From positions 181,186 to 245,185 of the forward strand of contig JACPCR010000064.1 of assembly GCA_016179685.1 (NCBI GenBank): DNA of 64,000 nucleotides. The letters are read 5' to 3'. The DNA is from Planctomycetota bacterium (GTDB taxonomy: Bacteria; Planctomycetota; PUPC01; JACPCR01). Numbering within the stretch: the stretch's first letter is position 1; every line of letters starts with the position of its first letter. The notes below the pieces were generated by a model. It worked only from the letters and a program-made list of their open reading frames with translations. It did not search any database and had not been told where the DNA came from. The translations under genes were made by a program, and so were the position numbers. Shown here one piece after another: positions 1-64,000 of the stretch.

Positions 1-27
1 GCTGAATTCGAAGGAGGACTCATTCAA

Positions 28-825
28 ATGAAACTGGGCTTTATCGGCGAGAACAGTCTCGAAAGCGTGGAGAAGGACTGCGTTTTTGCCCGCGAACACG
101 GTTTCGAGGGCCTCGAATACAATTACTGGGGCGGCTTCAGGGACCTCACCGAAGAGACCGTCTCAAAAACACGGGCTATGCACGAGAAACACGGGCTACG
201 GGCCTGCATGCTCGGCCTCTGGGGCTGGAATCATCTCGCGCCGGACGCCGCGGCCCGCAAGGAGTCCCACGAGATGCTCCGCCGGGCCATCGATTATGCC
301 CGTATCCTTCACGCCGACGTGGTCGTCACGGGCGCTGGCGACCTTCCCAACGAGGCCCCGGGCCGCAAGGTCGCCGAGTTCCTCAAAGTCTTTCGGCCGT
401 TCTTCCACCGTGCCGAAAAGGCGGGTCTCCAGCTCGCCTTCTATGCGCTGCACGGTGGCAGCTTCCTCGACAGCATCGAGGCCTTCGAACGCGTCTGGGA
501 ACATCTCCCGGACCTCAAGATGAAATTCGATCCCGCCAACTGGCAGCACCATGGCGACGATTACCTCGACGTGGTCCGGCGGTACGGCAACAAGATCGGC
601 CACGTTCATATCAAGGAGCACCTCACCCATCGCGGCCAGCTCGCCTCGCAGCCCGCGGCGGGCATGGGCGACATCGAATGGGGCAAGGTCATGGCCTTTC
701 TCTATGAGCACGATTACCGCGGCTGGCTTTCCTTCGAGCCCCACGGCGCCCAGTGGTCGCGGGGCGCACTGCGCGAGAGAATGCTCATCCTCTCCAAAAA
801 ATACCTCAGTCAGTTCCTCATGTAG
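28..825 (+). CDS. sugar phosphate isomerase/epimerase (xylose isomerase-like TIM barrel) family protein
   Basis: 265-aa ORF; ATG at 28 preceded by AAGGAGG at 11-17; sequence resembles xylose isomerase-like TIM-barrel enzymes (from memory, not searched). Confidence 0.7.
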   Translation: MKLGFIGENSLESVEKDCVFAREHGFEGLEYNYWGGFRDLTEETVSKTRAMHEKHGLRACMLGLWGWNHLAPDAAARKESHEMLRRAIDYARILHADVVVTGAGDLPNEAPGRKVAEFLKVFRPFFHRAEKAGLQLAFYALHGGSFLDSIEAFERVWEHLPDLKMKFDPANWQHHGDDYLDVVRRYGNKIGHVHIKEHLTHRGQLASQPAAGMGDIEWGKVMAFLYEHDYRGWLSFEPHGAQWSRGALRERMLILSKKYLSQFLM

Positions 826-986
826 ATCGGGTCGTGTAGGAATAGGCGCCTGGGGCGCCCAAATTGGAAAAGGTTCTTAAGTTTGAATTACGCTTTGATC
901 GGATTGCGGCCCTTTGACCGCGTGAAGAACGGACGCCGTGGCTTCGGCGCCTTGCTTCTCGAGTTTAACCAGGAGGCCTCTGTCCC

Positions 987-1943
987 ATGAAGTTTTCGCC
1001 TGTTTACACTGCGCTGAACGCCTTTCCCGGAGCGGCCTGCGGGCTCGTCCTCTTCGCACTGGCGGGCCAGGCGGAAGAGCCTGCCGTTGCCGGTGCCGCC
1101 GGAGCGATCGCCAAGTCTGCCGTCCCCGTCGCCGTTGACGGCGTTCTCGATGAGGAATGCTGGCAAAAGGCGGAGGCGCTGGATGCGGTCTATATCCTGG
1201 GCAAGGTCGGCGTCAAGGCCGCAAACTGCCCCATGAGGGTCCGGTACACCTGGGACGACCACTACCTCTATGTCGGTTACGAGACCTTCGACAAGAACCT
1301 CATCGCCTTGGGGCAGGGTGAAAAACAGGGTCCCTCGGACAACTTGCGGGAGTCCGCCCACATCTGGCATCCCGACCCGAAGGTCAAAGTGGACGTGATC
1401 GAATTCTTCATCACATTCGGTGACCAGCATTTCTTCTGGGAACTCCATCATAACGCCCTCAACCAGTTCAACGACGTTCTGATCGTCCGCGGCCTGCCCT
1501 TCTGGCAGAACGAGGGCAACCGGGCGGTCTATGCCCGCTGGGGCATCTATTTCGGCAGCCGGGACTACGTCGAGGACGAAGCGGAGTTCAAGCTCGCCAT
1601 GGCCGTCCGGCTCAAGCCCCGGGCTGACGGCCAGCCATCCACGCCGAATGACGAGAAGGACGAGGATACGGGCTACAGCGGAGAGCTGCGCCTCCCTTGG
1701 CACGGGATTGGCGCTCCCCTCTCTTGCCAGACCCTCAGGCAAGTCCCGCCTGAAAAGGAAGGGGAGCAGCCCAAACAGAAACCCGGGGGACCCTGGAAAT
1801 TGGCCGGAAAAGAGGTCTGGATTCTCGCCGTCTGTCAGGATGGCGACCTGGAGAACCGCTACCACCACAGCAGCCCGACGCTGAAACCCGGCTGGTTTCA
1901 TGAGGGTGTCGGTGAATATCCCCGTTACCGGTTGACCGAATGA
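987..1943 (+). CDS. secreted protein with carbohydrate-binding family 9-like domain
   Basis: ATG at 987 preceded by AGGAGG; N-terminal hydrophobic signal-like segment; motif VDGVLDEECWQKA resembles the CBM9-like DGxLDExxW signature. Confidence 0.55.
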   Translation: MKFSPVYTALNAFPGAACGLVLFALAGQAEEPAVAGAAGAIAKSAVPVAVDGVLDEECWQKAEALDAVYILGKVGVKAANCPMRVRYTWDDHYLYVGYETFDKNLIALGQGEKQGPSDNLRESAHIWHPDPKVKVDVIEFFITFGDQHFFWELHHNALNQFNDVLIVRGLPFWQNEGNRAVYARWGIYFGSRDYVEDEAEFKLAMAVRLKPRADGQPSTPNDEKDEDTGYSGELRLPWHGIGAPLSCQTLRQVPPEKEGEQPKQKPGGPWKLAGKEVWILAVCQDGDLENRYHHSSPTLKPGWFHEGVGEYPRYRLTE

Positions 1944-2263
1944 CCCTCTTCGGAAACTCCCTGTTCGACTTCAACGTCCATGCCGCTGCTGTCCTGCCCA
2001 GGGTCGAGCGCCTCGAATTCTCCGACTTCCCCGGCCTGGCTTCGAATGGCTGCGTGCGCCAGCCAGTCCGCTTCGGGATGGGCTTCGCTCGCCCGCCGGA
2101 GATGCCCGGCCACGGGCTCGACCCGTGCCCGGACGCGTTCCAAGAATTCAGCCGTCCGGAGTCATGAACATTCCCTCACCCGCGTCTGCCCCTACCTCCC
2201 ACCACCTTGCCGAGGAACGCCACGATGTCCATCAGACCTTGCAGGCCCAAATGGAAGGGCACC

Positions 2264-3346
2264 ATGACGGATCGCCAGCGGTTTCATAACCAGATGCATT
2301 TCAAACCCGTGGACCGGTGCTTCAACCGCGAGTTTGGATACTGGAACGAGAACTTCCAGAAGTGGCCGATCTTCGTGGAAAACGGCATCCGGAATAACAG
2401 TGAGGCCGATCTCTTTCTCAATTTTGATCTCATGGGCGGCGTTGGCGGCCATCACTGGATGAACCCCCCTTTCGAGCACAAGGTGGTCGAGGTCAGAGGC
2501 GACAAGAAGATCATCCAGAACGGGGACGGGCTTCTCGCCGAAATCCCCGTGGACGGGCACGATACGATTCCCCACTACCTTCAATCCTCCATCGTGACAC
2601 CCGAGGATTGGAAACGATGCAAAGCCGAACGCTTCCGCAGGGACGACCCGGCCCGACGGATCGACGTCGAGAAACTCAAGCGGGATCACACGAGGGACCG
2701 GAGCTATCCGCTGGCGGTGGGCTGCGGCTCCATGATTGGCAAGGTGCGGGACATGCTCACTTTTGAAGGGCTCGCCTACGCCCTCTACGATTACCCGAAC
2801 ATGGTGGAGGACATGGTCGAGACCTGCTGCCAGCTTGTGGAGGACTCTCTCGATCAAATTCTGCCCCACGTCGATGTGGATGTCGCCAGCGGGTGGGAAG
2901 ACATCTGCTTCAAGAACGGGCCCATCATCTCGGTACCGTTCTTCGAGAAGGTCGTCGTCCCACGATATCAACGCATCGGCGACAAGCTGCACCGGCACGG
3001 CGTCGACGTCTGGTTCATCGATTGCGACGGGGACATCCGGCCCCTCCTGCCCGGCTTCCTCGAGGCCGGGGTTAACTGCATGTTTCCCTTCGAGGTGAAT
3101 AGCTCTGGACACCCGGCCGCAGCGCTTCAGCAGTATGGTAAAGACCTTCTCATCATGGGGGGCTTCGACAAGCTGGAACTGAAAAAGGGCAGAAAGGCCA
3201 TCCGGGCCTACATGGAAAGCCTCGTGCCCCTCGTGGACCGAGGCGGCTTCATTCCCTTCTGCGACCACCGATGCCCGCCCGACGTCAGCCCGGATGACTA
3301 CCTCTATTACCTCGACTTGAAAGAAAAAATGTTCGGCATACCTTAG
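2264..3346 (+). CDS. uroporphyrinogen decarboxylase (URO-D) family protein
   Basis: ORF 2207..3346; most plausible start is the third in-frame ATG at 2264 (GGAAGG upstream); length and C-terminal region resemble URO-D/methyltransferase MtaA-like fold. Confidence 0.65.
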   Translation: MTDRQRFHNQMHFKPVDRCFNREFGYWNENFQKWPIFVENGIRNNSEADLFLNFDLMGGVGGHHWMNPPFEHKVVEVRGDKKIIQNGDGLLAEIPVDGHDTIPHYLQSSIVTPEDWKRCKAERFRRDDPARRIDVEKLKRDHTRDRSYPLAVGCGSMIGKVRDMLTFEGLAYALYDYPNMVEDMVETCCQLVEDSLDQILPHVDVDVASGWEDICFKNGPIISVPFFEKVVVPRYQRIGDKLHRHGVDVWFIDCDGDIRPLLPGFLEAGVNCMFPFEVNSSGHPAAALQQYGKDLLIMGGFDKLELKKGRKAIRAYMESLVPLVDRGGFIPFCDHRCPPDVSPDDYLYYLDLKEKMFGIP

Positions 3347-3548
3347 AGTCTTCGGGTGTCACTTCCCCGCGCCCGCGCCCACTACGTGGTCACCCGGCGG
3401 AGAAGTTGAAAGGTGTCGGGTGTCGGGTGTCCGTTGATTCCTGAACCCTGAGCCTGACACCTTTTCCAGCCTTGTTGGATTGCGGGCTTCGTCCGCTTTA
3501 AGAATACTCTGCACGGGAGGATAGACGGCACTTCGGAGTCCATCGGCT

Positions 3549-3596
3549 CGTAGACGAGTTCGCAAGTACGGGTGCACTTGCGAGCGCGTCTGCTCG
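3549..3596. repeat. REP-like palindrome (degenerate copy), core AAGTAC-GGGT-GCACTT
   Basis: cgTAGACGAGTTCGCAAGTAC gggt GCACTTGCGAGCgcgtc; imperfect hairpin 70 bp upstream of PhyH gene. Confidence 0.7.
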
Positions 3597-3664
3597 GGTG
3601 TTGTGCAGCACGATCCCGGGCCGATGGACCCTCGTAAACCGGGCAAGAAAATAAGAGGTGGACC

Positions 3665-4492
3665 ATGCCGGATTCGACTCTCAAGGGCCAGCAGGTCGGG
3701 CTCACCGACGACCAGCTTCGTTTCTACAAGACCTTCGGCTACGTCGTCCTCCGGGGGTTCTTCACGCCGGAAGAGGTTCAGATCATCCAGCGTGAGGTCA
3801 GCCACGCCATGACCGTCCAGTACGCGCACAAGCCGTTCGACGGCACGGCCCGGCACTGGACCATGATGCTTGAAGAAGATACGCCGTTCTTTGCGAGCTT
3901 GATGGAGGACCCGCGTTTCCTCACGATCGCCAAGCATCTCTACGGCCAGGACGTGCTCGGCGTCGGGACCGATGCCAATCGCTACGTGGGCAACACCGGC
4001 TGGCATCGGGATACGGCCACCGTCCTGCAATACGGCGTGAAATTCGCCTTCTACCTCGATCCCGTGGACGCCTTGACCGGGGCCCTCCGGGTCGTCCCTT
4101 CCTCTCATCGATACCCCGACGATGAGGAATTCGGCAAGCTCATCCGCGGCTTCGCTGTGCAGGACGTGCCCGCCCAGGCGCTCCAGTCCGAGCCTGGCGA
4201 TGCCGTGGCCTTCGATCTGCGGACCTACCACGCCTCCTTTGGCGGAAGCCGGGACCGGCGGATGTGCACGGTGGTCTACTACGGCAATCCGCGTAACGCA
4301 GAGGAAGAGGAAAGCCTGCGCCGGCAAGGCGAAGGCAACGTCCGGGGCAGCTTTAAACAGTTCGGCTGCAAACGCCAGTACCTTTACCCGAGGACCTGGT
4401 ATCAGAATCCGAACCGGAGTCCCGATCGCCAGTGGTGGATCGACCGCCTCAAACAGATCGGATACTTCGACTGGCCGGGGGTGCTTCAGTAG
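3665..4492 (+). CDS. phytanoyl-CoA dioxygenase (PhyH) family Fe(II)/2-oxoglutarate oxygenase
   Basis: 275-aa ORF; GWHRD...D and HxSFGG-like motifs typical of PhyH family; paralogous to three other ORFs in window. Confidence 0.75.
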   Translation: MPDSTLKGQQVGLTDDQLRFYKTFGYVVLRGFFTPEEVQIIQREVSHAMTVQYAHKPFDGTARHWTMMLEEDTPFFASLMEDPRFLTIAKHLYGQDVLGVGTDANRYVGNTGWHRDTATVLQYGVKFAFYLDPVDALTGALRVVPSSHRYPDDEEFGKLIRGFAVQDVPAQALQSEPGDAVAFDLRTYHASFGGSRDRRMCTVVYYGNPRNAEEEESLRRQGEGNVRGSFKQFGCKRQYLYPRTWYQNPNRSPDRQWWIDRLKQIGYFDWPGVLQ

Positions 4493-4550
4493 GCCTTGCC
4501 GAAAACGTTTCCTGAGCGACGCCCATGGAGGGGCGGCGCGTGATTACGCA

Positions 4551-5381
4551 TTACCTGAGATACATGCTCGGCGTGCGGCTGCGCTCATATTTCACGTCCG
4601 GGTCGTGATTCCGGACCGCATCCGGTATCTCCCCGTCCCACCAGCTCGGCGGCTTCGGAAACTCGAAGATCGAGTGCCACTGAAGCACCAGTGTCCGCCT
4701 CTGGGGCGTCCGGTTCGCCCGCGCGCCATGCAGCAGCCGTGCATCGTTGATCACCAGGTCGCCTCCCCGCACCGGCAGGTCCACTGCATCCGGATGGTCC
4801 TGGAAGGCCGGGTGCGACAAGTCGCGTATCGCCTGAATCTCAGGGCCATGGGCGGGCGGCAAGTGATCGTGCAACGGGATGCGCTTGCGGTGCGTGCCCG
4901 GAATCGCCCGCAAACAGCCGTTCTCCAGCGTCGTATCGGTCATGTAGTAGGACAGGAAAACGCGAGTCGGCCACGGGGAAGCGCTCTCCGGATGATTCCA
5001 GTTCATCAGGTCCTGATGCCAGTAGAGCGGGGGACCGTACGCAGGCTTGCTCAGAACAATGATCGTGTCGTCGGGCCTCTGATGTTCCAGGCCGATCCGC
5101 CGGCAGGCCTCCCAGGCCTCCGGGAGGTCGACCAGTTCGTCCACCAGCTCGGAATACTCGCCGCTTTTTCGTTTCTCCCAAAGCCGTTTGGAAGCGATGT
5201 GGAAATCGCTCCCTTGATACCGATACCGCGGGTCAACGGCTTTTCTCTCGAAAAGCTGGTTCGTGAACTGGCGCATCCGCTCGAGCAGGCTGCCTCGGAG
5301 CACCCCCGGGACCACACAATAGCCGAGCTCGACGAGCTCCTGGCGTTTCTTGACCGCCTGTTCCTCAGTGAGTTCGGGCAT
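4551..5381 (-). CDS. phytanoyl-CoA dioxygenase (PhyH) family protein
   Basis: ORF 4551..5675 on minus strand; start moved to internal ATG at 5381 (MPELTEEQ...) which has GGAGGG upstream; WHQD and HGxxxN motifs. Confidence 0.7.
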   Translation of the reverse strand: MPELTEEQAVKKRQELVELGYCVVPGVLRGSLLERMRQFTNQLFERKAVDPRYRYQGSDFHIASKRLWEKRKSGEYSELVDELVDLPEAWEACRRIGLEHQRPDDTIIVLSKPAYGPPLYWHQDLMNWNHPESASPWPTRVFLSYYMTDTTLENGCLRAIPGTHRKRIPLHDHLPPAHGPEIQAIRDLSHPAFQDHPDAVDLPVRGGDLVINDARLLHGARANRTPQRRTLVLQWHSIFEFPKPPSWWDGEIPDAVRNHDPDVKYERSRTPSMYLR

Positions 5382-5494
5382 GTCACCCTCCGTCCAGCGC
5401 CTGCGAAAGAACTGAAAAATGGTGAAAATACCCGCCAGCCCGTGACGGTTCAGATTCGCAGGCCCGGACCGCACGGCTTTTTGAATTATCGCAC

Positions 5495-6811
5495 GTGAGC
5501 CCTGCGCCCTCAAGTGTTCCGCGAGGCCTTCCCGTGTTTCCCTTGTTTCAACAATGCTCGCGAAGTAGCCTCGTCCGAACCGCGCTCGTTTCCCTGCCTT
5601 TGCTCGGGCTGATCCAACCCTCATGGAGTCAGGCCCAGGACGGGCCCTCCGGCATCCTGCATGCCTTTGCCACACGGCTTACACAGACGGAGGAGCGGCT
5701 TCCCATCATCCTCAGGGCGGCTGAGTTGGCGGCCCGGCGTTTCCTGGAGCACGAGGACGCCTTCATCAATGTGCCGTACGCCGTCCAAATGTCCTTCGCG
5801 GAAGAGATCGTGAACCGCGCCGGCGGCTTGGCCAACGCTCTTCCAGCAGAAGAACGGCCAGGCCACGCCTCTGCCCACGACATCGCGCTGCTCAGTGTCA
5901 GGGCCTGGAACGTCGACGGACCCGCCATTCTCGAACTGGCCAAGGAATACCGGCGGCGGGGCTGGATGGTCATCCTCTTCGCCTCTGAGTCCGGACGGCC
6001 CGATGGCCTCGAGATCGCCTTCCTCGTAGATAACGGAGCGCGTTCGGGCGCGGCCGCTCATGCCCCCGTCAACGCCCTGATTAATGTGCTCCACGCACAC
6101 CTCTGGGCATCCGAATTTGCGGCGGCACTCACCCGCCGGGACCGCTTCCCCGGCGTCCTCCTGTCCGTCGCCGTCGCTGGCTCCGACGAACATAATCGAA
6201 AGGTCCGGGCCAACCCGGGGACCCGATTTCTGGGCGAATGCGGGACCCGCATGCCCCCTGGGACTGCCGCTCGTGTCTACCTCGAACAGGTTCGGCGACT
6301 GGCCGACTCCCTTGCGGGCGAACGGACCCAACAACAGGTCCAAGCGGCCGCAGACCTCGTCCGCTCCACACTGGATTCAGGTAAACGAGTGAAGGTTTCG
6401 TCCTGCACCCATTTTCTAATGTCCGAGATCTTCCAGAACCGCCTGACCCCGCTCGAGCCCTTCCCGATCGTCTGGCAGTCCTCGAATACCGCCAGACATC
6501 TTGGCCGTGACGACCTCATGATCTGGTTTGGCTACGTGGGCATGAGCACGATCTATGAAGATTACGGCGGCGCGTTGCGACGTACGGGTGCAAAGCTTGT
6601 GGCCAGTTACGTGCCGGACCAGAATAGGGCTAATAACGCTGCCGACGCCGCCTGTCTCATCGAGCAGACCTGGGAACCACCCGACGCAGTCGTCCCTATT
6701 CCTTTCCCTCCGGATTGCATGAGCCCCGTCAGCGGCCTCAATGTTGGACTGCTCTATCGAATGCTCGAAGAGAAAATTCTGGAACTTCTGGGCAACCGGT
6801 CTGCGGAATGA
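5495..6811 (+). CDS. hypothetical protein, possibly secreted
   Basis: 438-aa ORF with non-repetitive composition; GTG at 5495, true start uncertain (hydrophobic stretch LVSLPLLGLIQP near N-terminus); no family recognised. Confidence 0.5.
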   Translation: MSPAPSSVPRGLPVFPLFQQCSRSSLVRTALVSLPLLGLIQPSWSQAQDGPSGILHAFATRLTQTEERLPIILRAAELAARRFLEHEDAFINVPYAVQMSFAEEIVNRAGGLANALPAEERPGHASAHDIALLSVRAWNVDGPAILELAKEYRRRGWMVILFASESGRPDGLEIAFLVDNGARSGAAAHAPVNALINVLHAHLWASEFAAALTRRDRFPGVLLSVAVAGSDEHNRKVRANPGTRFLGECGTRMPPGTAARVYLEQVRRLADSLAGERTQQQVQAAADLVRSTLDSGKRVKVSSCTHFLMSEIFQNRLTPLEPFPIVWQSSNTARHLGRDDLMIWFGYVGMSTIYEDYGGALRRTGAKLVASYVPDQNRANNAADAACLIEQTWEPPDAVVPIPFPPDCMSPVSGLNVGLLYRMLEEKILELLGNRSAE

Positions 6812-6866
6812 CAGGGTGCGAAATGGTGAGCGGGGGATTCCGCTCTGGCTTCGTGGTCAGCCTGTC

Positions 6867-6914
6867 CCCCGTACACGAAATTGGAAGTGCATGCGCACTT
6901 CCAATTTCGTGTAC
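6867..6914. repeat. REP-like palindrome, perfect 20-bp stem, core GGAAGTGC-ATGC-GCACTTCC
   Basis: ccGTACACGAAATTGGAAGTGC atgc GCACTTCCAATTTCGTGTACgg in intergenic DNA. Confidence 0.8.
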
Positions 6915-7027
6915 GGGACGGTTTGAGGCAGTGCTGTCACGACCGTTCAGATCCTGCCCCACGTATCCGGTGAGTGCGCCCCACCCACTTAGGTGATGCT
7001 CGACGTACCACCGGCAACAAGGCTTCG

Positions 7028-7429
7028 CTAGTTGTACTTCAAGGCAATCTTCCTCGGTCTCGCGGCCTCGGCCTTGGGCAGGATCACCTGCAATACGCCG
7101 TTTCTCATCGAGGCCTCGATCCGGTTCACATCAAACTCGTCCGAAAGAGTGAATGACCTGCGGAAATTGCCCGGAGGATACTCCTGGACCTTCAACTCAT
7201 AGCCCGGAAATTCTTCCTCCTGGATGTGGCCGGTGAGCGTCAGAACGGCGTTCTCCAGCTCCACGTCCACGGATTTCTCATTCACACCGGGCATGTCCGC
7301 CAGGAGTACCAGTTCCTTGTCGCGCTCGAAAATGTCACAGCGAGGCACATACGTCGAGCAGCTTCGAGTAGCTTCCGGGGCCGCTGGAGCGTTGCTCCCA
7401 TACTTCCGAACATGCGTTTCCATTGACAT
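7028..7429 (-). CDS. Hsp20/alpha-crystallin family small heat shock protein
   Basis: 133-aa ORF; alpha-crystallin domain pattern (DIFE...VLLADMPGV...GVLQVILPK). Confidence 0.85.
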   Translation of the reverse strand: MSMETHVRKYGSNAPAAPEATRSCSTYVPRCDIFERDKELVLLADMPGVNEKSVDVELENAVLTLTGHIQEEEFPGYELKVQEYPPGNFRRSFTLSDEFDVNRIEASMRNGVLQVILPKAEAARPRKIALKYN

Positions 7430-7494
7430 GGTCTTGATCCTCCTTTAAGAGTCGAACTCCGATTCCAAGGCGACGCCCATGAAGAGGCGGCGCG

Positions 7495-7938
7495 TCAAAG
7501 TGCCTTGACCTGGACTTGCCTTGGCTTGTCGGCCTCGACACGCGGCAGCGTGATGCGCAAGACGCCCGACTGGTACGCTGCCTGAACCTTTTCGGGATCC
7601 ACACGCACGGGAAGCTCGATCGTACGGATGAAATTGCCCGTGCGTCTCTCCTGCCGATGATAAACTTCCCCCTCCTTCAGGTCTTCAGGCCGGCGTCGGC
7701 CACTCAACGTCAAGGTGTCGCCAAGAACTGAAATCTCGATATCGCTCGGGGCGACACCAGGCATCTCCGCGGTCACCACCATGTCATCCTTACCCGACCA
7801 AACATTGATCCGCGGAAAAGCACTGGTCACGCCGCTCGTGTCCATCTCACCGAACAGGCGATCCATTTCCTGATGCAGACGCCACATGTCAGGCCAGAGA
7901 CCCCTTGCCCAGTCTCCGCTAAGTTCTCGCTTATGCAT
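7495..7938 (-). CDS. Hsp20/alpha-crystallin family small heat shock protein
   Basis: 147-aa ORF; alpha-crystallin domain pattern (VVTAEMPGV...GVLRITLPR); tandem with 7028..7429. Confidence 0.85.
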   Translation of the reverse strand: MHKRELSGDWARGLWPDMWRLHQEMDRLFGEMDTSGVTSAFPRINVWSGKDDMVVTAEMPGVAPSDIEISVLGDTLTLSGRRRPEDLKEGEVYHRQERRTGNFIRTIELPVRVDPEKVQAAYQSGVLRITLPRVEADKPRQVQVKAL

Positions 7939-8466
7939 ATCTACCTCCTTTCCAAATAAGATGACCTGAACTTGAACTTCGGAACCCCGGTTCCAAACTC
8001 CAGTTTATTGGAAAGCTAAATCCGTTCCAAATCTCACAGTTTATTCGTTAACACTTTTAGCTAAATACTTTACATTAGAATCAGTAAATCATAATTAGAA
8101 ACCCAGCTAATTTGACAGGCCAGAATGACATAATATAGATGCCGTTATGACAGTAAGCCATATTGGCATATTCTCTGAGACGCTAATTTGCCCAGACTTC
8201 TCTTCCGCCGAGGTCTGGCATCGGTTCTTGTGAAGGAAACGATACTGCATGCGCCTTCACAAAGAGCTGTACAGACCTCTCGCACCATTAAATCGGCCGA
8301 GAATGAAGTAGGGGGCTGTTCTAGAGCCGAGCCGATTTTCTGGGTCATCACGATTGAGCGGTCTCTGTAACATAGACTATGCGGCTCGACGCGATTCAGC
8401 GCGCGTTTCCCTCTGACCCGTAAAGATTACGGCTGGCCGCCGGTATCCATACCGGGGTCGGGATCG

Positions 8467-9378
8467 CTATCTGGATCGACGCTTTTCGTCCCGTTCCTCA
8501 GCCTCCAGCGCCTGCCTCATCTGCTCCAGTATCTTCTCTTGCTGCTCCGTTACCTCTGGGTAACGCATCTTCAGCCGCTTCATCCTTTCCACCAGGATGT
8601 GCGAGATGATGAGGCGGGCATTCTTCTTATCATCGCCGGGAATGACGTACCAGGGCGCATAGTCCGTGCTCGTGTGCTTCAGACATTGCTCGTAAGCCTC
8701 CATATACCGCGCCCAATGCCTTCGCTCCTCCACGTCCGCTGGGGAGAATTTCCAGTTCTTGTTCCGCTTCTCGATGCGTTCCAGGAGGCGTTGCCGCTGT
8801 TCCTCCTTCGAGATGTGAATGAAAAACTTCACTATCCTCGTCCCGTTCCGACCCAGGTAGCGCTCGAAATCAACGATGTCCTGATATCGAGCCTTCCAGA
8901 GCCTATCCGGATGATGCAGAACCTCCGCGGGAATCTTCTGTCGTTCGAGTATTTCGGGATGGACCCGCGTGACGATCACCTCTTCATAATAGGACCGGTT
9001 GAAGATACCGATCCGCCCGCGTTCCGGCAGGCAACGCGTTGTACGCCAGAGGAAATCGTGGTCCAGCTCCTCCTCGCTGGGCCTCCTGAAGCTGAAGACC
9101 TGGCAGCCCTGGGGGTTCACTCCCGACATGACGTGCTTGATCGCTCCGTCCTTCCCCGCGGTATCCATGGCCTGGAACAGGATGAGCACCGCGTAGCGAT
9201 CGTGCGCATAGAGAACGTCCTGCATCCGGCCCAGTTCCTCACGGGCGTCTTCCAGCTTCATTTCGTAATCCTTGTTCGATGCGTAAACATCGGATATGCA
9301 AGTCGGGTATGCCTTCAGGGAAACCGCTCGTCTGCCGGAAATCTCGAACCTTTTCCAGTCGATGGCGTTCGGGGTCAT
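8467..9378 (-). CDS. polyphosphate kinase 2 (PPK2) family protein
   Basis: 303-aa ORF; Walker-A-like MDTAGKDG and C-terminal WYVIPGDDKKNARL typical of PPK2 family. Confidence 0.75.
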   Translation of the reverse strand: MTPNAIDWKRFEISGRRAVSLKAYPTCISDVYASNKDYEMKLEDAREELGRMQDVLYAHDRYAVLILFQAMDTAGKDGAIKHVMSGVNPQGCQVFSFRRPSEEELDHDFLWRTTRCLPERGRIGIFNRSYYEEVIVTRVHPEILERQKIPAEVLHHPDRLWKARYQDIVDFERYLGRNGTRIVKFFIHISKEEQRQRLLERIEKRNKNWKFSPADVEERRHWARYMEAYEQCLKHTSTDYAPWYVIPGDDKKNARLIISHILVERMKRLKMRYPEVTEQQEKILEQMRQALEAEERDEKRRSR

Positions 9379-9405
9379 GGCCTGTTGATCCAGATAGGAA
9401 CCCGT

Positions 9406-11097
9406 CTACTCGGAAAACTTTCGCATCACGGAATAAAAGAACTTTCCGGTCTCGAGGGCGTCGACGCTGGCCCGGATCAAGAGAACGTGGGCAGCCTGGA
9501 CGGTCAGCAGCCCGACCCAGATTCCCAGCCGTTCACGCCTGGTATCCGTTCTCGTTCCCGTCCCTGGCAGCCATGTCTCGGCGGCCCGGGCGGTTGCGGC
9601 GGCGAGGATCGGGAACAGGAAGAGCCAAATCCGAGCCACCTCCGCGCGGTTGATGCCGAGTGCCCAGAGCAGCAGGAACGTGAAGAAGACGCCCCAGAAA
9701 ATGGGGGTATCCACCGCCAGGGAGCGCTCGGCGAGCGCCCTTCGGACTTGGGAGAATCCGAGGACGGCGATGGCGCCCGCGGCAGGCATTCCCATGGAAT
9801 AGGCGGCCTCCACGAGGTTCGTCGCGACCCAGGGCCAGTAGTTTACCCCGTGGGTCTGGAGAAAACTCGCATTATTCCTCTGGCAGGCTGCCAGAACGCT
9901 CACGAGGTTGAATTCCGACGTTGCATGGAGAAGAAGCACGGGAAGGAGAAAACCTGCGAGGGCGCCGGCGAGGGGAGGCCCGAGGGGCTTCGGCCCCAGG
10001 GGCCCAGGGCCAGCCGCTGGCCCGACCCGACCGCGTGCGGAGCGCCAGGCAGCCACGCCGGCCCAGAAGACCATGCCGGCAGGCACCAGGAAGCCCAGGG
10101 TGAAGAACAGTGCAGCGGCGCTGGCGAGGCCGAAGAGAAGTCCATAGCGGATGCTGCCGGTCCGCAAGGCCCGCCACCCCAGAAGAACCAATACAAGGGC
10201 GGGCACGGCAAGAGCCTGGTCCAGGCCAGGGCTATATCCGAAAGACCCTGGGAAGAGAGCGGACACCGTGGCCACGGCGAACGACGCCTGCCGGCCCGCA
10301 CCTTCCCGCGCCAGGAGGTAGACGCCAACCGGGACGAGCGAGGCAAGGAGGAAGCAAAAGAGCGCCGCGGCCAAGCTCGTCGCCAGCGGATACCTCAGAT
10401 TCTCCCATTGTGGAGCGGCCCGGGCCAGCGTGGCCTCGAGGATGGGAGATGCCCGCACCGCTTCCTTCTCGAGCCCCTCGCGGCAGGCCGGGAACGTTTC
10501 CAGGATTCGATGCAAGGCCACGAAGAACAGGATGGGACCCGGTGGATGCGTCTCCACGTGCGGCACCTGCGGTCGCCGGGGCGCATCCAGGAACTGTTGC
10601 TGGTAGACGCGCAACAGGCGGCCCGAGTCATCCACCTGGCTCGCCTCGAGGTGATAGGCCCCGTCTCCCAGGGGATTGACGAACGGCCACACCGCCTCGG
10701 CGAGCGAGAATTCCCCAAGGAACATCACGGCCGAAAGGTGGAGGAGGAACTTGAGCGCCACGAGCACGGAGAGGAGCAGGCCCACCCATCGTGCCCCGGT
10801 CGAGGCCGCCTCGAGCTCCGGTCCTCGAGCGATTCCTGCCGCCGCCACCACCACCATCAGTCCCGCGAGCACAGCCGGGAATGGCAGTCCATCCCATTGC
10901 GGATTCGGGGCGTATCGGGTCACGTACTCCCCAAAGACGCCCGAGCGGATTCGCAGCACCACGGGTAGCAGCAGAAGGACAGCCAGAGCCAGGCCTCCCA
11001 AAGCCCAGAGCCGTCGCCCCCGCCATGAAGCCCCGCCAGCCCCCCGGCTGATTCCGTCTCCCCTTTCCTCCTCTGCTTCACCCTTCTCGGGCTTCAT
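9406..11097 (-). CDS. polytopic integral membrane protein, function unknown
   Basis: ORF 9406..11187; start set to internal ATG 11097 (MKPEKGEAEE...); many hydrophobic helices; 28 bp upstream of PPK2 on same strand. Confidence 0.55.
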   Translation of the reverse strand: MKPEKGEAEEERGDGISRGAGGASWRGRRLWALGGLALAVLLLLPVVLRIRSGVFGEYVTRYAPNPQWDGLPFPAVLAGLMVVVAAAGIARGPELEAASTGARWVGLLLSVLVALKFLLHLSAVMFLGEFSLAEAVWPFVNPLGDGAYHLEASQVDDSGRLLRVYQQQFLDAPRRPQVPHVETHPPGPILFFVALHRILETFPACREGLEKEAVRASPILEATLARAAPQWENLRYPLATSLAAALFCFLLASLVPVGVYLLAREGAGRQASFAVATVSALFPGSFGYSPGLDQALAVPALVLVLLGWRALRTGSIRYGLLFGLASAAALFFTLGFLVPAGMVFWAGVAAWRSARGRVGPAAGPGPLGPKPLGPPLAGALAGFLLPVLLLHATSEFNLVSVLAACQRNNASFLQTHGVNYWPWVATNLVEAAYSMGMPAAGAIAVLGFSQVRRALAERSLAVDTPIFWGVFFTFLLLWALGINRAEVARIWLFLFPILAAATARAAETWLPGTGTRTDTRRERLGIWVGLLTVQAAHVLLIRASVDALETGKFFYSVMRKFSE

Positions 11098-11375
11098 GCT
11101 GGCATCCACGAGTTCAGGAGTGAGTCCATGCGTACGGAGGTGCACTCGACCTTGCGGACGCGTGGACCAGGAGTCTCCAAGGGTCAAAACCGTGATAAAT
11201 TAAACAAGTTTTTTCACTCACAGGGAGAGGGCTGTATCTCATTAGAACGTGCGGCTTTGCGAAGCAATGCCTTTTAGCGGAGCGCTTGCCGTATCTTGTT
11301 TCGGTTCTGGTCGTTCGCGCCACATTGTTCGGTTTGAGGCAACGCTTCGCTAACAGAATATGCCAAGCTCCAAAA

Positions 11376-12179
11376 CTACCCTCGAAGCTCAGCCTCCAGG
11401 ACATCCGCGTACGTGTACAGCCGGGGAGGCTTTCCCGCAATGAACCGCGCCGCCCTCAACGCACCCTGTGCAAACGTGTCCCGGCTGTGCGCCCGGTGCA
11501 CCAGCTCGAGGCGCTCCCCGGGTCCGGCGAAGAGCACCGTGTGGTCCCCCACAATGTCGCCCCCCCGGACCGCGTGGACGCCGATCTGGCCCCGTGGCCG
11601 CTCGCCGACCATTCCTTGCCGGCCGTGCACCGCCGAGGCCGGGTAGTTTTTACCCAGGGCTTCGGCTACCACCTCGGCGAGCCGCACCGCCGTTCCGCTC
11701 GGCGCGTCCTTCTTCAAGTTGTGATGCGCCTCGACGATCTCGATGTCGAAGGACCGGCCCAGGACGCGCGCCACTTCGCCCGCGATCTTGAACAGCAGAT
11801 TCACCCCGAGGCTCATGTTCGGGCTGACGAGGCACGGTATCTTCTGGGACACGGAGGCGAGTTGGCTCTTGTGCGAGTCCTGCAAGCCTGTCGTCCCGAT
11901 CACCATCGCCACCCCCCGGGCCGCGGCTTGTTGCGCCCGGTGCACCGTCGATTCCGGCGCGGAAAAATCGATCAGAACGTCCGCCTCCGCTTCCAGGTCC
12001 GCCGTCAGTCGCACCCCGATCTCTCCCAGGCCGTAGACCAGCCCCAGGTCCTTCCCCAGCGAAGGATGGTCCCGGCGCTCCAGTCCACCGACCAGCCTCA
12101 TCCCCCGATCTTCACGCACCAGGGTTGCGACTCGCTGTCCCATTCGCCCGCACGCGCCGTTGACAACCACTCGGATCAT
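11376..12179 (-). CDS. dapB: 4-hydroxy-tetrahydrodipicolinate reductase
   Basis: start at internal ATG 12179 (MIRVVVNGACGRMG = NAD(P)-binding GxxGxxG); EAHHxxKxDAPSGTA motif typical of DapB. Confidence 0.8.
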   Translation of the reverse strand: MIRVVVNGACGRMGQRVATLVREDRGMRLVGGLERRDHPSLGKDLGLVYGLGEIGVRLTADLEAEADVLIDFSAPESTVHRAQQAAARGVAMVIGTTGLQDSHKSQLASVSQKIPCLVSPNMSLGVNLLFKIAGEVARVLGRSFDIEIVEAHHNLKKDAPSGTAVRLAEVVAEALGKNYPASAVHGRQGMVGERPRGQIGVHAVRGGDIVGDHTVLFAGPGERLELVHRAHSRDTFAQGALRAARFIAGKPPRLYTYADVLEAELRG

Positions 12180-12249
12180 GTGACACGCTCCTCTGATCGA
12201 TGTGCCGCCTCGAGTTCTCGTTTTCGGAAAAGCGGGGGCCATTCCAAAC

Positions 12250-13632
12250 TTAAGTATCAAAACAGCCTTCGTCCCTCAGGAGCGACAGGGCAGCGTCAAA
12301 AGCCTTCCCCGTCCGCTCCAGCTCCTCTTCCCCGTGTGCTGAACTGGTCATCCCCCTCAGCTTCGGCATGTCCACTCCGTTCAAAAGCATGGCCAGTCGA
12401 AACCGTTCCGGCACGGGAGGGGACGCGCCGGCGCGCAGCCTCGCCGGATCGTGATGCCCCAGCCGACCGGGATTCCCTTGAAGCGTCCCGGCGTCGGGGA
12501 ACAGGTAGAGGTGGAAATCTGAATACTGACCGTGACAGAGTCCAGGAACGCCCCGGCGGGCCAGGATGCGATTGAATTCCGCCCGAACGGCCGCTGCCGT
12601 CTCGTTGGCCTTCCGGATATCCTCCCCCGATCGCACGATCCGCAGGGTGGCCATCCCGGCCGCGGCGGAGAGAGGATTGGCGTTGAAAGTGCCCGGATGG
12701 TGCATCTTCGCCTTCCGGCCGCCGGGTCCGCCCTCGAGTATCCGCATCAGGTCCGCCCGGCCCGCCAGCGCCCCGCCGGGCAGTCCCCCCGCCACCACCT
12801 TGGCCAGCACGGTCAGGTCCGGCCGAATCCCCAGGAGCTCCTGTGCGCCGCCCGGTGACACCCGGAAGCCCGTGATCACCTCGTCGAAGATCAGGACCGT
12901 GCCGTGCCGCCGCGCCAAATCCCGAAGTCCCCGGACATAGCCGGCCTGCAGGGGGCAACTGCCAAAGCCGCCGCCGGTCGGCTCGAGCATGACGCAGGCC
13001 GCGTCGCCCGCGGCCAGCGCCGCCTCGGCGGCCGCCAAATCGTTCGGCGGGATGGAGGTCACCTGCCGGGCCACTTCCGGCAAAATGCCTGGCGACATCG
13101 GCTCGTCGAACGGCGGATCGACGCCGTGCTCCGTGTGGTCATGCCAACCATGAAAGTGTCCGAGAAGCTTCACGATTCGGCCCCGGCCCGTCGCCGCACG
13201 CGCCAGGCGGACCGCCATGAGCGACGCTTCCGTCCCGGAACTGACGAACCGGACTCGTTCCGCTGCGGGGAGCAAGCGGCAGACCATTTCGGCCCACTCG
13301 ACCTCGAGTTCGTGGCACGCCCCGGGATGGGTCCCCTTCTCGAGCTGCCGCCGCACCGCCTCGACCACCTCGGGGCGGCCGTGGCCGAGCAACAGCGATC
13401 CGTGTCCCATCCAGAAATCCACAAGCTCCGGCCCGTCCACGGCCCACTTGCGGGCGCCGCGGCACTCCCGAACGTACACCGGAAACGGCCGCAGCAGTCG
13501 GGCGTCGTGCGTCACCCCGCCCGGGAGCACGCATCGTGCCCGTTCATAGAGGATGCGGGAACACGGGAACGCCCGTTCATATCGGGCCGTGAGGCCGGTC
13601 TCGGTCGCCGTGGATGTCGACATGCTTTGCAT
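12250..13632 (-). CDS. class III aminotransferase, glutamate-1-semialdehyde 2,1-aminomutase-like
   Basis: ORF 12250..13728, start at internal ATG 13632 or 13623; motifs SGTEA, DEVITGFR, and PLP-lysine context LAKVVAGG. Confidence 0.7.
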   Translation of the reverse strand: MQSMSTSTATETGLTARYERAFPCSRILYERARCVLPGGVTHDARLLRPFPVYVRECRGARKWAVDGPELVDFWMGHGSLLLGHGRPEVVEAVRRQLEKGTHPGACHELEVEWAEMVCRLLPAAERVRFVSSGTEASLMAVRLARAATGRGRIVKLLGHFHGWHDHTEHGVDPPFDEPMSPGILPEVARQVTSIPPNDLAAAEAALAAGDAACVMLEPTGGGFGSCPLQAGYVRGLRDLARRHGTVLIFDEVITGFRVSPGGAQELLGIRPDLTVLAKVVAGGLPGGALAGRADLMRILEGGPGGRKAKMHHPGTFNANPLSAAAGMATLRIVRSGEDIRKANETAAAVRAEFNRILARRGVPGLCHGQYSDFHLYLFPDAGTLQGNPGRLGHHDPARLRAGASPPVPERFRLAMLLNGVDMPKLRGMTSSAHGEEELERTGKAFDAALSLLRDEGCFDT

Positions 13633-13663
13633 CCCGTCGCGTGGGGCTTCCCTCCGTCCCCAC

Positions 13664-14902
13664 TTACTTGTCGTCCAGAAGATCGTCCCGATGCTTGTCC
13701 CACCAGGCCCGCCACTGGTCCTTGTCATAATCGAAGTCTTGACCGGTGATTTTTTTCAAGGCCTCGAGGGCCGAGGCGTTCGTTTCATAGGTCAATTCTC
13801 CCTTCGACTCCTTCGTCGTGAGATTGATGGTCTGCCCGCCCGGAACTTTTTGCACCTGCGGACCCGCCGTGGTGATCACCTGCCCGCCCTCCGTCACCTT
13901 CACCTTCGGGCTCTCCTCGTCCTCGTCCTTGAGGAAAGGGTCCGTTTCCGATACGGTTCTGACCTTGACGTAAAGAGCCTGGATCAGGCTTGGAATGGCT
14001 CGCGGGTCCCCCATCTCACCCAGCGCCCGGGCCGCCCGGATACGCTTGATCTTGTCCTTGTCCAGCAAGAACGGGACGAGGGCGCTCAGTCCCTCGTTGC
14101 CGCCGATCTGGCCCAGGGCTGCGCCCGCTTGACGTCGAACCTCCTTTTCCGGGTCTTCCATTGCCCGCCTTGCCAGGGCGGAAACGGCCGATTTTTCCTT
14201 CAATCGGCCAAGGGCCACGATCGCCGCCTCCCTCAAGGCCGGGCTTTCCTCATTCAGGTGCTTCAAGACATAGTGGCCCGCCTGGGGCGACTGCACCTCC
14301 AGAAGCTGCTGCAGCAAGGCATCGCGTTCGAAGGCCTTTGCACGCCGCATCCGGCTGAAAATCTCCTCTACCTTCTGGCTCGTCACAACCCGATCGCTAT
14401 TCGATTGCAGGCGATCGCGTTCCTCCGGCGCCATCCAGCGGCCTCCGTACTTCACCAGGCCCCGGGCCGCCTTCGCCTCCTCCAGGGGCAGCCACTTGCC
14501 CCCGAACTTTTCGTAGCCCAGATGCCGGCGCGCCACCGCATGGTCGGGATCCAGTTCCAATACCTTCTGAAATTCGGCCTCCGCCTCCCGGTCCAACCCC
14601 TGCCTCTTGCACCACAGCGCCAGTTCGATGCGCTCCTTGGCGCTCTTCGGGTCCAGAGCCATCCATTTCTCCCGAAACAGGTCCATGAGGCCCTTTCCGC
14701 GCTCGATGGACTTGATGCTGGACCGTGGCACCTCGACGACGCCCAGGCCCGTCTTCATTTTTATGTAAAACTCCGATTCCTCGAGGATTTCGCCTTCCGT
14801 GATGCCGCTCTGAAGGATTAAGAGGTCCGCCCGGATGTCGCCCGCGGCCGCGAAACAGCAAAGTCCCGCGCCAGCCCATCGAAACCTTCGGGACACCTTC
14901 AT
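13664..14902 (-). CDS. secreted HEAT-repeat (PBS lyase-like) protein
   Basis: 412-aa ORF; N-terminal signal-like segment; repeated ...VRRQAGAALGQIG / ...RIRAARALGEMGDPRAIPSL units typical of HEAT/PBS-lyase repeats. Confidence 0.65.
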   Translation of the reverse strand: MKVSRRFRWAGAGLCCFAAAGDIRADLLILQSGITEGEILEESEFYIKMKTGLGVVEVPRSSIKSIERGKGLMDLFREKWMALDPKSAKERIELALWCKRQGLDREAEAEFQKVLELDPDHAVARRHLGYEKFGGKWLPLEEAKAARGLVKYGGRWMAPEERDRLQSNSDRVVTSQKVEEIFSRMRRAKAFERDALLQQLLEVQSPQAGHYVLKHLNEESPALREAAIVALGRLKEKSAVSALARRAMEDPEKEVRRQAGAALGQIGGNEGLSALVPFLLDKDKIKRIRAARALGEMGDPRAIPSLIQALYVKVRTVSETDPFLKDEDEESPKVKVTEGGQVITTAGPQVQKVPGGQTINLTTKESKGELTYETNASALEALKKITGQDFDYDKDQWRAWWDKHRDDLLDDK

Positions 14903-15043
14903 GGCCGACCCCTGCTTCCGGGATTACGGGCAGATATCCGCCAGCCGCCACCGCGATTATAAGCCCGCCATGAATGGGATTCAATCCCGCCGGCGAAGCT
15001 CGAAGTGCCCCGTCAAACGAGCTTCCCATCAGGCATGGCCGGC

Positions 15044-16048
15044 TCACTTCCTCCGAAGTGTCTCCCTCAGCGCCTGCCAGATCGCCGGGTCCTCACCGCC
15101 GAGGACCCAAAAGCAGACGCCGGCGAGGTCGAGCGTCTCCACGGTGCGGAGATGGCTGCGGGTGCTGCGGGCGTCGGACACCCAGAGGAGATGGGCGTGT
15201 CCCCGCGCGTCCGTGTATCGGATCAGGCTGACGTCCCAGTAGTAGCACCAGCCGCGTCCGATCGGTGATTCCTTCTCACGCTCGGCGATCCATCGGAAAT
15301 CGTTGACCTGGGTAGACTGGGCGGGGTCCGTGATGTTCCAGTCCACGGAATAGGTCGGCAGCCCCATGACGATCTTGTGGCGCGGGGCCTGGCTAGCCAG
15401 ATAGGCCATGGTTTCCCGGCCCCACGGCGCCGTCGAGGTCGGACCGATGAATAACGAAGGCGGACAGTAGAGGTCGTAAACCATCGCCCGCAGATGATCG
15501 GCGTGGTGGGCCAGGACGGACGTGTCCTGGAAACCGATCCCGTTCTCGCGGCGTGCCTCCGGGCTGAGCGCGCCGACGCAGACGCTGAGCATGAGATGGC
15601 GCTCGTGGAGGGCTTCCGATGCCTCGCGGACCAGTCGAGCATAGGGAAACCGCCCCTCCGGAGGCCAGCCTTCGATGTCAAGGTCCACGCCGTCGGCCCC
15701 GACTTCGTTGCACTCTTCGAGCATGCGGGCAATCCAGGAGGAAGCGATACCCGGCGTGCGGGCCAGGGCCATGCCGGCGCCTTCCCATGGGCCGGAGTAA
15801 TCGAGAAGCACCGAGATGCCCAGGCCGCGCAGCTCGGCCGCAAGAGCACGGCGTCCCTCGACGGGCCACTGCCGGGGAAGCGACCCATCCGCCTGAAAAC
15901 TCCCGCACATCAGGATGATCTGGTCGAAGAGGTCGTGAAACTCCCGGACGTTCACCAGCGCAGCGGGAACAGACTCGCGGACCATCCACGCGGAGACGAG
16001 CCGGCGGGACTTGCTGGGCCTGAAAATGGAATTGAGCGCGGAATTCAT
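15044..16048 (-). CDS. glycoside hydrolase family 18-like protein
   Basis: 334-aa ORF; DGVDLDIEGW matches the GH18 DxxDxDxE catalytic motif. Confidence 0.6.
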   Translation of the reverse strand: MNSALNSIFRPSKSRRLVSAWMVRESVPAALVNVREFHDLFDQIILMCGSFQADGSLPRQWPVEGRRALAAELRGLGISVLLDYSGPWEGAGMALARTPGIASSWIARMLEECNEVGADGVDLDIEGWPPEGRFPYARLVREASEALHERHLMLSVCVGALSPEARRENGIGFQDTSVLAHHADHLRAMVYDLYCPPSLFIGPTSTAPWGRETMAYLASQAPRHKIVMGLPTYSVDWNITDPAQSTQVNDFRWIAEREKESPIGRGWCYYWDVSLIRYTDARGHAHLLWVSDARSTRSHLRTVETLDLAGVCFWVLGGEDPAIWQALRETLRRK

Positions 16049-16073
16049 CTGAAATACTTAGGGTAGCACTCCG

Positions 16074-16826
16074 CTAACCGGCGCCTCCCTTGACGCTCCA
16101 GACTGAACCGGTGGTGTAGGTGTTGCGTTCCGAGGCAAGGAATTCGACGACCTCGGCGACCTCTTCAGCGTCGGAGTAGCGGCCGATGGGGACTGGAGGA
16201 TTGGCGAGGAACTCGGGTGAGAATCGGGGGATGACCATCTGGGTGAGGGCGCGGCCGGGCTCGACGCCATTGACGAAGACATTCTGGCGCGGGTAGGCGT
16301 TCCCGAGGGCGTTGATGAAGGAATAAACGCCGCCCTTGGAAACGCCGTAGGGGACGAGGCTGGTGGCCCCCAGGCGTGCGCCGGAGGTGATGGTGACGCA
16401 GCGGCCCCATCCCCGGGCGAGCATCTGGGGAATGGCCGCCTGGTGCGCGTGATATACGCCGTGCAGGTTGATGCGCAGAACACGATCGAACTCCGCCGCA
16501 GTCTGCTCGAGGAACGGGGCTTCCCGGCCCAGCACGCCGGCACAGCAGATGAGGATGTCCAGGCGGCCCAAGGTCTCGACCGTGCGGGCCGCCAGGCACC
16601 GCACGGACGCCTCGTCGGTGACGTCCGTTCGAACGAAAAGCGCTCGGGGACCCAAAGCTTCCACCTCGTGCACTACGTCGGGCCCCGACTCGAGGAGATC
16701 GGCGATGACAATGTCCCGGCCCTCTTCCGCCAGGCGCAGGGCGCACGCGCGGCCTATCCCTCTTGCGCCACCGGTGACGATCGCGACGCGCCGCTCCTTG
16801 GGCGCGGCAAACCTGAGATGGGGCAT
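16074..16826 (-). CDS. SDR family oxidoreductase
   Basis: 250-aa ORF; N-terminal TGGARGIG Rossmann motif and YxxxK-type active-site region (YGVSK). Confidence 0.8.
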   Translation of the reverse strand: MPHLRFAAPKERRVAIVTGGARGIGRACALRLAEEGRDIVIADLLESGPDVVHEVEALGPRALFVRTDVTDEASVRCLAARTVETLGRLDILICCAGVLGREAPFLEQTAAEFDRVLRINLHGVYHAHQAAIPQMLARGWGRCVTITSGARLGATSLVPYGVSKGGVYSFINALGNAYPRQNVFVNGVEPGRALTQMVIPRFSPEFLANPPVPIGRYSDAEEVAEVVEFLASERNTYTTGSVWSVKGGAG

Positions 16827-17017
16827 CAGTCACCTGCCGGACTTGTAAGGTGAGAATTCCGACCAGATGATAGGATGAGGACACCCGCTTTACAAGATAA
16901 AGATTGCTCAGTTTGAAGCAGCGTCTTGCTCGGAACGTTCGCGGCCCCCGCTTTCCAAACCGGGACGACGTGGTTAAAGTTTCTGGTTCTTGGAGACGCT
17001 TCGAGGAGGCAGGACAC

Positions 17018-18193
17018 ATGGATGAGATTCGAGTGGGGGTGGTCGGGCTGGGAGGTCGCGGCCAGCACTGGCTGCGGATGCTTCAGAAGTTTGCCGGCTA
17101 CCGAGTGACGGCCATTTGCGATCGCCAGGCGGCTCTGCTCGAGGCGGCAAAGGCCGCCCTGACCTCCCCGGCCTCGGTGAAAACCTATGCGAGATACGAG
17201 GACCTTCTCGCCGACTCGGGCGTGGACGCGGTGGCGCTCTGCGTCCGCGCCCGCAACCAGGGCGCTCTGGCGGCCCAGGCGCTCGAGGCTGGCAAGCACG
17301 TCAGCTCGGAGGTGCCCGCCGCCCACACGCTCGAGGACTGCTGGCGCATCGTCGTTGCCGCGGAACGGACCGGCCTCGTCTACCTCCTCGGCGAGCAGAC
17401 GCGTTACTGGGGCTTCGTGGACGCTTGGCGCGACCTGGTCCTTCAGGGCCGCCTGGGCCGCGTCACCTTCGCCGAAGGCCAGTACATCGGTTTCTACGGC
17501 ACCTGGTGGTACTTCAGTGATCCCGAGACCGGCCGGTTCTATACCGTGGAGGAGCTGAAGGACCACCCGGAGGCGCGGCCCACCTGGCTGCATGAGATGC
17601 CGCCGATCCACTATCTGCCGCACGAGTTGAGCCCGATGCTGAAGATTCTGGACGATCGCGTGGTGGAGGTGACGGCGATGAGCACCCGCGCCCCGAGCTA
17701 CTCGTTCCCGGAGATCGGCCAGCCGGACATCCAGGTGGCGCTGATGAAGACGCGCAAGGACGCCATTCTGCGGCTGGCCACCGGCTACGCCCAGCCGGTC
17801 CCGAAGCGCGGCCACCACTGGTATCAGGTGATGGGGACGCGCGGGTGCCTGGAGTGGAAGCGCTCGGCCCGCGATCTGCCCAAGATGTGGCTCGCCGATG
17901 CCCAGATGTTCGACGTCGCCGAGGTGGACTGGCGCTTCGAGCGGCTCGACGCGCCTGCCGAGGCCCGTGGCAGCGGACACGGCGACGCGGATTACTACGT
18001 CCACGCCTCTTTCCGCGACGCGGTGCTGGGTCGCCAGCGCCTCGAATTCGACGTCTACCAGGCGATGGACACGGCCGCGCCCGCCATCCTCGCAGCAGAA
18101 TCCATCGACCAGGGTACGAAGCTCATGAAGGTGCCGGACTTCCGGCCCAGCGCCCTCCGGCCAGCCGGCCAGTGGCCCGCCTCCCTGGCGTGA
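17018..18193 (+). CDS. Gfo/Idh/MocA family oxidoreductase
   Basis: ORF 16904..18193; ATG at 17018 preceded by GAGGAGG; N-terminal IRVGVVGLGGRG Rossmann motif. Confidence 0.8.
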   Translation: MDEIRVGVVGLGGRGQHWLRMLQKFAGYRVTAICDRQAALLEAAKAALTSPASVKTYARYEDLLADSGVDAVALCVRARNQGALAAQALEAGKHVSSEVPAAHTLEDCWRIVVAAERTGLVYLLGEQTRYWGFVDAWRDLVLQGRLGRVTFAEGQYIGFYGTWWYFSDPETGRFYTVEELKDHPEARPTWLHEMPPIHYLPHELSPMLKILDDRVVEVTAMSTRAPSYSFPEIGQPDIQVALMKTRKDAILRLATGYAQPVPKRGHHWYQVMGTRGCLEWKRSARDLPKMWLADAQMFDVAEVDWRFERLDAPAEARGSGHGDADYYVHASFRDAVLGRQRLEFDVYQAMDTAAPAILAAESIDQGTKLMKVPDFRPSALRPAGQWPASLA

Positions 18194-18337
18194 CGGTACG
18201 CCGCGACCGGCCGTGAAGTAGCGCTGCCGCTGCGGGGCCGACCGCCCCCCTTCGCGTGACGGGAAACGACCCCTGAAACGAAATCCGCGCCCTGGCCGGC
18301 TGCCATCGTAAACCTTCAACACCCCGCCGCCAGAATG

Positions 18338-19341
18338 TCATCGGACCATCAGCAGGGATTGAGAGGAAGCGCCAGAATCCGGGGGTCCACTATGTCCGGA
18401 GCTTCGCCGCGGCTCGCTGGAGAGCGCGGCCAGGTGCGCCAGGCCGGCCAGGAAGTAAAGGTGGTGGTGGAGATGGCCCTGATAACTGCCGTCGCGGGCG
18501 CTGATGCCAATGACGCCCTGGCCCGGCTGGAGATCGGCCAGGACGCCTTCGGCCAGCGCCAGGCCGAACTCGAGCGCCTCGGAGTCGCCCGTGGCCTCGA
18601 AGTACTCGCACAAGCCCTGCGCGACCAGAGGATACTGGCCCACCAGGCTCGAGCCCCAATGATGCGTGGGCATCACCTCGCCCGTCGCCTTCACCGGGAT
18701 CATCCCGTGCGCGTAGTAGGCCCGGCCCGTGTCCCACGACGCCGTGCTGCGCAAGGCCTCGAAACACCTCCGGGCCAGCACCCGGTCCCCCTCGCGGCCC
18801 TGCGTCCGGCCGCGCCGCGCCAGAACCCCCATGAGCACCGCCGTGGTCCAGGGGTTTGGCCAGTCGCCGCCCCCGTCCACCGCCGTGAAAGTTTTTCCGG
18901 TATCCACACCCAACCATCATCCCGCAGCAGACTGAGCAGCCGCCGCCGGATGCCCGCTTCCACCTCGGGCGCGTCCGGCACGACGCCCAGCATCTCGCGG
19001 ACGACATCGTAGGAGCGACACCACTCCGCGTCCGTCTGGCCGATGGTGATGGCGTCGCGGGAACGGGGACGGGATGGCGCGACGACGGGCACGACGGCGG
19101 GATAGCCCAGGGGCCCGATGCAATGGGAGCATTCGTAATCGTACTCCGGCTCGGGCATGTGGACGAGGTAGTGGCCGATGCGGCGGAGGATGGGCAGGAG
19201 GTCGGAATTCGACGCCGGCGCAGAGGCCGCGGGTGCGACGCCCGGCGCTCCCTCGAGGAGTAACGTCATCCGTCCCCCGCCGCGGTGAAAGCCCCGGGTA
19301 GGCGAAGACAGCGAGGAGTTGAAAAGGTCCTTGCCGTTCAT
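18338..19341 (-). pseudogene. hypothetical protein (possible glycosyl-hydrolase-like fold), interrupted by -1 frameshift at a T5/A5 run
   Basis: ORFs 18700..19341 and 18338..18913 are consecutive parts of one reading frame if the T5 run near 18892-18896 is read as T6 (...IPEKTFTAVDGGGDWPNPW...). Confidence 0.45.
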
Positions 19342-19467
19342 CCGATGGTCTCCTAAAGACCCCGATTTTCTTGCCGGGGATGTTGAGCCCGTATAGCGAA
19401 TTCCCCGTGGCGGACCGTCATGGGCCGAAATCCTCGTTCCCGGCGTATCCCTCTATGAGGTCAGAAG

Positions 19468-20517
19468 TTACCAAAGACCTTGAGGGACCTGAACCTCGTA
19501 TCGACCCGCCGTTTCGGCAATGAGACGCCAGGTCTCTTCCGGCAGCGAAATCCCTTCGCGCTGGCGGCGGGCCTGCTCCCGCGCCTCCGGCTCGCCTGGG
19601 ATCAGAATCTCCTCGCAACCGGGCGCCGGGGGACAGTTCTTGACGTAATCCACGAAACGGCGGACGTCCTCCTCGAAAGCCGAGAGTTCCCGGAACTGAC
19701 GTACGTCCAGCACGATGGCCAGAAAGCTGTTGCCCACTCGGTCCGTCTCCGGCCGGCTGCAGCCGGCCCCGCTGAGCGCGCCCGCGAGGATGTCCGTCAT
19801 GAAACCGAGGCCGAAGCCCTTGTGGCCGCCGAAAGGAAGAAGGGCGCCGGGAGGCGGTCCGTAGAGGTCCGCCGGACGGGTCGAAGGCTGGCCCGAGGCA
19901 TCCAGCAGGCAGCCCTCGGGCAGGCGTCCGCCACGGTACATCAGGTTTCTGACCTTGCCCTCCGCGATGGCGCTGGTCGAGATGTCCAGGACCAGAGGGG
20001 GGCCGCCTCGGCCGGGCACGGCGATCGAAATCGGGTTTGCCGAGAGCCGCCGCTCACGTCCGCCCCAGGGTGCGACGAGCTTCCCGCCGCCGTGGGTATT
20101 GACGAAAAGGATAGCCGCCATGCCCCGGTCCGCAGCTATCCGGGGATAATCGCCCACGCGGCCGATGTGGCAGCACTGGCTGACCGAGGCAACGCCGACC
20201 CCGGCCGCTTCGGCTTTCGCCATGGCCACCGCCATGGCCTTGCGGCCGACGACCTGCCCGAAGCCCCACCCCCCATCGAGCACCGCCAGCGCCGGGGTCT
20301 CCCGGACGACTCGAATAGGCGCTCCGGGCACAATCCATTTCTGTTCCATCCACCGCACGTATTCCGGGATGCGCAGCACGCCGTGGGAGTCATGGCCCGC
20401 CAGGTTGGCATCGACCAGCGCCTGGGCGACCACTGTCGTCTCCTCCGGCTGGGCCCCCGCGGCCGCAAAGATGGCCCGTGTCAGCTCCCGCAGTTCTTCG
20501 CTACGAAAATTCATCAT
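19468..20517 (-). CDS. Ldh_2 family (malate/L-lactate/L-sulfolactate dehydrogenase-type) oxidoreductase
   Basis: 349-aa ORF; LAGHDSHGV motif characteristic of Ldh_2 family. Confidence 0.75.
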   Translation of the reverse strand: MMNFRSEELRELTRAIFAAAGAQPEETTVVAQALVDANLAGHDSHGVLRIPEYVRWMEQKWIVPGAPIRVVRETPALAVLDGGWGFGQVVGRKAMAVAMAKAEAAGVGVASVSQCCHIGRVGDYPRIAADRGMAAILFVNTHGGGKLVAPWGGRERRLSANPISIAVPGRGGPPLVLDISTSAIAEGKVRNLMYRGGRLPEGCLLDASGQPSTRPADLYGPPPGALLPFGGHKGFGLGFMTDILAGALSGAGCSRPETDRVGNSFLAIVLDVRQFRELSAFEEDVRRFVDYVKNCPPAPGCEEILIPGEPEAREQARRQREGISLPEETWRLIAETAGRYEVQVPQGLW

Positions 20518-20585
20518 GGACGTGCTCGCGAACAGACTTAGGAAATCAGTTCAGAAATGGTTTCGCACCGTTTCTGAATCGATTT

Positions 20586-20637
20586 GCGAGTAGACGAGTT
20601 GGCAAGTGCACCAGCACTTGCCAACTCGTCTACTCGC
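20586..20637. repeat. REP-like palindrome, perfect, core CAAGTGC-ACCA-GCACTTG
   Basis: gcGAGTAGACGAGTTGGCAAGTGC acca GCACTTGCCAACTCGTCTACTCgc between two minus-strand genes. Confidence 0.85.
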
Positions 20638-21780
20638 TCAATCCTCCGGGACGGCAGGCAGATCCATGGCGTCTTCCTTCTGCATGGCCTGCACCTGGGT
20701 CCGAAACTCCTGCGTGGCAGGCAGGAGCTTCTTCAATACCACATCGTCCCAAAAGACCTCCCCTTTCGGCCAGTAAGCGTACAGCCCGATGCGGATGAAC
20801 CTCAGCCGGTGCGCCAGCGGCATCGGCTGTCCCTTTCGAAGGACATCCATCCCGGGGTGAAGATCGGTCTGGCAGGCGGTCCATTCCCCCGTTTTTGCCG
20901 GAAGCGTCTGCTTGCGATTCCACGCCTCGCGCCATGAGAAGGATTCGTTCCCGGTCCCCTGCACCCACGCGTAGCCTTTGATGAAGAAGATCAGGGTGGG
21001 TCCCCGGGTGAGGACGTTCACCTGAACGCGGTACGTGCCACCGACCTCGACCGGGATCGGCGTGCTGAAGGCCATGATGCCCTGGTTGGCGGCGATGGCC
21101 TCTGGCAAGTCATATCTCAGGCAGCGGCCGACCCGGCCTGGCACAGGGACGCCGGAGACGTAGGGCCCGCAGTCCTCGCGCAGCACACGCCAGAAGCCCG
21201 GAAACGGTTCGCCCTGTTCAAAGTCCCCATTCCTGCAAAGATTGGCGGAGGTCTTCCATGCCTCTTCGGCCTCGCGTGGCAGTCCCTCCCGCCGGGTTGC
21301 CGGGGCGGCTGGCGGATGCAGGGCGGCCAGGAGCTTTTCGCAGGCGGCGGACACTCCCTGCCGGCCATCGGCCCGAAAGGTCTCTTCGCGCACCTTTTCG
21401 CCGCCCCCGTCCCGGGGGTCCATCATGCGTGCAGTGATTTCGAGGGTCTCGCCCTGCTGGCGCACCTCGCCCCAGATCACCCAGGATGCGCCGCACTCCC
21501 GGGCCATTTTCTCGACAGCGGCAGAGTCCATGCCGGCCCCCTCACCCAAGCCATGCTTCCGGGCCATCTCCTCGAAGTCCATGTCCTCGAGGGTCTCGAA
21601 CTGGCCCGTCTTCCTGGCCCGGGCGCGAAGGATGCTTCCAACCCGTCTCCCTTCCCTGCTTTGGTCATATTCCGAACTAAAATCGAAAACGAGGAGGAGG
21701 GGGCGAGCTTCCTCGCCGGGGAGGGCATCGATGAGCCCGCCGAGGGTGAGGAGAGCCAGAAATGCTGGAAAGTTCAACAT
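20638..21780 (-). CDS. hypothetical secreted protein
   Basis: 380-aa ORF; N-terminal MLNFPAFLALLTLGGLIDALP signal-like peptide; no family recognised. Confidence 0.55.
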   Translation of the reverse strand: MLNFPAFLALLTLGGLIDALPGEEARPLLLVFDFSSEYDQSREGRRVGSILRARARKTGQFETLEDMDFEEMARKHGLGEGAGMDSAAVEKMARECGASWVIWGEVRQQGETLEITARMMDPRDGGGEKVREETFRADGRQGVSAACEKLLAALHPPAAPATRREGLPREAEEAWKTSANLCRNGDFEQGEPFPGFWRVLREDCGPYVSGVPVPGRVGRCLRYDLPEAIAANQGIMAFSTPIPVEVGGTYRVQVNVLTRGPTLIFFIKGYAWVQGTGNESFSWREAWNRKQTLPAKTGEWTACQTDLHPGMDVLRKGQPMPLAHRLRFIRIGLYAYWPKGEVFWDDVVLKKLLPATQEFRTQVQAMQKEDAMDLPAVPED

Positions 21781-21868
21781 TCAGGTTTTCGCCCCGTGAC
21801 ATCCCCCTCCCGCAGGGATGCCGCTGCGAGCAGGTCCGCGTTGCGGGCAGGGTGTTGTGTGCGGAACT

Positions 21869-21914
21869 CGTACACGAGCACGGAAGTGCGGGTGCATCTT
21901 CGCAGGCGTGTACG
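21869..21914. repeat. REP-like palindrome (imperfect), core GAAGTGC-GGGT-GCATCTTC
   Basis: cGTACACGAGCACGGAAGTGC gggt GCATCTTCGCAGGCGTGTACg. Confidence 0.65.
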
Positions 21915-21916
21915 AG

Positions 21917-22762
21917 CTAGCCCCGTGAGGGCTCAGTCATCTTGAGCCTCGCCTGGCGTGAAAGCTCCGCCAGATGGCCGTCGTTGGCCATCACCTGATC
22001 GAGGTGTCGGAGTCGCCCGGGCCCCGCGGTCCGTACCATCGCCTCCCCGTAAACATGGTCGATCCAGAATCGAGCGGCCCCGCTGATGTAGGTGCGCAGC
22101 GCTTCGATCCGATCCTCAGGATAGCGCTGGGAAAGATTGATGGTGAACATCCGGCGGCGTCCGCTGCCGCCGAACGAGGCATGCTTCGTGTTGTGATTGA
22201 ACAGGACGACGTCGCCAGGCCGGGTCTCCAGCGCGACGGCGGGCACGTCCCGCCCGCCCATCCCCCACAGGTCCTGGCTCTTGCGGACGCCTTCCTGCAG
22301 GCCATCGGCGTAGTGGTCGCCGATCCGGTGGCTTCCGGGGATCACCCGAAGGGCGCCGGTGTCGCGGGTGAGCGGGTCGAGGTAGAGAGCGATCTTGACG
22401 TGGAGGATATCGCGATGCCAGCCGTCGGAGTGCCAGCCGGTGTCGCCGGCGTAATAATTGCCGTCGCTGCCCATGTAGTTGAAGTCTTCGCCGAGCAGGC
22501 TGACGGCCATTCCGTGGATGCGCGGGTCGTCCAGCAGCGAGCAGAGCTTCTCGCGCTGATCGAGGAAGGGCACGATGCAGGAGCGGGCCTTCCCATCGTG
22601 GGGCCGGCCATGGTGTCCGCCGCCGCGCTCGCTCCAGACCGCTTCGAACTCCCCGATGATCTCGCCAATCCGGTCCGAGAGCAGGCCCGGGAATCCGAGG
22701 TAGCCGAAGGTCTGGAAAAAAGACAATTGCTGACTGGTGAGGTGGATGGGGGTCGAATCCAT
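21917..22762 (-). CDS. phytanoyl-CoA dioxygenase (PhyH) family protein
   Basis: ORF 21917..22915; start at internal ATG 22762 (MDSTPIHLTSQQLSFF...); GWHSDGWHRD and HNTKHASFGG motifs. Confidence 0.75.
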   Translation of the reverse strand: MDSTPIHLTSQQLSFFQTFGYLGFPGLLSDRIGEIIGEFEAVWSERGGGHHGRPHDGKARSCIVPFLDQREKLCSLLDDPRIHGMAVSLLGEDFNYMGSDGNYYAGDTGWHSDGWHRDILHVKIALYLDPLTRDTGALRVIPGSHRIGDHYADGLQEGVRKSQDLWGMGGRDVPAVALETRPGDVVLFNHNTKHASFGGSGRRRMFTINLSQRYPEDRIEALRTYISGAARFWIDHVYGEAMVRTAGPGRLRHLDQVMANDGHLAELSRQARLKMTEPSRG

Positions 22763-22884
22763 GGGGGACCTCTGAGGCGGCGAAGGCTTGATTCTTCGTC
22801 CCGGAACGAGCCCGGCCGTCCGATGCCTTATGCGGACAGCCATGGCGGCGGGACAAGCAAACGGGGTATCCCTTCTTGCAGCAT

Positions 22885-22978
22885 CGAGTAGACGAGCTCG
22901 CAAGTGCACCCGCACTTGCGAGCTCGTCTACTCGTATTCCTGTTCAGAAGGGCGGGTGCACTTCTGAACAGGAATACG
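22885..22978. repeat. tandem pair of REP-like palindromes (BIME-like arrangement)
   Basis: cGAGTAGACGAGCTCGCAAGTGC accc GCACTTGCGAGCTCGTCTACTCg immediately followed by cgTATTCCTGTTCAGAAG ggcgggtgca CTTCTGAACAGGAATAcg. Confidence 0.85.
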
Positions 22979-22983
22979 AGTAT

Positions 22984-23799
22984 TCAGGATGCCTTCCCGC
23001 CCGTCAAGCCCTCGAAAAGTCTGAGGGCGTCGTCGAGGGACTCGAGCTTCTGGTAAGCCATCCAGGCCCGGGCGGACACGGTCTCGTCTTTCGAAACATC
23101 CCGGCCCACCAGAGAAAAATCGTGGGCGTGCCAGGTGCGGTTGGCGGACAGGCTCGGGCAGAGCCCCGGCTCGACGACGTGGACGAGGGACCATCCGGTA
23201 TCGCGGATGGGCGAAATGAGGATAGGGCAGTCGTAGGGTTGCGGGTCTACGCTGATCCGATAATCGTTCTTGACTTCAGCGAGGAACTCATCGAGCCGCC
23301 CATCGCGGATGTCGTTCGCTTCGGCATTGCTGCGAGCCCAGTAGCGGTGCTCTCGGTCGCCGAGCTGCGGGCGCATCCAGACGCCCCCCACGTGGACGAA
23401 GGGCTCGACGGGCTCGTGGAAATAGTTGCTGACGAAGGCCTCGAAGGCCTGGAACGCTTCATGGAACGTCAACTCGAAGCGGGCCTCGATGACGCGGTTG
23501 GGCAGAAGCCGATAGTCGATCTGGACCCCGACCTGCCACGAGCCGCAGGGAGCGATCCGCAGGCGCATCCCGTTGTCACCGAGTTTCTCCGTTTTCACTT
23601 CCGCCTTGTAACGCGGCACGAAACGACCCCCTCGTGCGCTTCGGGCGTAATAATGCTCGAGGTTGAGGCCCATGGGGCGGGTCACGGGCCGGCCGTCGGC
23701 CCCGGCCGTCAGTTCGATCCCGTGCTCGTGGCCGCCGCAGAAGTAGCCCGCGAGGCCGTCATACTTGAATTTCCAGGATTCCACGAGAGAAGGAGTCAT
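22984..23799 (-). CDS. hypothetical protein
   Basis: ORF 22984..23949; start at internal ATG 23799 overlapping upstream amidohydrolase stop by 4 nt; no family recognised. Confidence 0.5.
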   Translation of the reverse strand: MTPSLVESWKFKYDGLAGYFCGGHEHGIELTAGADGRPVTRPMGLNLEHYYARSARGGRFVPRYKAEVKTEKLGDNGMRLRIAPCGSWQVGVQIDYRLLPNRVIEARFELTFHEAFQAFEAFVSNYFHEPVEPFVHVGGVWMRPQLGDREHRYWARSNAEANDIRDGRLDEFLAEVKNDYRISVDPQPYDCPILISPIRDTGWSLVHVVEPGLCPSLSANRTWHAHDFSLVGRDVSKDETVSARAWMAYQKLESLDDALRLFEGLTGGKAS

Positions 23800-24623
23800 G
23801 GGGGTAGCCGGAACACTTTTTCCGCGTTGCGCCGGGTGATCTTCTGGAAGGCCGACCTGGGCAGTCCCACGGTGCGGATGTGCTCGATGATGGGCGTCTT
23901 CTGGCCCACCATGAGGTAGTCCGTGGCGAACATGAGCCGGTCCTGCCACCTCAGAAGAAACTCGTATCCGAACTCCGGATCGCGGGTGATGGCGTTATAG
24001 CCCGAGCCGGCGGACAAGTCGGCGTAGAGGTTGTCATATTTCTTGAACAGCTTGTCGAGCCGGCCGCCGGGAACGATGGGCCCCTTGGGGTAGCCGATCT
24101 TGGGCGGGTAACGGGCGGAGATTTCCCGCCAAAAATTGGGTGAATGTCCGATGAAGCGTGCCTTGGGATAGGCTTTTAACATGTTTTCAAAGCCCGGCAG
24201 GCCTTTCCGATCCCGGTTGATCCAGTAGTCGAAATGCATGACGATGGGCAGCCGAAGTTCATGGCAAGCGGCATAGACGATCTGCTGCATCGGGTCGTCC
24301 ACGGGGAGACCTGTGAGGTTTTCCCCGTATCCGACGCAGCCTTCGTCGATGTAGGACTTGAGAATGGCCAGAGGCTTGAAGTGGCCCGGGTAGCGGTGTC
24401 TCGGGTCCACGGCACACAGGGGGAAGAGCCGGTCTCGGTGGGGTCTTGTCATCCGCAACAGGTCGCGGGTCGTCACGAAAAAATCCAGCTCTTCGGGCAC
24501 CTCGACCGCCATGATGATGGCCTTCTCGATGCCGTTGCGGTCCATCCACCGCAAAAGTTGGGAAGGCTTGAGACCGGGGTCTTCCCAGCGCAGTTGACCC
24601 AAGTGGGTGTGTGTGTCAATCAT
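23796..24623 (-). CDS. amidohydrolase-2 family metal-dependent hydrolase (TIM barrel)
   Basis: 275-aa ORF; N-terminal MIDTHTHLG metal-binding HxH motif and C-terminal FATDY typical of amidohydrolase superfamily. Confidence 0.7.
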   Translation of the reverse strand: MIDTHTHLGQLRWEDPGLKPSQLLRWMDRNGIEKAIIMAVEVPEELDFFVTTRDLLRMTRPHRDRLFPLCAVDPRHRYPGHFKPLAILKSYIDEGCVGYGENLTGLPVDDPMQQIVYAACHELRLPIVMHFDYWINRDRKGLPGFENMLKAYPKARFIGHSPNFWREISARYPPKIGYPKGPIVPGGRLDKLFKKYDNLYADLSAGSGYNAITRDPEFGYEFLLRWQDRLMFATDYLMVGQKTPIIEHIRTVGLPRSAFQKITRRNAEKVFRLPP

Positions 24624-24842
24624 GTGAAAAAATTCTCCGACGGATTCGAAATGGCAACTGGGAGCCGCTCGATGGAGCTTGCGAATGGTAAGGGTTTATT
24701 CGGCGACCGGCAATGTGTCCGTTCGAGTTCTTTGCGGGGGGAATATTTCTTCACATCCGACGGCCCGATCTTGGTGTAATAATAGGAGTGGAACGTCGGG
24801 ACCGACCAAACCCGGTCTCTCACTTCAACGGGAGGGTTCGTT

Positions 24843-26324
24843 ATGGCTGAACGGTATTTCAACTGGATAGGCGGCCAGTGGGTAGCGGCGCGGTCCGGCG
24901 AGATTTTCCAGAGCCTGAACCCGGCTCGGCTTGATGACGTCATTGGGGAATTCCCCGCCTCCGATGGGGCGGACGTGGGAGCTGCGGTCGAAGCGGCTCG
25001 GGAGGCCCTGGAGGGCTGGCGGAAGATGCCGGCGCCCAAGCGAGGCGAGATTCTGTTCAAGGCCGGGGAGATTCTCAAGGCCCGCAAGGAGTCGCTGGCC
25101 AGGGAGATGACGCGGGAAATGGGCAAGCCCCTTCGGGAAACTCTCGGGGACGTGCAGGAAGCCATCGATACCGCCTACTACGCCGCAGGAGAGGGCCGGA
25201 GGCTCGCCGGTGAGACCGTGCCCGCCGAGTTGCCCAATAAGTTCGCCATGTCGGTCCGTTGCCCCGTCGGTGTCTGCGGCCTGATCACGCCCTGGAATTT
25301 CCCTATGGCCATCCCGGCGTGGAAAACCTTCCCCGCCTTGATCTGCGGCAACACCGTGGTCTTCAAACCGGCCAAGGACACGCCGCTTCTGGCCACGAGG
25401 TTGGTCCAGATTCTGGAAGAAACGGGCGTGCCGGCAGGCGTGGTGAACCTCGTTCACGGCTTCGGCGAGTCCGTGGGCAAGGCCATCGTGGAGCATCCGA
25501 GAGTGGACCTGGTCTCCTTCACCGGGTCCTGCGAGGTGGGCCGGGTGATTGCAGAAAGCTGCGGCCGGAGGCTTCGAAAACATTCGCTCGAGATGGGCGG
25601 GAAGAATGCTCAGATCATTCTCCACGATGCGAATCTCGACCTGGCCCTGGAGGGCGCCCTCTGGGGGGCGTTCGGGACGACCGGGCAGCGCTGCACGGCC
25701 ACGAGCCGGTTGATCGTGGAGCGTAGCATAGCCGAAGAGTTCACCCGCCGTTTCCTCGAACGTGTGCAGGCGCTCCGTGTCGGCTACGGACTCGACCCGA
25801 AGGTGGACATCGGGCCGCTGGTCAACCTGGCTCAACTTCAGCGCGTGCAAGGCTACGTGGACATCGGCGTCCGTGAGGGGGCCAAGCTCCTTTGCGGGGG
25901 CCGGCCGCTGACCGAAGGCGAACTGGGTCATGGGTGTTTCTATGCCCCGACGGTCCTGGGCGAGGTTCAGCCGCGCATGCGCGTCGCCCAAGAGGAGATT
26001 TTTGGACCCGTGACGGCCATTCTCACCGCTGATGGCTTCGAGGATGCCCTGGAGATCGCGAACGGGACGAACTATGGACTTTCCTGCTCCATCTACACCC
26101 GCGACGTGAATCGGGCCTTCGCGGCCATACGTGATCTGGCCTCTGGAATCGTCTACGTCAACAGCCCCACGATCGGGGCCGAGGTCCAGCTTCCCTTCGG
26201 GGGAATAAAGAATACGGGAAACGGACACCGGGAAGCCGGGACAACGGTTCTCGATATCTTCTCCGAGTGGAAGACGGTTTACGTGGATTACAGCGGCCGG
26301 CTGCAGAAAGCCCAGATGGACTGA
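24843..26324 (+). CDS. NAD(P)-dependent aldehyde dehydrogenase
   Basis: 493-aa ORF; ALDH signatures (ITPWNFP, LEMGGKN, catalytic Cys context GQRCTA, EEIFGPV). Confidence 0.9.
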
Positions 26325-26434
26325 CCGACAATCAGTGAGCCGTGAGCAGTAATCGATGACCGGCAAGGAGCGTCAGGTTAAGCTGACGCCTGAACACGGA
26401 GACCTGTCTCCTCGCAGAGCAAAGGGAATCGATC

Positions 26435-27742
26435 ATGCCTTCCCATTCCAAGCCATGCGTGCGCACGCCTCTGCCGGGGCCCCGAGCACGGCAGCTCCTC
26501 GAGCGTGATGCGAATGTGGTCTCACCTTCTTACACCCGGGCCTATCCGCTCGTGGCAGCACGAGGCAAAGACGTCTGGATCGAAGACGTGGATGGCAACG
26601 TTTTCCTCGATTTCGCCGCAGGCATCGCGGTTTGCGCTACCGGCCACTGCCATCCGGAAGTGGTTGGCGTCATCTGCGAACAAGCCGAAACGCTCATCCA
26701 CCTGTCGGGCACGGATTTCTATTACGCGCCGCAGATCGAACTGGCTGAGAAGCTCGTGGCTATTGCACCCGGCAACTTTCCGAAGAAAGTCTTCTTCACC
26801 AATTCCGGCGCCGAGGCCGTGGAAGCGGCCATTAAGTTGTCCCGCTTCGCCACCCATCGACCACACCTGATCGCCTTCTACGGCGGATTCCACGGCCGTA
26901 CCATGGGGGCGCTCACTCTGACCGCCAGCAAACCGGTGCAGCACCGGGGTTTCTTGCCGCTCCTGCCGGAGGTATCGCATGTGACCTTCCCGACGGAGGA
27001 CTGCGAACCGACCTGGAAACAACTGGCGGAGCTGTTCCACCGCAAGATCGATCCTCGAGAGGTTGCGGCGATCGTCGTCGAGCCCATTCAGGGCGAGGGC
27101 GGCTACCTCGTTCCGCCTCCCGAGTTTCTTCGGGGTCTTAAGGACATCTGCGAAAAGCACGCCATCCTCCTCGTTGCCGATGAAATCCAGTCGGGCATGG
27201 GCCGCACCGGTAGGATGTTCGCCATCGAGCATTTCGGCGTGCAACCGGACATTCTTTGCGTGGCCAAGGGCATTGCCAGCGGGCTGCCCCTGGGGGCTAT
27301 CATTGCCCGGGCGGAATTGATGAGCTGGCCGCCCGGCGCCCATGCCAGCACCTTCGGAGGGAATCCGGTGGCCTGCCGGGCCGCACTGGCAACCATCCGC
27401 CTTCTCGAATCTTCACTGATCGCCAATGCGGCCCGAATGGGAGAAATCCTGCTGCAGGGCATGGATGACCTGGCCAAAAAATATCCGTTTCTCGGGCATG
27501 TCCGGGGGAAGGGGCTCATGGCCGCCATGGATGTCTTCACGGATGAAACCCGGAGCAAGCTGTCGCCTGCCCGCCGGCAGGAGATACTCAAACTTTGCTT
27601 CGAAGGCGGCCTACTTCTTCTGGGATGCGGTGACGCGGGCATCCGGTTCTGTCCCCCCCTTACCGTGGGGCCTGACCACGTCTCCATCGCCCTTGACCTG
27701 CTCGGTCAGGCTTGCGAGAACACGGAAGGGGAGATAACTTGA
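26435..27742 (+). CDS. class III aminotransferase (4-aminobutyrate/omega-amino acid transaminase-like)
   Basis: 435-aa ORF; motifs TNSGAEAVE, DEIQSGMGRTG, STFGGNP typical of PLP fold-type I class III. Confidence 0.8.
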   Translation: MPSHSKPCVRTPLPGPRARQLLERDANVVSPSYTRAYPLVAARGKDVWIEDVDGNVFLDFAAGIAVCATGHCHPEVVGVICEQAETLIHLSGTDFYYAPQIELAEKLVAIAPGNFPKKVFFTNSGAEAVEAAIKLSRFATHRPHLIAFYGGFHGRTMGALTLTASKPVQHRGFLPLLPEVSHVTFPTEDCEPTWKQLAELFHRKIDPREVAAIVVEPIQGEGGYLVPPPEFLRGLKDICEKHAILLVADEIQSGMGRTGRMFAIEHFGVQPDILCVAKGIASGLPLGAIIARAELMSWPPGAHASTFGGNPVACRAALATIRLLESSLIANAARMGEILLQGMDDLAKKYPFLGHVRGKGLMAAMDVFTDETRSKLSPARRQEILKLCFEGGLLLLGCGDAGIRFCPPLTVGPDHVSIALDLLGQACENTEGEIT

Positions 27743-27981
27743 TCTTGTTGACGCGGACGACGCCATCTACTCCAAAAGGGAGGGAACGGTGTCAGGTTTC
27801 AGGAAGACACAGATATCTGATGTCTAGAAGGGAATGGACTTGAGTAGTTTAGCGCCGTGTCGGGAATCCCTACACATCCAGGAACTGGAATCGATGGCCA
27901 AGAGGCCAGCCGGTTCATTCTATCCGCCGTGTATGATTATTATTCATTTGTTCACAACAACTTATGGCTATATGTAGTGAT

Positions 27982-27997
27982 TGGCACGCTGTCTGCT
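27982..27997 (+). promoter_or_regulatory. candidate sigma-54 (-24/-12) promoter
   Basis: TGGCACGctgtCTGCT fits the GG-N10-GC spacing of the TGGCAC-N5-TTGC consensus with one mismatch in the -12 element; about 60 nt upstream of ATG 28059. Confidence 0.3.
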
Positions 27998-28058
27998 TTC
28001 TGTTCAAACCAGTCAATTGTCTATCCCACTGGAGAACACACGTTTAAGGAGTCATGCC

Positions 28059-29342
28059 ATGAACCGATGGGTTGCTTTCCTTATTATTTTCTGCTTGATC
28101 GGTCTCGTCCCTTCCGTTGCATCAGCCGATGATGCCAAGCCGGGTCTCTTCGAGAAGTGGCGTAAGGCATTCCATGAGAGACAGGAGAAGAGGAAGGCTG
28201 CAAGCGCGACCTCCTCGACCGAAGCGGCCGTGTCGGAAGGCGACAAGAGTCGCACTTATGAAAGCGATACGACGATCAACGGCCCGAGGGGCACGACCGA
28301 GATCGACCACGAGCACACGGTGACCAAGACCGGACAGGGCACGGCGACCTACGAAGGCGAGACGACCAGGACGAATCCGGACGGATCGCAGGCCCACAAG
28401 TCATCGACCGGTACGATCACCAAGACGGGTGACGGCAACGCCTCGTTCAGCGGACACACGGATGGTGAACGTGCGAACGGCACGAGCTGGTCTTCGGATA
28501 CGACCGGCACCTCGACCAAGACGGATAGTGGAAGGACCACTTCGAGCACGACCACCGGGTCGGACTCGAAGGGGCACTCCTGGACCACGGATCGGGACAC
28601 GGAAGTGACGAAGAACGAGGACGGCTCGAAAACCATCTCACACGATGCCACGCGGACCAACAGCGACGGCACGACGGTCTCCAAGAGCCACGACACGACG
28701 GTCACGAAGAACGAGGACGGCAGCCGGGCAGTCACCAGCGAGGGTTCCCGGACGAACGCCCAGGGCGAGACGGGCACCTGGTCGTCCAGCGGCACGATCC
28801 AGAAGACCGACAGCGGCGCCTCGTTCACCGGACACACGGATGGTGAGCGTGCGAACGGCACGAGCTGGTCTTCGGACACGACCGGAACGGTGACCAAGAC
28901 GGAAGACGGCCGCGTCCGTGAGAGCACGACGACCGGATCGGACTCCAAGGGTCACGAGTGGGAGACGGACCGGAAGAAGACGGTCGAGCATACGGATACC
29001 GGCACGAAGGTGGACCGGGAGATCAACCGGACGGGCAGCAAAGGTTCGGGCTCAGGCAGTTCCTCGGCGGCCTCTTCCCTAGGGGCGACGAACATGAATC
29101 AGAATGCCTCCTCGAAGCCCTCTTCCTCGTCCACCTCGGCGAAGATGAGCAAGCCTTCGGGCAGCCAGGCCCAAGGCAAGGCGGGCAGCTCCTCCGGAAG
29201 TGCCAAGAAGCCGAACACGAAGCCTCAGCATTCCCCTTCGAGCGGCGGGCATTCTGGGAAGATGAAGAGCGCCGCAGGGAAGGCGGGCGGTTTCAAGAGC
29301 GGAGGAGGCGCCGCGAAGGCCGCCGGCGGCCGCCACAAGTAA
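28059..29342 (+). CDS. secreted Thr/Ser/Gly-rich low-complexity repeat protein
   Basis: ORF 27981..29342; start at ATG 28059 (AAGGAG 8 nt upstream); signal-like MNRWVAFLIIFCLIGLVPSVASA; internal duplicated blocks (GHTDGERANGTSWSSDTTGT twice, TKNEDGS twice). Confidence 0.65.
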   Translation: MNRWVAFLIIFCLIGLVPSVASADDAKPGLFEKWRKAFHERQEKRKAASATSSTEAAVSEGDKSRTYESDTTINGPRGTTEIDHEHTVTKTGQGTATYEGETTRTNPDGSQAHKSSTGTITKTGDGNASFSGHTDGERANGTSWSSDTTGTSTKTDSGRTTSSTTTGSDSKGHSWTTDRDTEVTKNEDGSKTISHDATRTNSDGTTVSKSHDTTVTKNEDGSRAVTSEGSRTNAQGETGTWSSSGTIQKTDSGASFTGHTDGERANGTSWSSDTTGTVTKTEDGRVRESTTTGSDSKGHEWETDRKKTVEHTDTGTKVDREINRTGSKGSGSGSSSAASSLGATNMNQNASSKPSSSSTSAKMSKPSGSQAQGKAGSSSGSAKKPNTKPQHSPSSGGHSGKMKSAAGKAGGFKSGGGAAKAAGGRHK

Positions 29343-29367
29343 GCTTCGCAGTCCCTTCGCCCCCCAG

Positions 29368-29398
29368 CAGGAGGCCATCGGCCTCCTGCTTTTTTTTT
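29368..29398 (+). terminator. rho-independent terminator
   Basis: GCAGGAGGCC atc GGCCTCCTGC hairpin followed by T9 run, immediately after stop of 28059..29342. Confidence 0.65.
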
Positions 29399-29544
29399 GC
29401 CTTGGTTACGTTTCTTTGCGGCTCAAATCCTTCTTGCCGAATCTCTCGAAGGTGAACATCCGTTTGCCGTATCATGGTGATGTAGGTCGTGCCGTGTCAG
29501 GACCAGGCCTTCGAGCCCAAGACCGGGAGTGCGAGTAAGAAGGG

Positions 29545-38709: not shown

Positions 38710-39594
38710 ATGCCCGCGCGGATCCTCCACCAGCTCGTCGATTGGCCCTCCAGAATCCTCTGGGCAATCCGGTCATGGCCCCACGGCAACGAAATGCTCC
38801 GGTGGGACCGGCTTCGCTTCCTCGCCTCCGGCTGCCGCGTCGAGCCGTTCCTCTCCTGCCCGTCCTGGTATCTGCGAAACATCGGCATCAAGCTGATTGT
38901 ACAGTTCCAGCTCGAAGAGTACTACCCGATTCTGGCGCTGAAGCTGTTGGACCTGCGAGAGGCCCCGATCCTGCGCCGGAACTGCGCCGAAGGCCTGGGC
39001 CGGCTGCGTCAGGCCGGCGCAGAGGCTCGTTCCGCTCTGTGGCGTGCCCTGGCCGACCCGTACTGGGAGACCCGGACTGAGGCCTTGCGCGCCATCACCC
39101 GGACCGAGAAGCCTTCGGCGGAGATCACCGCGGAGCTGGCGGAGCGGTTCTTCATGCCTTTCCTCGACCCCGGGCCTTGCGCGGGCAACCCGGCTTCGGT
39201 CCTCGCCCCGAGCGAGGGAAACTTCGAGGTCCGGGCCACACTGGCATCCGTTCTCGGAAAGATCGGGACAGGCCGTAAAGCCCTTTCCGCCCTCCACGCT
39301 CTCGCCCGGGATGAGAATTGGATCGTCCGGGCCCAGGCAGCCCTGGCGCTCCGCGACCTCGCGCGGCGCGAGCCGGACTCACGTGAAGCGTGCCGGCGGG
39401 TGCTCGACCTCATCGATCCTTCTTCCGAAGGGGCCATCCCGCACTTCATCCTGCCGGAAATCCTCCGGCACGTCAGGACGGGACTGGACGATCCCGCCCG
39501 AGCCTGCCTGGTCCCCCGGGCCGAGGTGGATTCGACCATGGACCTGAAGCTGGGCTGGAACAAGACCGCCCTGCCGCCCCGCCTGCCCTTCTGA
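38710..39594 (+). CDS. HEAT-repeat protein
   Basis: 294-aa ORF; repeated ...RxxAxxALxxL... HEAT/PBS-lyase-like units; stop is 9 nt upstream of mraY. Confidence 0.5.
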   Translation: MPARILHQLVDWPSRILWAIRSWPHGNEMLRWDRLRFLASGCRVEPFLSCPSWYLRNIGIKLIVQFQLEEYYPILALKLLDLREAPILRRNCAEGLGRLRQAGAEARSALWRALADPYWETRTEALRAITRTEKPSAEITAELAERFFMPFLDPGPCAGNPASVLAPSEGNFEVRATLASVLGKIGTGRKALSALHALARDENWIVRAQAALALRDLARREPDSREACRRVLDLIDPSSEGAIPHFILPEILRHVRTGLDDPARACLVPRAEVDSTMDLKLGWNKTALPPRLPF

Positions 39595-39602
39595 GGTGTC
39601 TC

Positions 39603-40691
39603 GTGTTTTACGGTCTGTTCCAATCCCTCGGCCCGTGGCCGCACGACGGCCTTCTCCTCCGCGCCTTGCTGGCGGCGCTCACGGCCGCACTCCTGGGCCT
39701 CGTTGCTGCGCCGAAGCTCATCCGTAGGCTCAAGGCCCGCAAGGTCACCGATCCTTCCAAAGGCTACACGGGCCTCAACCCGGCCAGCAAACAGGGCGTG
39801 CCCATCCTGGGCGGCCTGATCATTCTTGCCGCCCTTTACCTCTCCGCACTCCTCTGGTGCGACCTGACCAACCGGATGGTCCAGGTCGCCCTGGTCTGGG
39901 GCCTGGGTTACGCTGCGCTGGGCTTCTTGGACGACTGGAGCAAGATTCGGCCCGATCAGCGCGGCCTGGGCCTGAACCAGCCGCAAAAGTACGCCGTTCA
40001 GTTCCTGCTGGCCCTTCTCTTGGGAGTCTTGTTCCTATCCCAGGCCTATCTCCCCGTGGAGCGGGCCGTCGCCGGGTCCCTCTACCTTCCCTTCACCTCG
40101 ATCTGGCGCTGGAATCTCTCGTGGGGTTACTTGGCAGTGATTGTTTTTTTTCTCATCTATGCGGCCAATGCCGTCAACATCACGGACGGGATGGACGGGC
40201 TGGCGACCTTCCCGGCGATGCTGCTGGCCGCGGTCCTCGGTCTCGCGGCCTTCATCCTCCATAGCCCGGCGACGGCATCCTCCTTCCGATTCGAGCCCGT
40301 GCCCGGCAGCGGCGAGTGTGTCGTGCTCCTGGCCGCGCTTCTCGGGGCCTGCGGCGCATTCCTCTGGTACAACGCCTATCCGGCCACCATCTTTATGGGG
40401 GACACCGGCTCGATCGCCCTGGGCGGCATCCTGGGAACGGTGGCCGTCCTGCTGAAGCAGGAGATTCTTTTCCTGATCGTCGGCGGGGTTTTCTTGATCG
40501 AGACGGCCAGCAGCTTCCTTCAGACCTACGTCGGCGTCGGTCTGCTTGGCCGGCGTCTCTTCTTCCGCGCCCCGCTCCACGACCACTGGCTCTACCAGGG
40601 CCTGAGCGAATCGAAGGTCACGCTCCGCCTCTGGCTGCTCTCCCTCCTCTTCGCCATCCTGGGCCTGGCGGCCCTGGAGCTTCGGCTCTAG
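39603..40691 (+). CDS. mraY: phospho-N-acetylmuramoyl-pentapeptide-transferase
   Basis: ORF 39390..40691; likely GTG start at 39603 just after upstream stop; motifs NAVNITDGMDGLA, YPATIFMGDTGSIALGG, HDHW closely match MraY (GT4 polyprenyl-phosphate transferase family). Confidence 0.75.
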   Translation: MFYGLFQSLGPWPHDGLLLRALLAALTAALLGLVAAPKLIRRLKARKVTDPSKGYTGLNPASKQGVPILGGLIILAALYLSALLWCDLTNRMVQVALVWGLGYAALGFLDDWSKIRPDQRGLGLNQPQKYAVQFLLALLLGVLFLSQAYLPVERAVAGSLYLPFTSIWRWNLSWGYLAVIVFFLIYAANAVNITDGMDGLATFPAMLLAAVLGLAAFILHSPATASSFRFEPVPGSGECVVLLAALLGACGAFLWYNAYPATIFMGDTGSIALGGILGTVAVLLKQEILFLIVGGVFLIETASSFLQTYVGVGLLGRRLFFRAPLHDHWLYQGLSESKVTLRLWLLSLLFAILGLAALELRL

Positions 40692-41048
40692 GAAATGGCA
40701 AAGCCAAGCAAGTTGACAGAAAGGCGTGAATCCTTATAAGGGAGTCTTATAGCTCCCGCAAATAACTGCTCTTGTGAGTGTTGGCCATAGAGGCCATAAA
40801 TCTGATATATTCTTACCTTAGATCACTTACGTGCCGATACCAGCGAGACCCGCCTGCGCCGCGGGCGCGGCAGGCAGGCGTTGGCATTTCCAGTTAGGTT
40901 TTTGCGGCTGCTCTTAGGTTGTCACTTCCCCGCGCCCGCCTCCCATAGTCCCAACGGGATCCCTCCCGCCGGGATAAGTTCGGCGGGCACCCGGCGGAGA
41001 TCTTTCACGGTCATGGAAGCGCTTTGCTTCCGCATCGGGAGTTGCAAT

Positions 41049-41444
41049 ATGGCTGACTCTGAAATTCTTCCCGAGGGGAAAGTAGCTTCATCGGGAAAAC
41101 ATGGGGAAGTCAAGTTTGACTACATCAAGAGCAATCATTTTCGGGTAATCTATGCTGACGGTGTCTGGGGTGGTCTAACTCCACGTCTCAAGATGCAGAT
41201 CACATTTTGGAATGAACGCCACCCCATCCCCAGGCAAATCGTTCAGGAACTCACGGAGAAAGAACAGCCGGGTAGAGAATTAAGGCGAGAATCCAGAGAG
41301 GCAATCGTTCGAGAACTCGAGGCTTCGGTCATCATGGACCTCGAGGTGGCCCGCTCTTTCTGCAAGTGGCTCACCGAAAAGATTGAGAAAGCTGACCAAC
41401 TCTTGGCCCAACACAAAGAATCAGAAAAAAAGGAGAATCGTTGA
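41049..41444 (+). CDS. hypothetical protein (island cassette gene 1)
   Basis: within ORF 40881..41444; ATG 41049 preceded by GGGAG; lower-GC region; C-terminal predicted helical/charged tail; no family recognised. Confidence 0.5.
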   Translation: MADSEILPEGKVASSGKHGEVKFDYIKSNHFRVIYADGVWGGLTPRLKMQITFWNERHPIPRQIVQELTEKEQPGRELRRESREAIVRELEASVIMDLEVARSFCKWLTEKIEKADQLLAQHKESEKKENR

Positions 41445-42040
41445 TGCCACCGGCGAGTGCAATGTCCGATGTTATTCGCGCAGGTTCTCACTGCACCAGC
41501 ACTCTTGACTTGAGAGTGCCCCTTCCAGGAGCCAGTCAACTAGAATATGCAGCGTGCTTCCGAAATCCTATTGCCCTGGGTGAAGAGATTCCTTCAGAAT
41601 CCCCATCGGATTGGCCTGTGCCGTTGGACGAGGCGACCGTGGATGCCCTGGGTGAACATAATCTTTCGGAGTTCCCATCGGATTTGACATTTTCCGAACC
41701 TTGCAGCGAGCGAGATCTGGAAGATTATCTCAGAAGTCTCGAAGATGAGGGGTTTATTCCCTCCTCGATGAGGAGGAGCGCTCTGAAACTGTGGAAAACT
41801 TTAGAGCATCTTTCAGGTCATTGTTTGACGATTCCGGGTGCTGCTCCAGGCCCTGACGGGAAGTTATTCCTCGTTTGGGGTGAGGGCGAGCACCACTTCG
41901 AGGCCGAGTTGATCCCTGACAACCCGATAGAGTTCTTCTACATGAACCGCGGAACCAACGAGACTTGGAGTGGAGAGGCTGCTGATGAGAATGAGGTATC
42001 CCACGAAATCGTAGAGAAGCTGATGTCTCTTTGGGGGTAG
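41444..42040 (+). CDS. hypothetical protein (island cassette gene 2)
   Basis: ATG 41444 overlaps upstream stop (TGATG), AAGGAG 9 nt upstream; acidic protein; no family recognised. Confidence 0.5.
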   Translation: MPPASAMSDVIRAGSHCTSTLDLRVPLPGASQLEYAACFRNPIALGEEIPSESPSDWPVPLDEATVDALGEHNLSEFPSDLTFSEPCSERDLEDYLRSLEDEGFIPSSMRRSALKLWKTLEHLSGHCLTIPGAAPGPDGKLFLVWGEGEHHFEAELIPDNPIEFFYMNRGTNETWSGEAADENEVSHEIVEKLMSLWG

Positions 42041-42044
42041 CCTC

Positions 42045-42533
42045 ATGCCCGCAGTGAAGCGAGGGGTGGAGGGCGAGCCCTTACCCGGCGAGGAAGTCGT
42101 TTTCCGTCTCTGGCGGAAAGGAAAGGATGGCACGCGCGATGAATTGGTGGCCGCTTTTGAGTTGTCAAGCGATGAGAGGCGGTCACTACGCCCCACGTTG
42201 TCAGTTTTTGCTGAGGGGCTCACTTCCCATGAACAGGCATTCGAAATTACTGGGAAGAATTCGTTGAAGCGACTCGTGCTCCGAATGCAGGTCTGCGAAA
42301 TTCGGAAGATCGACTTGGTGCCTCCTGACCTGAATTTTCGTGGTCTCGATGTCATCTGGGTCCAAGCCAAACTGCAGGAGAATGGCCGAGAAGTCCCGGA
42401 CGAAAGACCGGGTGCTGAAGGTCATGCTGGAATTTTGGGACTCAGTAGCCCTCCAAACAAGAACTCTAGAAAAGTACTTCGAGTGAAACTTGCCGAATTA
42501 GCCTACCACAACGATCCCTTTGACAAACGTTGA
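42045..42533 (+). CDS. hypothetical protein (island cassette gene 3)
   Basis: 162-aa ORF 5 nt after previous stop; no family recognised. Confidence 0.5.
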   Translation: MPAVKRGVEGEPLPGEEVVFRLWRKGKDGTRDELVAAFELSSDERRSLRPTLSVFAEGLTSHEQAFEITGKNSLKRLVLRMQVCEIRKIDLVPPDLNFRGLDVIWVQAKLQENGREVPDERPGAEGHAGILGLSSPPNKNSRKVLRVKLAELAYHNDPFDKR

Positions 42534-42638
42534 CGGCGAGTGCAGGTACCCGGCAATCACGTCCGATGAGTCCCATCCTCTGATCGAATACCCGCACCGA
42601 GAATCCAGTCAGGTTCTGCAGATAGCGCAGCTTCTTGT

Positions 42639-44681
42639 TTACTCCAGAATAAGCGATTTCGTCAGAAGCTTCTCGATGTAGGTGGCCTTGTCTTCCTTCT
42701 GGAAAAGCACATGGTGCTTCTCGAAGGAGGCCTTGTTCGTCCCGCCCTCCCACCAAGTGACTTCCTCCCGGCGGGTACTTGAAAGGATGAAGGAATTCAG
42801 GATGACGGCTGGATCGCCTATCCGGCCCTCCAACTCTTTGATCGTGGCGTGGAAACGAATCTTCGGGTCGTTCTTGCCCTCAAGATTCCGGATGCCTTTG
42901 GGATCAATGAAGGTGATGTGCTGGCGGCTGCCCGATAGAAGCCAGAGGATGAAATCCGGGTAGAAGTTCCCCGCCTCGAAGAACCCGATACCCCGGCCCC
43001 GGCTCTGGTTGCGTAACAGGTAGAGTTCCTTCTCCTTGAAGAAGCCCTTGTTGCTGTCGAAGAAGGAGCGCAGGTCGAGGACGAATTCCCTTTCGCCTTC
43101 GTTCAGGGAAACCGGTCGGACCTCGATGTTGTCGCCCTTGAGGTAGAGGAGAGGGCGGTAGAGGTGCTGGCCGAAGCAGATGCCGCGAAACCGGTCGTGC
43201 TCGATGTCCCGCCATTCGCCCCGCTCCACGGCCTGCTTCAGTTCCTTGAGCTTGGCGATGATTTCCTTCTCGGATTCGTCAATCAGAATGCGGTATTCTT
43301 CGATGAAGTTGGGGTCGTCCGGGCGCAGTTCCCGATACTCTAGGTGTGGATTCTCATACTCCGCCTTCCGGTAATAGTAGTAACGCTCGCAGTATTTCTT
43401 CAGCAGGGCGATCGCCACCTCTTCCCATGCCCGAACCCTGCCGAAGCGGGTCAGGCTTAGCTCCGTTTCGGGAATGTAGAGCGTATACCAGTCCGACCGA
43501 GCCAGCAGACTTCGCACCTGCTCCCTGGACAGGCTGAGGTTATGCCAGGCCTTCTCGCTCTTGAAGTGCTCAAGCTCGAAGAACACGCGGTCGAAATCCA
43601 TGAAAGCCAACTGGACGTCCCGCAGCTTCCCTTCGTGCTGTTCGGCAGCGCCCTGACTCGTTCCCGCGCCGCGGCTGATGTGCGCTTGGACTCTCGGATA
43701 CCAGTCCAGGACGACCGGATACCTGACCAGATGTTCCGGCGGCACGTCGAGCGCCGGCTTGGGTCCGTCCCGCTTGAAATCAATGCCGTCTTTCAGCTTG
43801 AGAGTCTTGAGCTTCGTCTGGCCGAGGTTCTTCAGGACGGGCAGGACAAACTCCATCCGATCTTCGTTGGACGGCAGCCCCTCCTCTTCGAGGTATTCCT
43901 TGAACTGCCGCATGTAATCGGCCCGGATGCCGAAGATGTGAATGTCGATGATTTCCACGGATTTCCCGGCGAACAGCCCACGCCCGTCCTTCGAGAACAT
44001 TTCCGCCTGAAGCCCGGACAGCCCGAATTCCTCCAGGTGTTGCCTCGATAGCCCTTCGTTGGGAGTCAGGAGAATGATGCGATTGAGGTTGCGTTCCTTG
44101 CCGTGCTGGGCCAGGTAGTGTCGATACTGAAGCAGGTTGACGTGCATGAGCAGCGTCTTGCCCGACCCAGTGGCGCTCCAGAAGGCCAGCTTATTGAGCT
44201 GCTCCGGCTCGTAGGGCTGAATCTTGTCCCCCTCTGTTTTGTCCTCGTTGAAGCGCCTGACGAACGCGTTCAGGTCATTGAGCAGGGTATCCGGATTCTG
44301 GAAGTAACGGTCGAGGTAAATCTCCGTGAACAGCAGCGAGAGGTATTGGAAATACTTCGGGTAGAGGTTGTTGGCCTGGTGGCGCTTCTCGGTGATGACT
44401 CGCCAGTGGCGGACAATGTTTTGGTCGTATTGGAGAAGCAGGTCCGAGGGAAGCTGCTTGCGCTGGAATAGGCGGGCTTTGAGGACGTGGTGATAATGGC
44501 TGACGCCTTCGCCGTCGAACCCCTCCAGGTTTGGGCTTTTCAGCTCCTCGGCGAGCTGGCCAATGCGTTCGACCTCGAACAGGTCGAGCCTCCACTGGGC
44601 GAGGACGAGGCGCTCGTCGAATTTGAGGCGGGTCTCGCGGCGGGTTGGGCCGGCTCTCCTTCGGGCGGTTCCTGAAGGCAT
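42639..44681 (-). CDS. restriction-endonuclease-like P-loop NTPase (Res-like: helicase-type ATPase with C-terminal PD-(D/E)xK-like motif)
   Basis: 680-aa ORF; Walker A FWSATGSGKT; degenerate motif II-like IIDIH (no DExH); C-terminal YPDFILW...TFIDPKG fits PD...(D/E)xK nuclease pattern; last gene of the mod-containing minus-strand array. Confidence 0.55.
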   Translation of the reverse strand: MPSGTARRRAGPTRRETRLKFDERLVLAQWRLDLFEVERIGQLAEELKSPNLEGFDGEGVSHYHHVLKARLFQRKQLPSDLLLQYDQNIVRHWRVITEKRHQANNLYPKYFQYLSLLFTEIYLDRYFQNPDTLLNDLNAFVRRFNEDKTEGDKIQPYEPEQLNKLAFWSATGSGKTLLMHVNLLQYRHYLAQHGKERNLNRIILLTPNEGLSRQHLEEFGLSGLQAEMFSKDGRGLFAGKSVEIIDIHIFGIRADYMRQFKEYLEEEGLPSNEDRMEFVLPVLKNLGQTKLKTLKLKDGIDFKRDGPKPALDVPPEHLVRYPVVLDWYPRVQAHISRGAGTSQGAAEQHEGKLRDVQLAFMDFDRVFFELEHFKSEKAWHNLSLSREQVRSLLARSDWYTLYIPETELSLTRFGRVRAWEEVAIALLKKYCERYYYYRKAEYENPHLEYRELRPDDPNFIEEYRILIDESEKEIIAKLKELKQAVERGEWRDIEHDRFRGICFGQHLYRPLLYLKGDNIEVRPVSLNEGEREFVLDLRSFFDSNKGFFKEKELYLLRNQSRGRGIGFFEAGNFYPDFILWLLSGSRQHITFIDPKGIRNLEGKNDPKIRFHATIKELEGRIGDPAVILNSFILSSTRREEVTWWEGGTNKASFEKHHVLFQKEDKATYIEKLLTKSLILE

Positions 44682-44687
44682 CGGTGG

Positions 44688-45013
44688 CTAAGGTGATGGA
44701 AGAGGAATTTCAACATACTGGCCGGGTTTCACGGTCTTCAGTGTTTGCTCGATGACGGACAGAAGGCCGGCCACCATCGGAACCTGGTTGCTGGGAAGAA
44801 CCACCACTGCGAGCTTTATTGCGGCAAGGTTCTGCTGATAGCGTAAGTTCTTGTCCGTGGTCATGAAGACGTCAAACTCGTTCTCCGCTCGCCTGAGCAA
44901 TTCGCCGTTCTTCAGCCCGCTCCACAAACCATTTCCTGAACGGTTCGGATTGCCAGATCGGGAAGTCGCGTCTTCACCAGCCGCGGCACGCACTCATCAA
45001 GTAAGATTCTCAA
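44688..45013 (-). pseudogene. DUF5615-like (PIN-like) toxin-type gene, apparently frameshifted
   Basis: N-terminal ILLDECVPRLVKTRL (DUF5615-like) is read in one frame from TTG ~45013, the remainder (...WSGLKNGELLRRAENEFDVFMTTD...) in ORF 44688..44993; frames differ by 1 nt near 44930. Confidence 0.4.
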
Positions 45014-45255
45014 TTCGACCTACCCAGGCGCAGAAGGGTGGCTTTGGAGAATTCAAGGACTTGTAACGCCTGCTCTCGAGTCACGGAAGGGAAGTTCTCC
45101 AGAAATTCTTCCAGGGTCAGGCCCGCCTCGAGGTTGTCAATGAGGGCTTGCACCGGGACCCGCGTCCCCCGGAAAACGGGCGCTCCGCTGACGATTTCGG
45201 GATCGATGGTTATCGGCAACTGCTCAAGCTCTGCCTCTTCAATGACCAGTGACAT
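45010..45255 (-). CDS. DUF433 family protein (antitoxin-like partner of DUF5615)
   Basis: ORF 45010..45297; start at ATG 45255 with GAAGGAGG upstream; GAPVFRGTRVPVQALIDNLEAG matches DUF433 pattern from memory. Confidence 0.6.
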   Translation of the reverse strand: MSLVIEEAELEQLPITIDPEIVSGAPVFRGTRVPVQALIDNLEAGLTLEEFLENFPSVTREQALQVLEFSKATLLRLGRSN

Positions 45256-45318
45256 CGTGGGCCTCCTTCGTGAGGGTCGGGAATCGACGAGAGCCATTTT
45301 ACTCCAGATTGCCTTCCC

Positions 45319-48300
45319 CTACACGTCCTTCACGTCGAACATCAGCCGCTGGAATTCCTCCTCAATTAGCCGGACTTTCCAGGTCATGTCCTCACGGCGC
45401 AGGTTTTCCAGGTGGTTGTCGCCGTTCACGTAAATCAGGTCGAACTCCTGGTCCCGGGTGTTGTACTTCTGCTTCCGGAAAAACTCGTCCAGGTCCTCGT
45501 TCGACTTCCCTGCCTTCCCGTCGGGAGCAGACAGGTCCTTCAAGCTCCGCCAGATGACCAAAACCTTCTCGCCCTGGGGATTCGTGCCTTGGACGACCCG
45601 GAAGCCCCGGATAACGTCCACGTGCATTACCCGGAGGCCCAGCAGGTAGTTGAAGGTCTCGACCAGGTCCACGGTTGTGGGCCGAGTCTCGCCCGCGCTG
45701 CCGGTGGCGATGTTGAGCTTGTAGAAGAAGGGGTCTTCGAACGCGGCGATGTTCAGCAGCGACGCGCTGCCGCGGCTCTCCACGTCCAGCATATAGGAGA
45801 GGAGGTAGTCCTCCCGGACTCCGTCGTTGGCTTCCAGGAGGGCGGCCTGCAAGTCGGTGCGTTTCAGTTCCAGGTTGTTGAGGGTGTCTTCGTAGGATTT
45901 CAGCCGGAGGTATTTGAAGAGGTGGCTGGAGCCTTCGCGGCTAACCGGCTTGCCGTCTTTCCAGTCCTTGGAGTAGATGACCTTCTGGATGCGTGGCTTG
46001 AGGACGGTATTGAAGTATTCGGCCATCTCGACGAGGATATACTTGCGGCCCCCCCCGGGTCTCGCGCGTCATCGCGATTCAGGTTGATGACGGCATGGCC
46101 CGTGGTGCCGGAACCGGCGAAGAAGTCCAAGACCAAGGAGTCCTCCGCGTCCGAGCAAATAAGCACGCAATCCTTGACAGCGTGTAGGGATTTGGGGAAG
46201 TCGAATGGACTCAGCGGACCAAACATTTCCTTCAATTCTTTCGTTCCATTGTCCCGAGCAGAATAGGCCGGGCTATCCCACCACGTGCGAGGCAGCGACC
46301 CTTCTTCGCGTAAGTACTTCCGTTTGTAAACCTCGTACTTGCCATCTCGCTTCATCACCTTCATTAGACAGACCTCTGCGATCGCCCTTTGAACGCCGAA
46401 GTTCCAGACCTTTTCAACGCCTGAATCGTCAATGGGCCAAATAGCGACTTCGCCGGGACGGGTTTTCTCGTTGATCCTCCAACTTTTACTGGTTTCTAGC
46501 CATTCCATCCCGGGGATCCGCTGTGCGTGATGCGCCTCGTCGAAGTAGATCGGAAAGAATTGCTTCGGTCGGTCTGGTCTGTCCGATCCCCTGCTGCTCT
46601 TCCTGAAGTTCTCCCATTCGAACGGTTTTCCCTCCTCATCTACTTGGTCGTACCTTTGTCGCTGAGAGTCACTGTGAGGCAACCGACCAACTTCGGAAGA
46701 CTGTGCAAGTTTCGAGTAGAACAGCGCGTACTCGTGGTTAATGGCGAACCCCTTCGTCGTAGCGCGACCGGACGGGTTGTTGCGAATCACAACGGTCGCC
46801 ATGTAGTTCTCATCAAAGAAAACACGATCTAACACAGACCTCAGGCGGTGGGATTCGTAGTCATCTATCGTCACGCACAGCAGCCCGTCGCAAGACAGGA
46901 CTTCACGTGAGAGTGCAACTCTATCTTCGACGAGGGAAATCCAAGTCGAGTGCTTGTACTCGTTCTTATACAGAATCTCGCTCTCTATCGCGTTATAAGG
47001 TGGATCGATGTAGATACACTTAATCTGTTCCCTATAGCGTGTTTCTATTAGGTTGAGCGCCTGGAAGTTCTCCCCGTGCACCAGCAGCCCGTCGGTATTC
47101 TCGTCCAGGTCCTGGATGCTGGCCAGCAGGCGGTCTTTGAACTCCGGGTCGAAGAAACGGGTGTCCAACACCAGGAAGGGATTAGCCTTCAGGAACTCCA
47201 CAGTGAGCGGCTTGGAATATTTCGGGGTGTGCAGGTCGCCCTGGATTTCGTCAATGGCGAAGAGGCGGACCCATTCCTCCCGCTGGGCGTCGCTGGCCGC
47301 GATTTCTACGTATAGCTCCCCAGGGACGCGGTCGAGCGTGATGCAGTAGTTCGTCTCGACCACGAACTTCTTCTTGAGCCAGAGCTTCTTCTGGAAGTTC
47401 TCCAGTTGCTCCAGGAAGGCGATGATCTTGTGGGCGATGCGGCGGAGCGCACGGATTTTGCCGAGATACTGCTCCACGCGGGGCGCGGACTCGCTTTCGA
47501 TGTCGTCCAGGTGCATGACCTCGTTCTTGATGTAGAAGTCCAGCTCCCGGCGGAGGAAGCCGCCCAGGTCCTTGTGGATGAAGTAGTCGAAGGTGTTGCG
47601 GGCGGTGTAGTCCGTGAGGTGCTTTTCGAGAAGGGTGCGGTCGGGATTCTTTTCGGTGGGGGCGGGGGTGGAGAGTTCCTCAATCCATTCTTTCGCATTG
47701 GCGGCTTGTAGTGCCCTCTTTAGAGGGTTGCCTTCGTCTGCACTACCCGCATCGAAGAGACCCGCTGTCCCAGCGGGATCCCTATGGGAAAGCGGCACTA
47801 CGAACCCGGAAGCGATGGCGGCGTTGTGATCCGACTGTTTCCGTTTCTGCGGGTCCGGCTGGTAGAGGAAGTGGATGAATAGCTCGTCAGGCTTTATGTC
47901 CACGGGATTCGATTCGCAGAGCATGAACCGGCGCTCCTTGTCGGGCCCGGCTTTCTGGTTGTCCTTCTCGGTGTCGGCTTCGACGAGCTTGAAGTGGACG
48001 CGGCGGCCGGAGGGGAGCTTGAAGGTGTAGTCCCGGAAGTATTCGGACGACTTGACGTAATACTGGTCGTGATTGGCCCAGTGGAGCTTGACCTCCTCGC
48101 CTTCGTAGGGGATGGCATAGACGCCTTCCTTGTAGCGGCGGAGGGAAAGGAAGTCGCCCTCGTGGTAGTAGCGGCGGAAGAAGTTGGTGAGGTCGGAGAA
48201 GATTTCCTGTTCGAGGGCGGCGGGGTCGCCGGCGGACTGGTATTTGGCCTTGAGTTCCTTGACCTTCGGGCTGGTTTCCGGGTCGATGCCAAGTCCTTTG

Positions 48301-48527
48301 GCCTGTTCGATGGCTTCCTTGAGTTGGGACTCGATGACGCGCTGGTCGCCGGACTGGTGTTCGCTTAGGGCATTGCGGACTTGCGGGAGGAGGTCTTTGT
48401 CGAGGAAGCGGGTAATCTCGTCCCGCTTCTGGTTCATGATGCGGTAGATGCCGAAATCGAGGTCGGCCTGGTCGAGCTGGAAGAGCTCGGCGAGCAACCG
48501 CCTCAACTTCTCGAGGTTTTGAGACAT
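45319..48527 (-). CDS. beta-class (N6_N4_Mtase-type) DNA methyltransferase, type III Mod-like, with ~500-aa N-terminal extension; reading frame interrupted at a C8/G8 tract
   Basis: ORF 45900..48527 contains motif IV IYIDPPYN and, ~300 aa later, motif I LDFFAGSGTTGHA (order IV then I = beta class); C-terminus continues in ORF 45319..46026 if the G8 run at 46049-46056 is read as G9 (...NLNRDDARDPGGGRKYILVEMAEYF...). Confidence 0.7.
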
Positions 48528-48546
48528 TGCGACAAACCCTCTGCGT

Positions 48547-49650
48547 CTATTCGTTGTGCTCGAGGAGCACGAATTTCCGTTTCAGGCCGTTCAAACAGTC
48601 GTGGCGGAGATGCCCCTCGTGCTGAAGCCGCCCGACGACGATACCGGGAGCGATACCGAGTTGACGGGCGAAGGCCGAAATGTCCTTCTCGCTTCGGTAC
48701 TTGCCCGTGGTTACCAGCTCGTCGTACTTGGCTTGCGGGATCAGCATCTTCACCGCGAAACGGTCCGCCTCCGTTTCCTCCATGCTCTTCGGCTTCTCCT
48801 TGTCGTCGACGAAGGCGGCCCTCTTGCCGTGCAAGAGTATGTGGCCTGCCTCGTGGAAGAAGCTGAACCAGAAATGGTCGTCGCTCTTATGCCGAAGGCT
48901 GAGCATCAGGAGGGCCTTGTCCTTGCTCAGCCAGCGTGTCGCGCCGCTGAGGTGCGTGCCCGGCAACTCCGCTACGAAGACGACGGCTACGCCGGCGTCG
49001 CAACAGAGGGCCTTCATCTTCGGCTCGAAGATGGCAGGCTCCGCGTTGGTGACCGACTGAATCTCCCGTAGCGCCGCGAGGAACCGTTCTTTGTCGTAGC
49101 GCGAGCAGACAACTTCCCGCGCCCACAGCTCCCCGATCCGTAGCCACGCCGTCAGGGACTCGGGAGCGCTCTTGAATGCAGGGGAATGCCTATAGGCTAC
49201 GTTGAGACCGGCGTAGGCTTCTTGCCAGGCCTCCACGCTTCCCACACCGAAGAAAGCAAGAAGGGAGGCAACGAGCTCGGCTGGGTCATCGGTTTTGGGA
49301 ATCAACCGGCGTTCAGCAAGCTCCTTGATGGGGAACTTCCTTGCCCACGCTTCCTGGCCCTCAAGCGCGGACCGGTCGGCAGCCTTGGCCGCGTGGAGCC
49401 GGAACAGACCATCCAGGTTGTTCCAGACCGCAGCGGACACGCCAAGGACCCTCTCCAGTTGGATGGCAGTCTCCGACGTGACGTTAGCCTTTCCAGTGAT
49501 GATTTGGCTAACCGTCTTCTCGCTCAGACCGCACCGTTGGGCCAGGTCCGTCCCCTTCATGCCCTTCGCTTCCAGGGTCTCCTTCAAGATCTCTCCCGGG
49601 TGAACGGCGTAGTCGGGATGGAATTCGTTCCTATCCGTGCTAAGTGTCAT
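48547..49650 (-). CDS. HigA-like HTH (XRE family) antitoxin domain fused to ImmA/IrrE-family metallopeptidase domain
   Basis: 367-aa ORF; N-terminal HPGEILKE...LSEKTVSQIITGKANVT HTH; C-terminal FFHEAGHILLH HExxH zinc-peptidase motif (COG2856-like). Confidence 0.7.
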   Translation of the reverse strand: MTLSTDRNEFHPDYAVHPGEILKETLEAKGMKGTDLAQRCGLSEKTVSQIITGKANVTSETAIQLERVLGVSAAVWNNLDGLFRLHAAKAADRSALEGQEAWARKFPIKELAERRLIPKTDDPAELVASLLAFFGVGSVEAWQEAYAGLNVAYRHSPAFKSAPESLTAWLRIGELWAREVVCSRYDKERFLAALREIQSVTNAEPAIFEPKMKALCCDAGVAVVFVAELPGTHLSGATRWLSKDKALLMLSLRHKSDDHFWFSFFHEAGHILLHGKRAAFVDDKEKPKSMEETEADRFAVKMLIPQAKYDELVTTGKYRSEKDISAFARQLGIAPGIVVGRLQHEGHLRHDCLNGLKRKFVLLEHNE

Positions 49651-49985
49651 CGGTGGTAGTCCTCCAGGCTCAGGATGCGGATAGTGGTGATCCGGGTAAG
49701 GTCGATGCCCCCGTCAGGTTTGAGCGGCAGGTCGGCCTCAGCGGGCCCAAAAACGAGACGGAAGGGATGTTTGAGGTCAACGGCGAACTGCCCCTTCCTG
49801 TTCCCCGTCAACTCGTGTCGGCGCGTGGGCGGCACGTGGGGGACCTCGGCGAGTGTCGGGGCAGCTCGAAGGAAGGCCATGCGCTTCATGATAACCTTCC
49901 CGTTCTCTGCGCCGTACTCGCGGCATAGTGCCTTCTCGGAATTGAAGGTCTTAGCCATCTTGTCGTTCCCGAACAGGATGTTCAT
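49647..49985 (-). CDS. HigB-like (RelE/ParE superfamily) toxin
   Basis: 112-aa ORF overlapping downstream gene by 4 nt; resembles plasmid-maintenance-system-killer/HigB toxins (KALCREYG...LTGNRKGQFAVDL...FRLVF). Confidence 0.6.
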   Translation of the reverse strand: MNILFGNDKMAKTFNSEKALCREYGAENGKVIMKRMAFLRAAPTLAEVPHVPPTRRHELTGNRKGQFAVDLKHPFRLVFGPAEADLPLKPDGGIDLTRITTIRILSLEDYHR

Positions 49986-50050
49986 CCCCGCCTCATTATA
50001 ATCAGTTTACCTAAAAGGTAAAGCTTTTTCTCGCGTTCGCACCAGGAGTC

Positions 50051-51543
50051 TCAGGTGACCGACCATCGGATGGTGAAGAGATGCTCCACAGTTGTTCGCT
50101 GGGTCATTCGCTTTTCGAGCGCGGCGATGAGCGTGTCCCGCTTCGCCAGAATCTCATCTTCGAGGTCGAAAATCTTCTGCCGCTGTTTCCGCTGCTTCTG
50201 CTCCAGGTCCCGGATTTGGACCTACAACTGATGCTGCTCTTCAGTGGTGGCAGACATCCGGGCCTGCCGGTTCAGCGCCCGGATCTGCGCTTTGGTGTCC
50301 GCCAACTCCTTTTCCGCGGCCAGAACTTTATCCTCCGCCCATTTCTCCAGCCGTTCCCGCTCCTCCTGGAGGAAGCGGTTGTTCATCTCAAGGGAGCGGC
50401 TGATGGTGGCTTTGACGTGCCGCTGGGCTTCCTTGCCGAGCCGGTCTTTTATTTCCTGCGGCTGGCTTTCCAAAGGGGAAGCCTTGCCATTGCAAAGGAA
50501 AAGCTTCTCGCAGGTTTCCTGGTTCACGGGCCGGGCGGAATCGTCCAGCGCGGAGAAGAGGAGGTATTCCTCCCGGTCGAAGGATTCGATGACGAGCCGC
50601 TGAAGCACGAGCCAGCCGGAGTTGCCTTTGAGGGCCTCCACTACGGAAAGCCGGGTGGGATGGCTGGTGATATCGAAGGCGACTTCCGCGAGCGGGGTCG
50701 GGCAGGAGCGGCCTTCGCTGAGCGCGTGCTGGCCGAGCGGATGGGAGAGGCGATAGAGGAACTCGCCGGAAACGTTCTGCTGGGACTTGGAGATGAGGTG
50801 GTATCGGCCGGGCCGGACGCCATCGCAAGGGGCGGCGTGAAGGTCGAAGTGAAGCGCCTGGTCGTCAAAGCTGGCCGCGTTCCGCAGGATAAACTTGGTC
50901 AGCGCCCAGAAGAGCTTGCCGAAGCGGTCGAGCTGCTCGCGGGCGCTGTCGAGCTGCACTCTCAGGCGGGCGTGGACCTCTTCATCGAAGTGTTCGAGGA
51001 GGATGCGGCGGGTCTCGTCGATCCGGGACTTGATGGAGGATTCGAGTTCGGCGCGGAGCTGCTGGAACGCGGCTTCGATCTCGCCGGGCGTCCGGCACTG
51101 CTGATAGATGGCGAGGATGCGCTTTTCAAAGTCCACGCCGGATTCGATGGTGCCGAGGACTTCGTCCGACGCGCCGAAGACGCCCGTGAAGAGGTTGAAC
51201 TTATCCTGGAGTTCGAGCGACCACTGCTTGCGGATGGATGCCGGGCAGATGACAAGGAGTCGGCGGCGCTGCTCTGTCCAATGCTGTGGCACAGGACAAG
51301 CCCCGCCTCGATGGTCTTGCCCAAGCCGACCTCATCCGCCAGGATGACGCCTTTGGAGATGGGTGAGCGGAGGGCAAAGAGCGCGGCGTCAATCTGGTGG
51401 GGGTTGAGGTCCACGCAGGCGTCGAACAAGGACCGGGAGATGCGGTCCACTCCGGTTGTCGGCCCCTGGCGGGTCAGTTCGTAGGCATAGTAGCGGGCGT
51501 GGTAGGGAGTGCTCACGACCGGGCCAATCTCCGGGGCTATCAA
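50051..51543 (-). pseudogene. SNF2-family helicase remnant (frameshift, in-frame TAG, helicase core apparently missing)
   Basis: N-terminus in ORF 50962..51543 has SNF2 motif I (ILADEVGLGKTIEAG); continuation LVICPASIRKQW is in a different frame (ORF 50222..51292); reading continues in frame through TAG at 50222-50224 for 56 more codons; no DExH or motif VI seen. Confidence 0.5.
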
Positions 51544-51684
51544 GACAAGTGGGCCTGTTTCTGAAGCCGTGAAGGCGGCCTCCAGGACAGCATTCTATCC
51601 ATTTGTCTTTGCGCGTTCCGACCGAGACAATCCAATCGGACACAGGACGCATTTCGAACACGCCGTGTAAAAAATCCGGGCCAG

Positions 51685-52350
51685 GTGGTCCCCATTTGGA
51701 ATCGCTGGGTGCTTCAAGTGGAGATTCATCCGGCGGCTGGCCGCACCTGTCCCGCCGCGCTTCGCTCCACTCTGCGTTCCGCCCCGAATGTCATCGCGCT
51801 CGGAGCGATACGGGACCCGGAATCTCTGGCCCTTTGCCTGGAAGCTTCTCTCATGGGCCATCTGGTCCTGGCGGTTCTGCAAGTCGAAGACGCAGCGGCG
51901 GCGCTCCAGCGCATGGTTGAAATGTCGGGCGACCCACTCGTGGTGGCTGATGCAACGAAGCTGGTGGTCTCGCAGAGATTGGTGCGGAAGCTATGCACCC
52001 GATATTCCCGGGAAGAGCCGCCCGGGGATGAGCTTCTCGAGTGGGCCAGGAGCGCGGCGGAGAGCGGAGGCCTGGATTGGGCAACAGCCTCGAAACGCTT
52101 CCGCTCTGCCACGGGGTGTCCTGAGTGCATGAATACGGGATACCGTGGCCGGAACGTCATCGCCGAGGCGCTGGAGGTCACGCCCGGTATCCGGGCCGCG
52201 CTCCGTGAGAGAGCGGCGACCGGTCGTCTTCGGGCCGTGGCCATCGAACAGGGTATGATCTCCTTCAGCGCCCATGGGATTCTGAAAGCGTCGCCAGGCT
52301 TCACCACCTTGGGCGAGATCGCCCGTCACTCGGGCAGCTCATTCGTTTGA
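51685..52350 (+). pseudogene. C-terminal fragment of GspE/PilB-type secretion ATPase
   Basis: 221-aa ORF lacks Walker A/B but retains C-terminal features (PNVIALGAIRD, GHLVLAVLQVED degenerate His box, GCPECMNTGYRGR zinc-knuckle region). Confidence 0.45.
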
Positions 52351-52491
52351 GCCCCAAGAAGCAGCAGGAGGATTGCCAAGCTCCAATGCCTGCCTAGCCC
52401 GACAGCGCTGGATTTTGGCGAAAGTCGTTGGAGTGAGCGCTTGAACTTCTAGATTTCGCCTCCCTGCCATGGGGGCAGGTTCGGGAGAGGT

Positions 52492-52521
52492 CTCAGAAGT
52501 GCGGGTGCACTTTCGAGCTCG
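52492..52521. repeat. REP-like palindrome (short, imperfect), core GAAGTGC-GGGT-GCACTTT
   Basis: CTCAGAAGTGC gggt GCACTTTCGAGCTCG ~100 bp upstream of E1 gene. Confidence 0.6.
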
Positions 52522-52620
52522 TGCCCAGCACGACTTTCGCTCCCTGGCGCATTCTGCTAAGATTTGGAATAGGGGCACGCGATCGGAATCCCGAAATGGA
52601 GACTCCCTGAACCCTGCGCC

Positions 52621-54993
52621 ATGGTCCTTCAGATCGATAGCTTGCCCGTCGCCGAGCCCGGACACCTGACGTTCCGGCCCATTCCGGTCTTCCAGAATTC
52701 CTTGTCGCTCGAGCAGGCGCTCGAACGGAATCTGCTGACGCCGGCCCGCGCCCTCGAGCTGCTCGAGCAGATGCGGACTGTCCGGGCATTCGAGGAGATG
52801 ATTCTGACGTTGCGTGCGGGCGCGTACGAGCCCCTGAAGGGCTACGAGTACCGGGGTCCGACGCATCTTTCGATCGGGCAGGAGGCGACATCGGTGGGGG
52901 GCTGCGCGGCCATCGGGCCGGAGGACTACATCACCAGCACGCACCGGGGCCACGGCGACGGCATCGCCAAGGGCTTCAGCGCCATCACGGCCATGCCGGA
53001 CGAGGGTCTGCGGGCGCGGCTCGGGCTGGGGAATGCGAGTGCGGCGACTCGGCCGGAGCTGCTGGATCGGGCGCTCGAGGATCATCTCTTCCGGACGATA
53101 GCGGAGCTGTTCGGCAAGGAGGCGGGCTACTGTCGGGGCCGGGGCGGCGGCATGCACATCGCCGATTTCAGCGTGAACCATCTCGGCGCGAACGCCATCG
53201 TCGGCGGCAGCACCGGCATCGCCGCGGGGGCGGGCATCAGCAGCCGATACCGCCGGTCCGGCCAGGTGGCCCTCGCCTTCGTGGGCGATGGGGCCTATAG
53301 CAACGGCATCACGCTCGAGTCGATGAACCTCGCCAGCATGGCCCAGTTCTCGAATCCGAAGCTGACGGACCATCCCTTCGGAGTCCCCACGGTCTTCCTA
53401 ATCATCAACAACCAATATGCCATGACCGGGCAGCAGCAGGGCGAGATCAGCGGGGTGGACTACCTGGCCCGCCGAGCCGCGGGATTCGATCTCGACGGGC
53501 TGCACGCCGAGGTGATCAATGGGATGGATGTCCTGGCCGTGTTCGACAGCATTCGCCGGGCGGCCCAGCTTTGCCGAGAGGGTCATGGTCCCGTCGTCCG
53601 CGAGCTGGTGACTTACCGCTACTACGGCCATTCGCTGAGCGACCAGGGCTCGGAATATCGCCGGAAGGAAGAGGAGAAGGCATGGAAGGAGATCGATCCG
53701 ATTCCGGCCCTGGAGAAGCAGATTCTGCGGCTGGGCCTGGCGACGGAGGAAGGGTTGGCGGCGTTGCGTGCCCGCGTGCAGGCGCGGCAGGACCGCGCGG
53801 CGGTCCGCGCGGCGGAAGCGCCGGAGCCGGACGTGCGTGAGTTGACGCGCTACGTCTTCACGGAACGGCGTGAGGCGCACGTGCCCGAGCCGTTCCGCCA
53901 GGTGAAGACGCTGTCGCCCGCCGTGCGCTCCAAGCGCGACAAGGACGGCCAGATCACCTTCAAGGAGGCGGTCCGGGAGGCGCTCATGGAGGAGATGCTC
54001 CGGGACCGCCGAGTCCTCTTCTACGGCGAAGACGTCGCCGATTACGGCGGCGCATTCAAGGTCACCAAGGGCCTCCTCGAGATATTCGGCCGGGACCGCG
54101 TCTTCAATACCTCCATCTCCGAGGCCGGGATCGTGGGGACCGGCGTCGGCTGCGCCATGACGGGGCTGCGGCCCGTCGTCGAGCTCATGTATTCCGACTT
54201 CGAGTTCCAGGCGAGTGACCAAATCCACAACCAGGCCGCCAAGTGGAGCTACATGTCCGGCGGGCAGACCTCCGTTCCGCTGGTGATCCGGACCTCGCAG
54301 GGCGCGGGCAAGGGCTACGGGGGCCAGCACTCCCAGGCGCTCGAATCGCATTCCACCCATACGCCGGGCCTGAAGGTCGTCGTTCCCTCCACACCCTACG
54401 ACGCCAAGGGACTGCTCAAGACGGCCATCCGAGACGGCAACCCGGTCCTCTACGTCGAGAACCAGAGCCTCTACAACCTGAAGGGGCAGGTGCCGGAGGA
54501 GGAATACCTTGTCCCGTTCGGCGAAGCCCGCGTTCTGCGCCGCGGCCAGCACGCGACGATCGTGGCCTGGTCGCTCCTCGTGCACGAGGCCATCAAGGCC
54601 GCGGACGAGTTGGCCCGGGAATTCGAGATCAAGGTGGAGGTGATCGATCCGCGGACGCTTTGCCCGCTCGACCTCGACACCATCGTCGAATCCGTGCGAA
54701 AGACCGGGCGACTCCTGGTGGTTTCCCAGGCCTGCCGGACGGGCAGCTTTACGGGCGAGATCGCCGCCCGCGTCCAGGAAGCGGCATTCGATGACCTGGA
54801 TGCCCCGATCGCGCGCCTCGGCTCGGCTGACGGGATATCGCCCCAATCTCACGTTCTCGAAAAGGCCTACCTGCCGAACGCGACGTCCATCGTCGCCGCG
54901 GTCCGGGCGCTGACTCAAGGCCTCTCGGTGGGACAGGCACGGTCCGGCGAGCGCACAGAGCGGCTACAGGTTCACCGCTCGGCTGACACTTGA
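52621..54993 (+). CDS. thiamine-diphosphate-dependent 2-oxoacid dehydrogenase E1 component, fused alpha and beta subunits
   Basis: 790-aa ORF; N-terminal half has E1-alpha TPP-binding region (GDGAYSNG ... YRYYGHS); C-terminal half has E1-beta features (transketolase-like pyrimidine-binding and C-terminal domains). Confidence 0.8.
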   Translation: MVLQIDSLPVAEPGHLTFRPIPVFQNSLSLEQALERNLLTPARALELLEQMRTVRAFEEMILTLRAGAYEPLKGYEYRGPTHLSIGQEATSVGGCAAIGPEDYITSTHRGHGDGIAKGFSAITAMPDEGLRARLGLGNASAATRPELLDRALEDHLFRTIAELFGKEAGYCRGRGGGMHIADFSVNHLGANAIVGGSTGIAAGAGISSRYRRSGQVALAFVGDGAYSNGITLESMNLASMAQFSNPKLTDHPFGVPTVFLIINNQYAMTGQQQGEISGVDYLARRAAGFDLDGLHAEVINGMDVLAVFDSIRRAAQLCREGHGPVVRELVTYRYYGHSLSDQGSEYRRKEEEKAWKEIDPIPALEKQILRLGLATEEGLAALRARVQARQDRAAVRAAEAPEPDVRELTRYVFTERREAHVPEPFRQVKTLSPAVRSKRDKDGQITFKEAVREALMEEMLRDRRVLFYGEDVADYGGAFKVTKGLLEIFGRDRVFNTSISEAGIVGTGVGCAMTGLRPVVELMYSDFEFQASDQIHNQAAKWSYMSGGQTSVPLVIRTSQGAGKGYGGQHSQALESHSTHTPGLKVVVPSTPYDAKGLLKTAIRDGNPVLYVENQSLYNLKGQVPEEEYLVPFGEARVLRRGQHATIVAWSLLVHEAIKAADELAREFEIKVEVIDPRTLCPLDLDTIVESVRKTGRLLVVSQACRTGSFTGEIAARVQEAAFDDLDAPIARLGSADGISPQSHVLEKAYLPNATSIVAAVRALTQGLSVGQARSGERTERLQVHRSADT

Positions 54994-55206
54994 CGCGCCG
55001 TCTCTCCTTGGACGTCGCTTCTCCCGTAGGGACCTGCGGAGGACATGAGGGGGTGCGGTGGCCTCCAGCCCCGGCATCCCCGGCACCTCCCATTTCCGTC
55101 GCTGACCGGGGCGGCGCGACAAGACAGGAAAAATCCACAAAGCGAAGAAATTTCGCCGTAAGAATTTGGTGAAAAGAATGATGATTTGAGCCCTGTAGGG
55201 GCGCAA

Positions 55207-55258
55207 TAATGGTTTCGCTAGTAGACGAGTTCGCAAGTGCAGGTGCATTTGCGAACTC
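55207..55258. repeat. REP-like palindrome, core CAAGTGC-AGGT-GCATTTG
   Basis: gcTAGTAGACGAGTTCGCAAGTGC aggt GCATTTGCGAACTCGTCTACTCgg immediately upstream of DUF58 gene. Confidence 0.8.
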
Positions 55259-55267
55259 GTCTACTCG

Positions 55268-56251
55268 GTGCTCACCGCGTTGCTTCTTCCTGTGCCTACC
55301 GTTCCGAAAGAAATCCTCAAACGCGTCCGCCAGATTCAAATCCGGACGTCCCACCTCGTCAACGATGCCCTCGCTGGCGAATACGTCAGCGTCTTCCGAG
55401 GCCAGGGCATGGAGTTCCAGGAGGTCCGGGAATATCAGCCCGGGGACGAAATCCGAACCATCGATTGGAACGTCACGGCCCGCACGGGCAGGCCGTTCGT
55501 CAAGCGCTTCCGTGAGGAACGGGAGCTGACGGTCATGCTGTTGGTGGACGCCAGCTCTTCGGGCCAATTTGGCAGCCAGGGCCGGACGAAGAGCGACCTG
55601 TCCGCGGAGGTCTGCGCGGTCCTCGCCTTCAGCGCCATCAAGAACAACGATAAGGTCGGCCTCCTGATCTTCACGGACCGTGTCGAGAAATTTGTTCCGC
55701 CCAAGAAGGGCAAGCAGCACGTGCTGCGAGTCATCCGAGAGCTTCTCGCTTTTCAGCCGGAGAGCCCCCGGACGGATATTCGGCTGGCCCTCCAGTACCT
55801 GTCCCAAGTGACCACCCGACGCTGTGTGACCTTCCTCGTTTCGGATTTCATTTCCGAGGGGTACGAGAAGGCGCTGCGCATCGCCAATCGCCGGCACGAC
55901 ATCATCGCGGTCCGCGTCATCGATCCACGGGAGATGGGATTGCCCGAGCCGGAGCAGCCGCCCGCTCCCCTCCGTCTCCTGGGGCCGGCAGGCCGATGGA
56001 TTTGGGGTCTCTTCCAGCCTCCGGCCATCTTCGAGCTGGAGGACGCGGAAACGGGAGAGACCCTGCTCGTCGATACTCGGGACCCCAACACCCTGCGCGG
56101 CTTCGGCCTGCTGAGCCAGAATCAGGTCCAGCAGAGCGGGGAGTATTTCCGCTCCATCGGTGTGGATTCGATCGAAATCCGAACGGATCGGCCCTACACG
56201 GATATCCTGTTGCGCTTCTTCCGAATGCGAGAACGCCGCATGAGGGCCTGA
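55268..56251 (+). CDS. DUF58 domain protein (vWA-like; MoxR-associated family)
   Basis: 327-aa ORF starting at GTG; N-terminal LKRVRQIQIRTSHLVNDALAGEYVSVFRGQGMEF is the canonical DUF58 start region. Confidence 0.75.
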   Translation: MLTALLLPVPTVPKEILKRVRQIQIRTSHLVNDALAGEYVSVFRGQGMEFQEVREYQPGDEIRTIDWNVTARTGRPFVKRFREERELTVMLLVDASSSGQFGSQGRTKSDLSAEVCAVLAFSAIKNNDKVGLLIFTDRVEKFVPPKKGKQHVLRVIRELLAFQPESPRTDIRLALQYLSQVTTRRCVTFLVSDFISEGYEKALRIANRRHDIIAVRVIDPREMGLPEPEQPPAPLRLLGPAGRWIWGLFQPPAIFELEDAETGETLLVDTRDPNTLRGFGLLSQNQVQQSGEYFRSIGVDSIEIRTDRPYTDILLRFFRMRERRMRA

Positions 56252-56252
56252 C

Positions 56253-57644
56253 ATGGAGAAATTTCAGTACCCTGACCTGCCGCCGAGGAATCCGCCGAGG
56301 AAGCTGTTCGACCGGCGTTCCGCCTTCTTTACCGCCCTCGCCCTCCTGTTGTTTCTCGTCCTTTTCGGGATTCAGGTCTGGATGGCCCGGCGGTTGGCCC
56401 GAAGCCCGGCCCCCTTGCCGGGTCCCGCAGAGGCCCCTCCCGCAGCCAGTGGCAAGAGGTGGACCCCCGCCCTTCAGCGGCAATTCGCCCAGAAACTGGC
56501 CGCCGAGGGGCTTCGCAAAGAGGCCGCCGCCGCCTTCCGGCAATACCTCGAGCAGGCCGATGTTCCCAATGACGAAAGAGCCCGGGTGCTCTACACCCTG
56601 GCCGGCCTTCATTTCGAGGATGCCCAGTACGAGGCCGCACTCGCCGCTTTCTACCAGGCCGAGGTCGCCGGCCTCCCCGAGGACATCCGGCCTGAAGTCA
56701 ACCGCAAGGTCGTCGCCTGCCTCGAGCGCCTCGGCAAGTCCTTCTCCGCGCAGTCCGAGCTGGACCGGCGCACCGCGCTCACGCCCGGGCAGGTCCGAAG
56801 CCCCGCGGGCGACCTCGCCGTGGCCCGCATCGGCGACGAGACCGTCACCCTCGGACAGCTCCAGGATGAAATCCAGCGGCTGGAGCTGGCCCAGCCTCAG
56901 CTCGCCCAGGCCCTCCGGTCCGACCCCCGCCGCCTCGTCGAATTCCTGCGCCAGTACCTCTTCGAGAAGCTCCTGGCTCGCAAGGCCAGAAAGCTCGGCA
57001 TCGATCAGCAGCCGGACTTCCGAAAACAGATGAACGACCTGGTCGATCGCTCCCTCGCCCAGATTCTCATCCGCCAGGAAATCGAACAGAAGGTGAAGAT
57101 CGATCCCCGGGACGTCGAGCTGTACTACCAGGCCAACCGGGAGCGCTACGTGCAAAAAGGCCGGGCCAGCGTCGCCCACGTTCTTCTCGAAGACGAGGAG
57201 ACGGCCCGGAAAGTCCTTGCCCTGGCGCAGAAAGGCGGTGATTTCGCCCAGATCGCCCGGGATTACTCGAAGGACGAGGCCACCCGGTCCGAGGGCGGCC
57301 GCATCGCCCAGCCCCTCATCGAGGACTCGCCTGACGTGCCCGGGATCGGGCGCTCCGCCGAGTTCCTCAAGGCCGCGTTCTCCACGCCCGCAGGACAGGT
57401 CGGCCCCGAGATCGTCCGTTCACCCGCGGGCTTCCACGTCCTCAAGGTCCTCGAAGTCCAGCCTTCGCGCCCGATGCCGCTCGAGGAGGCCCAGCAGGCC
57501 GCCGCCCGCGACTACCAGGTCGAAAAGGCCCAGACGGTCATCCAGCGCTTGATCCAGGAGACCCTAGAAGTGGAACGCGTGCAGATATTCGAGGACAAAA
57601 TCCTCGGCCCCAAGAGCCCGCTTAAGGTGGAGGCGCCCGAATGA
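56253..57644 (+). CDS. membrane-anchored parvulin-type peptidyl-prolyl isomerase (SurA/PpiD-like) with helical N-terminal region
   Basis: 463-aa ORF; one N-terminal TM segment; C-terminal parvulin-like domain (ASVAHVLLEDEETARKV...GGDFAQIARDYSKD). Confidence 0.65.
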   Translation: MEKFQYPDLPPRNPPRKLFDRRSAFFTALALLLFLVLFGIQVWMARRLARSPAPLPGPAEAPPAASGKRWTPALQRQFAQKLAAEGLRKEAAAAFRQYLEQADVPNDERARVLYTLAGLHFEDAQYEAALAAFYQAEVAGLPEDIRPEVNRKVVACLERLGKSFSAQSELDRRTALTPGQVRSPAGDLAVARIGDETVTLGQLQDEIQRLELAQPQLAQALRSDPRRLVEFLRQYLFEKLLARKARKLGIDQQPDFRKQMNDLVDRSLAQILIRQEIEQKVKIDPRDVELYYQANRERYVQKGRASVAHVLLEDEETARKVLALAQKGGDFAQIARDYSKDEATRSEGGRIAQPLIEDSPDVPGIGRSAEFLKAAFSTPAGQVGPEIVRSPAGFHVLKVLEVQPSRPMPLEEAQQAAARDYQVEKAQTVIQRLIQETLEVERVQIFEDKILGPKSPLKVEAPE

Positions 57645-57940
57645 AAAGCCGCTCTCTTGGCGCTTTCCTGCAGCATTTCGGGACTTAAAGAATTGAGGCG
57701 CATGCTTTACGGTTTCCCCACAAGGTGGACGGTTTGCGCGCCCGGCCACGCGTGAATAAAATATTCCATAAAACGGGTTCAGAAGGTCCGCCCCAAGAAG
57801 AAAACTGTAGTCCCCGTCCCGGAAATTTGCTATCCGGAATCGGATGGAAAACCCATGGCCGAGACGGACCTCCATCGAAAGATCATGATCGACCTGCTAC
57901 ACGCGCTCCTTTGAATTAATTCTTTTTAAATCGGCAACTT

Positions 57941-59233
57941 ATGCATGCGCGTGTTTCCGTATTTCGCCCGCATTGCCTCATGTACCCGCGTGCGGAAGTA
58001 GGATTCCACTTCCCGGCGCAGGTACTCGTCTGCCTCGCCCTGGCCGCGCTGGCATGGGCCGAGGGCCCCGCGCCCGGCCTCCCTCCGGATGCGTTCTCTC
58101 CCGCACCCCCGGCAACCACGTCCCCGGAGTCACCCGGTGACGCCCCTGTCGAGGCCCCGACGGCCTCCCCGCCGCCTCATGCGCCCGGGAACGAGTGGGC
58201 GGACGAGGCTTCGCCAGCGCCCGGGAGCGAGGCTGCGAACGAGCCTGAACCAGCGCCACCAGGAACGCCACTGCGTCTGCCGGCCGGAAACGCCGTCCGG
58301 CACGACGACATTCAAATCACCGCCTCGGTCGATAATTCGCGGCCCAGCATCGGCGATTGGGTCACCTATCGCCTTCGGGCCGAGGGGCCCGAAGGCATCG
58401 AGCTGCGCCGCGCCGAAATCCCCGAAAAGATGCCGGACTACCTGGCCCTGAAGGGCCGTCTCGCTTCGGAAAGCCGGACCGAGAACGGCCGCGTCTCCCG
58501 GACCTGGGAGTTCCTCCTCGATTTCTACTTCTCCGGGCAGTTCCCCCTTCCGCCCATCGTGGTCACCTACCGCGGGCTGGATGGGACCGAAAAACAGGTC
58601 ATTGCGCCCCTGTTCCTGCTCGACATCCAGGGCCTGCAACTCGATCCCGATCACCCCGCCGATATCCGTCCCAACAAGCCCATGAGAGACATCCCCACGA
58701 GCCGTCGCCGGGCATGGATCATCACCGGGTCCGTCCTCTCAGCCCTCGCCCTCGCCTCATTAGGCCTCTTCTTCTTGCTCCGCTGGTGGTGTCGTCCGGA
58801 GGACACGCCTCCGCTCCCCGCCCATCTCCTCGCCTACGAGCAGATGCGGCGGCTTGTCGAAGACCGCCTCGTGGAACAGGGGCGCATCGAGGAATACTAT
58901 GTGCGTCTCTCCGATATCTGCCGTCACTACCTCGAGAACCGCTTCGACCTCCGAGCACCCGAGTGCACCACGGAGGAGTTCCTTGCCGAGATGGCCCAGA
59001 CTCGCCTGCTGACGGACCACCAGAAGCAGCGGGTGAGGGATTTTCTCGGGCATTGCGACTTGGTCAAGTTCGCTCGTTACGGCCCCACGGTGGAGGAGAT
59101 GCAGCAGGCTTTTGATGCGGCCAAGCGCCTCGTGGACGAGACGCGGGAGCGCACCCCGGACGAAATGGAAGCGGGCGCGCCCGAAGGAGAAAACGTCGAG
59201 CCGGCGCAGGCTGTGGGTCCCAAAGTGGAGTGA
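57941..59233 (+). CDS. DUF4381-like membrane protein (Bat-operon associated)
   Basis: 430-aa ORF; alternative start ATG ~57980; signal-like segment, Pro/Ala-rich linker, single TM (WIITGSVLSALALASLGLFFLL), C-terminal ...CDLVKFARYGPT motif. Confidence 0.5.
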   Translation: MHARVSVFRPHCLMYPRAEVGFHFPAQVLVCLALAALAWAEGPAPGLPPDAFSPAPPATTSPESPGDAPVEAPTASPPPHAPGNEWADEASPAPGSEAANEPEPAPPGTPLRLPAGNAVRHDDIQITASVDNSRPSIGDWVTYRLRAEGPEGIELRRAEIPEKMPDYLALKGRLASESRTENGRVSRTWEFLLDFYFSGQFPLPPIVVTYRGLDGTEKQVIAPLFLLDIQGLQLDPDHPADIRPNKPMRDIPTSRRRAWIITGSVLSALALASLGLFFLLRWWCRPEDTPPLPAHLLAYEQMRRLVEDRLVEQGRIEEYYVRLSDICRHYLENRFDLRAPECTTEEFLAEMAQTRLLTDHQKQRVRDFLGHCDLVKFARYGPTVEEMQQAFDAAKRLVDETRERTPDEMEAGAPEGENVEPAQAVGPKVE

Positions 59234-59241
59234 CCGGTGTC

Positions 59242-60348
59242 ATGTTCGCCGGACTCTTTCGTGACGTACTCGCTTTCTTCCTCCTGTTGCCCGTGGCTGG
59301 CCTGGCCGCGCTGACCCTCTACCGGGACCGAAGCGGAGGCACGCTCCGTTTCTCGTCCCTCAAGAACCTCCTGCGACTCCGGCCCTCCTGGACGCTGCGC
59401 GCCCGCGCCGCCCTGCATTTTCTGCGCCTCTTGGCCCTTGTCCTGATCGTCCTCGCTCTCGCCAGGCCACAGAAGGGCAAGGAGGAGACCCGGGTGACCA
59501 CCGAAGGCATCGATATCGAGCTGGTCGTCGACTGTTCCCTGAGCATGCGGGCCCTCGACCTCGACCCCCGAATGGCCGACATCGAGGCTACGGTGGAAGC
59601 CATCCGGTCAAGAAAACTCGACCTGACGAGCCTCAAGGACCGCCTCGAAGTCGTCAAGGAGGTGGTTGAGGAATTCGTCAAGGGCCGCGAAGGCGACCGG
59701 ATCGGCCTGACCGTTTTTGCGGATACGGCCCAGCTTCAGTGTCCGCTGACGACGAACCACGGCATTCTGCTGGACTTCGTGCGCCGGCTGCGCCTGCCTT
59801 CCTGGCGCGAGATGGTTCAGGCGGAGGAGCGCGGCGAGCCGATCTGGGGCAATCAGACCGCCATCGGCCTGGGCCTCGCCTCCGGCGTCCGGCGGCTCGA
59901 GAAGTCCGGGGCCAAGTCCCGGGTCCTCATTCTGCTGACCGACGGCAGCAACAACGTTTGGGAGCTGACGCCGGAGACCGCGGTGGAGATGGCCGCGGCC
60001 CTGGGCATCCGAATCTATGCCATCGGCGCGGGGACCGACGACCAGGCCTACGCACTCGTCGAGCAGTGGGACGGATCGCCCGCCCTCCGGGCCATTCCCG
60101 GCGCGGCGATCGATGAGAAATTTCTCCAGAAAGCCGCGGAGAGCACCGGCGGCCGCTATTTTCGCGCCCGCGATGAGCAATCCCTTCGGGAGATTTACCG
60201 GGAGATCGACCAGCTTGAAAAGGTCAGGACCGAAGGGGCCAAGTACACGGAGTACCGGGAACTGTTTCCGTACCTGCTGCTGCCCGCGGCCGGGCTCCTG
60301 CTTTTCGAGATCGGACTCGGCCGCACTCGTCTGAGGAAACTCCCTTGA
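59242..60348 (+). CDS. BatA-like vWA-domain membrane protein
   Basis: ORF 59230..60348; ATG 59242; two N-terminal TM helices then vWA MIDAS-like region (DCSLSM ... LTDGSNN), C-terminal TM. Confidence 0.7.
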   Translation: MFAGLFRDVLAFFLLLPVAGLAALTLYRDRSGGTLRFSSLKNLLRLRPSWTLRARAALHFLRLLALVLIVLALARPQKGKEETRVTTEGIDIELVVDCSLSMRALDLDPRMADIEATVEAIRSRKLDLTSLKDRLEVVKEVVEEFVKGREGDRIGLTVFADTAQLQCPLTTNHGILLDFVRRLRLPSWREMVQAEERGEPIWGNQTAIGLGLASGVRRLEKSGAKSRVLILLTDGSNNVWELTPETAVEMAAALGIRIYAIGAGTDDQAYALVEQWDGSPALRAIPGAAIDEKFLQKAAESTGGRYFRARDEQSLREIYREIDQLEKVRTEGAKYTEYRELFPYLLLPAAGLLLFEIGLGRTRLRKLP

Positions 60349-61373
60349 ATTTCGCTGCGCCGCATTACCTCTATGCCACCGCGCTGTTCGTGCCCGCGTT
60401 CATCCTTTTCAACGCCTGGGCGCAGGCCCAGGCGCGGCGCGCCCTCCAGCGCTTCGTCGGGACCGAGTTGCTCGATCGCTTGACTCAGTCCGTCAGCCCG
60501 GCCCGGCAAAAAGTCAAGGCCGCTCTCCTCCTTCTCGGCCTCGTCCTTCTGGGCATCAGCCTCGCCCGGCCCCGGTGGGGCGCAACCACCGAAACCCTCC
60601 GCCGAAAAGGCGTGGAAATCCTTCTGGCCGTCGATGTCTCCAAGTCCATGCTCGCCCGGGACCTCGCACCCAGCCGCATCGAAAGGGCGCGTCGCGAGCT
60701 CCAGGACCTCCTCCGCCTCCTCGAAGGACACCGCGTCGGCCTCATCGCTTTCGCCGGCGAGGCCTTTGTGCACTGCCCGCCGACCACCGACCTGGACGCC
60801 TGCTCCCTGTTCATCGACAGCATGGACGTCGGCCTCATCGGCCGCGGCGGCACGCACATCGGCGACGCCATCCGCCAGGCAAATCGTGTCTTCGCTCAAA
60901 GCCCCGCTTCCCATAAGGCGCTCATCCTGATCACCGACGGCGAAGACCACGATACGGAGCCCGTCGCCGCCGCCCAGGACACTCTGAAAGTCGGTGGAAA
61001 AATTTATGCCATCGGCATGGGAACGCCCGAAGGGTCTTTCATTCCGGTACTCGATGAGAGGGGCAACACATCCTACCTGAAGGACCGGCAGGGCCAGTAC
61101 GTGCAGGCCCGCCTCGATGAGACCACGCTGCAAAAAATCGCCCTGGAAACGGGCGGGGCATATCATCGCGCCACGGGAGCGGGACTTGAGCTGCAAGAAA
61201 TCCTGAAAAAAATAGAATCCCTGGAAAAGTCGGAGCTGGAGTCCCAGAAGCTTCAACGTTTCCAGGAACGTTACCAGCTCTTCCTGCTGGCTGGCTTCGC
61301 CCTGCTGATGGTCGAGGCCGGACTGACCGACCGCCGGCGCCGGGCCTCCATCGGCGCAGTCCCCATGACATGA
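60345..61373 (+). CDS. BatB-like vWA-domain membrane protein
   Basis: TTG start overlapping previous stop; N-terminal TM helices; vWA motifs (DVSKSM ... ITDGEDH); C-terminal TM. Confidence 0.7.
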   Translation: MNFAAPHYLYATALFVPAFILFNAWAQAQARRALQRFVGTELLDRLTQSVSPARQKVKAALLLLGLVLLGISLARPRWGATTETLRRKGVEILLAVDVSKSMLARDLAPSRIERARRELQDLLRLLEGHRVGLIAFAGEAFVHCPPTTDLDACSLFIDSMDVGLIGRGGTHIGDAIRQANRVFAQSPASHKALILITDGEDHDTEPVAAAQDTLKVGGKIYAIGMGTPEGSFIPVLDERGNTSYLKDRQGQYVQARLDETTLQKIALETGGAYHRATGAGLELQEILKKIESLEKSELESQKLQRFQERYQLFLLAGFALLMVEAGLTDRRRRASIGAVPMT

Positions 61374-62269
61374 AATCCAGAAAGCAAGTCCCCATCCTGC
61401 TCCTCGCCTTCGCTGCCTCCGCCTCCGCAGAGTCGGTCGCCGGACGCGTCCGCGAAGCCAACCAGCGGTATCGCCAGAACGACCTTGAAGGAGCCATGAA
61501 CCTGTATCAGGACGCGCGGACCGACGCGCCCGAGTCCCCTGAGTTGGCTTACAACATCGGGAATGTCTATTTTCAGGAGAAAAAGCTCGATGAGGCCATT
61601 CGCTCCTTTCAGGAGGCAGCGCAGAAGGGCGATGCGGCCCTGAAGGCCGACGCCCTTTTCAATCTGGGAAACTGCACCTACCGCCGGGCCCAGCAGAAGG
61701 AATCGGCCGAGAAGCTCGATGAAGCCCTGCAGGACGCCCGGACGGCCCTCGATCTCTACAAGGAGGCGCGCCAGACGCGTAAGGCCCTGATGCGGGATGG
61801 CGCTTCGGAGGACCCGGACCTGGATCACAACATCGAGTTCACCCAGCGGGAAATCCGGCGCATCCTGGATAAGATGCTTCAGCGGGCGAAACAGAACGAA
61901 AAGAGCAACCAGGACTCCAGCTCGCAGGGAGAGAAACAGCAGCAACAGCAGGAGCAACGGGCCGGGGATGAAAAGGCCAGGCCTGACCCGTCGCGTTCAC
62001 AAGACGAGGAGAAAAAGCAGGAGGGGAAAGCGCCGGAACAGGAGCAGGAGGAAGCCGCGGCGCAGCCAAAGCCCGCCGGAGGAAAGAAGGAAGACCCGGA
62101 GGGAAAGGAGGACAAGGAAAGCGACGGGAAGGATGCCCGCGCTCAACGCCTGACGCCGGAACAGGCCCGGGCCTTGCTGGACCGGCTTTCCGACAAGGAA
62201 AAGGAAGAGCTGAAAAAGAGGAAGATGCAGGCCAGGGGCGGAGGGCATTACACCGACCGCGACTGGTAA
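61370..62269 (+). CDS. BatC-like TPR-repeat protein with charged low-complexity tail
   Basis: ATG overlaps previous stop (ATGA); signal-like N-terminus, TPR-like units, then Q/E/K-rich tail. Confidence 0.65.
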   Translation: MKSRKQVPILLLAFAASASAESVAGRVREANQRYRQNDLEGAMNLYQDARTDAPESPELAYNIGNVYFQEKKLDEAIRSFQEAAQKGDAALKADALFNLGNCTYRRAQQKESAEKLDEALQDARTALDLYKEARQTRKALMRDGASEDPDLDHNIEFTQREIRRILDKMLQRAKQNEKSNQDSSSQGEKQQQQQEQRAGDEKARPDPSRSQDEEKKQEGKAPEQEQEEAAAQPKPAGGKKEDPEGKEDKESDGKDARAQRLTPEQARALLDRLSDKEKEELKKRKMQARGGGHYTDRDW

Positions 62270-62469
62270 CTCCTTGATGGAGACGCCGCCTGCAAGGGTC
62301 AAGACCGTAACAGATGAGACCCGCCTTGGATTCTCGTGCCTTATTGTTCTCGTTGCCCTCGTCCTCGTCGTCGAAATGTCCGCTCGGGCTTCGAGAACGA
62401 ACACGAGCACGGATGAACGGGGATACGAGCGTCAACGCTCCGGTGTTCAGACACATCATCGTTACAACC

Positions 62470-64000
62470 ATGGGTCCGTGGATATCGACCATCTCTCAGC
62501 CGTTTCTCCTGACGGGCCCCCTCCTTTGCCTTCTCCTGGCGCTCCTCGGCGTCCAGCTTGACGCCCGCGGGGAAGTCTCCGTGTCCGCGGAAATCCATCC
62601 GCCCCGCGTTTCCCTGGGCGAGGCCGCGGTCCTCGAGGTCCAGATCACCGGGTCGACCAAAGCCTCCCCTCCGGCCTTCCCTGAGATCGCCGGTCTCGGC
62701 TTCTCCCGATGCAGCCAGTCCACTCAGACCTTCGTCGTCAATGGCCGAGTCTCCCAAAACATCGCCTTCTCCTGCCAGGTCATGCCCGAAAGGGCCGGTA
62801 ACTATACCCTCCAGGGCATCACCCTCGAAATCGATCGTCAGGTCCATGCCGTCCCGCCCGTCTCCCTCGAGGTCGCACCGGCCAGCCGCACGAACGACGT
62901 CCTCGCTATCGTCGGCCTGAGCAAGCCCGAGATCGTCGTCGGCGAGCCTGTCCTGCTCACGGTCGACTGGCTCTTGCGCAAGGATATCCAAGGCTACGAA
63001 ATCCGCATCCCCTGGTTTCCTCCCAGAGATTTCACCGTGATGGATCCGATCCATCGCCGATCCCAGCAGGGACAGAGTCTCCCCAACGAGGACGACGAGG
63101 TGGTCGTCATCAATCCTCAGACCGCTGGCCAGAAGGTCTTTTTTCAGCGGGGTCAGGCACAGCACGACGACCGCGAATACACCCGCTTCCGCCTCCAGCG
63201 CCTTCTCACCACGCTCAAGCCGGGTTCCTATCGATTCGAACCGACGCAGATTCTTTGCCGGATTGTCACGGGCGCGAAGTCCTCCAAACGCCGAAACTTC
63301 TTCGGCGACGAGGACCCCTTCGAGGCCTTTGGCTTCGGTAACCGATCCCGTGTGGAACTGAAGTCCCTGCTCATCACGGCCGACCCCGTTGTGCTCGACG
63401 TGAAGCCGCTGCCCGAAGAGGGCCGCCCCGAGGGTTTTTCCGGCAGCGTGGGCTCGTTCGAGCTCGAAGTCTCGGCTTCGCCGCGGAAGGTCAAAGTGGG
63501 CGATCCGGTCACCCTCACGTTGACCGTCAGGGGGAGAGGCAGCTTTGAGACCGTAACTTGTCCGGGACTTGAAAGTGTCTTGGGATTCCGGGAATACGAA
63601 GCGGAAAGCAAGGTCTCTTGTGAGGCCGATGGGGCGGCCTTCCGGGGTGAGAAAACGTTTTCGAAGCCTCTCGTCCCGACGGAAGAATCGGTTCGGGAAA
63701 TTCCTCGCGTTCGCTTCTCCTACTTCGATCCGGAGCGCCGGGAATACCAGACGGTCGTCCGCGGTCCCTTTCCCATCGAGGTCGCCCCGTCGCTGAGCGA
63801 CGGGACCGTGGGGTTGGTCACTGCGCCGGAGCCCGGACAAAAAAAGATGGACGTCCGGCCAGCGGCCGGCGTTTTCCCCTTGCGGAAGCCTTCGCTGACG
63901 CAGTTTCGTGACCGCTCCCTGCCCTGGTATCTCCGGCCCGGGTTGTGGCTGCTCCTTCCCTTGCCCGCCTTCCTCTGCCTCGCCTGCGCCCTTTTCGAGC
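62470..64000 (+). CDS. BatD-like protein (oxygen-tolerance family), 3' end beyond window
   Basis: not in ORF track (no stop before window end); hand translation from ATG 62470 gives signal-like start MGPWISTISQPFLLTGPLLCLLLALLG and stays open to 64000; BatD-like blocks (FSGSVGSFELEVSASPRKVKVGDPVTL) and late TM segment. Confidence 0.6.
   Translation, partial: MGPWISTISQPFLLTGPLLCLLLALLGVQLDARGEVSVSAEIHPPRVSLGEAAVLEVQITGSTKASPPAFPEIAGLGFSRCSQSTQTFVVNGRVSQNIAFSCQVMPERAGNYTLQGITLEIDRQVHAVPPVSLEVAPASRTNDVLAIVGLSKPEIVVGEPVLLTVDWLLRKDIQGYEIRIPWFPPRDFTVMDPIHRRSQQGQSLPNEDDEVVVINPQTAGQKVFFQRGQAQHDDREYTRFRLQRLLTTLKPGSYRFEPTQILCRIVTGAKSSKRRNFFGDEDPFEAFGFGNRSRVELKSLLITADPVVLDVKPLPEEGRPEGFSGSVGSFELEVSASPRKVKVGDPVTLTLTVRGRGSFETVTCPGLESVLGFREYEAESKVSCEADGAAFRGEKTFSKPLVPTEESVREIPRVRFSYFDPERREYQTVVRGPFPIEVAPSLSDGTVGLVTAPEPGQKKMDVRPAAGVFPLRKPSLTQFRDRSLPWYLRPGLWLLLPLPAFLCLACALFE

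What the first reader, a model, noticed from the sequence alone, without database searches (positions are those of the whole stretch)
46040..46065. C8/G8 homopolymer tract splits the DNA methyltransferase reading frame
The MTase is encoded in two overlapping ORFs (45900..48527 and 45319..46026). Reading the run of eight C at 46049-46056 as nine restores one continuous frame through ...[25 protein letters not shown].... Homopolymer tracts in type III mod genes are a known phase-variation mechanism, so this could be an on/off switch. Another gene (18338..19341) is also broken at a T5 run, which makes an assembly or sequencing indel equally plausible.
Basis: partly seen in the sequence, partly recalled or inferred. 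Interest (0 to 1): 0.6.

Follow-up and report, generated by a model that had tools for sequence, protein, structure and literature searches.

The report
Frameshifted methylase in a decayed defence operon
The eight-base C/G run really does break a DNA methyltransferase gene, but both partner genes of its three-gene restriction-type operon are also wrecked, by irreversible mutations, so this is most likely an ordinary dead gene rather than an on/off switch.

Summary
C8 at 46049-46056 (G8 on the coding minus strand) splits a ~1069-codon Type III-like mod gene (45319..48527, minus strand). G9 or G6 would restore the frame.

It is not a one-off assembly error. Contigs assembled separately from three sequencing runs carry G8 and are 100% identical to the window.

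The phase-variation reading is not supported:
- Only the OFF length is seen, and no intact near-identical protein exists in a 15-billion-protein collection.
- No homologue examined (119 aligned proteins; the 60 of 80 genomic loci that could be parsed at the site) has a tract there. The run lies beside a lineage-specific 4-codon insertion.
- G8 runs are depleted in the window, with 1 observed against about 10 expected.
- The mod gene belongs to a conserved SNF2-Mod-Res operon, and both partners are destroyed by irreversible lesions. Res has lost about 380 aa carrying helicase motifs II-VI. The SNF2 gene has a 2-nt insertion, a deletion of about 470 aa and a TAG stop.
- Sequence downstream of those irreversible lesions is as well conserved as sequence downstream of the G8. 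The intactness of mod therefore says nothing in favour of reversibility.

Verdict: a recently decayed defence island in a Planctomycetota MAG, in which the G-run was simply the most slippage-prone site. Interest is low. Only read-level tract counts could revive the switch idea.

The parts
46049..46056 (-). G8 homopolymer (C8 on the + strand), the site of the frame break in mod. The in-frame lengths would be 6, 9 or 12.
   Evidence: It is the only G8/C8 run in the window. The length is the same in the Logan contigs L001/L083, L002 and L084.
46057..46067 (-). Lineage-specific insertion (codons A-R-D-P) immediately 5' of the G-run. Homologues have 9 nt between the conserved Asp codon and the Arg-Lys codons; the window has 20 nt, a net gain of 11 nt.
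   Evidence: It is absent from all 119 aligned homologues, from the 60 homologous loci parsed at DNA level, and from the solved Mod Mbo45V.
45319..48527 (-). mod pseudogene: a Type III-class N6/N4 DNA methyltransferase of 1069 codons once repaired. DPPY lies at about aa 527-530 and FAGSGTT at about aa 824-830. The frameshift removes everything after motif I.
   Evidence: After repair, 300 of 305 columns that are >=90% conserved are retained.
42639..44681 (-). res remnant (680 aa). It has an in-frame deletion of about 380 aa, with the junction at 43941|43940 (VEIIDIH|IFGIRADY). The deletion removes DEGH (motif II), SATFGQ, GSKKFTEGW and QLFGRGVRL. Walker A and the C-terminal nuclease region are kept.
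   Evidence: PADLOC REase_III aligns only to profile positions 673-1125 of 1154. tblastn gives two segments separated by about 1.13 kb in all 71 homologous loci that contain res. See also the alignment with eight full-length Res proteins of 1030-1072 aa and the junction DNA.
50054..51540 (-). Remnant of a DrmD-like SNF2 helicase gene (about 955 aa in homologues). It carries a 2-nt (CA) insertion frameshift near 51286, a deletion of about 470 aa at a repeated (E/D)KFxL motif near 51190-51200, and a TAG nonsense codon at 50222-50224.
   Evidence: All three lesions are present in the independent contig L083.
48547..49985 (-). HigB-like (49647..49985) and HTH plus Peptidase_M78 (48547..49650) gene pair inserted between SNF2 and mod. 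These are cargo genes, not core components.
   Evidence: The same pair occupies the same position in L003, L026, L037, L045 and L059.
44688..45297 (-). DUF433 gene (45010..45297) plus a small ORF (44688..44993) inserted between mod and res. These are cargo genes.
   Evidence: Roughly half of the homologous loci carry 0.2-4.6 kb of cargo between mod and res.

Best explanation
The G8 run marks a genuine frameshift mutation that has turned the mod gene into a pseudogene. It sits inside a three-gene defence operon (DrmD-like SNF2 helicase, Type III-class Mod, Type III-class Res) that is decaying as a whole in this Planctomycetota genome.

Shown:
- The break is on the G-run.
- The allele is reproducible across three sequencing runs.
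- The run lies next to an insertion unique to this lineage.
- The truncated product stops just after the AdoMet-binding motif I. It therefore lacks the following strand (RKYILVE) and the conserved 220-aa C-terminal domain.
- Res has lost its ATPase motifs II-VI.
- The SNF2 gene carries three independent lesions.

Inferred:
- The frameshift arose by replication slippage on the homopolymer, either G9 to G8 or G6 to G8. This is the most mutable site in a gene no longer under selection.
- Loss of the methylase is harmless because the nuclease partner cannot translocate or cleave, and because Type III Res needs Mod for target recognition.
- All the lesions are recent, since the flanking coding sequence is still as conserved as in intact homologues.
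For: Real and reproducible: G8 is present, with 100% identity over 5.7-21 kb, in Logan assemblies from SRR12113432, SRR12113390 and SRR12113426 and in the NCBI MAG contig.

No intact allele: the 875-aa product forms a single-member cluster. The next-best full-length proteins are only 63-64% identical.

Operon-wide decay:
- Res has a ~380-aa deletion relative to 71 of 71 homologous loci that contain res.
- SNF2 has a +2 nt insertion, a ~470-aa deletion and a TAG stop.
- A 5'-truncated T2SSE ATPase fragment lies at the island edge.
- The island has low GC, 53-60% against 64-66% in the flanks.

Control for 'intactness': the mod C-terminus after the tract keeps 72 of 74 highly conserved columns. 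The SNF2 tail after its irreversible TAG stop is comparably conserved, lying within an HSP that is 64% identical.

The tract is not a family feature: there are no G/C runs of 8 or more in 80 homologous mod genes totalling 243 kb, and no run longer than G5 at the homologous site.

Background rate: 3 of 80 homologous mod genes are frameshifted elsewhere, so pseudogenisation is routine in this family.

Fold extends past the break: the alignment to the solved Mod Mbo45V reaches query residue 891, beyond the frameshift.
Against: No read-level data were available, so minority G9 or G6 alleles below assembler sensitivity cannot be excluded.

Apart from the tract, mod is the only one of the three core genes without an irreversible lesion. 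G8 is also within the length range that does phase-vary in some bacteria (PMC5909438).

The three runs have closely numbered accessions, suggesting one study, and appear to sample one clonal population. They are replicate observations of that population, not of independent lineages.
Confidence: 0.77

Rival explanations
1. Contingency locus. The G-run is a phase-variation switch for a now Res-independent (orphan) Type III-class methyltransferase, currently in the OFF phase. Slippage to G9 or G6 would restore Mod and change genome-wide methylation, as in a phasevarion.
For: G[n] tracts switch Type III mod genes in Helicobacter and Campylobacter, and 7-8-base tracts can vary at measurable rates (PMC5909438). 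After repair, mod is fully intact and keeps 300 of 305 highly conserved columns. The tract lies next to a lineage-specific insertion. I noted from general knowledge, not tested here, that repeat tracts in contingency genes are often lineage-specific additions.
Against: Only the OFF length is seen, in three runs plus the MAG. No ON-length protein exists in the collection. The tract is shorter than the nine-base criterion and is absent from all homologues. G8 runs are depleted rather than enriched in the window. The neighbouring core genes carry five-fold fewer excuses: four irreversible lesions whose downstream sequence is equally well conserved, so intactness is explained by recency alone. Contigs run through the tract without breaking.
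Confidence: 0.12
2. Sequencing or assembly artefact. The true genome has G9 and the gene is intact.
For: Homopolymers are the classic site of indel miscalls. I could not establish the sequencing platform of the runs (one search found no paper).
Against: The same G8 appears in three separately assembled runs and in the deposited MAG. A C7 run at 27653-27659 lies inside an intact 435-aa gene. The other lesions in the operon (CA insertion, TAG substitution, two kilobase-scale deletions) are not homopolymer-type errors, and they are reproduced in L083.
Confidence: 0.06
3. Programmed recoding. A -1 ribosomal frameshift on G_GGG_GGG, or transcriptional slippage on the run, yields full-length Mod from the G8 template.
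For: The heptamer G GGG GGG is in the correct register. A -1 shift would give exactly ...DPGGGRKY... (reading).
Against: There is no stable structure in the 99 nt downstream (MFE -16.6 kcal/mol, z = +0.95, 169 of 200 shuffles fold at least as well). The zero frame runs on for about 50 codons. The site is not conserved in any homologue. By established knowledge, G-only heptamers are poor shift sites.
Confidence: 0.02

Closest known systems
Type III restriction-modification Mod subunits (EcoP15I Mod 4zcf, H. pylori Mod 6k0w, Mbo45V 7dsu)
   Same: It has the PF01555 domain with DPPY upstream of FxGSG (the beta-class order). It matches solved Type III Mods by sequence at E 4e-32 to 9e-27. It is followed by a res gene encoding an SF2 helicase plus a nuclease region.
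   Different: The protein is much larger, about 1020-1070 aa, with a conserved ~470-aa N-terminal region and a ~220-aa C-terminal domain. In most relatives it is preceded by a DrmD-like SNF2 helicase gene. The copy here is frameshifted.
Phase-variable Type III mod genes (phasevarions; H. pylori modH/J/L, C. upsaliensis modU with G[n] tracts)
   Same: A mononucleotide G tract lies inside the mod ORF, and its length decides the reading frame.
   Different: The tract is 8 bases, below the nine-base criterion. No length variation and no ON allele have been seen. The tract is not shared by any relative. The host is a free-living Planctomycetota MAG, and the surrounding operon is irreversibly broken.
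Decayed (pseudogenised) restriction-modification and defence islands
   Same: There are multiple independent inactivating lesions across co-operonic genes. The island has atypical GC, toxin-antitoxin-like cargo genes and a truncated neighbouring gene.
   Different: Nothing of note. This is the category it fits.
DISARM class 1 (DrmD SNF2 helicase plus DrmMI, DrmA, DrmB, DrmC)
   Same: In full-length homologues the upstream helicase matches DrmD models strongly: PADLOC PDLC02619 at 5.5e-198 and NCBIfam DISARM_DrmD_b at 664 bits.
   Different: The score is below NCBIfam's cutoff of 950. The methylase and the third gene score as Type III Mod and Res, not as DrmMI or DrmA. No DrmB or DrmC was found among the neighbours scanned.

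Membership tests
Type III R-M Mod (beta-class N6-adenine/N4-cytosine MTase) | N6_N4_Mtase (PF01555) catalytic domain | tested here: met
   PF01555 at 4.7e-28, residues 502-839. PADLOC MTase_III PDLC03646 at 1.6e-242.
Type III R-M Mod (beta-class N6-adenine/N4-cytosine MTase) | Motif order: catalytic DPPY (IV), then the variable region, then AdoMet motif FxGxG (I) | tested here: met
   IDPPYN lies upstream of FFAGSGTT in the translated sequence.
Type III R-M Mod (beta-class N6-adenine/N4-cytosine MTase) | Sequence similarity to experimentally solved Type III Mods | tested here: met
   7dsu at 3.9e-32, 6k0w at 9.4e-30, 4zcf (EcoP15I Mod) at 9.3e-27.
Type III R-M Mod (beta-class N6-adenine/N4-cytosine MTase) | Co-operonic functional Res (SF2 ATPase motifs plus endonuclease) | tested here: not met
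   A res homologue is present, but it lacks about 380 aa containing motifs II-VI. The system is therefore a relic of this family, not a working member.
Type III R-M Mod (beta-class N6-adenine/N4-cytosine MTase) | Continuous ORF / methyltransferase activity | tested here: not met
   The ORF is interrupted after motif I. Activity cannot be tested with these tools.
Phase-variable mod gene (phasevarion / contingency locus) | Simple sequence repeat within the ORF of a length accepted as phase-variable (mononucleotide >= 9) | tested here: not met
   The tract is 8 bases. The criterion comes from PMC5909438, which notes that 7-8-base tracts can still vary in some species.
Phase-variable mod gene (phasevarion / contingency locus) | Tract-length polymorphism between cells, samples or strains | tested here: inconclusive
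   All assemblies that cover the site (three runs plus the MAG) have G8. A scan of JGI metagenomes with variable-length flanks found nothing. Reads were not available.
Phase-variable mod gene (phasevarion / contingency locus) | Both ON and OFF alleles observed | tested here: not met
   No in-frame near-identical protein exists among about 15 billion. The P0001 cluster has a single member and the next hit is 63-64% identical.
Phase-variable mod gene (phasevarion / contingency locus) | Repeat tract shared by alleles or orthologues of the gene group | tested here: not met
   There is no tract at the site in 119 proteins or 60 parsed loci. No G/C run of 8 or more occurs in 80 homologous mod genes.
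Phase-variable mod gene (phasevarion / contingency locus) | Methylome and expression differences between ON and OFF | not testable with these tools
   This needs SMRT or nanopore methylomes of tract variants.
Programmed -1 ribosomal frameshift site | Slippery heptamer X XXY YYZ in the zero frame | tested here: met
   G GGG GGG is in register.
Programmed -1 ribosomal frameshift site | Downstream stimulatory structure, and conservation of the site | tested here: not met
   The fold z-score is +0.95. The site is absent from homologues.
DISARM class 1 | DrmD together with DrmA, DrmB (DUF1998), DrmC and DrmMI | tested here: not met
   There is only a DrmD-like helicase, and it scores below the NCBIfam cutoff. 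The other core genes score as Type III Mod and Res. No DrmA, DrmB or DrmC hits were found in the neighbours.

The most novel reading that the evidence does not exclude
The G8 run is a working contingency switch for an orphan Type III-class methyltransferase in a free-living Planctomycetota. Cells would flip between G8 (OFF) and G9 or G6 (ON) after the restriction partner was discarded. To my knowledge (not checked here) no phasevarion has been described in this phylum, and this one would be in an environmental rather than a host-adapted bacterium.
Probability: 0.08. Interest if true: 0.55.

Novelty: already known. Interest (0 to 1): 0.12.

Why it matters
It matters mainly as a caution. A homopolymer inside a broken Type III mod gene looks like a phase-variation switch, but context decides. 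Here the two partner genes carry deletions, a nonsense codon and a dinucleotide insertion, so the frameshift is one of five lesions in a dying defence operon.

Sequence downstream of the irreversible lesions provides a useful internal control. It shows that 'the rest of the gene is intact' cannot be taken as evidence of reversibility.

A by-product may deserve separate attention. The intact form of this system, a DrmD-like SNF2 helicase followed by a ~1020-aa Mod and a ~1060-aa Res, is widespread across phyla. I did not find it described in a limited literature search.

Tried and rejected
1. I scanned JGI metagenome contigs for the tract flanks with a variable-length gap (N{4,14}) to catch other tract lengths. 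There were 0 hits, so no information.

2. I scanned GTDB representative genomes with Mod. The source species is not among them; the best match is 62% identical. The scan gave family context only, not strain variants.

3. I looked for a -1 frameshift stimulator downstream of the run and found none.

4. There were no homologues and no domains, so it cannot be called a frameshift. It therefore gives no support to a general indel problem.

5. I considered that the insertion next to the tract is a recent tandem duplication (CGCGATGAC / GCGCGAGAC). The copies are imperfect and differ by an indel, so this stays speculative.

6. I considered a split but functional Mod, made of the 875-aa fragment plus a 235-aa fragment starting at ATG 46026. 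I rejected it. The conserved RKYILVE strand between motif I and that ATG would be missing from both pieces.

7. I considered DISARM membership because of the DrmD-like helicase and rejected it.

8. A literature search for the run accession, to learn the sequencing platform, found nothing.

Full report
**Observation**

The + strand carries CCCCCCCC at 46049-46056, which is G8 on the coding minus strand. Inserting one G yields a single 1069-codon ORF reading ...[38 protein letters not shown]...; deleting two G also restores the frame. More than a hundred full-length homologues of 1004-1093 aa align over 97-100% of the repaired protein, so this is one gene broken at the run.

The homopolymer itself is not statistically unusual. 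The window has one G8/C8 run, where dinucleotide-preserving shuffles give 10.2 +/- 4.0.

**What the gene is**

The repaired protein has a PF01555 N6/N4 methylase domain and matches PADLOC MTase_III PDLC03646 at 1.6e-242. Its closest solved relatives are Type III Mod subunits: Mbo45V 7dsu, an H. pylori Mod 6k0w and EcoP15I Mod 4zcf. DPPY precedes FxGSG, which is the beta-class motif order.

The break falls just after the AdoMet motif I. The truncated product therefore lacks the next conserved strand (RKYILVE) and a conserved ~220-aa C-terminal domain. The alignment to the solved Mbo45V structure continues past the break, to query residue 891.

**Is it an artefact?**

Exact-protein look-ups placed the window on a 315-kb contig of an NCBI Planctomycetota MAG. 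Res is MBI2192387.1 and the upstream HTH-peptidase gene is MBI2192389.1. The 875-aa Mod fragment has no NCBI protein accession, which suggests, but does not prove, that it was annotated as a pseudogene.

Logan assemblies of three separate runs cover the tract: SRR12113432, SRR12113390 and SRR12113426. All have G8 and are 100% identical to the window over 5.7-21 kb. Contigs run through the tract. The breaks seen in two runs lie elsewhere in mod, near 47581. A one-off assembly error is therefore very unlikely. I could not establish the sequencing platform.

**Is it a switch?**

No in-frame version of this gene exists in the 15-billion-protein collection. The truncated product is a one-member cluster, and the next hits are only 63-64% identical. 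A pattern scan of JGI metagenomes allowing any tract length found nothing.

All 119 aligned homologues read NLNR-E/D-D-GGx-RKYILVE at this site. The window alone has four extra codons (ARDP) immediately before the run. At DNA level, the 60 homologous loci that could be parsed have no run longer than G5 there. The window has 20 nt where they have 9 nt, a non-triplet gain of 11 nt.

Across 80 homologous mod genes (243 kb) there is no G/C run of 8 or more and no homopolymer of 9 or more. The published survey of Type III mod genes sets nine bases as its criterion for a mononucleotide tract. It concedes that 7-8-base tracts vary in C. jejuni and N. meningitidis (PMC5909438).

A programmed -1 frameshift on G_GGG_GGG would give the right product, but there is no downstream structure (z = +0.95) and no conservation.

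**The surroundings decide the matter**

The gene downstream, 42639..44681(-), is a Type III-class res. However, its 680 aa align only to positions 673-1125 of a 1154-position PADLOC profile. In each of the 71 homologous loci that contain res, the window's residues 19-248 and 247-675 match two segments about 1.13 kb apart in the same frame.

An alignment with eight full-length Res proteins (1030-1072 aa) shows a clean in-frame deletion of about 380 aa between VEIIDIH and IFGIRADY. The deletion removes DEGH (motif II), SATFGQ, GSKKFTEGW and QLFGRGVRL. Walker A and the C-terminal nuclease region remain (junction DNA).

Upstream, the 356-aa ORF 50222..51292(-) is a remnant of a ~955-aa SNF2 helicase. 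That helicase precedes mod in 60 of 80 homologous loci and scores as DrmD-like: PADLOC 5.5e-198 and NCBIfam DISARM_DrmD_b at 664 bits, below the cutoff of 950.

The window copy (50054..51540) carries three lesions:
- a 2-nt CA insertion near 51286;
- a deletion of about 470 aa between two (E/D)KFxL motifs;
- a TAG stop at 50222-50224.

All of these are reproduced in the independent contig L083. So the conserved SNF2-Mod-Res operon carries at least five inactivating lesions. Four of them are irreversible, and none of those four is homopolymer-related.

The island spans about 40.7-51.6 kb. Its GC is 53-60%, against 64-66% in the flanks. It also carries toxin-antitoxin-like cargo: HigB-like plus HTH-M78, and DUF433 plus a small ORF. 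It abuts a 5'-truncated T2SSE ATPase fragment.

**A control for the 'otherwise intact' argument**

After repair, mod keeps 300 of 305 columns that are at least 90% conserved in the family, including 72 of 74 downstream of the tract. On its own this could suggest selection for a reversible gene. But the SNF2 sequence downstream of its TAG stop, and the res sequence on both sides of its deletion, are comparably conserved, at about 58-64% identity to homologues with no further stops. The whole operon was evidently inactivated recently. The good state of mod needs no special explanation.

Frameshifted mod genes also occur at other sites in 3 of 80 homologous loci, so decay is routine in this family.

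**Most likely mechanism**

This part is inference. Once the system was no longer maintained, replication slippage on the longest homopolymer of the gene produced the frameshift, either G9 to G8 or G6 to G8. One reading of the local sequence is an ancestral N-R-D-D-P-G-G-R-K loop, which has the same length as the family loop. It would have gained an in-frame 9-nt GCGCGAGAC insertion and then two extra G.

Loss of the methylase is harmless. Type III Res depends on Mod for recognition (established knowledge), and this Res has no ATPase core. The order of the five lesions cannot be determined.

**Rivals**

- An orphan phase-variable Mod remains possible at about 0.1. G8 is mutable, and mod is the only core gene without an irreversible lesion.
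- A sequencing artefact is at about 0.06.
- Recoding is at about 0.02.

Only read-level tract counts, compared with control homopolymers in the same genome, can separate the first two from the preferred explanation.

**Comparison with known systems and novelty**

The gene is a member of the Type III Mod family by sequence and motif order. It is a non-functional relic by the criteria of a continuous ORF and a working Res. It fails most criteria of a phase-variable mod: tract length, ON allele and tract conservation. Polymorphism is untested at read level. It is not DISARM.

A homopolymer frameshift in a decaying restriction-modification operon is a well-known, ordinary phenomenon, so interest is low (0.12).

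Noticed in passing
window 50054-51540 (-); homologues e.g. L025:5112-7979, L003:428-3328: A ~955-aa DrmD-like SNF2 helicase gene precedes the large Mod (~1020 aa) and Res (~1060 aa) in 60 of 80 homologous loci from many phyla. PADLOC would call only 'Type III RM' plus an orphan DrmD. Two literature searches did not turn up a description of this three-gene arrangement.
   Followed up: partly
window 42639-44681 (-), junction 43941|43940: The res gene has a clean in-frame deletion of about 380 aa that removes helicase motifs II-VI. Walker A and the nuclease region are kept. The deletion is unique among the 71 homologous loci that contain res.
   Followed up: yes
window ~51286, ~51190-51200, 50222-50224 (-): The SNF2 remnant carries three separate lesions: a CA dinucleotide insertion, a deletion of about 470 aa between two (E/D)KFxL motifs (possibly mediated by short homology), and a TAG nonsense codon.
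   Followed up: yes
homologous loci L003-L082 (e.g. L022 6061-8004, L069 11062-13686); window 44688-45297 and 48547-49985: About half of the family's loci have 0.2-4.6 kb of unrelated cargo genes inserted between mod and res, or between SNF2 and mod. In the window the cargo is a DUF433 pair and a HigB-like/HTH-Peptidase_M78 pair. The latter pair recurs in five other loci and matches PADLOC PD-Lambda-2_B at 7.9e-38.
   Followed up: partly
window 51685-52350 (+): A T2SSE-family ATPase ORF covers only profile positions 187-370 of 370. It is a 5'-truncated gene fragment abutting the right edge of the low-GC island.
   Followed up: partly
window ~40700-51600: This is a low-GC island (53-60% against 64-66% in the flanks) with no tRNA gene anywhere in the window. 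Three small ORFs of unknown function on the opposite strand (40881-42533) have no Pfam or PADLOC hits.
   Followed up: partly
Neither has homologues or domains, and the DNA is identical in three independently assembled runs. It cannot be shown to be a frameshifted gene; it may be two ORFs or high-GC noise.
   Followed up: yes
window ~47581 (ends of L085 and L086) and 47394 (end of L002): Logan contigs from two runs break inside the highly conserved N-terminal part of mod, not at the G-run. The likely cause is de Bruijn graph branching with homologous mod genes of other community members.
   Followed up: no
window mod, about aa 237-268 and about aa 997-1005 (about 47720-47820 and 45510-45540): There are two further lineage-specific in-frame insertions in Mod, of about 30 aa and 9 aa, relative to the nearest homologues. 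One of the homologues shown (P0003) has its own insertion near the first site, so that segment looks variable.
   Followed up: no
L053:10800-10870, L040:~10871-10900, L076:~6116: Three of the 80 homologous mod genes in GTDB representative genomes are also frameshifted, at other positions. One lies near A6 runs in Flavobacterium aurantiibacter.
   Followed up: partly

Follow-up and report, generated by a model that had tools for sequence, protein, structure and literature searches.

Does a toxin-antitoxin-like gene pair that lies immediately upstream of a DNA methyltransferase gene control the neighboring restriction-modification genes, or does it act on its own account? The question is raised by a locus within a 64-kb stretch of DNA (the window, meaning the whole stretch that was analyzed), for which a preliminary description had proposed an inducible controller. 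The explanation that we favor, with a probability of roughly 70%, is an autonomous, self-regulated toxin-antitoxin-type cassette that is lodged in a now-disrupted restriction-modification operon. Both open reading frames of the pair lie at the positions first described, and their minus-strand location is confirmed. The relevant features of the pair are as follows:

49647-49985, minus strand: HigB-type toxin gene, 112 aa, predicted from sequence and model to encode a RelE-superfamily protein of the ribosome-dependent mRNA endonuclease type
48547-49650, minus strand: fused HTH-peptidase gene, 367 aa
49429..49587, minus strand: HTH coding region (Pfam HTH_3, residues 22-74, E=1.4e-11)
48841..48855, minus strand: codons of HEAGH (residues 266-270), the predicted zinc-binding and catalytic motif, read directly from the sequence
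48775-48777, minus strand: codon of E292, the predicted third ligand

The toxin gene comes first, and the two genes share 4 nt (ATGA). The stop codon of the fused gene occupies 48547-48549 and is followed by a spacer that contains GAGGG and by the methyltransferase ATG at 48527. The fused gene had been described as ending 20 nt before the methyltransferase start; its close approach to that start is confirmed, and the distance is corrected to 19 nt.

The fused protein comprises a HigA-type XRE HTH (residues ~15-104), a helical linker and a zinc peptidase of the M78 (ImmA/IrrE/CapP) type (residues ~170-345). This architecture, as first proposed, is borne out by the Pfam and NCBIfam profile searches, in which residues 244-341 match Peptidase_M78 (E=1.2e-9, 38.4 bits vs a cutoff of 22) and HigA TIGR02607 exceeds its cutoff with E=1.6e-16. 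The solved HigA structures 3cec, 2icp, 6jpi and 4mcx are matched by the fused-protein profile with E values from 7e-14 to 4e-9; when the full-length profile is compared by sequence with the PDB, the HTH part alone is matched. Fold comparison assigns the peptidase domain to the M78 fold, with CapP as the best structural match. In an alignment of 25 diverse homologues, H266, E267, H270 and E292 are invariant, and the HExxH motif, whose absence the preliminary description had named as grounds for abandoning its proposal, is intact as HEAGH...E. The invariance of this site in a family of thousands of members indicates that the peptidase activity is under selection. The exact 367-aa protein is present in NCBI, where it derives from a Planctomycetes MAG and is annotated as a 'HigA family addiction module antidote protein'.

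Judged from its sequence, the HigB-like protein belongs to a divergent subfamily of HigB toxins. Its match to the Pfam family HigB-like_toxin PF05015 is below threshold (E=0.037, 14.9 bits vs a cutoff of 27), and PF05015 is carried by some of its close homologues. A profile of its own family reaches GraT with E=2.8e-6 and, more weakly, Proteus vulgaris HigB with E=0.006, and PHROG 3066, 'toxin of TA system', matches the protein with E=1.5e-7. Among 40 homologues, H57 and H111 are invariant, and conservation is no lower than 90% at D109 and Y110; the segment 'vedyH' aligns with 'YEDYH' of HigB, and H57 aligns with the His of 'klHpLkG'. The PDB titles of the P. vulgaris HigB matches mention the variants Y91A and deltaH92. 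The AlphaFold model of the protein (pLDDT 92.4) shows the RelE/HigB microbial RNase fold in Foldseek comparisons, in which the top matches are all P. vulgaris HigB and the best is the ribosome-bound form (target-normalised TM 0.81, probability 1.00). The initial reading of this gene as a HigB-like toxin is upheld by the family profile, the active-site residues and the predicted fold.

A comparison with the HigBA systems (Proteus vulgaris HigBA, Pseudomonas putida GraTA and E. coli HigA) reveals the same order of toxin first and antitoxin second in overlapping genes, the HigB fold with its H...DYH residues, the N-terminal HTH of the HigA type and a palindromic predicted operator over the promoter. 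The pair differs in that the antitoxin comprises 367 aa and carries an M78 zinc peptidase, whereas the HigBA antitoxins contain ~100 aa; additionally, the toxin is ~20 residues longer and has a conserved DGGIDL insertion.

The order of a HigB-like gene followed by a HigA-HTH-peptidase fusion is also that of PD-lambda-2, which provides abortive-infection defence in E. coli (Vassallo 2022, PMC9519451). In that system, overexpressed B (the HTH-peptidase) is toxic, the HigB-like A rescues the cells, and PD-lambda-2C, which is related to a P4 antitoxin, is required for defence (PMC9519451). These roles are the reverse of the classical toxin and antitoxin roles assumed here for the pair. If they applied at this locus, the HTH-peptidase would inhibit growth by proteolysis or mis-repression, the HigB-like protein would inhibit it in turn, and phage would break that inhibition. 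The nearly full-length match of the fused protein to the PADLOC model PD-Lambda-2_B (PDLC03982; E=7.9e-38, residues 15-346 corresponding to profile positions 57-377 of 402) and the invariant peptidase active site are consistent with such an arrangement. However, the near invariance of H57 and the C-terminal D-Y-H in 40 homologues would not be expected of a mere inhibitor, and the PD-Lambda-2_A model matches neither the HigB-like protein of the window nor any of 40 family members (0/40) at E values up to 1. A third gene resembling PD-lambda-2C is absent here, where the next gene encodes the methyltransferase, and does not recur in 80 relatives. We regard reversed roles as quite improbable. With the A model unmatched and the C gene absent, full membership in PD-lambda-2 is rejected, and for the same reasons the transfer of its defence phenotype to the present pair is an extrapolation. 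The mechanism of the fused peptidase is tied to the toxicity of PD-lambda-2B.

A search for operator palindromes near higB, which the preliminary description had called for, yields one ahead of this gene, in addition to a promoter-like site:

50006..50022, no strand assigned: perfect palindrome TTTACC-N5-GGTAAA, predicted from sequence to be the operator of the HigA-type HTH, overlapping the -35 element
49995..50022, minus strand: predicted sigma-70-type promoter with -35 TTTACC at 50022-50017, a 16-nt spacer and -10 TATAAT at 50000-49995

The -10 element ends 9 nt ahead of the higB ATG. The predicted promoter matches 10 of 12 positions and is the sole promoter-like site between 45000 and 52000 on either strand, as scored against a consensus that may not suit this organism. 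The palindrome is matched once in the window, where 0.11 matches are expected when up to one mismatch is permitted. Of 76 loci drawn from many phyla, 70 carry a relaxed motif, TWACC-N5-GGTWA, in the 100 nt that precede higB, and the median position of the motif centre is -31 relative to the higB start; the background in flanking DNA is 16 strand-wise matches (~8 sites) in 673 kb. Each locus has one predicted operator, located upstream of higB, and in the 64-kb window none of the methyltransferase, Res and helicase genes has a further palindrome ahead of it. The conserved predicted operator, ~31 nt upstream of higB, offers a handle for DNA-binding and reporter work on an abundant family.

Separation of the pair from the methyltransferase gene by a terminator and an independent promoter, the other ground for abandonment that the preliminary description had named, is not seen: the interval contains neither a terminator-like site on the coding strand nor a promoter of its own. 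Terminator-like matches occur at chance level (8 found vs 7.2 expected), and the one at 48554-48572 lies on the opposite strand. Because of these absences, the 19-nt spacer and the location of the sole predicted promoter upstream of higB, co-transcription with the methyltransferase gene by read-through from the pair is plausible. Together with the common orientation of the genes, the same features favor the possibility that the adjacent restriction-modification (DISARM-like) genes answer to the HTH-M78 fusion as an inducible controller of the CapH-CapP type. In that case, the HTH would repress a promoter that serves higB, the fused gene and the methyltransferase and Res genes, and a peptidase activated by stress or phage would lift the repression and thereby raise restriction-modification expression.

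The systems on which this possibility is modeled resemble the fused protein in part. CapH/CapP, ImmR/ImmA and DdrO/IrrE likewise combine an XRE HTH repressor with an M78 HExxH...E peptidase, and the HExxH-to-E layout of CapP (H97/E98/H101/E128) is matched by the fused protein, as is the fold of CapP by its peptidase domain. CapH and CapP regulate immune operons, and a vapC-like gene with a CapH-CapP fusion has been reported beside a DISARM system (Lau et al., bioRxiv 10.1101/2022.04.27.489752), which also speaks for a controller. In contrast to these systems, both parts are fused here in one chain and paired with a toxin. CapH/CapP modules lie upstream of their target operon on the opposite strand (10.1101/2022.04.27.489752), whereas the present pair is internal and co-oriented. 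The GAF domain, which senses single-stranded DNA in CapP and IrrE and forms a C-terminal groove in CapP, is absent from the fused protein. There is also no cysteine switch, a feature that is not universal in CapP: the loop 271-291 contains no Cys, and the invariant C216 precedes the motif. With neither element present, CapP-like sensing of single-stranded DNA is unsupported, and both absences argue against a controller of this type. The controller (C) proteins of restriction-modification systems, which are small stand-alone HTH proteins encoded upstream of the restriction gene and acting at C-box operators, are not what is found here either.

The distribution of the pair bears more directly on its role. 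More than 7,600 homologous proteins share the fused HTH-peptidase architecture, and the observation is therefore not due to chance. In 78 of 79 evaluable genome loci, which span many phyla, the fused gene is immediately preceded by the gene of a HigB homologue. The other neighbors are almost all different and often housekeeping genes (80 loci), and clustering of the neighbors at these loci reveals no conserved third gene, only small restriction-modification clusters. Such genes are enriched in the flanks and adjoin the pair at ~9 of the 80 loci (~11%). The family is also found on 69 plasmids, with Microscilla pSD15 among the matches, and on at least 124 viral contigs, and is accordingly mobile. 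The pair is thus a widespread, self-contained two-gene toxin-antitoxin-type cassette, typical of an already described family.

That family was delineated by Makarova, Wolf and Koonin (2009, PMC2701414), who reported that Xre-COG2856 fusions share operons with RelE or PIN toxins and put forward, as a computational prediction only, a protease-controlled three-part toxin-antitoxin circuit. The architecture, the gene association and even the plasmid example, Microscilla pSD15, are the same as those observed here. Beyond PMC2701414, the present analysis adds the operator palindrome and the finding that the pair can be embedded in SNF2-methyltransferase-Res operons. A literature search found no experimental study of a HigB toxin with an M78 peptidase antitoxin. 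The main value of the present analysis is one of clarification, in that it reads a widely occurring 'HigA family antitoxin' that carries an ImmA/IrrE peptidase as a portable self-regulated two-gene unit and not as a part of the restriction-modification system around it.

The scattering among unrelated, often housekeeping, neighbors and the occurrence on plasmids would also suit a purely selfish addiction module with no role in defence or regulation, the loss of which kills the cell and in which an exceptionally large antitoxin simply happens to include the peptidase domain. The survival of an intact pair in a decayed island (see below) points in the same direction. We consider a purely selfish module highly improbable, in view of the selection on the invariant HExxH...E site, the enrichment of restriction-modification genes in the flanks and the protection against phage that is conferred by the relative PD-lambda-2.

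The operon in which the cassette is lodged has the order SNF2 helicase-methyltransferase-Res, and its genes are disrupted in the window as follows:

50054..51543, minus strand: SNF2 (DrmD-like) helicase remnant, with NCBIfam and PADLOC DrmD matches to fragments
45319..48527, minus strand: Type III-like gene for an N6/N4 DNA methyltransferase, which a frameshift divides into open reading frames of 875 aa and 235 aa
44688..45297, minus strand: second small inserted cassette between the methyltransferase and Res genes, consisting of a DUF433 gene (45010-45297) and a 101-aa open reading frame (44688-44993)
42639..44681, minus strand: Type III-like Res gene lacking ~residues 248-611 (helicase motor) through an in-frame deletion

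The methyltransferase matches Pfam N6_N4_Mtase and PADLOC MTase_III (E=5e-180 for the first open reading frame and 2e-53 for the second). Its alignment changes frame between 46068 and 46044, and the frameshift lies within the G8 run at 46049-46056; at the related loci L005 and L085, the enzyme is encoded by an intact single open reading frame of 1015 aa. Compared with the 957/958-aa orthologues at L005 and L085, the helicase remnant has a frameshift near 51286, the loss of residues ~113-572 and an in-frame stop at 50222. With the 1058-aa Res of L085 as a reference, the alignment covers residues 5-247 and 612-1055 without a change of frame, and residues 247-674 match positions 673-1125 of the 1154-position PADLOC REase_III profile. 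The DUF433 assignment is from Pfam (E=8e-21), and the 101-aa open reading frame beside it has no family match. This second cassette is missing from the intact relative L085, where the gap between the methyltransferase and Res genes is 6 nt. All three large genes are therefore broken in the window, the pair is intact, and the host genes are intact in L085. An assembly error is unlikely to account for the broken genes, since four Logan assemblies, made independently, all contain the 875-aa, 356-aa and 680-aa open reading frames, and two of these assemblies agree on the G8 run. The host operon is not a DISARM system, in which a core of DrmA, DrmB and DrmC accompanies DrmD and DrmMI: the intact L085 helicase scores 674 bits vs a DrmD_b cutoff of 950, and no DrmA, DrmB or DrmC is seen in the flanks.

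This context also allows the controller hypothesis to be weighed. The five genes of L085 are tightly packed, with gaps of 37, 1, 9 and 6 nt, and the window, L005, L085 and L086 share the arrangement with proteins that are ~60-65% identical, as would suit an operon under common control. However, ~90% of the 80 pair loci have no restriction-modification neighbor, the pair is missing from all 80 additional loci examined for the host methyltransferase family, each locus has but a single predicted operator, and at the present locus an intact pair sits among broken restriction-modification genes. We consider a controller unlikely. Of the original proposal of an inducible controller of the downstream genes, read-through in the absence of a terminator stands as plausible, whereas a dedicated restriction-controller role is not supported, given the varied neighbors, the single predicted operator, the methyltransferase loci that lack the pair and the decayed host genes.

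In the autonomous cassette, which remains our preferred reading, HigB would act as a ribosome-dependent mRNA endonuclease, and the HigBA structures suggest that the HigA-type N-terminal domain of the 367-aa protein would keep it inactive. The conservation of the predicted operator suggests that the same domain would bind TTTACC-N5-GGTAAA over its own promoter and repress it. The fused M78 peptidase may serve as a built-in trigger, set off for example when a phage infects the cell or DNA is damaged. If it works like the analogous ImmA/ImmR, IrrE/DdrO and CapP/CapH, the triggered peptidase would cut the HigA part or the linker, in the same molecule or in the dimer partner; the cleavage would free HigB, stop translation (abortive infection or growth arrest) and de-repress the promoter. 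In this lineage, the cassette probably was inserted between the SNF2 helicase and the methyltransferase of a three-gene Type III-like operon, at a position that, like the methyltransferase-Res junction, appears often to hold passenger defence or toxin genes, and would have outlived the operon, in which all three large genes have since been disrupted. Should the cassette influence methyltransferase expression at all, it would do so incidentally, by read-through from its promoter. The locus illustrates how an addiction-type cassette may survive its host defence operon.

Among the 5 loci of the closest clade (at least 60% identity), 4 have the pair in an identical position within SNF2-methyltransferase-Res operons, an arrangement that is compatible with some functional integration. 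In the clade that contains the window, L005, L085 and L086, the cassette may have been recruited as a dual-output switch, in which one trigger would make the peptidase both release HigB, arresting translation, and lift the repression of the shared promoter, so that methyltransferase and Res expression rises; we hold this to be doubtful. If true, it would couple abortive infection to restriction through a single protein, and the cross-phylum operator TWACC-N5-GGTWA would make it directly testable.

Across the methyltransferase family, the helicase gene abuts the methyltransferase gene directly in 47 of 54 loci. Other passengers occupy the remaining 7 helicase-methyltransferase junctions and 22 of the 69 methyltransferase-Res junctions, and include Fic/DOC, AAA_15/21, AIPR, GmrSD, PLD, RhuM and AbiGi; Fic and AbiE-like ATPases are among the passengers often carried. 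SNF2-methyltransferase-Res operons thus appear to take in a range of passengers, toxin genes as well as abortive-infection genes, of which the pair is one option. A toxic gene embedded in a restriction-modification operon is known from PrrC in the EcoprrI Type I locus. The present locus is similar in that a small toxic module sits among restriction-modification genes, in a host family that accommodates alternative passengers. It differs in that there is no sign that the restriction-modification proteins mask or sense HigB, and in that most copies of the pair lie outside restriction-modification loci. At one locus, L053, relatives of the pair sit between hsdM and hsdS.

The HigB-like gene and the fused HTH-M78 peptidase gene overlap by 4 nt and lie within a disrupted operon, the features of which are as follows.

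42639-44681, minus strand: Type III-like Res gene, still open (680 aa)
44688-45297, minus strand: DUF433 gene and a 101-aa ORF, a second small cassette between the methyltransferase and Res genes
46049-46056: G8 run on the coding strand (C8 on the plus strand), exactly at the methyltransferase frameshift
48547-49650, minus strand: fused HTH-M78 ORF (367 aa)
48841-48855, minus strand: HEAGH codons, residues 266-270 of the 367-aa protein
49647-49985, minus strand: HigB-like ORF (112 aa)
50022-50017 (-35, TTTACC) and 50000-49995 (-10, TATAAT), minus strand: sigma-70-like promoter just upstream of higB
50006-50022: perfect palindrome TTTACC-N5-GGTAAA, overlapping the -35 element
50054-51543, minus strand: SNF2 (DrmD-like) helicase remnant with three lesions
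51685-52350, plus strand: T2SSE (type II/IV secretion ATPase) ORF

Domain searches of the 367-aa protein reveal Pfam HTH_3 (residues 22-74, E=1.4e-11) and Peptidase_M78 (residues 244-341, E=1.2e-9) domains; the protein also passes the NCBIfam HigA model TIGR02607, and its HTH is nearer to HigA than to restriction-modification C proteins. The HExxH motif is present as HEAGH, and aligning 25 homologues from many phyla shows no variation at H266, E267, H270, or E292, which have the same layout as the CapP ligands H97, E98, H101, and E128. The 112-aa protein falls below the Pfam HigB threshold (E=0.037). A profile of 40 sequences from its family matches both GraT (E=2.8e-6) and HigB of Proteus vulgaris (E=0.006). 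The HigB motifs have counterparts in H57 and the C-terminal Asp-Tyr-His of the aligned protein, and the structural model (pLDDT 92.4) best matches ribosome-bound P. vulgaris HigB (TM 0.81). These results confirm the preliminary description of a HigB-like toxin and a HigA HTH fused to an ImmA/IrrE-type peptidase. The fused gene also directly precedes the methyltransferase gene, a large ORF, as had been described, with a spacer to its ATG (48527) of 19 nt rather than 20 nt.

The fused architecture (approximately 365 aa) is shared by more than 7,600 database proteins, most of which are named "HigA family addiction module antitoxin", and NCBI includes an identical protein from a Planctomycetes MAG. 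Relatives are found on 69 plasmids, including the Microscilla plasmid pSD15 cited by Makarova et al. 2009 (PMC2701414), and on at least 124 IMG/VR viral contigs. That study noted operons that combine Xre-COG2856 fusions with RelE or PIN toxins, and it proposed a protease-controlled three-part toxin-antitoxin system. Additionally, the PADLOC model PD-Lambda-2_B matches the fused protein over nearly its full length (E=7.9e-38). PD-lambda-2 is an experimentally discovered abortive-infection system of three genes: A (HigB-like), B (HTH-peptidase), and C (PMC9519451). However, the HigB-like family of the pair does not match the PD-Lambda-2_A model and the C gene is absent; the pair is therefore related to PD-lambda-2 without being a full member. 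In PD-lambda-2, B is toxic alone and is rescued by A (PMC9519451), and by analogy a similar reversal of roles between the HTH-peptidase and the HigB-like protein is a live alternative for the pair. Nothing at this locus is categorically new, and the useful additions are a conserved operator and the picture of a passenger within an operon.

The surroundings of the pair were surveyed in 80 loci from species-representative genomes. The HigB-like gene lies directly upstream of the fused gene in 78 loci, and one of the remaining two is cut by a contig end. The neighbors on both sides are nearly all different, and no third gene recurs beside the pair in these loci. Recurrence among the 137 nearest ORFs (150 aa or longer) is limited to HsdM, HsdS, N6_N4 methyltransferase, and SNF2 helicase, which occur in approximately 9 of the 80 loci; every other family is represented once, for example PdxA, glycyl-tRNA synthetase, ribosomal protein S7, and RNase E/G.

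The promoter upstream of higB is the only sigma-70-like promoter in 45000-52000, and the search for an operator palindrome upstream of 49985 found the one overlapping its -35 element. Across the 64-kb window this pattern has a single match, versus 0.11 expected (at most one mismatch). In 70 of 76 loci, the 100 nt preceding higB contain a relaxed form, T[TA]AC[CGT]-N5-[ACG]GT[TA]A, centered at a median of -31, compared with 16 strand-wise matches (approximately 8 sites) in 673 kb of flanking DNA. The comparative evidence for autoregulation of the promoter by the HigA-type domain, through one predicted operator per locus, is strong.

Comparison with relatives reveals a three-gene host system comprising an SNF2 (DrmD-like) helicase, a Type III-like methyltransferase, and a Type III-like Res. 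In L085, a relative whose fused protein is 63% identical, the five genes are intact in the order helicase (958 aa), HigB (112), fused protein (365), methyltransferase (1015), and Res (1058), with gaps of 37, 1, 9, and 6 nt; two further relatives (L005 and L086) are arranged similarly, and in a fourth (L088, 60% identity) the pair lies between trpD and a DNA glycosylase gene. All three host genes are disrupted in the window. The helicase gene carries a frameshift near 51286, an in-frame stop at 50222, and an in-frame loss of approximately 460 codons (residues ~113-572) with its junction at two EKF(N/S)L-coding microhomologies; the methyltransferase frameshift falls between 46068 and 46044; and Res has lost approximately 364 codons in frame (residues ~248-611 of the L085 orthologue), including most of the helicase motor. 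Both small cassettes are intact, and the window's ORFs recur in four independent assemblies. The DUF433 cassette, whose 101-aa ORF has no family match, occupies a junction that is only 6 nt in L085. A DISARM identity of the operon was rejected, as the intact helicase scores 674 bits against a cutoff of 950 and DrmA, DrmB, and DrmC were not seen in the flanks.

In 80 metagenomic loci of the methyltransferase family (44-66% identity), the pair is never present. The helicase gene abuts the methyltransferase gene in 47 of 54 loci, and other inserts occupy this junction in the remaining 7 and the methyltransferase-Res junction in 22 of 69. These inserts, co-oriented with the operon, are defence or toxin genes of the kinds usually carried as passengers: Fic/DOC (6), AAA_15/AAA_21 (4), AIPR (2), PDDEXK_3 (2), GmrSD (2), PLD (2), RhuM, Schlafen, DUF1016, and AbiGi. 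Elsewhere the pair sits inside Type I systems, as in hsdM-pair-hsdS of L053. Taken together, these gene neighborhoods argue that the pair is an optional passenger, like many others, and that the operon does not require it as a regulator.

The preliminary description had suggested that the HTH-peptidase could be an inducible controller of the downstream restriction-modification genes, which is partly supported. Co-transcription with the methyltransferase gene is plausible from the sequence, because no terminator-like site is found on the coding strand between the two, predicted terminators being at chance level. A dedicated role is argued against by the self-contained cassette with its own single operator, the disrupted host operon, and an operon family without the pair. 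CapH/CapP regulators, including a vapC-like gene with a CapH-CapP fusion beside a DISARM system, provide a precedent (10.1101/2022.04.27.489752); however, such modules have been described upstream of their operon in divergent orientation, whereas the pair is internal. Furthermore, CapP is coupled to single-stranded DNA by a GAF domain and a cysteine switch, both of which the fused protein lacks.

With the HigB fold and residues that it displays, the toxin is most likely an mRNA endonuclease. In the most likely mechanism, HigB would be neutralised by the HigA-type domain, as in the matched HigBA structures, and the complex would repress its own promoter via the conserved palindrome. By analogy with ImmA, IrrE, and CapP, the M78 domain, whose active site is invariant, may act as an integral trigger: upon a signal it would cleave the antitoxin part, freeing HigB and de-repressing the promoter. 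In intact operons, de-repression would also raise methyltransferase and Res transcription as a by-product.

Several further observations were made. In the fused protein, the loop between HEAGH and E292 (residues 271-291) is modeled with low confidence, and H274, K276, F280, and D282 within it are near-invariant; C216 is invariant and N-terminal to HEAGH. By analogy, these residues might form a regulatory loop distinct from the CapP cysteine switch. Relatives with TTAACC-type operators (L012-L017, L029, L051, L053, L056, L059, L065, L067, L068, L070, L081, L082, and L084) carry a conserved TTGACA approximately 12-14 nt before the start codon of higB, too close for an ordinary -35 element serving that start. 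In the Desulfomonilaceae locus L053:4033-8333, the fused gene overlaps hsdS by 4 nt, and HsdM or HsdS also flanks the pair in L044, L065, L067, L075, and L082. The T2SSE ORF matches only profile positions 187-370 of 370, and its 5' truncation exactly at the defence island edge suggests that it was cut by island insertion or by deletion. The G8 run is the only homopolymer of at least 8 nt in the window and is identical in two independent assemblies; G9 would restore the methyltransferase reading frame. The run may provide slipped-strand ON/OFF switching of a Type III-like mod gene, or it may be no more than a frameshift that has become fixed.

Follow-up and report, generated by a model that had tools for sequence, protein, structure and literature searches.

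A planctomycete DUF58-Bat gene cluster with a conserved parvulin-type chaperone gene and a moxR ortholog 61 kb upstream

The window, the whole 64-kb stretch of DNA analysed here, ends in seven tightly packed plus-strand genes for a DUF58 protein, a parvulin protein, a DUF4381-related protein and BatA-, BatB-, BatC- and BatD-like proteins. This content, established with Pfam and NCBIfam, bears out the first-pass annotation of the region as a Bat/MoxR-type cluster, and the gene set is that of an ordinary MoxR/DUF58/Bat envelope system, a known kind of system. The DUF58 gene (55292..56251, +; 319 aa) starts at GTG 55292, as in NCBI MBI2192394; an alternative GTG at 55268 (+) would give 327 aa. 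Its product is a 100% match to NCBI protein P0001 and matches Pfam DUF58 (262 bits) and VWA_2. An intact MIDAS-type DASSS motif was found by motif check and no transmembrane (TM) segment by TM scan, and the protein is presumed to be a cytoplasmic VWA-like partner of MoxR. Two membrane VWA proteins are encoded further downstream, and these share the DxSxS motif with DUF58. The BatA-like protein (59242..60348, +; 368 aa, alternative GTG at 59230) has two N-terminal TMs, a VWA domain with a DCSLS MIDAS motif and a C-terminal TM, and matches Pfam VWA and VWA_2. The BatB-like protein (60345..61373, +; 342 aa, MBI2192398) carries a DVSKS MIDAS motif and matches Pfam VWA_2/VWA, its BatA domain score of 18.5 bits being below cut-off. 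The BatC-like protein (61370..62269, +; 299 aa) is a secreted TPR protein with a signal-peptide-like N-terminus, matches to Pfam TPR families and a tail rich in Lys/Glu. BatD (62413..64000, +) is cut by the window end; its stop lies at coordinate 64371, and the full 652 aa were read from Logan contig L081, whose 12,631-nt overlap with the window shows no differences. It comprises a signal/anchor, repeated BatD Ig-type domains, a TM at ~residues 507-530 and a helical tail. Pfam thus upholds the BatA and BatD assignments (30.5 bits for the BatA N-terminal domain and 76 bits for BatD), while the top NCBIfam matches of the BatA-, BatB- and BatC-like proteins (VWA_BatA_Lepto, 149.8 bits; VWA_BatB_Lepto, 157.3 bits; TPR_BatC_Lepto, 51.8 bits) fall below curated cut-offs.

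The gene coupling described earlier is partly as stated. All seven genes are co-directional and BatB and BatC overlap in ATGA, but the supposed TGATG is a junction with 1 nt between DUF58 and the parvulin gene (TGAcATG). The TTG start of BatB overlaps the BatA stop (TTGA), and before BatA there is a GTGA overlap with one choice of start codon and an 8-nt gap with the other. All seven ORFs are full length and uninterrupted, with lengths near those of their orthologs and 52-77% identity to them.

The gene first labelled DUF4381-like, here called P4 (57980..59233, +; 417 aa, alternative ATG at 57941), encodes a single-pass protein with a signal peptide, a Pro-rich linker, one BatD/DUF11-like Ig-type domain, a TM (~residues 245-271) and a helical C-terminal tail related to DUF4381. 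The label is sound at the family level, with DUF4381 matched by 15 of 30 homologs and the BatD domain by 11 of the 30, but P4 itself has no Pfam match, even at E=10. The family profile aligns with the C-terminal 280 aa of BatD (93.8%, E 1.7e-7), whose helical tail is related to that of P4 by hhalign, and with u308, a BatD-like protein encoded next to moxR (97.2%, E 3.7e-11). On these sequence comparisons, P4 is better described as a small BatD paralog with a putatively cytoplasmic, DUF4381-related tail. It is separated from the chaperone gene by a spacer of ~300-335 nt (57645..57979), whereas the two genes overlap by 4 nt in relatives. The spacer holds a 52-codon ORF remnant, ending in CYPESDGKPMAETDLHRKIMIDLLHALL and a stop codon, for which Pfam gave no match.

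The second gene of the cluster (56253..57644, +; MBI2192395) encodes a predicted membrane-anchored periplasmic chaperone with a parvulin peptidyl-prolyl isomerase (PPIase) domain. A single N-terminal TM (~residues 21-49) is followed by a TPR-like region, a SurA_N-like scaffold and the parvulin domain, which matches Pfam Rotamase_2/3/Rotamase and keeps both conserved His residues (AHVLL, GFHVLKV). The gene had been taken for an insertion, a view contradicted by its distribution: of 82 related loci from many phyla, 51 have a homolog in this slot, with DUF58 before it and the DUF4381-type gene after it, as do all six of the close relatives that were compared. It is an ancient and widely conserved component of operons of this kind. 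The best PDB matches of the family profile are PEB4/Cbf2 of C. jejuni (3rfw, 1.3e-29) and HP0175 of H. pylori (2.7e-26), followed by SurA, PrsA and TPR proteins. Across PEB4, HP0175, SurA, PpiD and PrsA, E-values run from 1e-29 to 1e-8 and the likeness spans the SurA_N-type scaffold plus the parvulin domain. As in the SurA/PEB4 group, members of the family are extracytoplasmic and membrane tethered, long forms by a TM and short forms by a lipobox Cys. Their conserved core is the TPR region plus the SurA/PEB4-like scaffold, and the parvulin domain, present in just 11 of the 51 homologs and missing from 40, looks like an optional insert. The parvulin domain of SurA is likewise dispensable. Unlike the SurA/PEB4 group, the chaperone has an extra N-terminal TPR-like region, and its gene context assigns it to a MoxR/Bat cluster and not to outer-membrane protein biogenesis in general.

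Upstream of DUF58 lies a gene for a fused E1 alpha/beta 2-oxoacid dehydrogenase (52621..54993, +; MBI2192393), with matches to Pfam E1_dh, Transket_pyr and Transketolase_C and to NCBIfam PDH E1 alpha and beta. It was found at this position in none of the relatives compared and is a neighbour, outside the MoxR/Bat system. The intergenic region that follows (54994..55291, 298 nt) contains the right-hand synteny breakpoint, an AT-richer stretch and a REP-like hairpin. Synteny with two close relatives (contigs L084 and L085) begins at DUF58 residue 1, position 55292; the intergenic region is not alignable with the relatives' MoxR-DUF58 spacers, and it contains no sigma-70 consensus match. The REP-like extragenic palindrome (55220..55265; 22-nt arms, -43.8 kcal/mol, z -6.65) is genuine: it occurs four times in the window, where 0.38 copies would be expected by chance, and the remaining three lie near 3549-3594, 20589-20634 and 22887-22932. 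Where the copies differ, the changes in the two arms are paired (TTGGCAA/TTGCCAA, CTCGCAA/TTGCGAG), and the palindrome was not found in L084, L085 or the relative L001.

MoxR is usually encoded by the first gene of a Bat operon (PMC11834572). As first noted, that place is taken here by the E1 gene and the palindrome; the 64-kb window has no Walker A of MoxR type, and tblastn of seven MoxR proteins against it gave a best E of 0.09. Of the two explanations first offered, a moxR encoded elsewhere proved correct, and a variant lacking MoxR is at odds with the intact ortholog on the same contig, a 315,079-bp NCBI contig of a "Planctomycetes bacterium" MAG. This ortholog, MBI2192342.1 (331 aa), is on the + strand, like DUF58. 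Its stop lies at coordinate -5869, some 5.9 kb before the window begins, and 61,160 nt with 51 protein genes, the E1 gene being the last, separate it from DUF58; moxR lies just beyond the window edge and is not part of the DUF58 operon. Among NCBI proteins, MBI2192342.1 matches the MoxR of the relatives best, and its contig has the same length as that of the DUF58 gene. Both Walker motifs are intact (A, GVPGLAKT; B, ILADEINR), and the protein is 78% identical to the MoxR of L084 (77% for DUF58); for its C-terminal half, identity to the MoxR adjoining the closest DUF58 relative is 85%. Upstream of it are u308 (MBI2192341) and HtrA, the same as in relatives. The gene order from moxR to DUF58 was built from consecutive protein accessions plus Logan contigs. 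Logan assemblies break within moxR at a conserved 29-mer, with the C-terminal 174 aa on contig L090, which matches window positions 1-10825 at every base. The two halves were joined on the NCBI assembly, equal divergence (77.7% and 77.6%) and matching GC3. The interval genes are housekeeping or metabolic (ffh, dapB, hemE, aminotransferases, aldehyde dehydrogenase); the ORFs scanned included neither an integrase nor a transposase, and the interval has no tRNA gene.

Synteny with relatives is consistent throughout. moxR is upstream of DUF58 in all 82 related loci with readable upstream sequence, immediately so in the 80 nearest from genome_contigs, and also in six contigs of the closest clade (L084, L085, L099, L100/L101, L102 and L103), whose DUF58 proteins are 75-79% identical to that of the window; in L100/L101, the two are separated by a 159-aa 23S_rRNA_IVP gene. 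Both flanks in the window genome match the order of the closest relatives, with HtrA, BatD-like and MoxR on one side of the gap and DUF58 to BatD on the other. Because the flanks match and the relatives keep moxR upstream, the system appears complete but split, not MoxR-less. Most probably, a lineage-specific chromosomal rearrangement has divided a complete MoxR(MRP)-DUF58-Bat system and the cluster is its membrane half, a finding of modest comparative-genomic interest.

The separation itself might be read as independence, with a DUF58-Bat module that works without its ATPase and a distant moxR that serves HtrA, u308 or other clients. Halves 61 kb apart cannot be co-transcribed, moxR inactivation in Francisella left Bat protein levels unchanged, as reported in PMC3557215, and in Synechococcus the MRP MoxR acts as a general chaperone with no VWA partner linked to it (PMC11432383). 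This reading is nevertheless unlikely: MoxR and DUF58 genes adjoin in all ~88 related loci with readable upstream sequence, which speaks for a close functional pairing; moxR, though displaced, remains intact and shows divergence matching that of DUF58; and DUF58 keeps its MIDAS motif. Nor is the Bat half likely to be a remnant that the rearrangement inactivated and that is heading to pseudogenisation. The unusual ~300-nt spacer with its gene fragment, the divergent N-terminal Pro-rich extension and sub-threshold Pfam scores of P4, and a truncated T2SSE gene nearby would fit decay, but the seven uninterrupted ORFs, their coupled start/stop overlaps and intact MIDAS motifs make it very improbable.

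There is only a slim chance that the gap is an assembly or binning artefact, a chimeric MAG join concealing a moxR that truly abuts DUF58. The Logan break falls in a 29-nt MoxR-conserved stretch, a typical misjoin place, and window-identical proteins are filed also under a "Deltaproteobacteria bacterium" MAG. Against this, the E1-DUF58 junction and the junction between the moxR C-terminus and ddl are each present in an independently assembled Logan contig that agrees with the window at every base (12,631 and 10,825 nt, respectively), so E1 precedes DUF58 however the moxR halves are joined; divergence and GC3 are also equal in both halves. Least credible, and scarcely probable at all, is a vWA-MoxR biological-conflict (anti-phage) system in place of an envelope chaperone system. 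MoxR-vWA modules do occur in conflict systems (PMC7159879), and a restriction-modification-like islet lies 6-13 kb upstream. However, PADLOC matched 0 of 9 proteins, the cluster lacks any effector domain, its membrane VWA, TPR and BatD proteins make up the classical MRP/Bat architecture, and it is housekeeping-like, with synteny kept across phyla.

Under the favoured reading of a split system, the ancestral order would have been HtrA, BatD-like (u308), MoxR, DUF58, chaperone, P4, BatA, BatB, BatC and BatD, and the rearrangement would have separated moxR from DUF58 exactly at the boundary between them, by 61,160 nt of ordinary chromosomal DNA, leaving both halves on one strand. MoxR would then have to act in trans, and the DUF58-BatD genes, parted from moxR, would need their own promoter in the 298-nt spacer after E1. 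By analogy with NorQ and NorD, a cytoplasmic MoxR hexamer may dock on the TM-less DUF58 protein; a model for such pairs has the VWA domain plugging the pore of the hexamer, a docking mode suggested as general for MoxR/VWA pairs (PMC9976466, as relayed in PMC11432383). MoxR and DUF58 might together remodel or assemble an inner-membrane complex. Its candidate members are BatA and BatB, the secreted TPR protein BatC, and three BatD-type single-pass proteins, u308, P4 and BatD, each with predicted periplasmic Ig-like domains and a cytoplasmic DUF4381-like tail. The MIDAS-bearing VWA domains of BatA and BatB probably face the periplasm, as suggested by the positive-inside rule and the topology of Borrelia BB0173, whose VWA domain is periplasmic (PMC5700661). 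The membrane-tethered SurA/PEB4-like parvulin chaperone may hold or fold the periplasmic parts of the complex. A role in envelope stress tolerance (oxidative, heat) is suggested by homologs; Leptospira bat mutants have no oxidative-stress phenotype, and Bat function is unsettled (PMC3557215).

The closest known systems are the Bacteroides fragilis batI (aerotolerance) operon and the MoxR-DUF58-BatA-E homologs of Riemerella, Francisella, Leptospira and Borrelia. Common parts are an MRP-type MoxR, DUF58, two membrane VWA proteins with the BatA N-terminal domain, a TPR protein and BatD, and the order and tight coupling after DUF58 are also shared (PMC3557215, PMC11834572, PMC5700661). Unlike in batI-type operons, moxR is 61 kb away rather than at the operon head and is preceded by a further BatD-like gene and HtrA, a TPR-SurA-like parvulin chaperone gene follows DUF58, and the DUF4381 slot holds a 417-aa BatD-type protein. 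BatE was not seen here, the window and Logan contigs ending after BatD. The pairing of an AAA+ MoxR with a soluble VWA/MIDAS protein, here DUF58, resembles NorQ/NorD and RavA/ViaA, but the MoxR subfamily and clients differ, and the pairing follows from conserved adjacency in relatives rather than from structure. A moxR parted from its partners has a precedent in SyMRP of Synechococcus sp. NKBG15041c, an MRP-subfamily gene far from any VWA gene (PMC11432383). Whereas no partner is identifiable in Synechococcus, the partner set here is clear from orthology with unsplit relatives.

The window holds a co-directional series of Bat-type genes on the forward strand, as the first-pass annotation had proposed, and ORF listing, Pfam and NCBIfam searches and a check of the junctions confirm it with small corrections. 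DUF58 (55268 or 55292 to 56251) matches PF01882 at 262 bits and VWA_2 at 58 bits and carries a DASSS motif. It is followed by a parvulin-domain protein of 463 aa with one N-terminal transmembrane segment (56253-57644) and by P4, a DUF4381-related protein of 417-430 aa without a Pfam match (57941 or 57980 to 59233). Next come a BatA-like VWA membrane protein (59230 or 59242 to 60348; VWA, and BatA domain at 30.5 bits against a cut-off of 25.9), a BatB-like VWA membrane protein (60345-61373; VWA, the BatA domain reaching only 18.5 bits), a BatC-like TPR protein (61370-62269; TPR_2 at 39 bits and other TPR models) and BatD (PF13584, 76.3 bits in two stretches), which begins at 62413 and runs past the window end. 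The full length of BatD, 652 aa ending at 64371, comes from a Logan contig that shares 12,631 identical nt with the window. A DxSxS MIDAS motif is present in each of DUF58, BatA and BatB. The HMM searches thus match DUF58, VWA, TPR and BatD models, while the top-ranking NCBIfam models for the BatA-, BatB- and BatC-like genes are those of Leptospira BatA, BatB and BatC, all three below their curated cut-offs (51.8 bits against a cut-off of 175 for TPR_BatC_Lepto), as expected for a distant phylum. BatB and BatC overlap as ATGA, BatA and BatB as TTGA, and P4 and BatA as GTGA or are separated by an 8-nt gap, with a 1-nt spacer between DUF58 and the parvulin gene; the TGATG overlap claimed earlier is absent from these junctions. 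A sigma-70 promoter scan upstream of DUF58 gave no match. In relatives, a TPR gene of 280-284 aa follows BatD, at the position of BatE (TPR/SH3). All three Logan contigs with BatD (L081-L083) end 29 bp past its stop (~64400), which suggests a repeat or strain-variable point just past the window end, where the sequence differs from the REP element.

No moxR gene is found in the 64-kb window by Walker A search or by tblastn with seven MoxR queries (best E 0.09). The comparison set was the 80 DUF58 loci nearest to that of the window in contigs of one genome per species, which span many phyla at no more than 61% identity. In every readable upstream region among them, a Walker-A protein of ~329 aa, identified as MoxR by tblastn, ends just before DUF58. 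The absence of moxR from its usual place, noticed at first pass, is therefore real and unusual. Directly upstream of the window DUF58 lies instead a dehydrogenase gene in which E1 alpha and beta are fused in one polypeptide (52621-54993, forward strand, 790 aa; ORF listing and Pfam). For Francisella, interactions of MoxR-operon proteins with pyruvate and oxoglutarate dehydrogenases have been reported (PMC11834572). The E1-DUF58 adjacency nevertheless looks coincidental, because relatives carry no E1 at that position.

The gene is encoded elsewhere in the genome. The window DUF58 is identical to MBI2192394.1 (NCBI match P0001), encoded on a contig of 315,079 bp in a 'Planctomycetes bacterium' MAG, and a homology search with it also recovered eight proteins, forming a clade, that are 75-79% identical to it. 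Exact look-ups identified the E1 protein as MBI2192393, the parvulin protein as MBI2192395 and BatB as MBI2192398. With a relative's MoxR as query, the search returned MBI2192342.1 (P0135), a protein of 331 aa at 78% identity, again on a 315,079-bp contig and 52 accession numbers ahead of DUF58. It contains AAA_3, bpMoxR, AAA_lid_2 and AAA_5 domains with intact Walker A (GVPGLAKT) and Walker B (ILADEINR) motifs. Its two halves are 77.7% and 77.6% identical to relatives, with the same GC3, and the C-terminal half shares 85% identity with the MoxR directly before the closest DUF58 relative. Judged by sequence, MBI2192342.1 is the cognate MoxR ortholog. Logan contig L090, base-for-base identical to window positions 1-10825, starts with the last 174 codons of this MoxR on the forward strand and therefore places the moxR stop at -5869 (upstream of window base 1), so that 61,160 nt and 51 protein genes separate it from the DUF58 start; the gene order from moxR to DUF58 is taken from NCBI accession order together with Logan contigs. 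Of the two options first offered, MoxR encoded elsewhere thus proved correct, with moxR 61 kb upstream on the forward strand, and a variant lacking MoxR did not. moxR is followed by a convergent ddl-like gene (MBI2192343), and the first complete gene of the window is MBI2192348. On its other side, Logan contig L094 reads ABC transporter genes, DUF4340, HtrA, u308 (a BatD-like gene; the ortholog here is MBI2192341, HYU36_10185) and the MoxR N-terminus, as in relatives.

In close relatives, the order is HtrA, u308 (293-308 aa), MoxR, DUF58, parvulin protein, P4, BatA, BatB, BatC, BatD and TPR, and their synteny with the window begins exactly at residue 1 of DUF58, at 55292. Because all six keep moxR upstream of DUF58, the rearrangement is specific to the window lineage. 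An assembly artefact is unlikely, since the E1-DUF58 and moxR-ddl junctions each recur in independent Logan assemblies with no mismatch; the weak link in this support is that Logan contigs break inside moxR. The breaks, seen in independent assemblies of several samples, fall at codons ~158-166 (the end of L094 and the starts of L090 and L099), in a 29-nt stretch encoding the near-invariant ATQNPIEQEG, and probably reflect a de Bruijn graph branch from MoxR genes of co-occurring organisms. A single inversion as the form of the rearrangement was rejected, as moxR and DUF58 share a strand, and orientation and synteny are preserved in both outer flanks. Insertion of a mobile island was rejected as well: the interval carries housekeeping and metabolic genes (ffh, dapB, hemE, ddl-like, HSP20, PPK2, aminotransferases, aldehyde dehydrogenase, Ldh_2, SDR, an MraY-like transferase and others of the kind), with no integrase or transposase among the interval ORFs scanned, and tRNA and Rfam scans of the window for island boundaries gave no match. 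The 61-kb interval is ordinary chromosome. In an attempt to place the breakpoint within the lineage-specific rearrangement, the spacer upstream of DUF58 could not be aligned with the MoxR-DUF58 spacers of relatives.

Near its right end, the interval includes a restriction-modification or defence-like islet on the reverse strand (42639-49650), made up of a ResIII-type helicase (42639-44681), an N6/N4 DNA methylase of 875 aa (45900-48527) and a protein with HTH_3 and Peptidase_M78 domains (ImmA/IrrE-like; 48547-49650), and GC falls to ~0.58-0.60 around 48-50.5 kb. A 467-aa gene without assignment lies in the same region. Also close to the right end, a forward-strand T2SSE (type II/IV secretion ATPase) ORF at 51685-52350 covers only Pfam profile positions 187-370 of 370, with no Walker A motif nearby, and is probably a truncated gene remnant retaining the C-terminal half of the domain. 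Elsewhere in the window, a 725-aa protein (34312-36489, forward strand) combines caspase-like Peptidase_C14 and FGE-sulfatase domains.

The palindrome between E1 and DUF58 (55220-55265) forms a hairpin with 22-nt arms (-43.8 kcal/mol, z -6.65) and ends 27 nt before the GTG at 55292. Further copies of ~46 nt lie between genes called here, at 3549-3594, 20589-20634 and 22887-22932, giving four in 64 kb against 0.38 expected by chance. Their consensus is approximately AGTAGACGAGYTSGCAAGTGCA..TGCAYTTGCSARCTCGTCTACT, with compensatory substitutions paired across both arms. As a short imperfect palindrome with a stable hairpin and copies dispersed between called genes, the element is fairly described as REP-like. 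It was not found in relatives L084, L085 and L001, and Logan contigs L087-L089 begin at its first copy. It is conjecture that the palindrome took part in the rearrangement or serves E1 as a downstream terminator or insulator.

Several features of the related loci extend this picture. Small genes of the 23S_rRNA_IVP family (159-165 aa) interrupt the operon in close relatives, separating P4 from BatA in L084 (13601-14098) and MoxR from DUF58 in L100 (3828-4307) and L101 (1129-1608); the spacer between moxR and DUF58 therefore tolerates insertions. The HtrA/DegP-like protease gene and u308, which has a weak DUF4129-like tail, stand directly before moxR (L094 8556-10927; L084 6394-8729, with a 4-nt overlap before moxR in L084), so the conserved unit in this clade extends beyond the classical operon. 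A single 635-aa VWA-TPR protein combines BatB and BatC in the closest relative (L099 5257-7164), and a BatB-BatC fusion has been reported for Leptospira biflexa (PMC3557215). A parvulin protein and a partial DUF58 matching window positions 55292-57644 (MBI3178773 and MBI3178774) are deposited on a 3.2-kb contig of a 'Deltaproteobacteria bacterium' MAG, and the nearest DUF58 relatives outside the clade come from Auribacterota and Omnitrophota. The taxonomic label of the source MAG is therefore uncertain.

The parvulin gene, first described as an insertion between DUF58 and the DUF4381-like gene, is no insertion but a regular occupant of that slot, which is filled by a homolog in 51 of 82 related loci and in all close-relative contigs extending past DUF58. 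The window protein matches PF00639, PF13145 and PF13616 above cut-off (63.9, 47.1 and 42.8 bits) and keeps both conserved parvulin histidines (AHVLL, GFHVLKV). The core shared across the alignment consists of an N-terminal anchor, a TPR-like region of ~100 residues, a SurA_N-like scaffold and a C-terminal helix. Only 11 of the 51 loci encode the parvulin domain, and three of these have it in shortened form. Parvulin-bearing loci belong to the window clade, Auribacter, Poribacteria, Omnitrophota, Verrucomicrobiota and Hydrogenedentota, and forms of ~310 aa without the domain to Calditrichota, KSB1, Zixibacteria and Ignavibacteriales. These short forms have a lipobox-like cysteine after a hydrophobic segment, indicating export. 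SurA_N_3 matches 12 of 24 homologs. Against PDB sequences, the family profile matches C. jejuni PEB4/Cbf2 (3rfw, 1.3e-29), H. pylori HP0175 (2.7e-26) and SurA (~5e-8); it also matches PrsA and TPR proteins such as LapB. Together with the transmembrane or lipobox anchor, which argues for its location, these matches identify the predicted product as a membrane-tethered periplasmic SurA/PEB4-type chaperone. In the window, the chaperone and P4 genes are separated by about 300 nt (57645-57979), where relatives have a 4-nt overlap. This spacer contains a 52-codon ORF remnant ending CYPESDGKPMAETDLHRKIMIDLLHALL*, with no match in a Pfam scan; we take the resemblance of its end to the N-terminal motif of Uma2-family endonucleases as a lead only.

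P4 itself matches neither DUF4381 (PF14316) nor BatD, nor any Pfam model even at E=10. Among 30 aligned homologs, DUF4381 is matched in 15 (best 7e-9) and a BatD domain in 11, and P4 aligns with the DUF4381-matching homologs through the conserved motif region. The earlier label 'DUF4381-like' is thus borne out for the family, without a Pfam match of the window protein itself. The family is organized as a signal peptide, one Ig-type BatD domain, a transmembrane segment, a basic run and a helical domain with the motif PAHE...IKEYY..LS.I.R.YIE.RF...APE.TTEEFL...CDLVKFAKY. The P4 profile matches the last 280 residues of the window BatD (93.8%, E 1.7e-7) and the whole of u308 (97.2%, E 3.7e-11), and the system therefore encodes three BatD-type paralogs. 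By the positive-inside rule, the tails of all three are probably cytoplasmic. A profile search for a solved P4 relative among PDB sequences found none.

From the observed parts, homologies and gene order, we infer an arrangement that would span the envelope. Cytoplasmic MoxR and DUF58, which has no transmembrane segment, may form an AAA+/VWA pair on the pattern of NorQ and NorD, a pairing proposed in PMC9976466 as cited in PMC11432383. BatA and BatB have an Arg-rich loop between TM1 and TM2 and basic residues after TM3, which would place their VWA domains in the periplasm; a periplasmic VWA domain has been found by experiment in Borrelia BB0173 (PMC5700661). BatC, with its signal peptide, and the periplasmic chaperone would act on the outer side, and the membrane-spanning BatD-type proteins could bridge the cytoplasmic pair and the periplasmic parts. 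A role in stress tolerance may be carried over from homologs: mutants in Bacteroides, Riemerella and Francisella show aerotolerance, oxidative-stress or heat phenotypes, whereas Leptospira mutants show none of these (PMC3557215, PMC11834572). A PADLOC scan of the system's proteins gave no match, which argues against a defence role.

The locus is thus of the MoxR(MRP)-DUF58-Bat kind minus one defining feature: moxR does not immediately head the operon, owing to the lineage-specific split. Taken alone, the window presents a highly conserved operon broken by rearrangement without visible decay. Operon structure in Planctomycetes is often called loose, and under that label a broken operon is unsurprising. 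What is modestly new comes from the comparison: the slot for a SurA/PEB4-like chaperone is conserved, its parvulin domain is optional, and a BatD paralog fills the DUF4381 slot. A SurA/PEB4-like chaperone gene is accordingly a regular MoxR-DUF58-Bat member in many phyla. For a gene set of unclear function since 1999, the comparison offers a concrete and testable picture as a chaperone complex across the envelope. For annotators, local context alone is no ground for calling a Bat cluster MoxR-less.

More broadly, and at somewhat less than an even chance, non-model phyla may possess a MoxR-DUF58-Bat machine with extra core subunits (the membrane-tethered chaperone, with or without parvulin, and several single-pass BatD-type proteins whose DUF4381-like tails are cytoplasmic) that links an AAA+ chaperone in the cytoplasm with a holdase in the periplasm, with the split showing that its halves are separable. 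The phyla concerned, named with the same reserve, would be Calditrichota, KSB1, Zixibacteria, Ignavibacteriales, Hydrogenedentota, Poribacteria, Omnitrophota, Auribacterota, Verrucomicrobiota and the Planctomycetes-labelled clade. If so, HtrA, the BatD-like gene and MoxR would form one expression unit, the ATPase half, separable from a second, the membrane half (DUF58 to BatD). A literature search found no PPIase or SurA-like member of MoxR/Bat operons, which is not proof of none. The extra subunits of this tentative machine would set it apart from the described operons of Bacteroides, Leptospira and Francisella, which do not contain them, and the separation of moxR has a documented parallel in Synechococcus, where an MRP-type moxR is unlinked from the VWA genes (PMC11432383).
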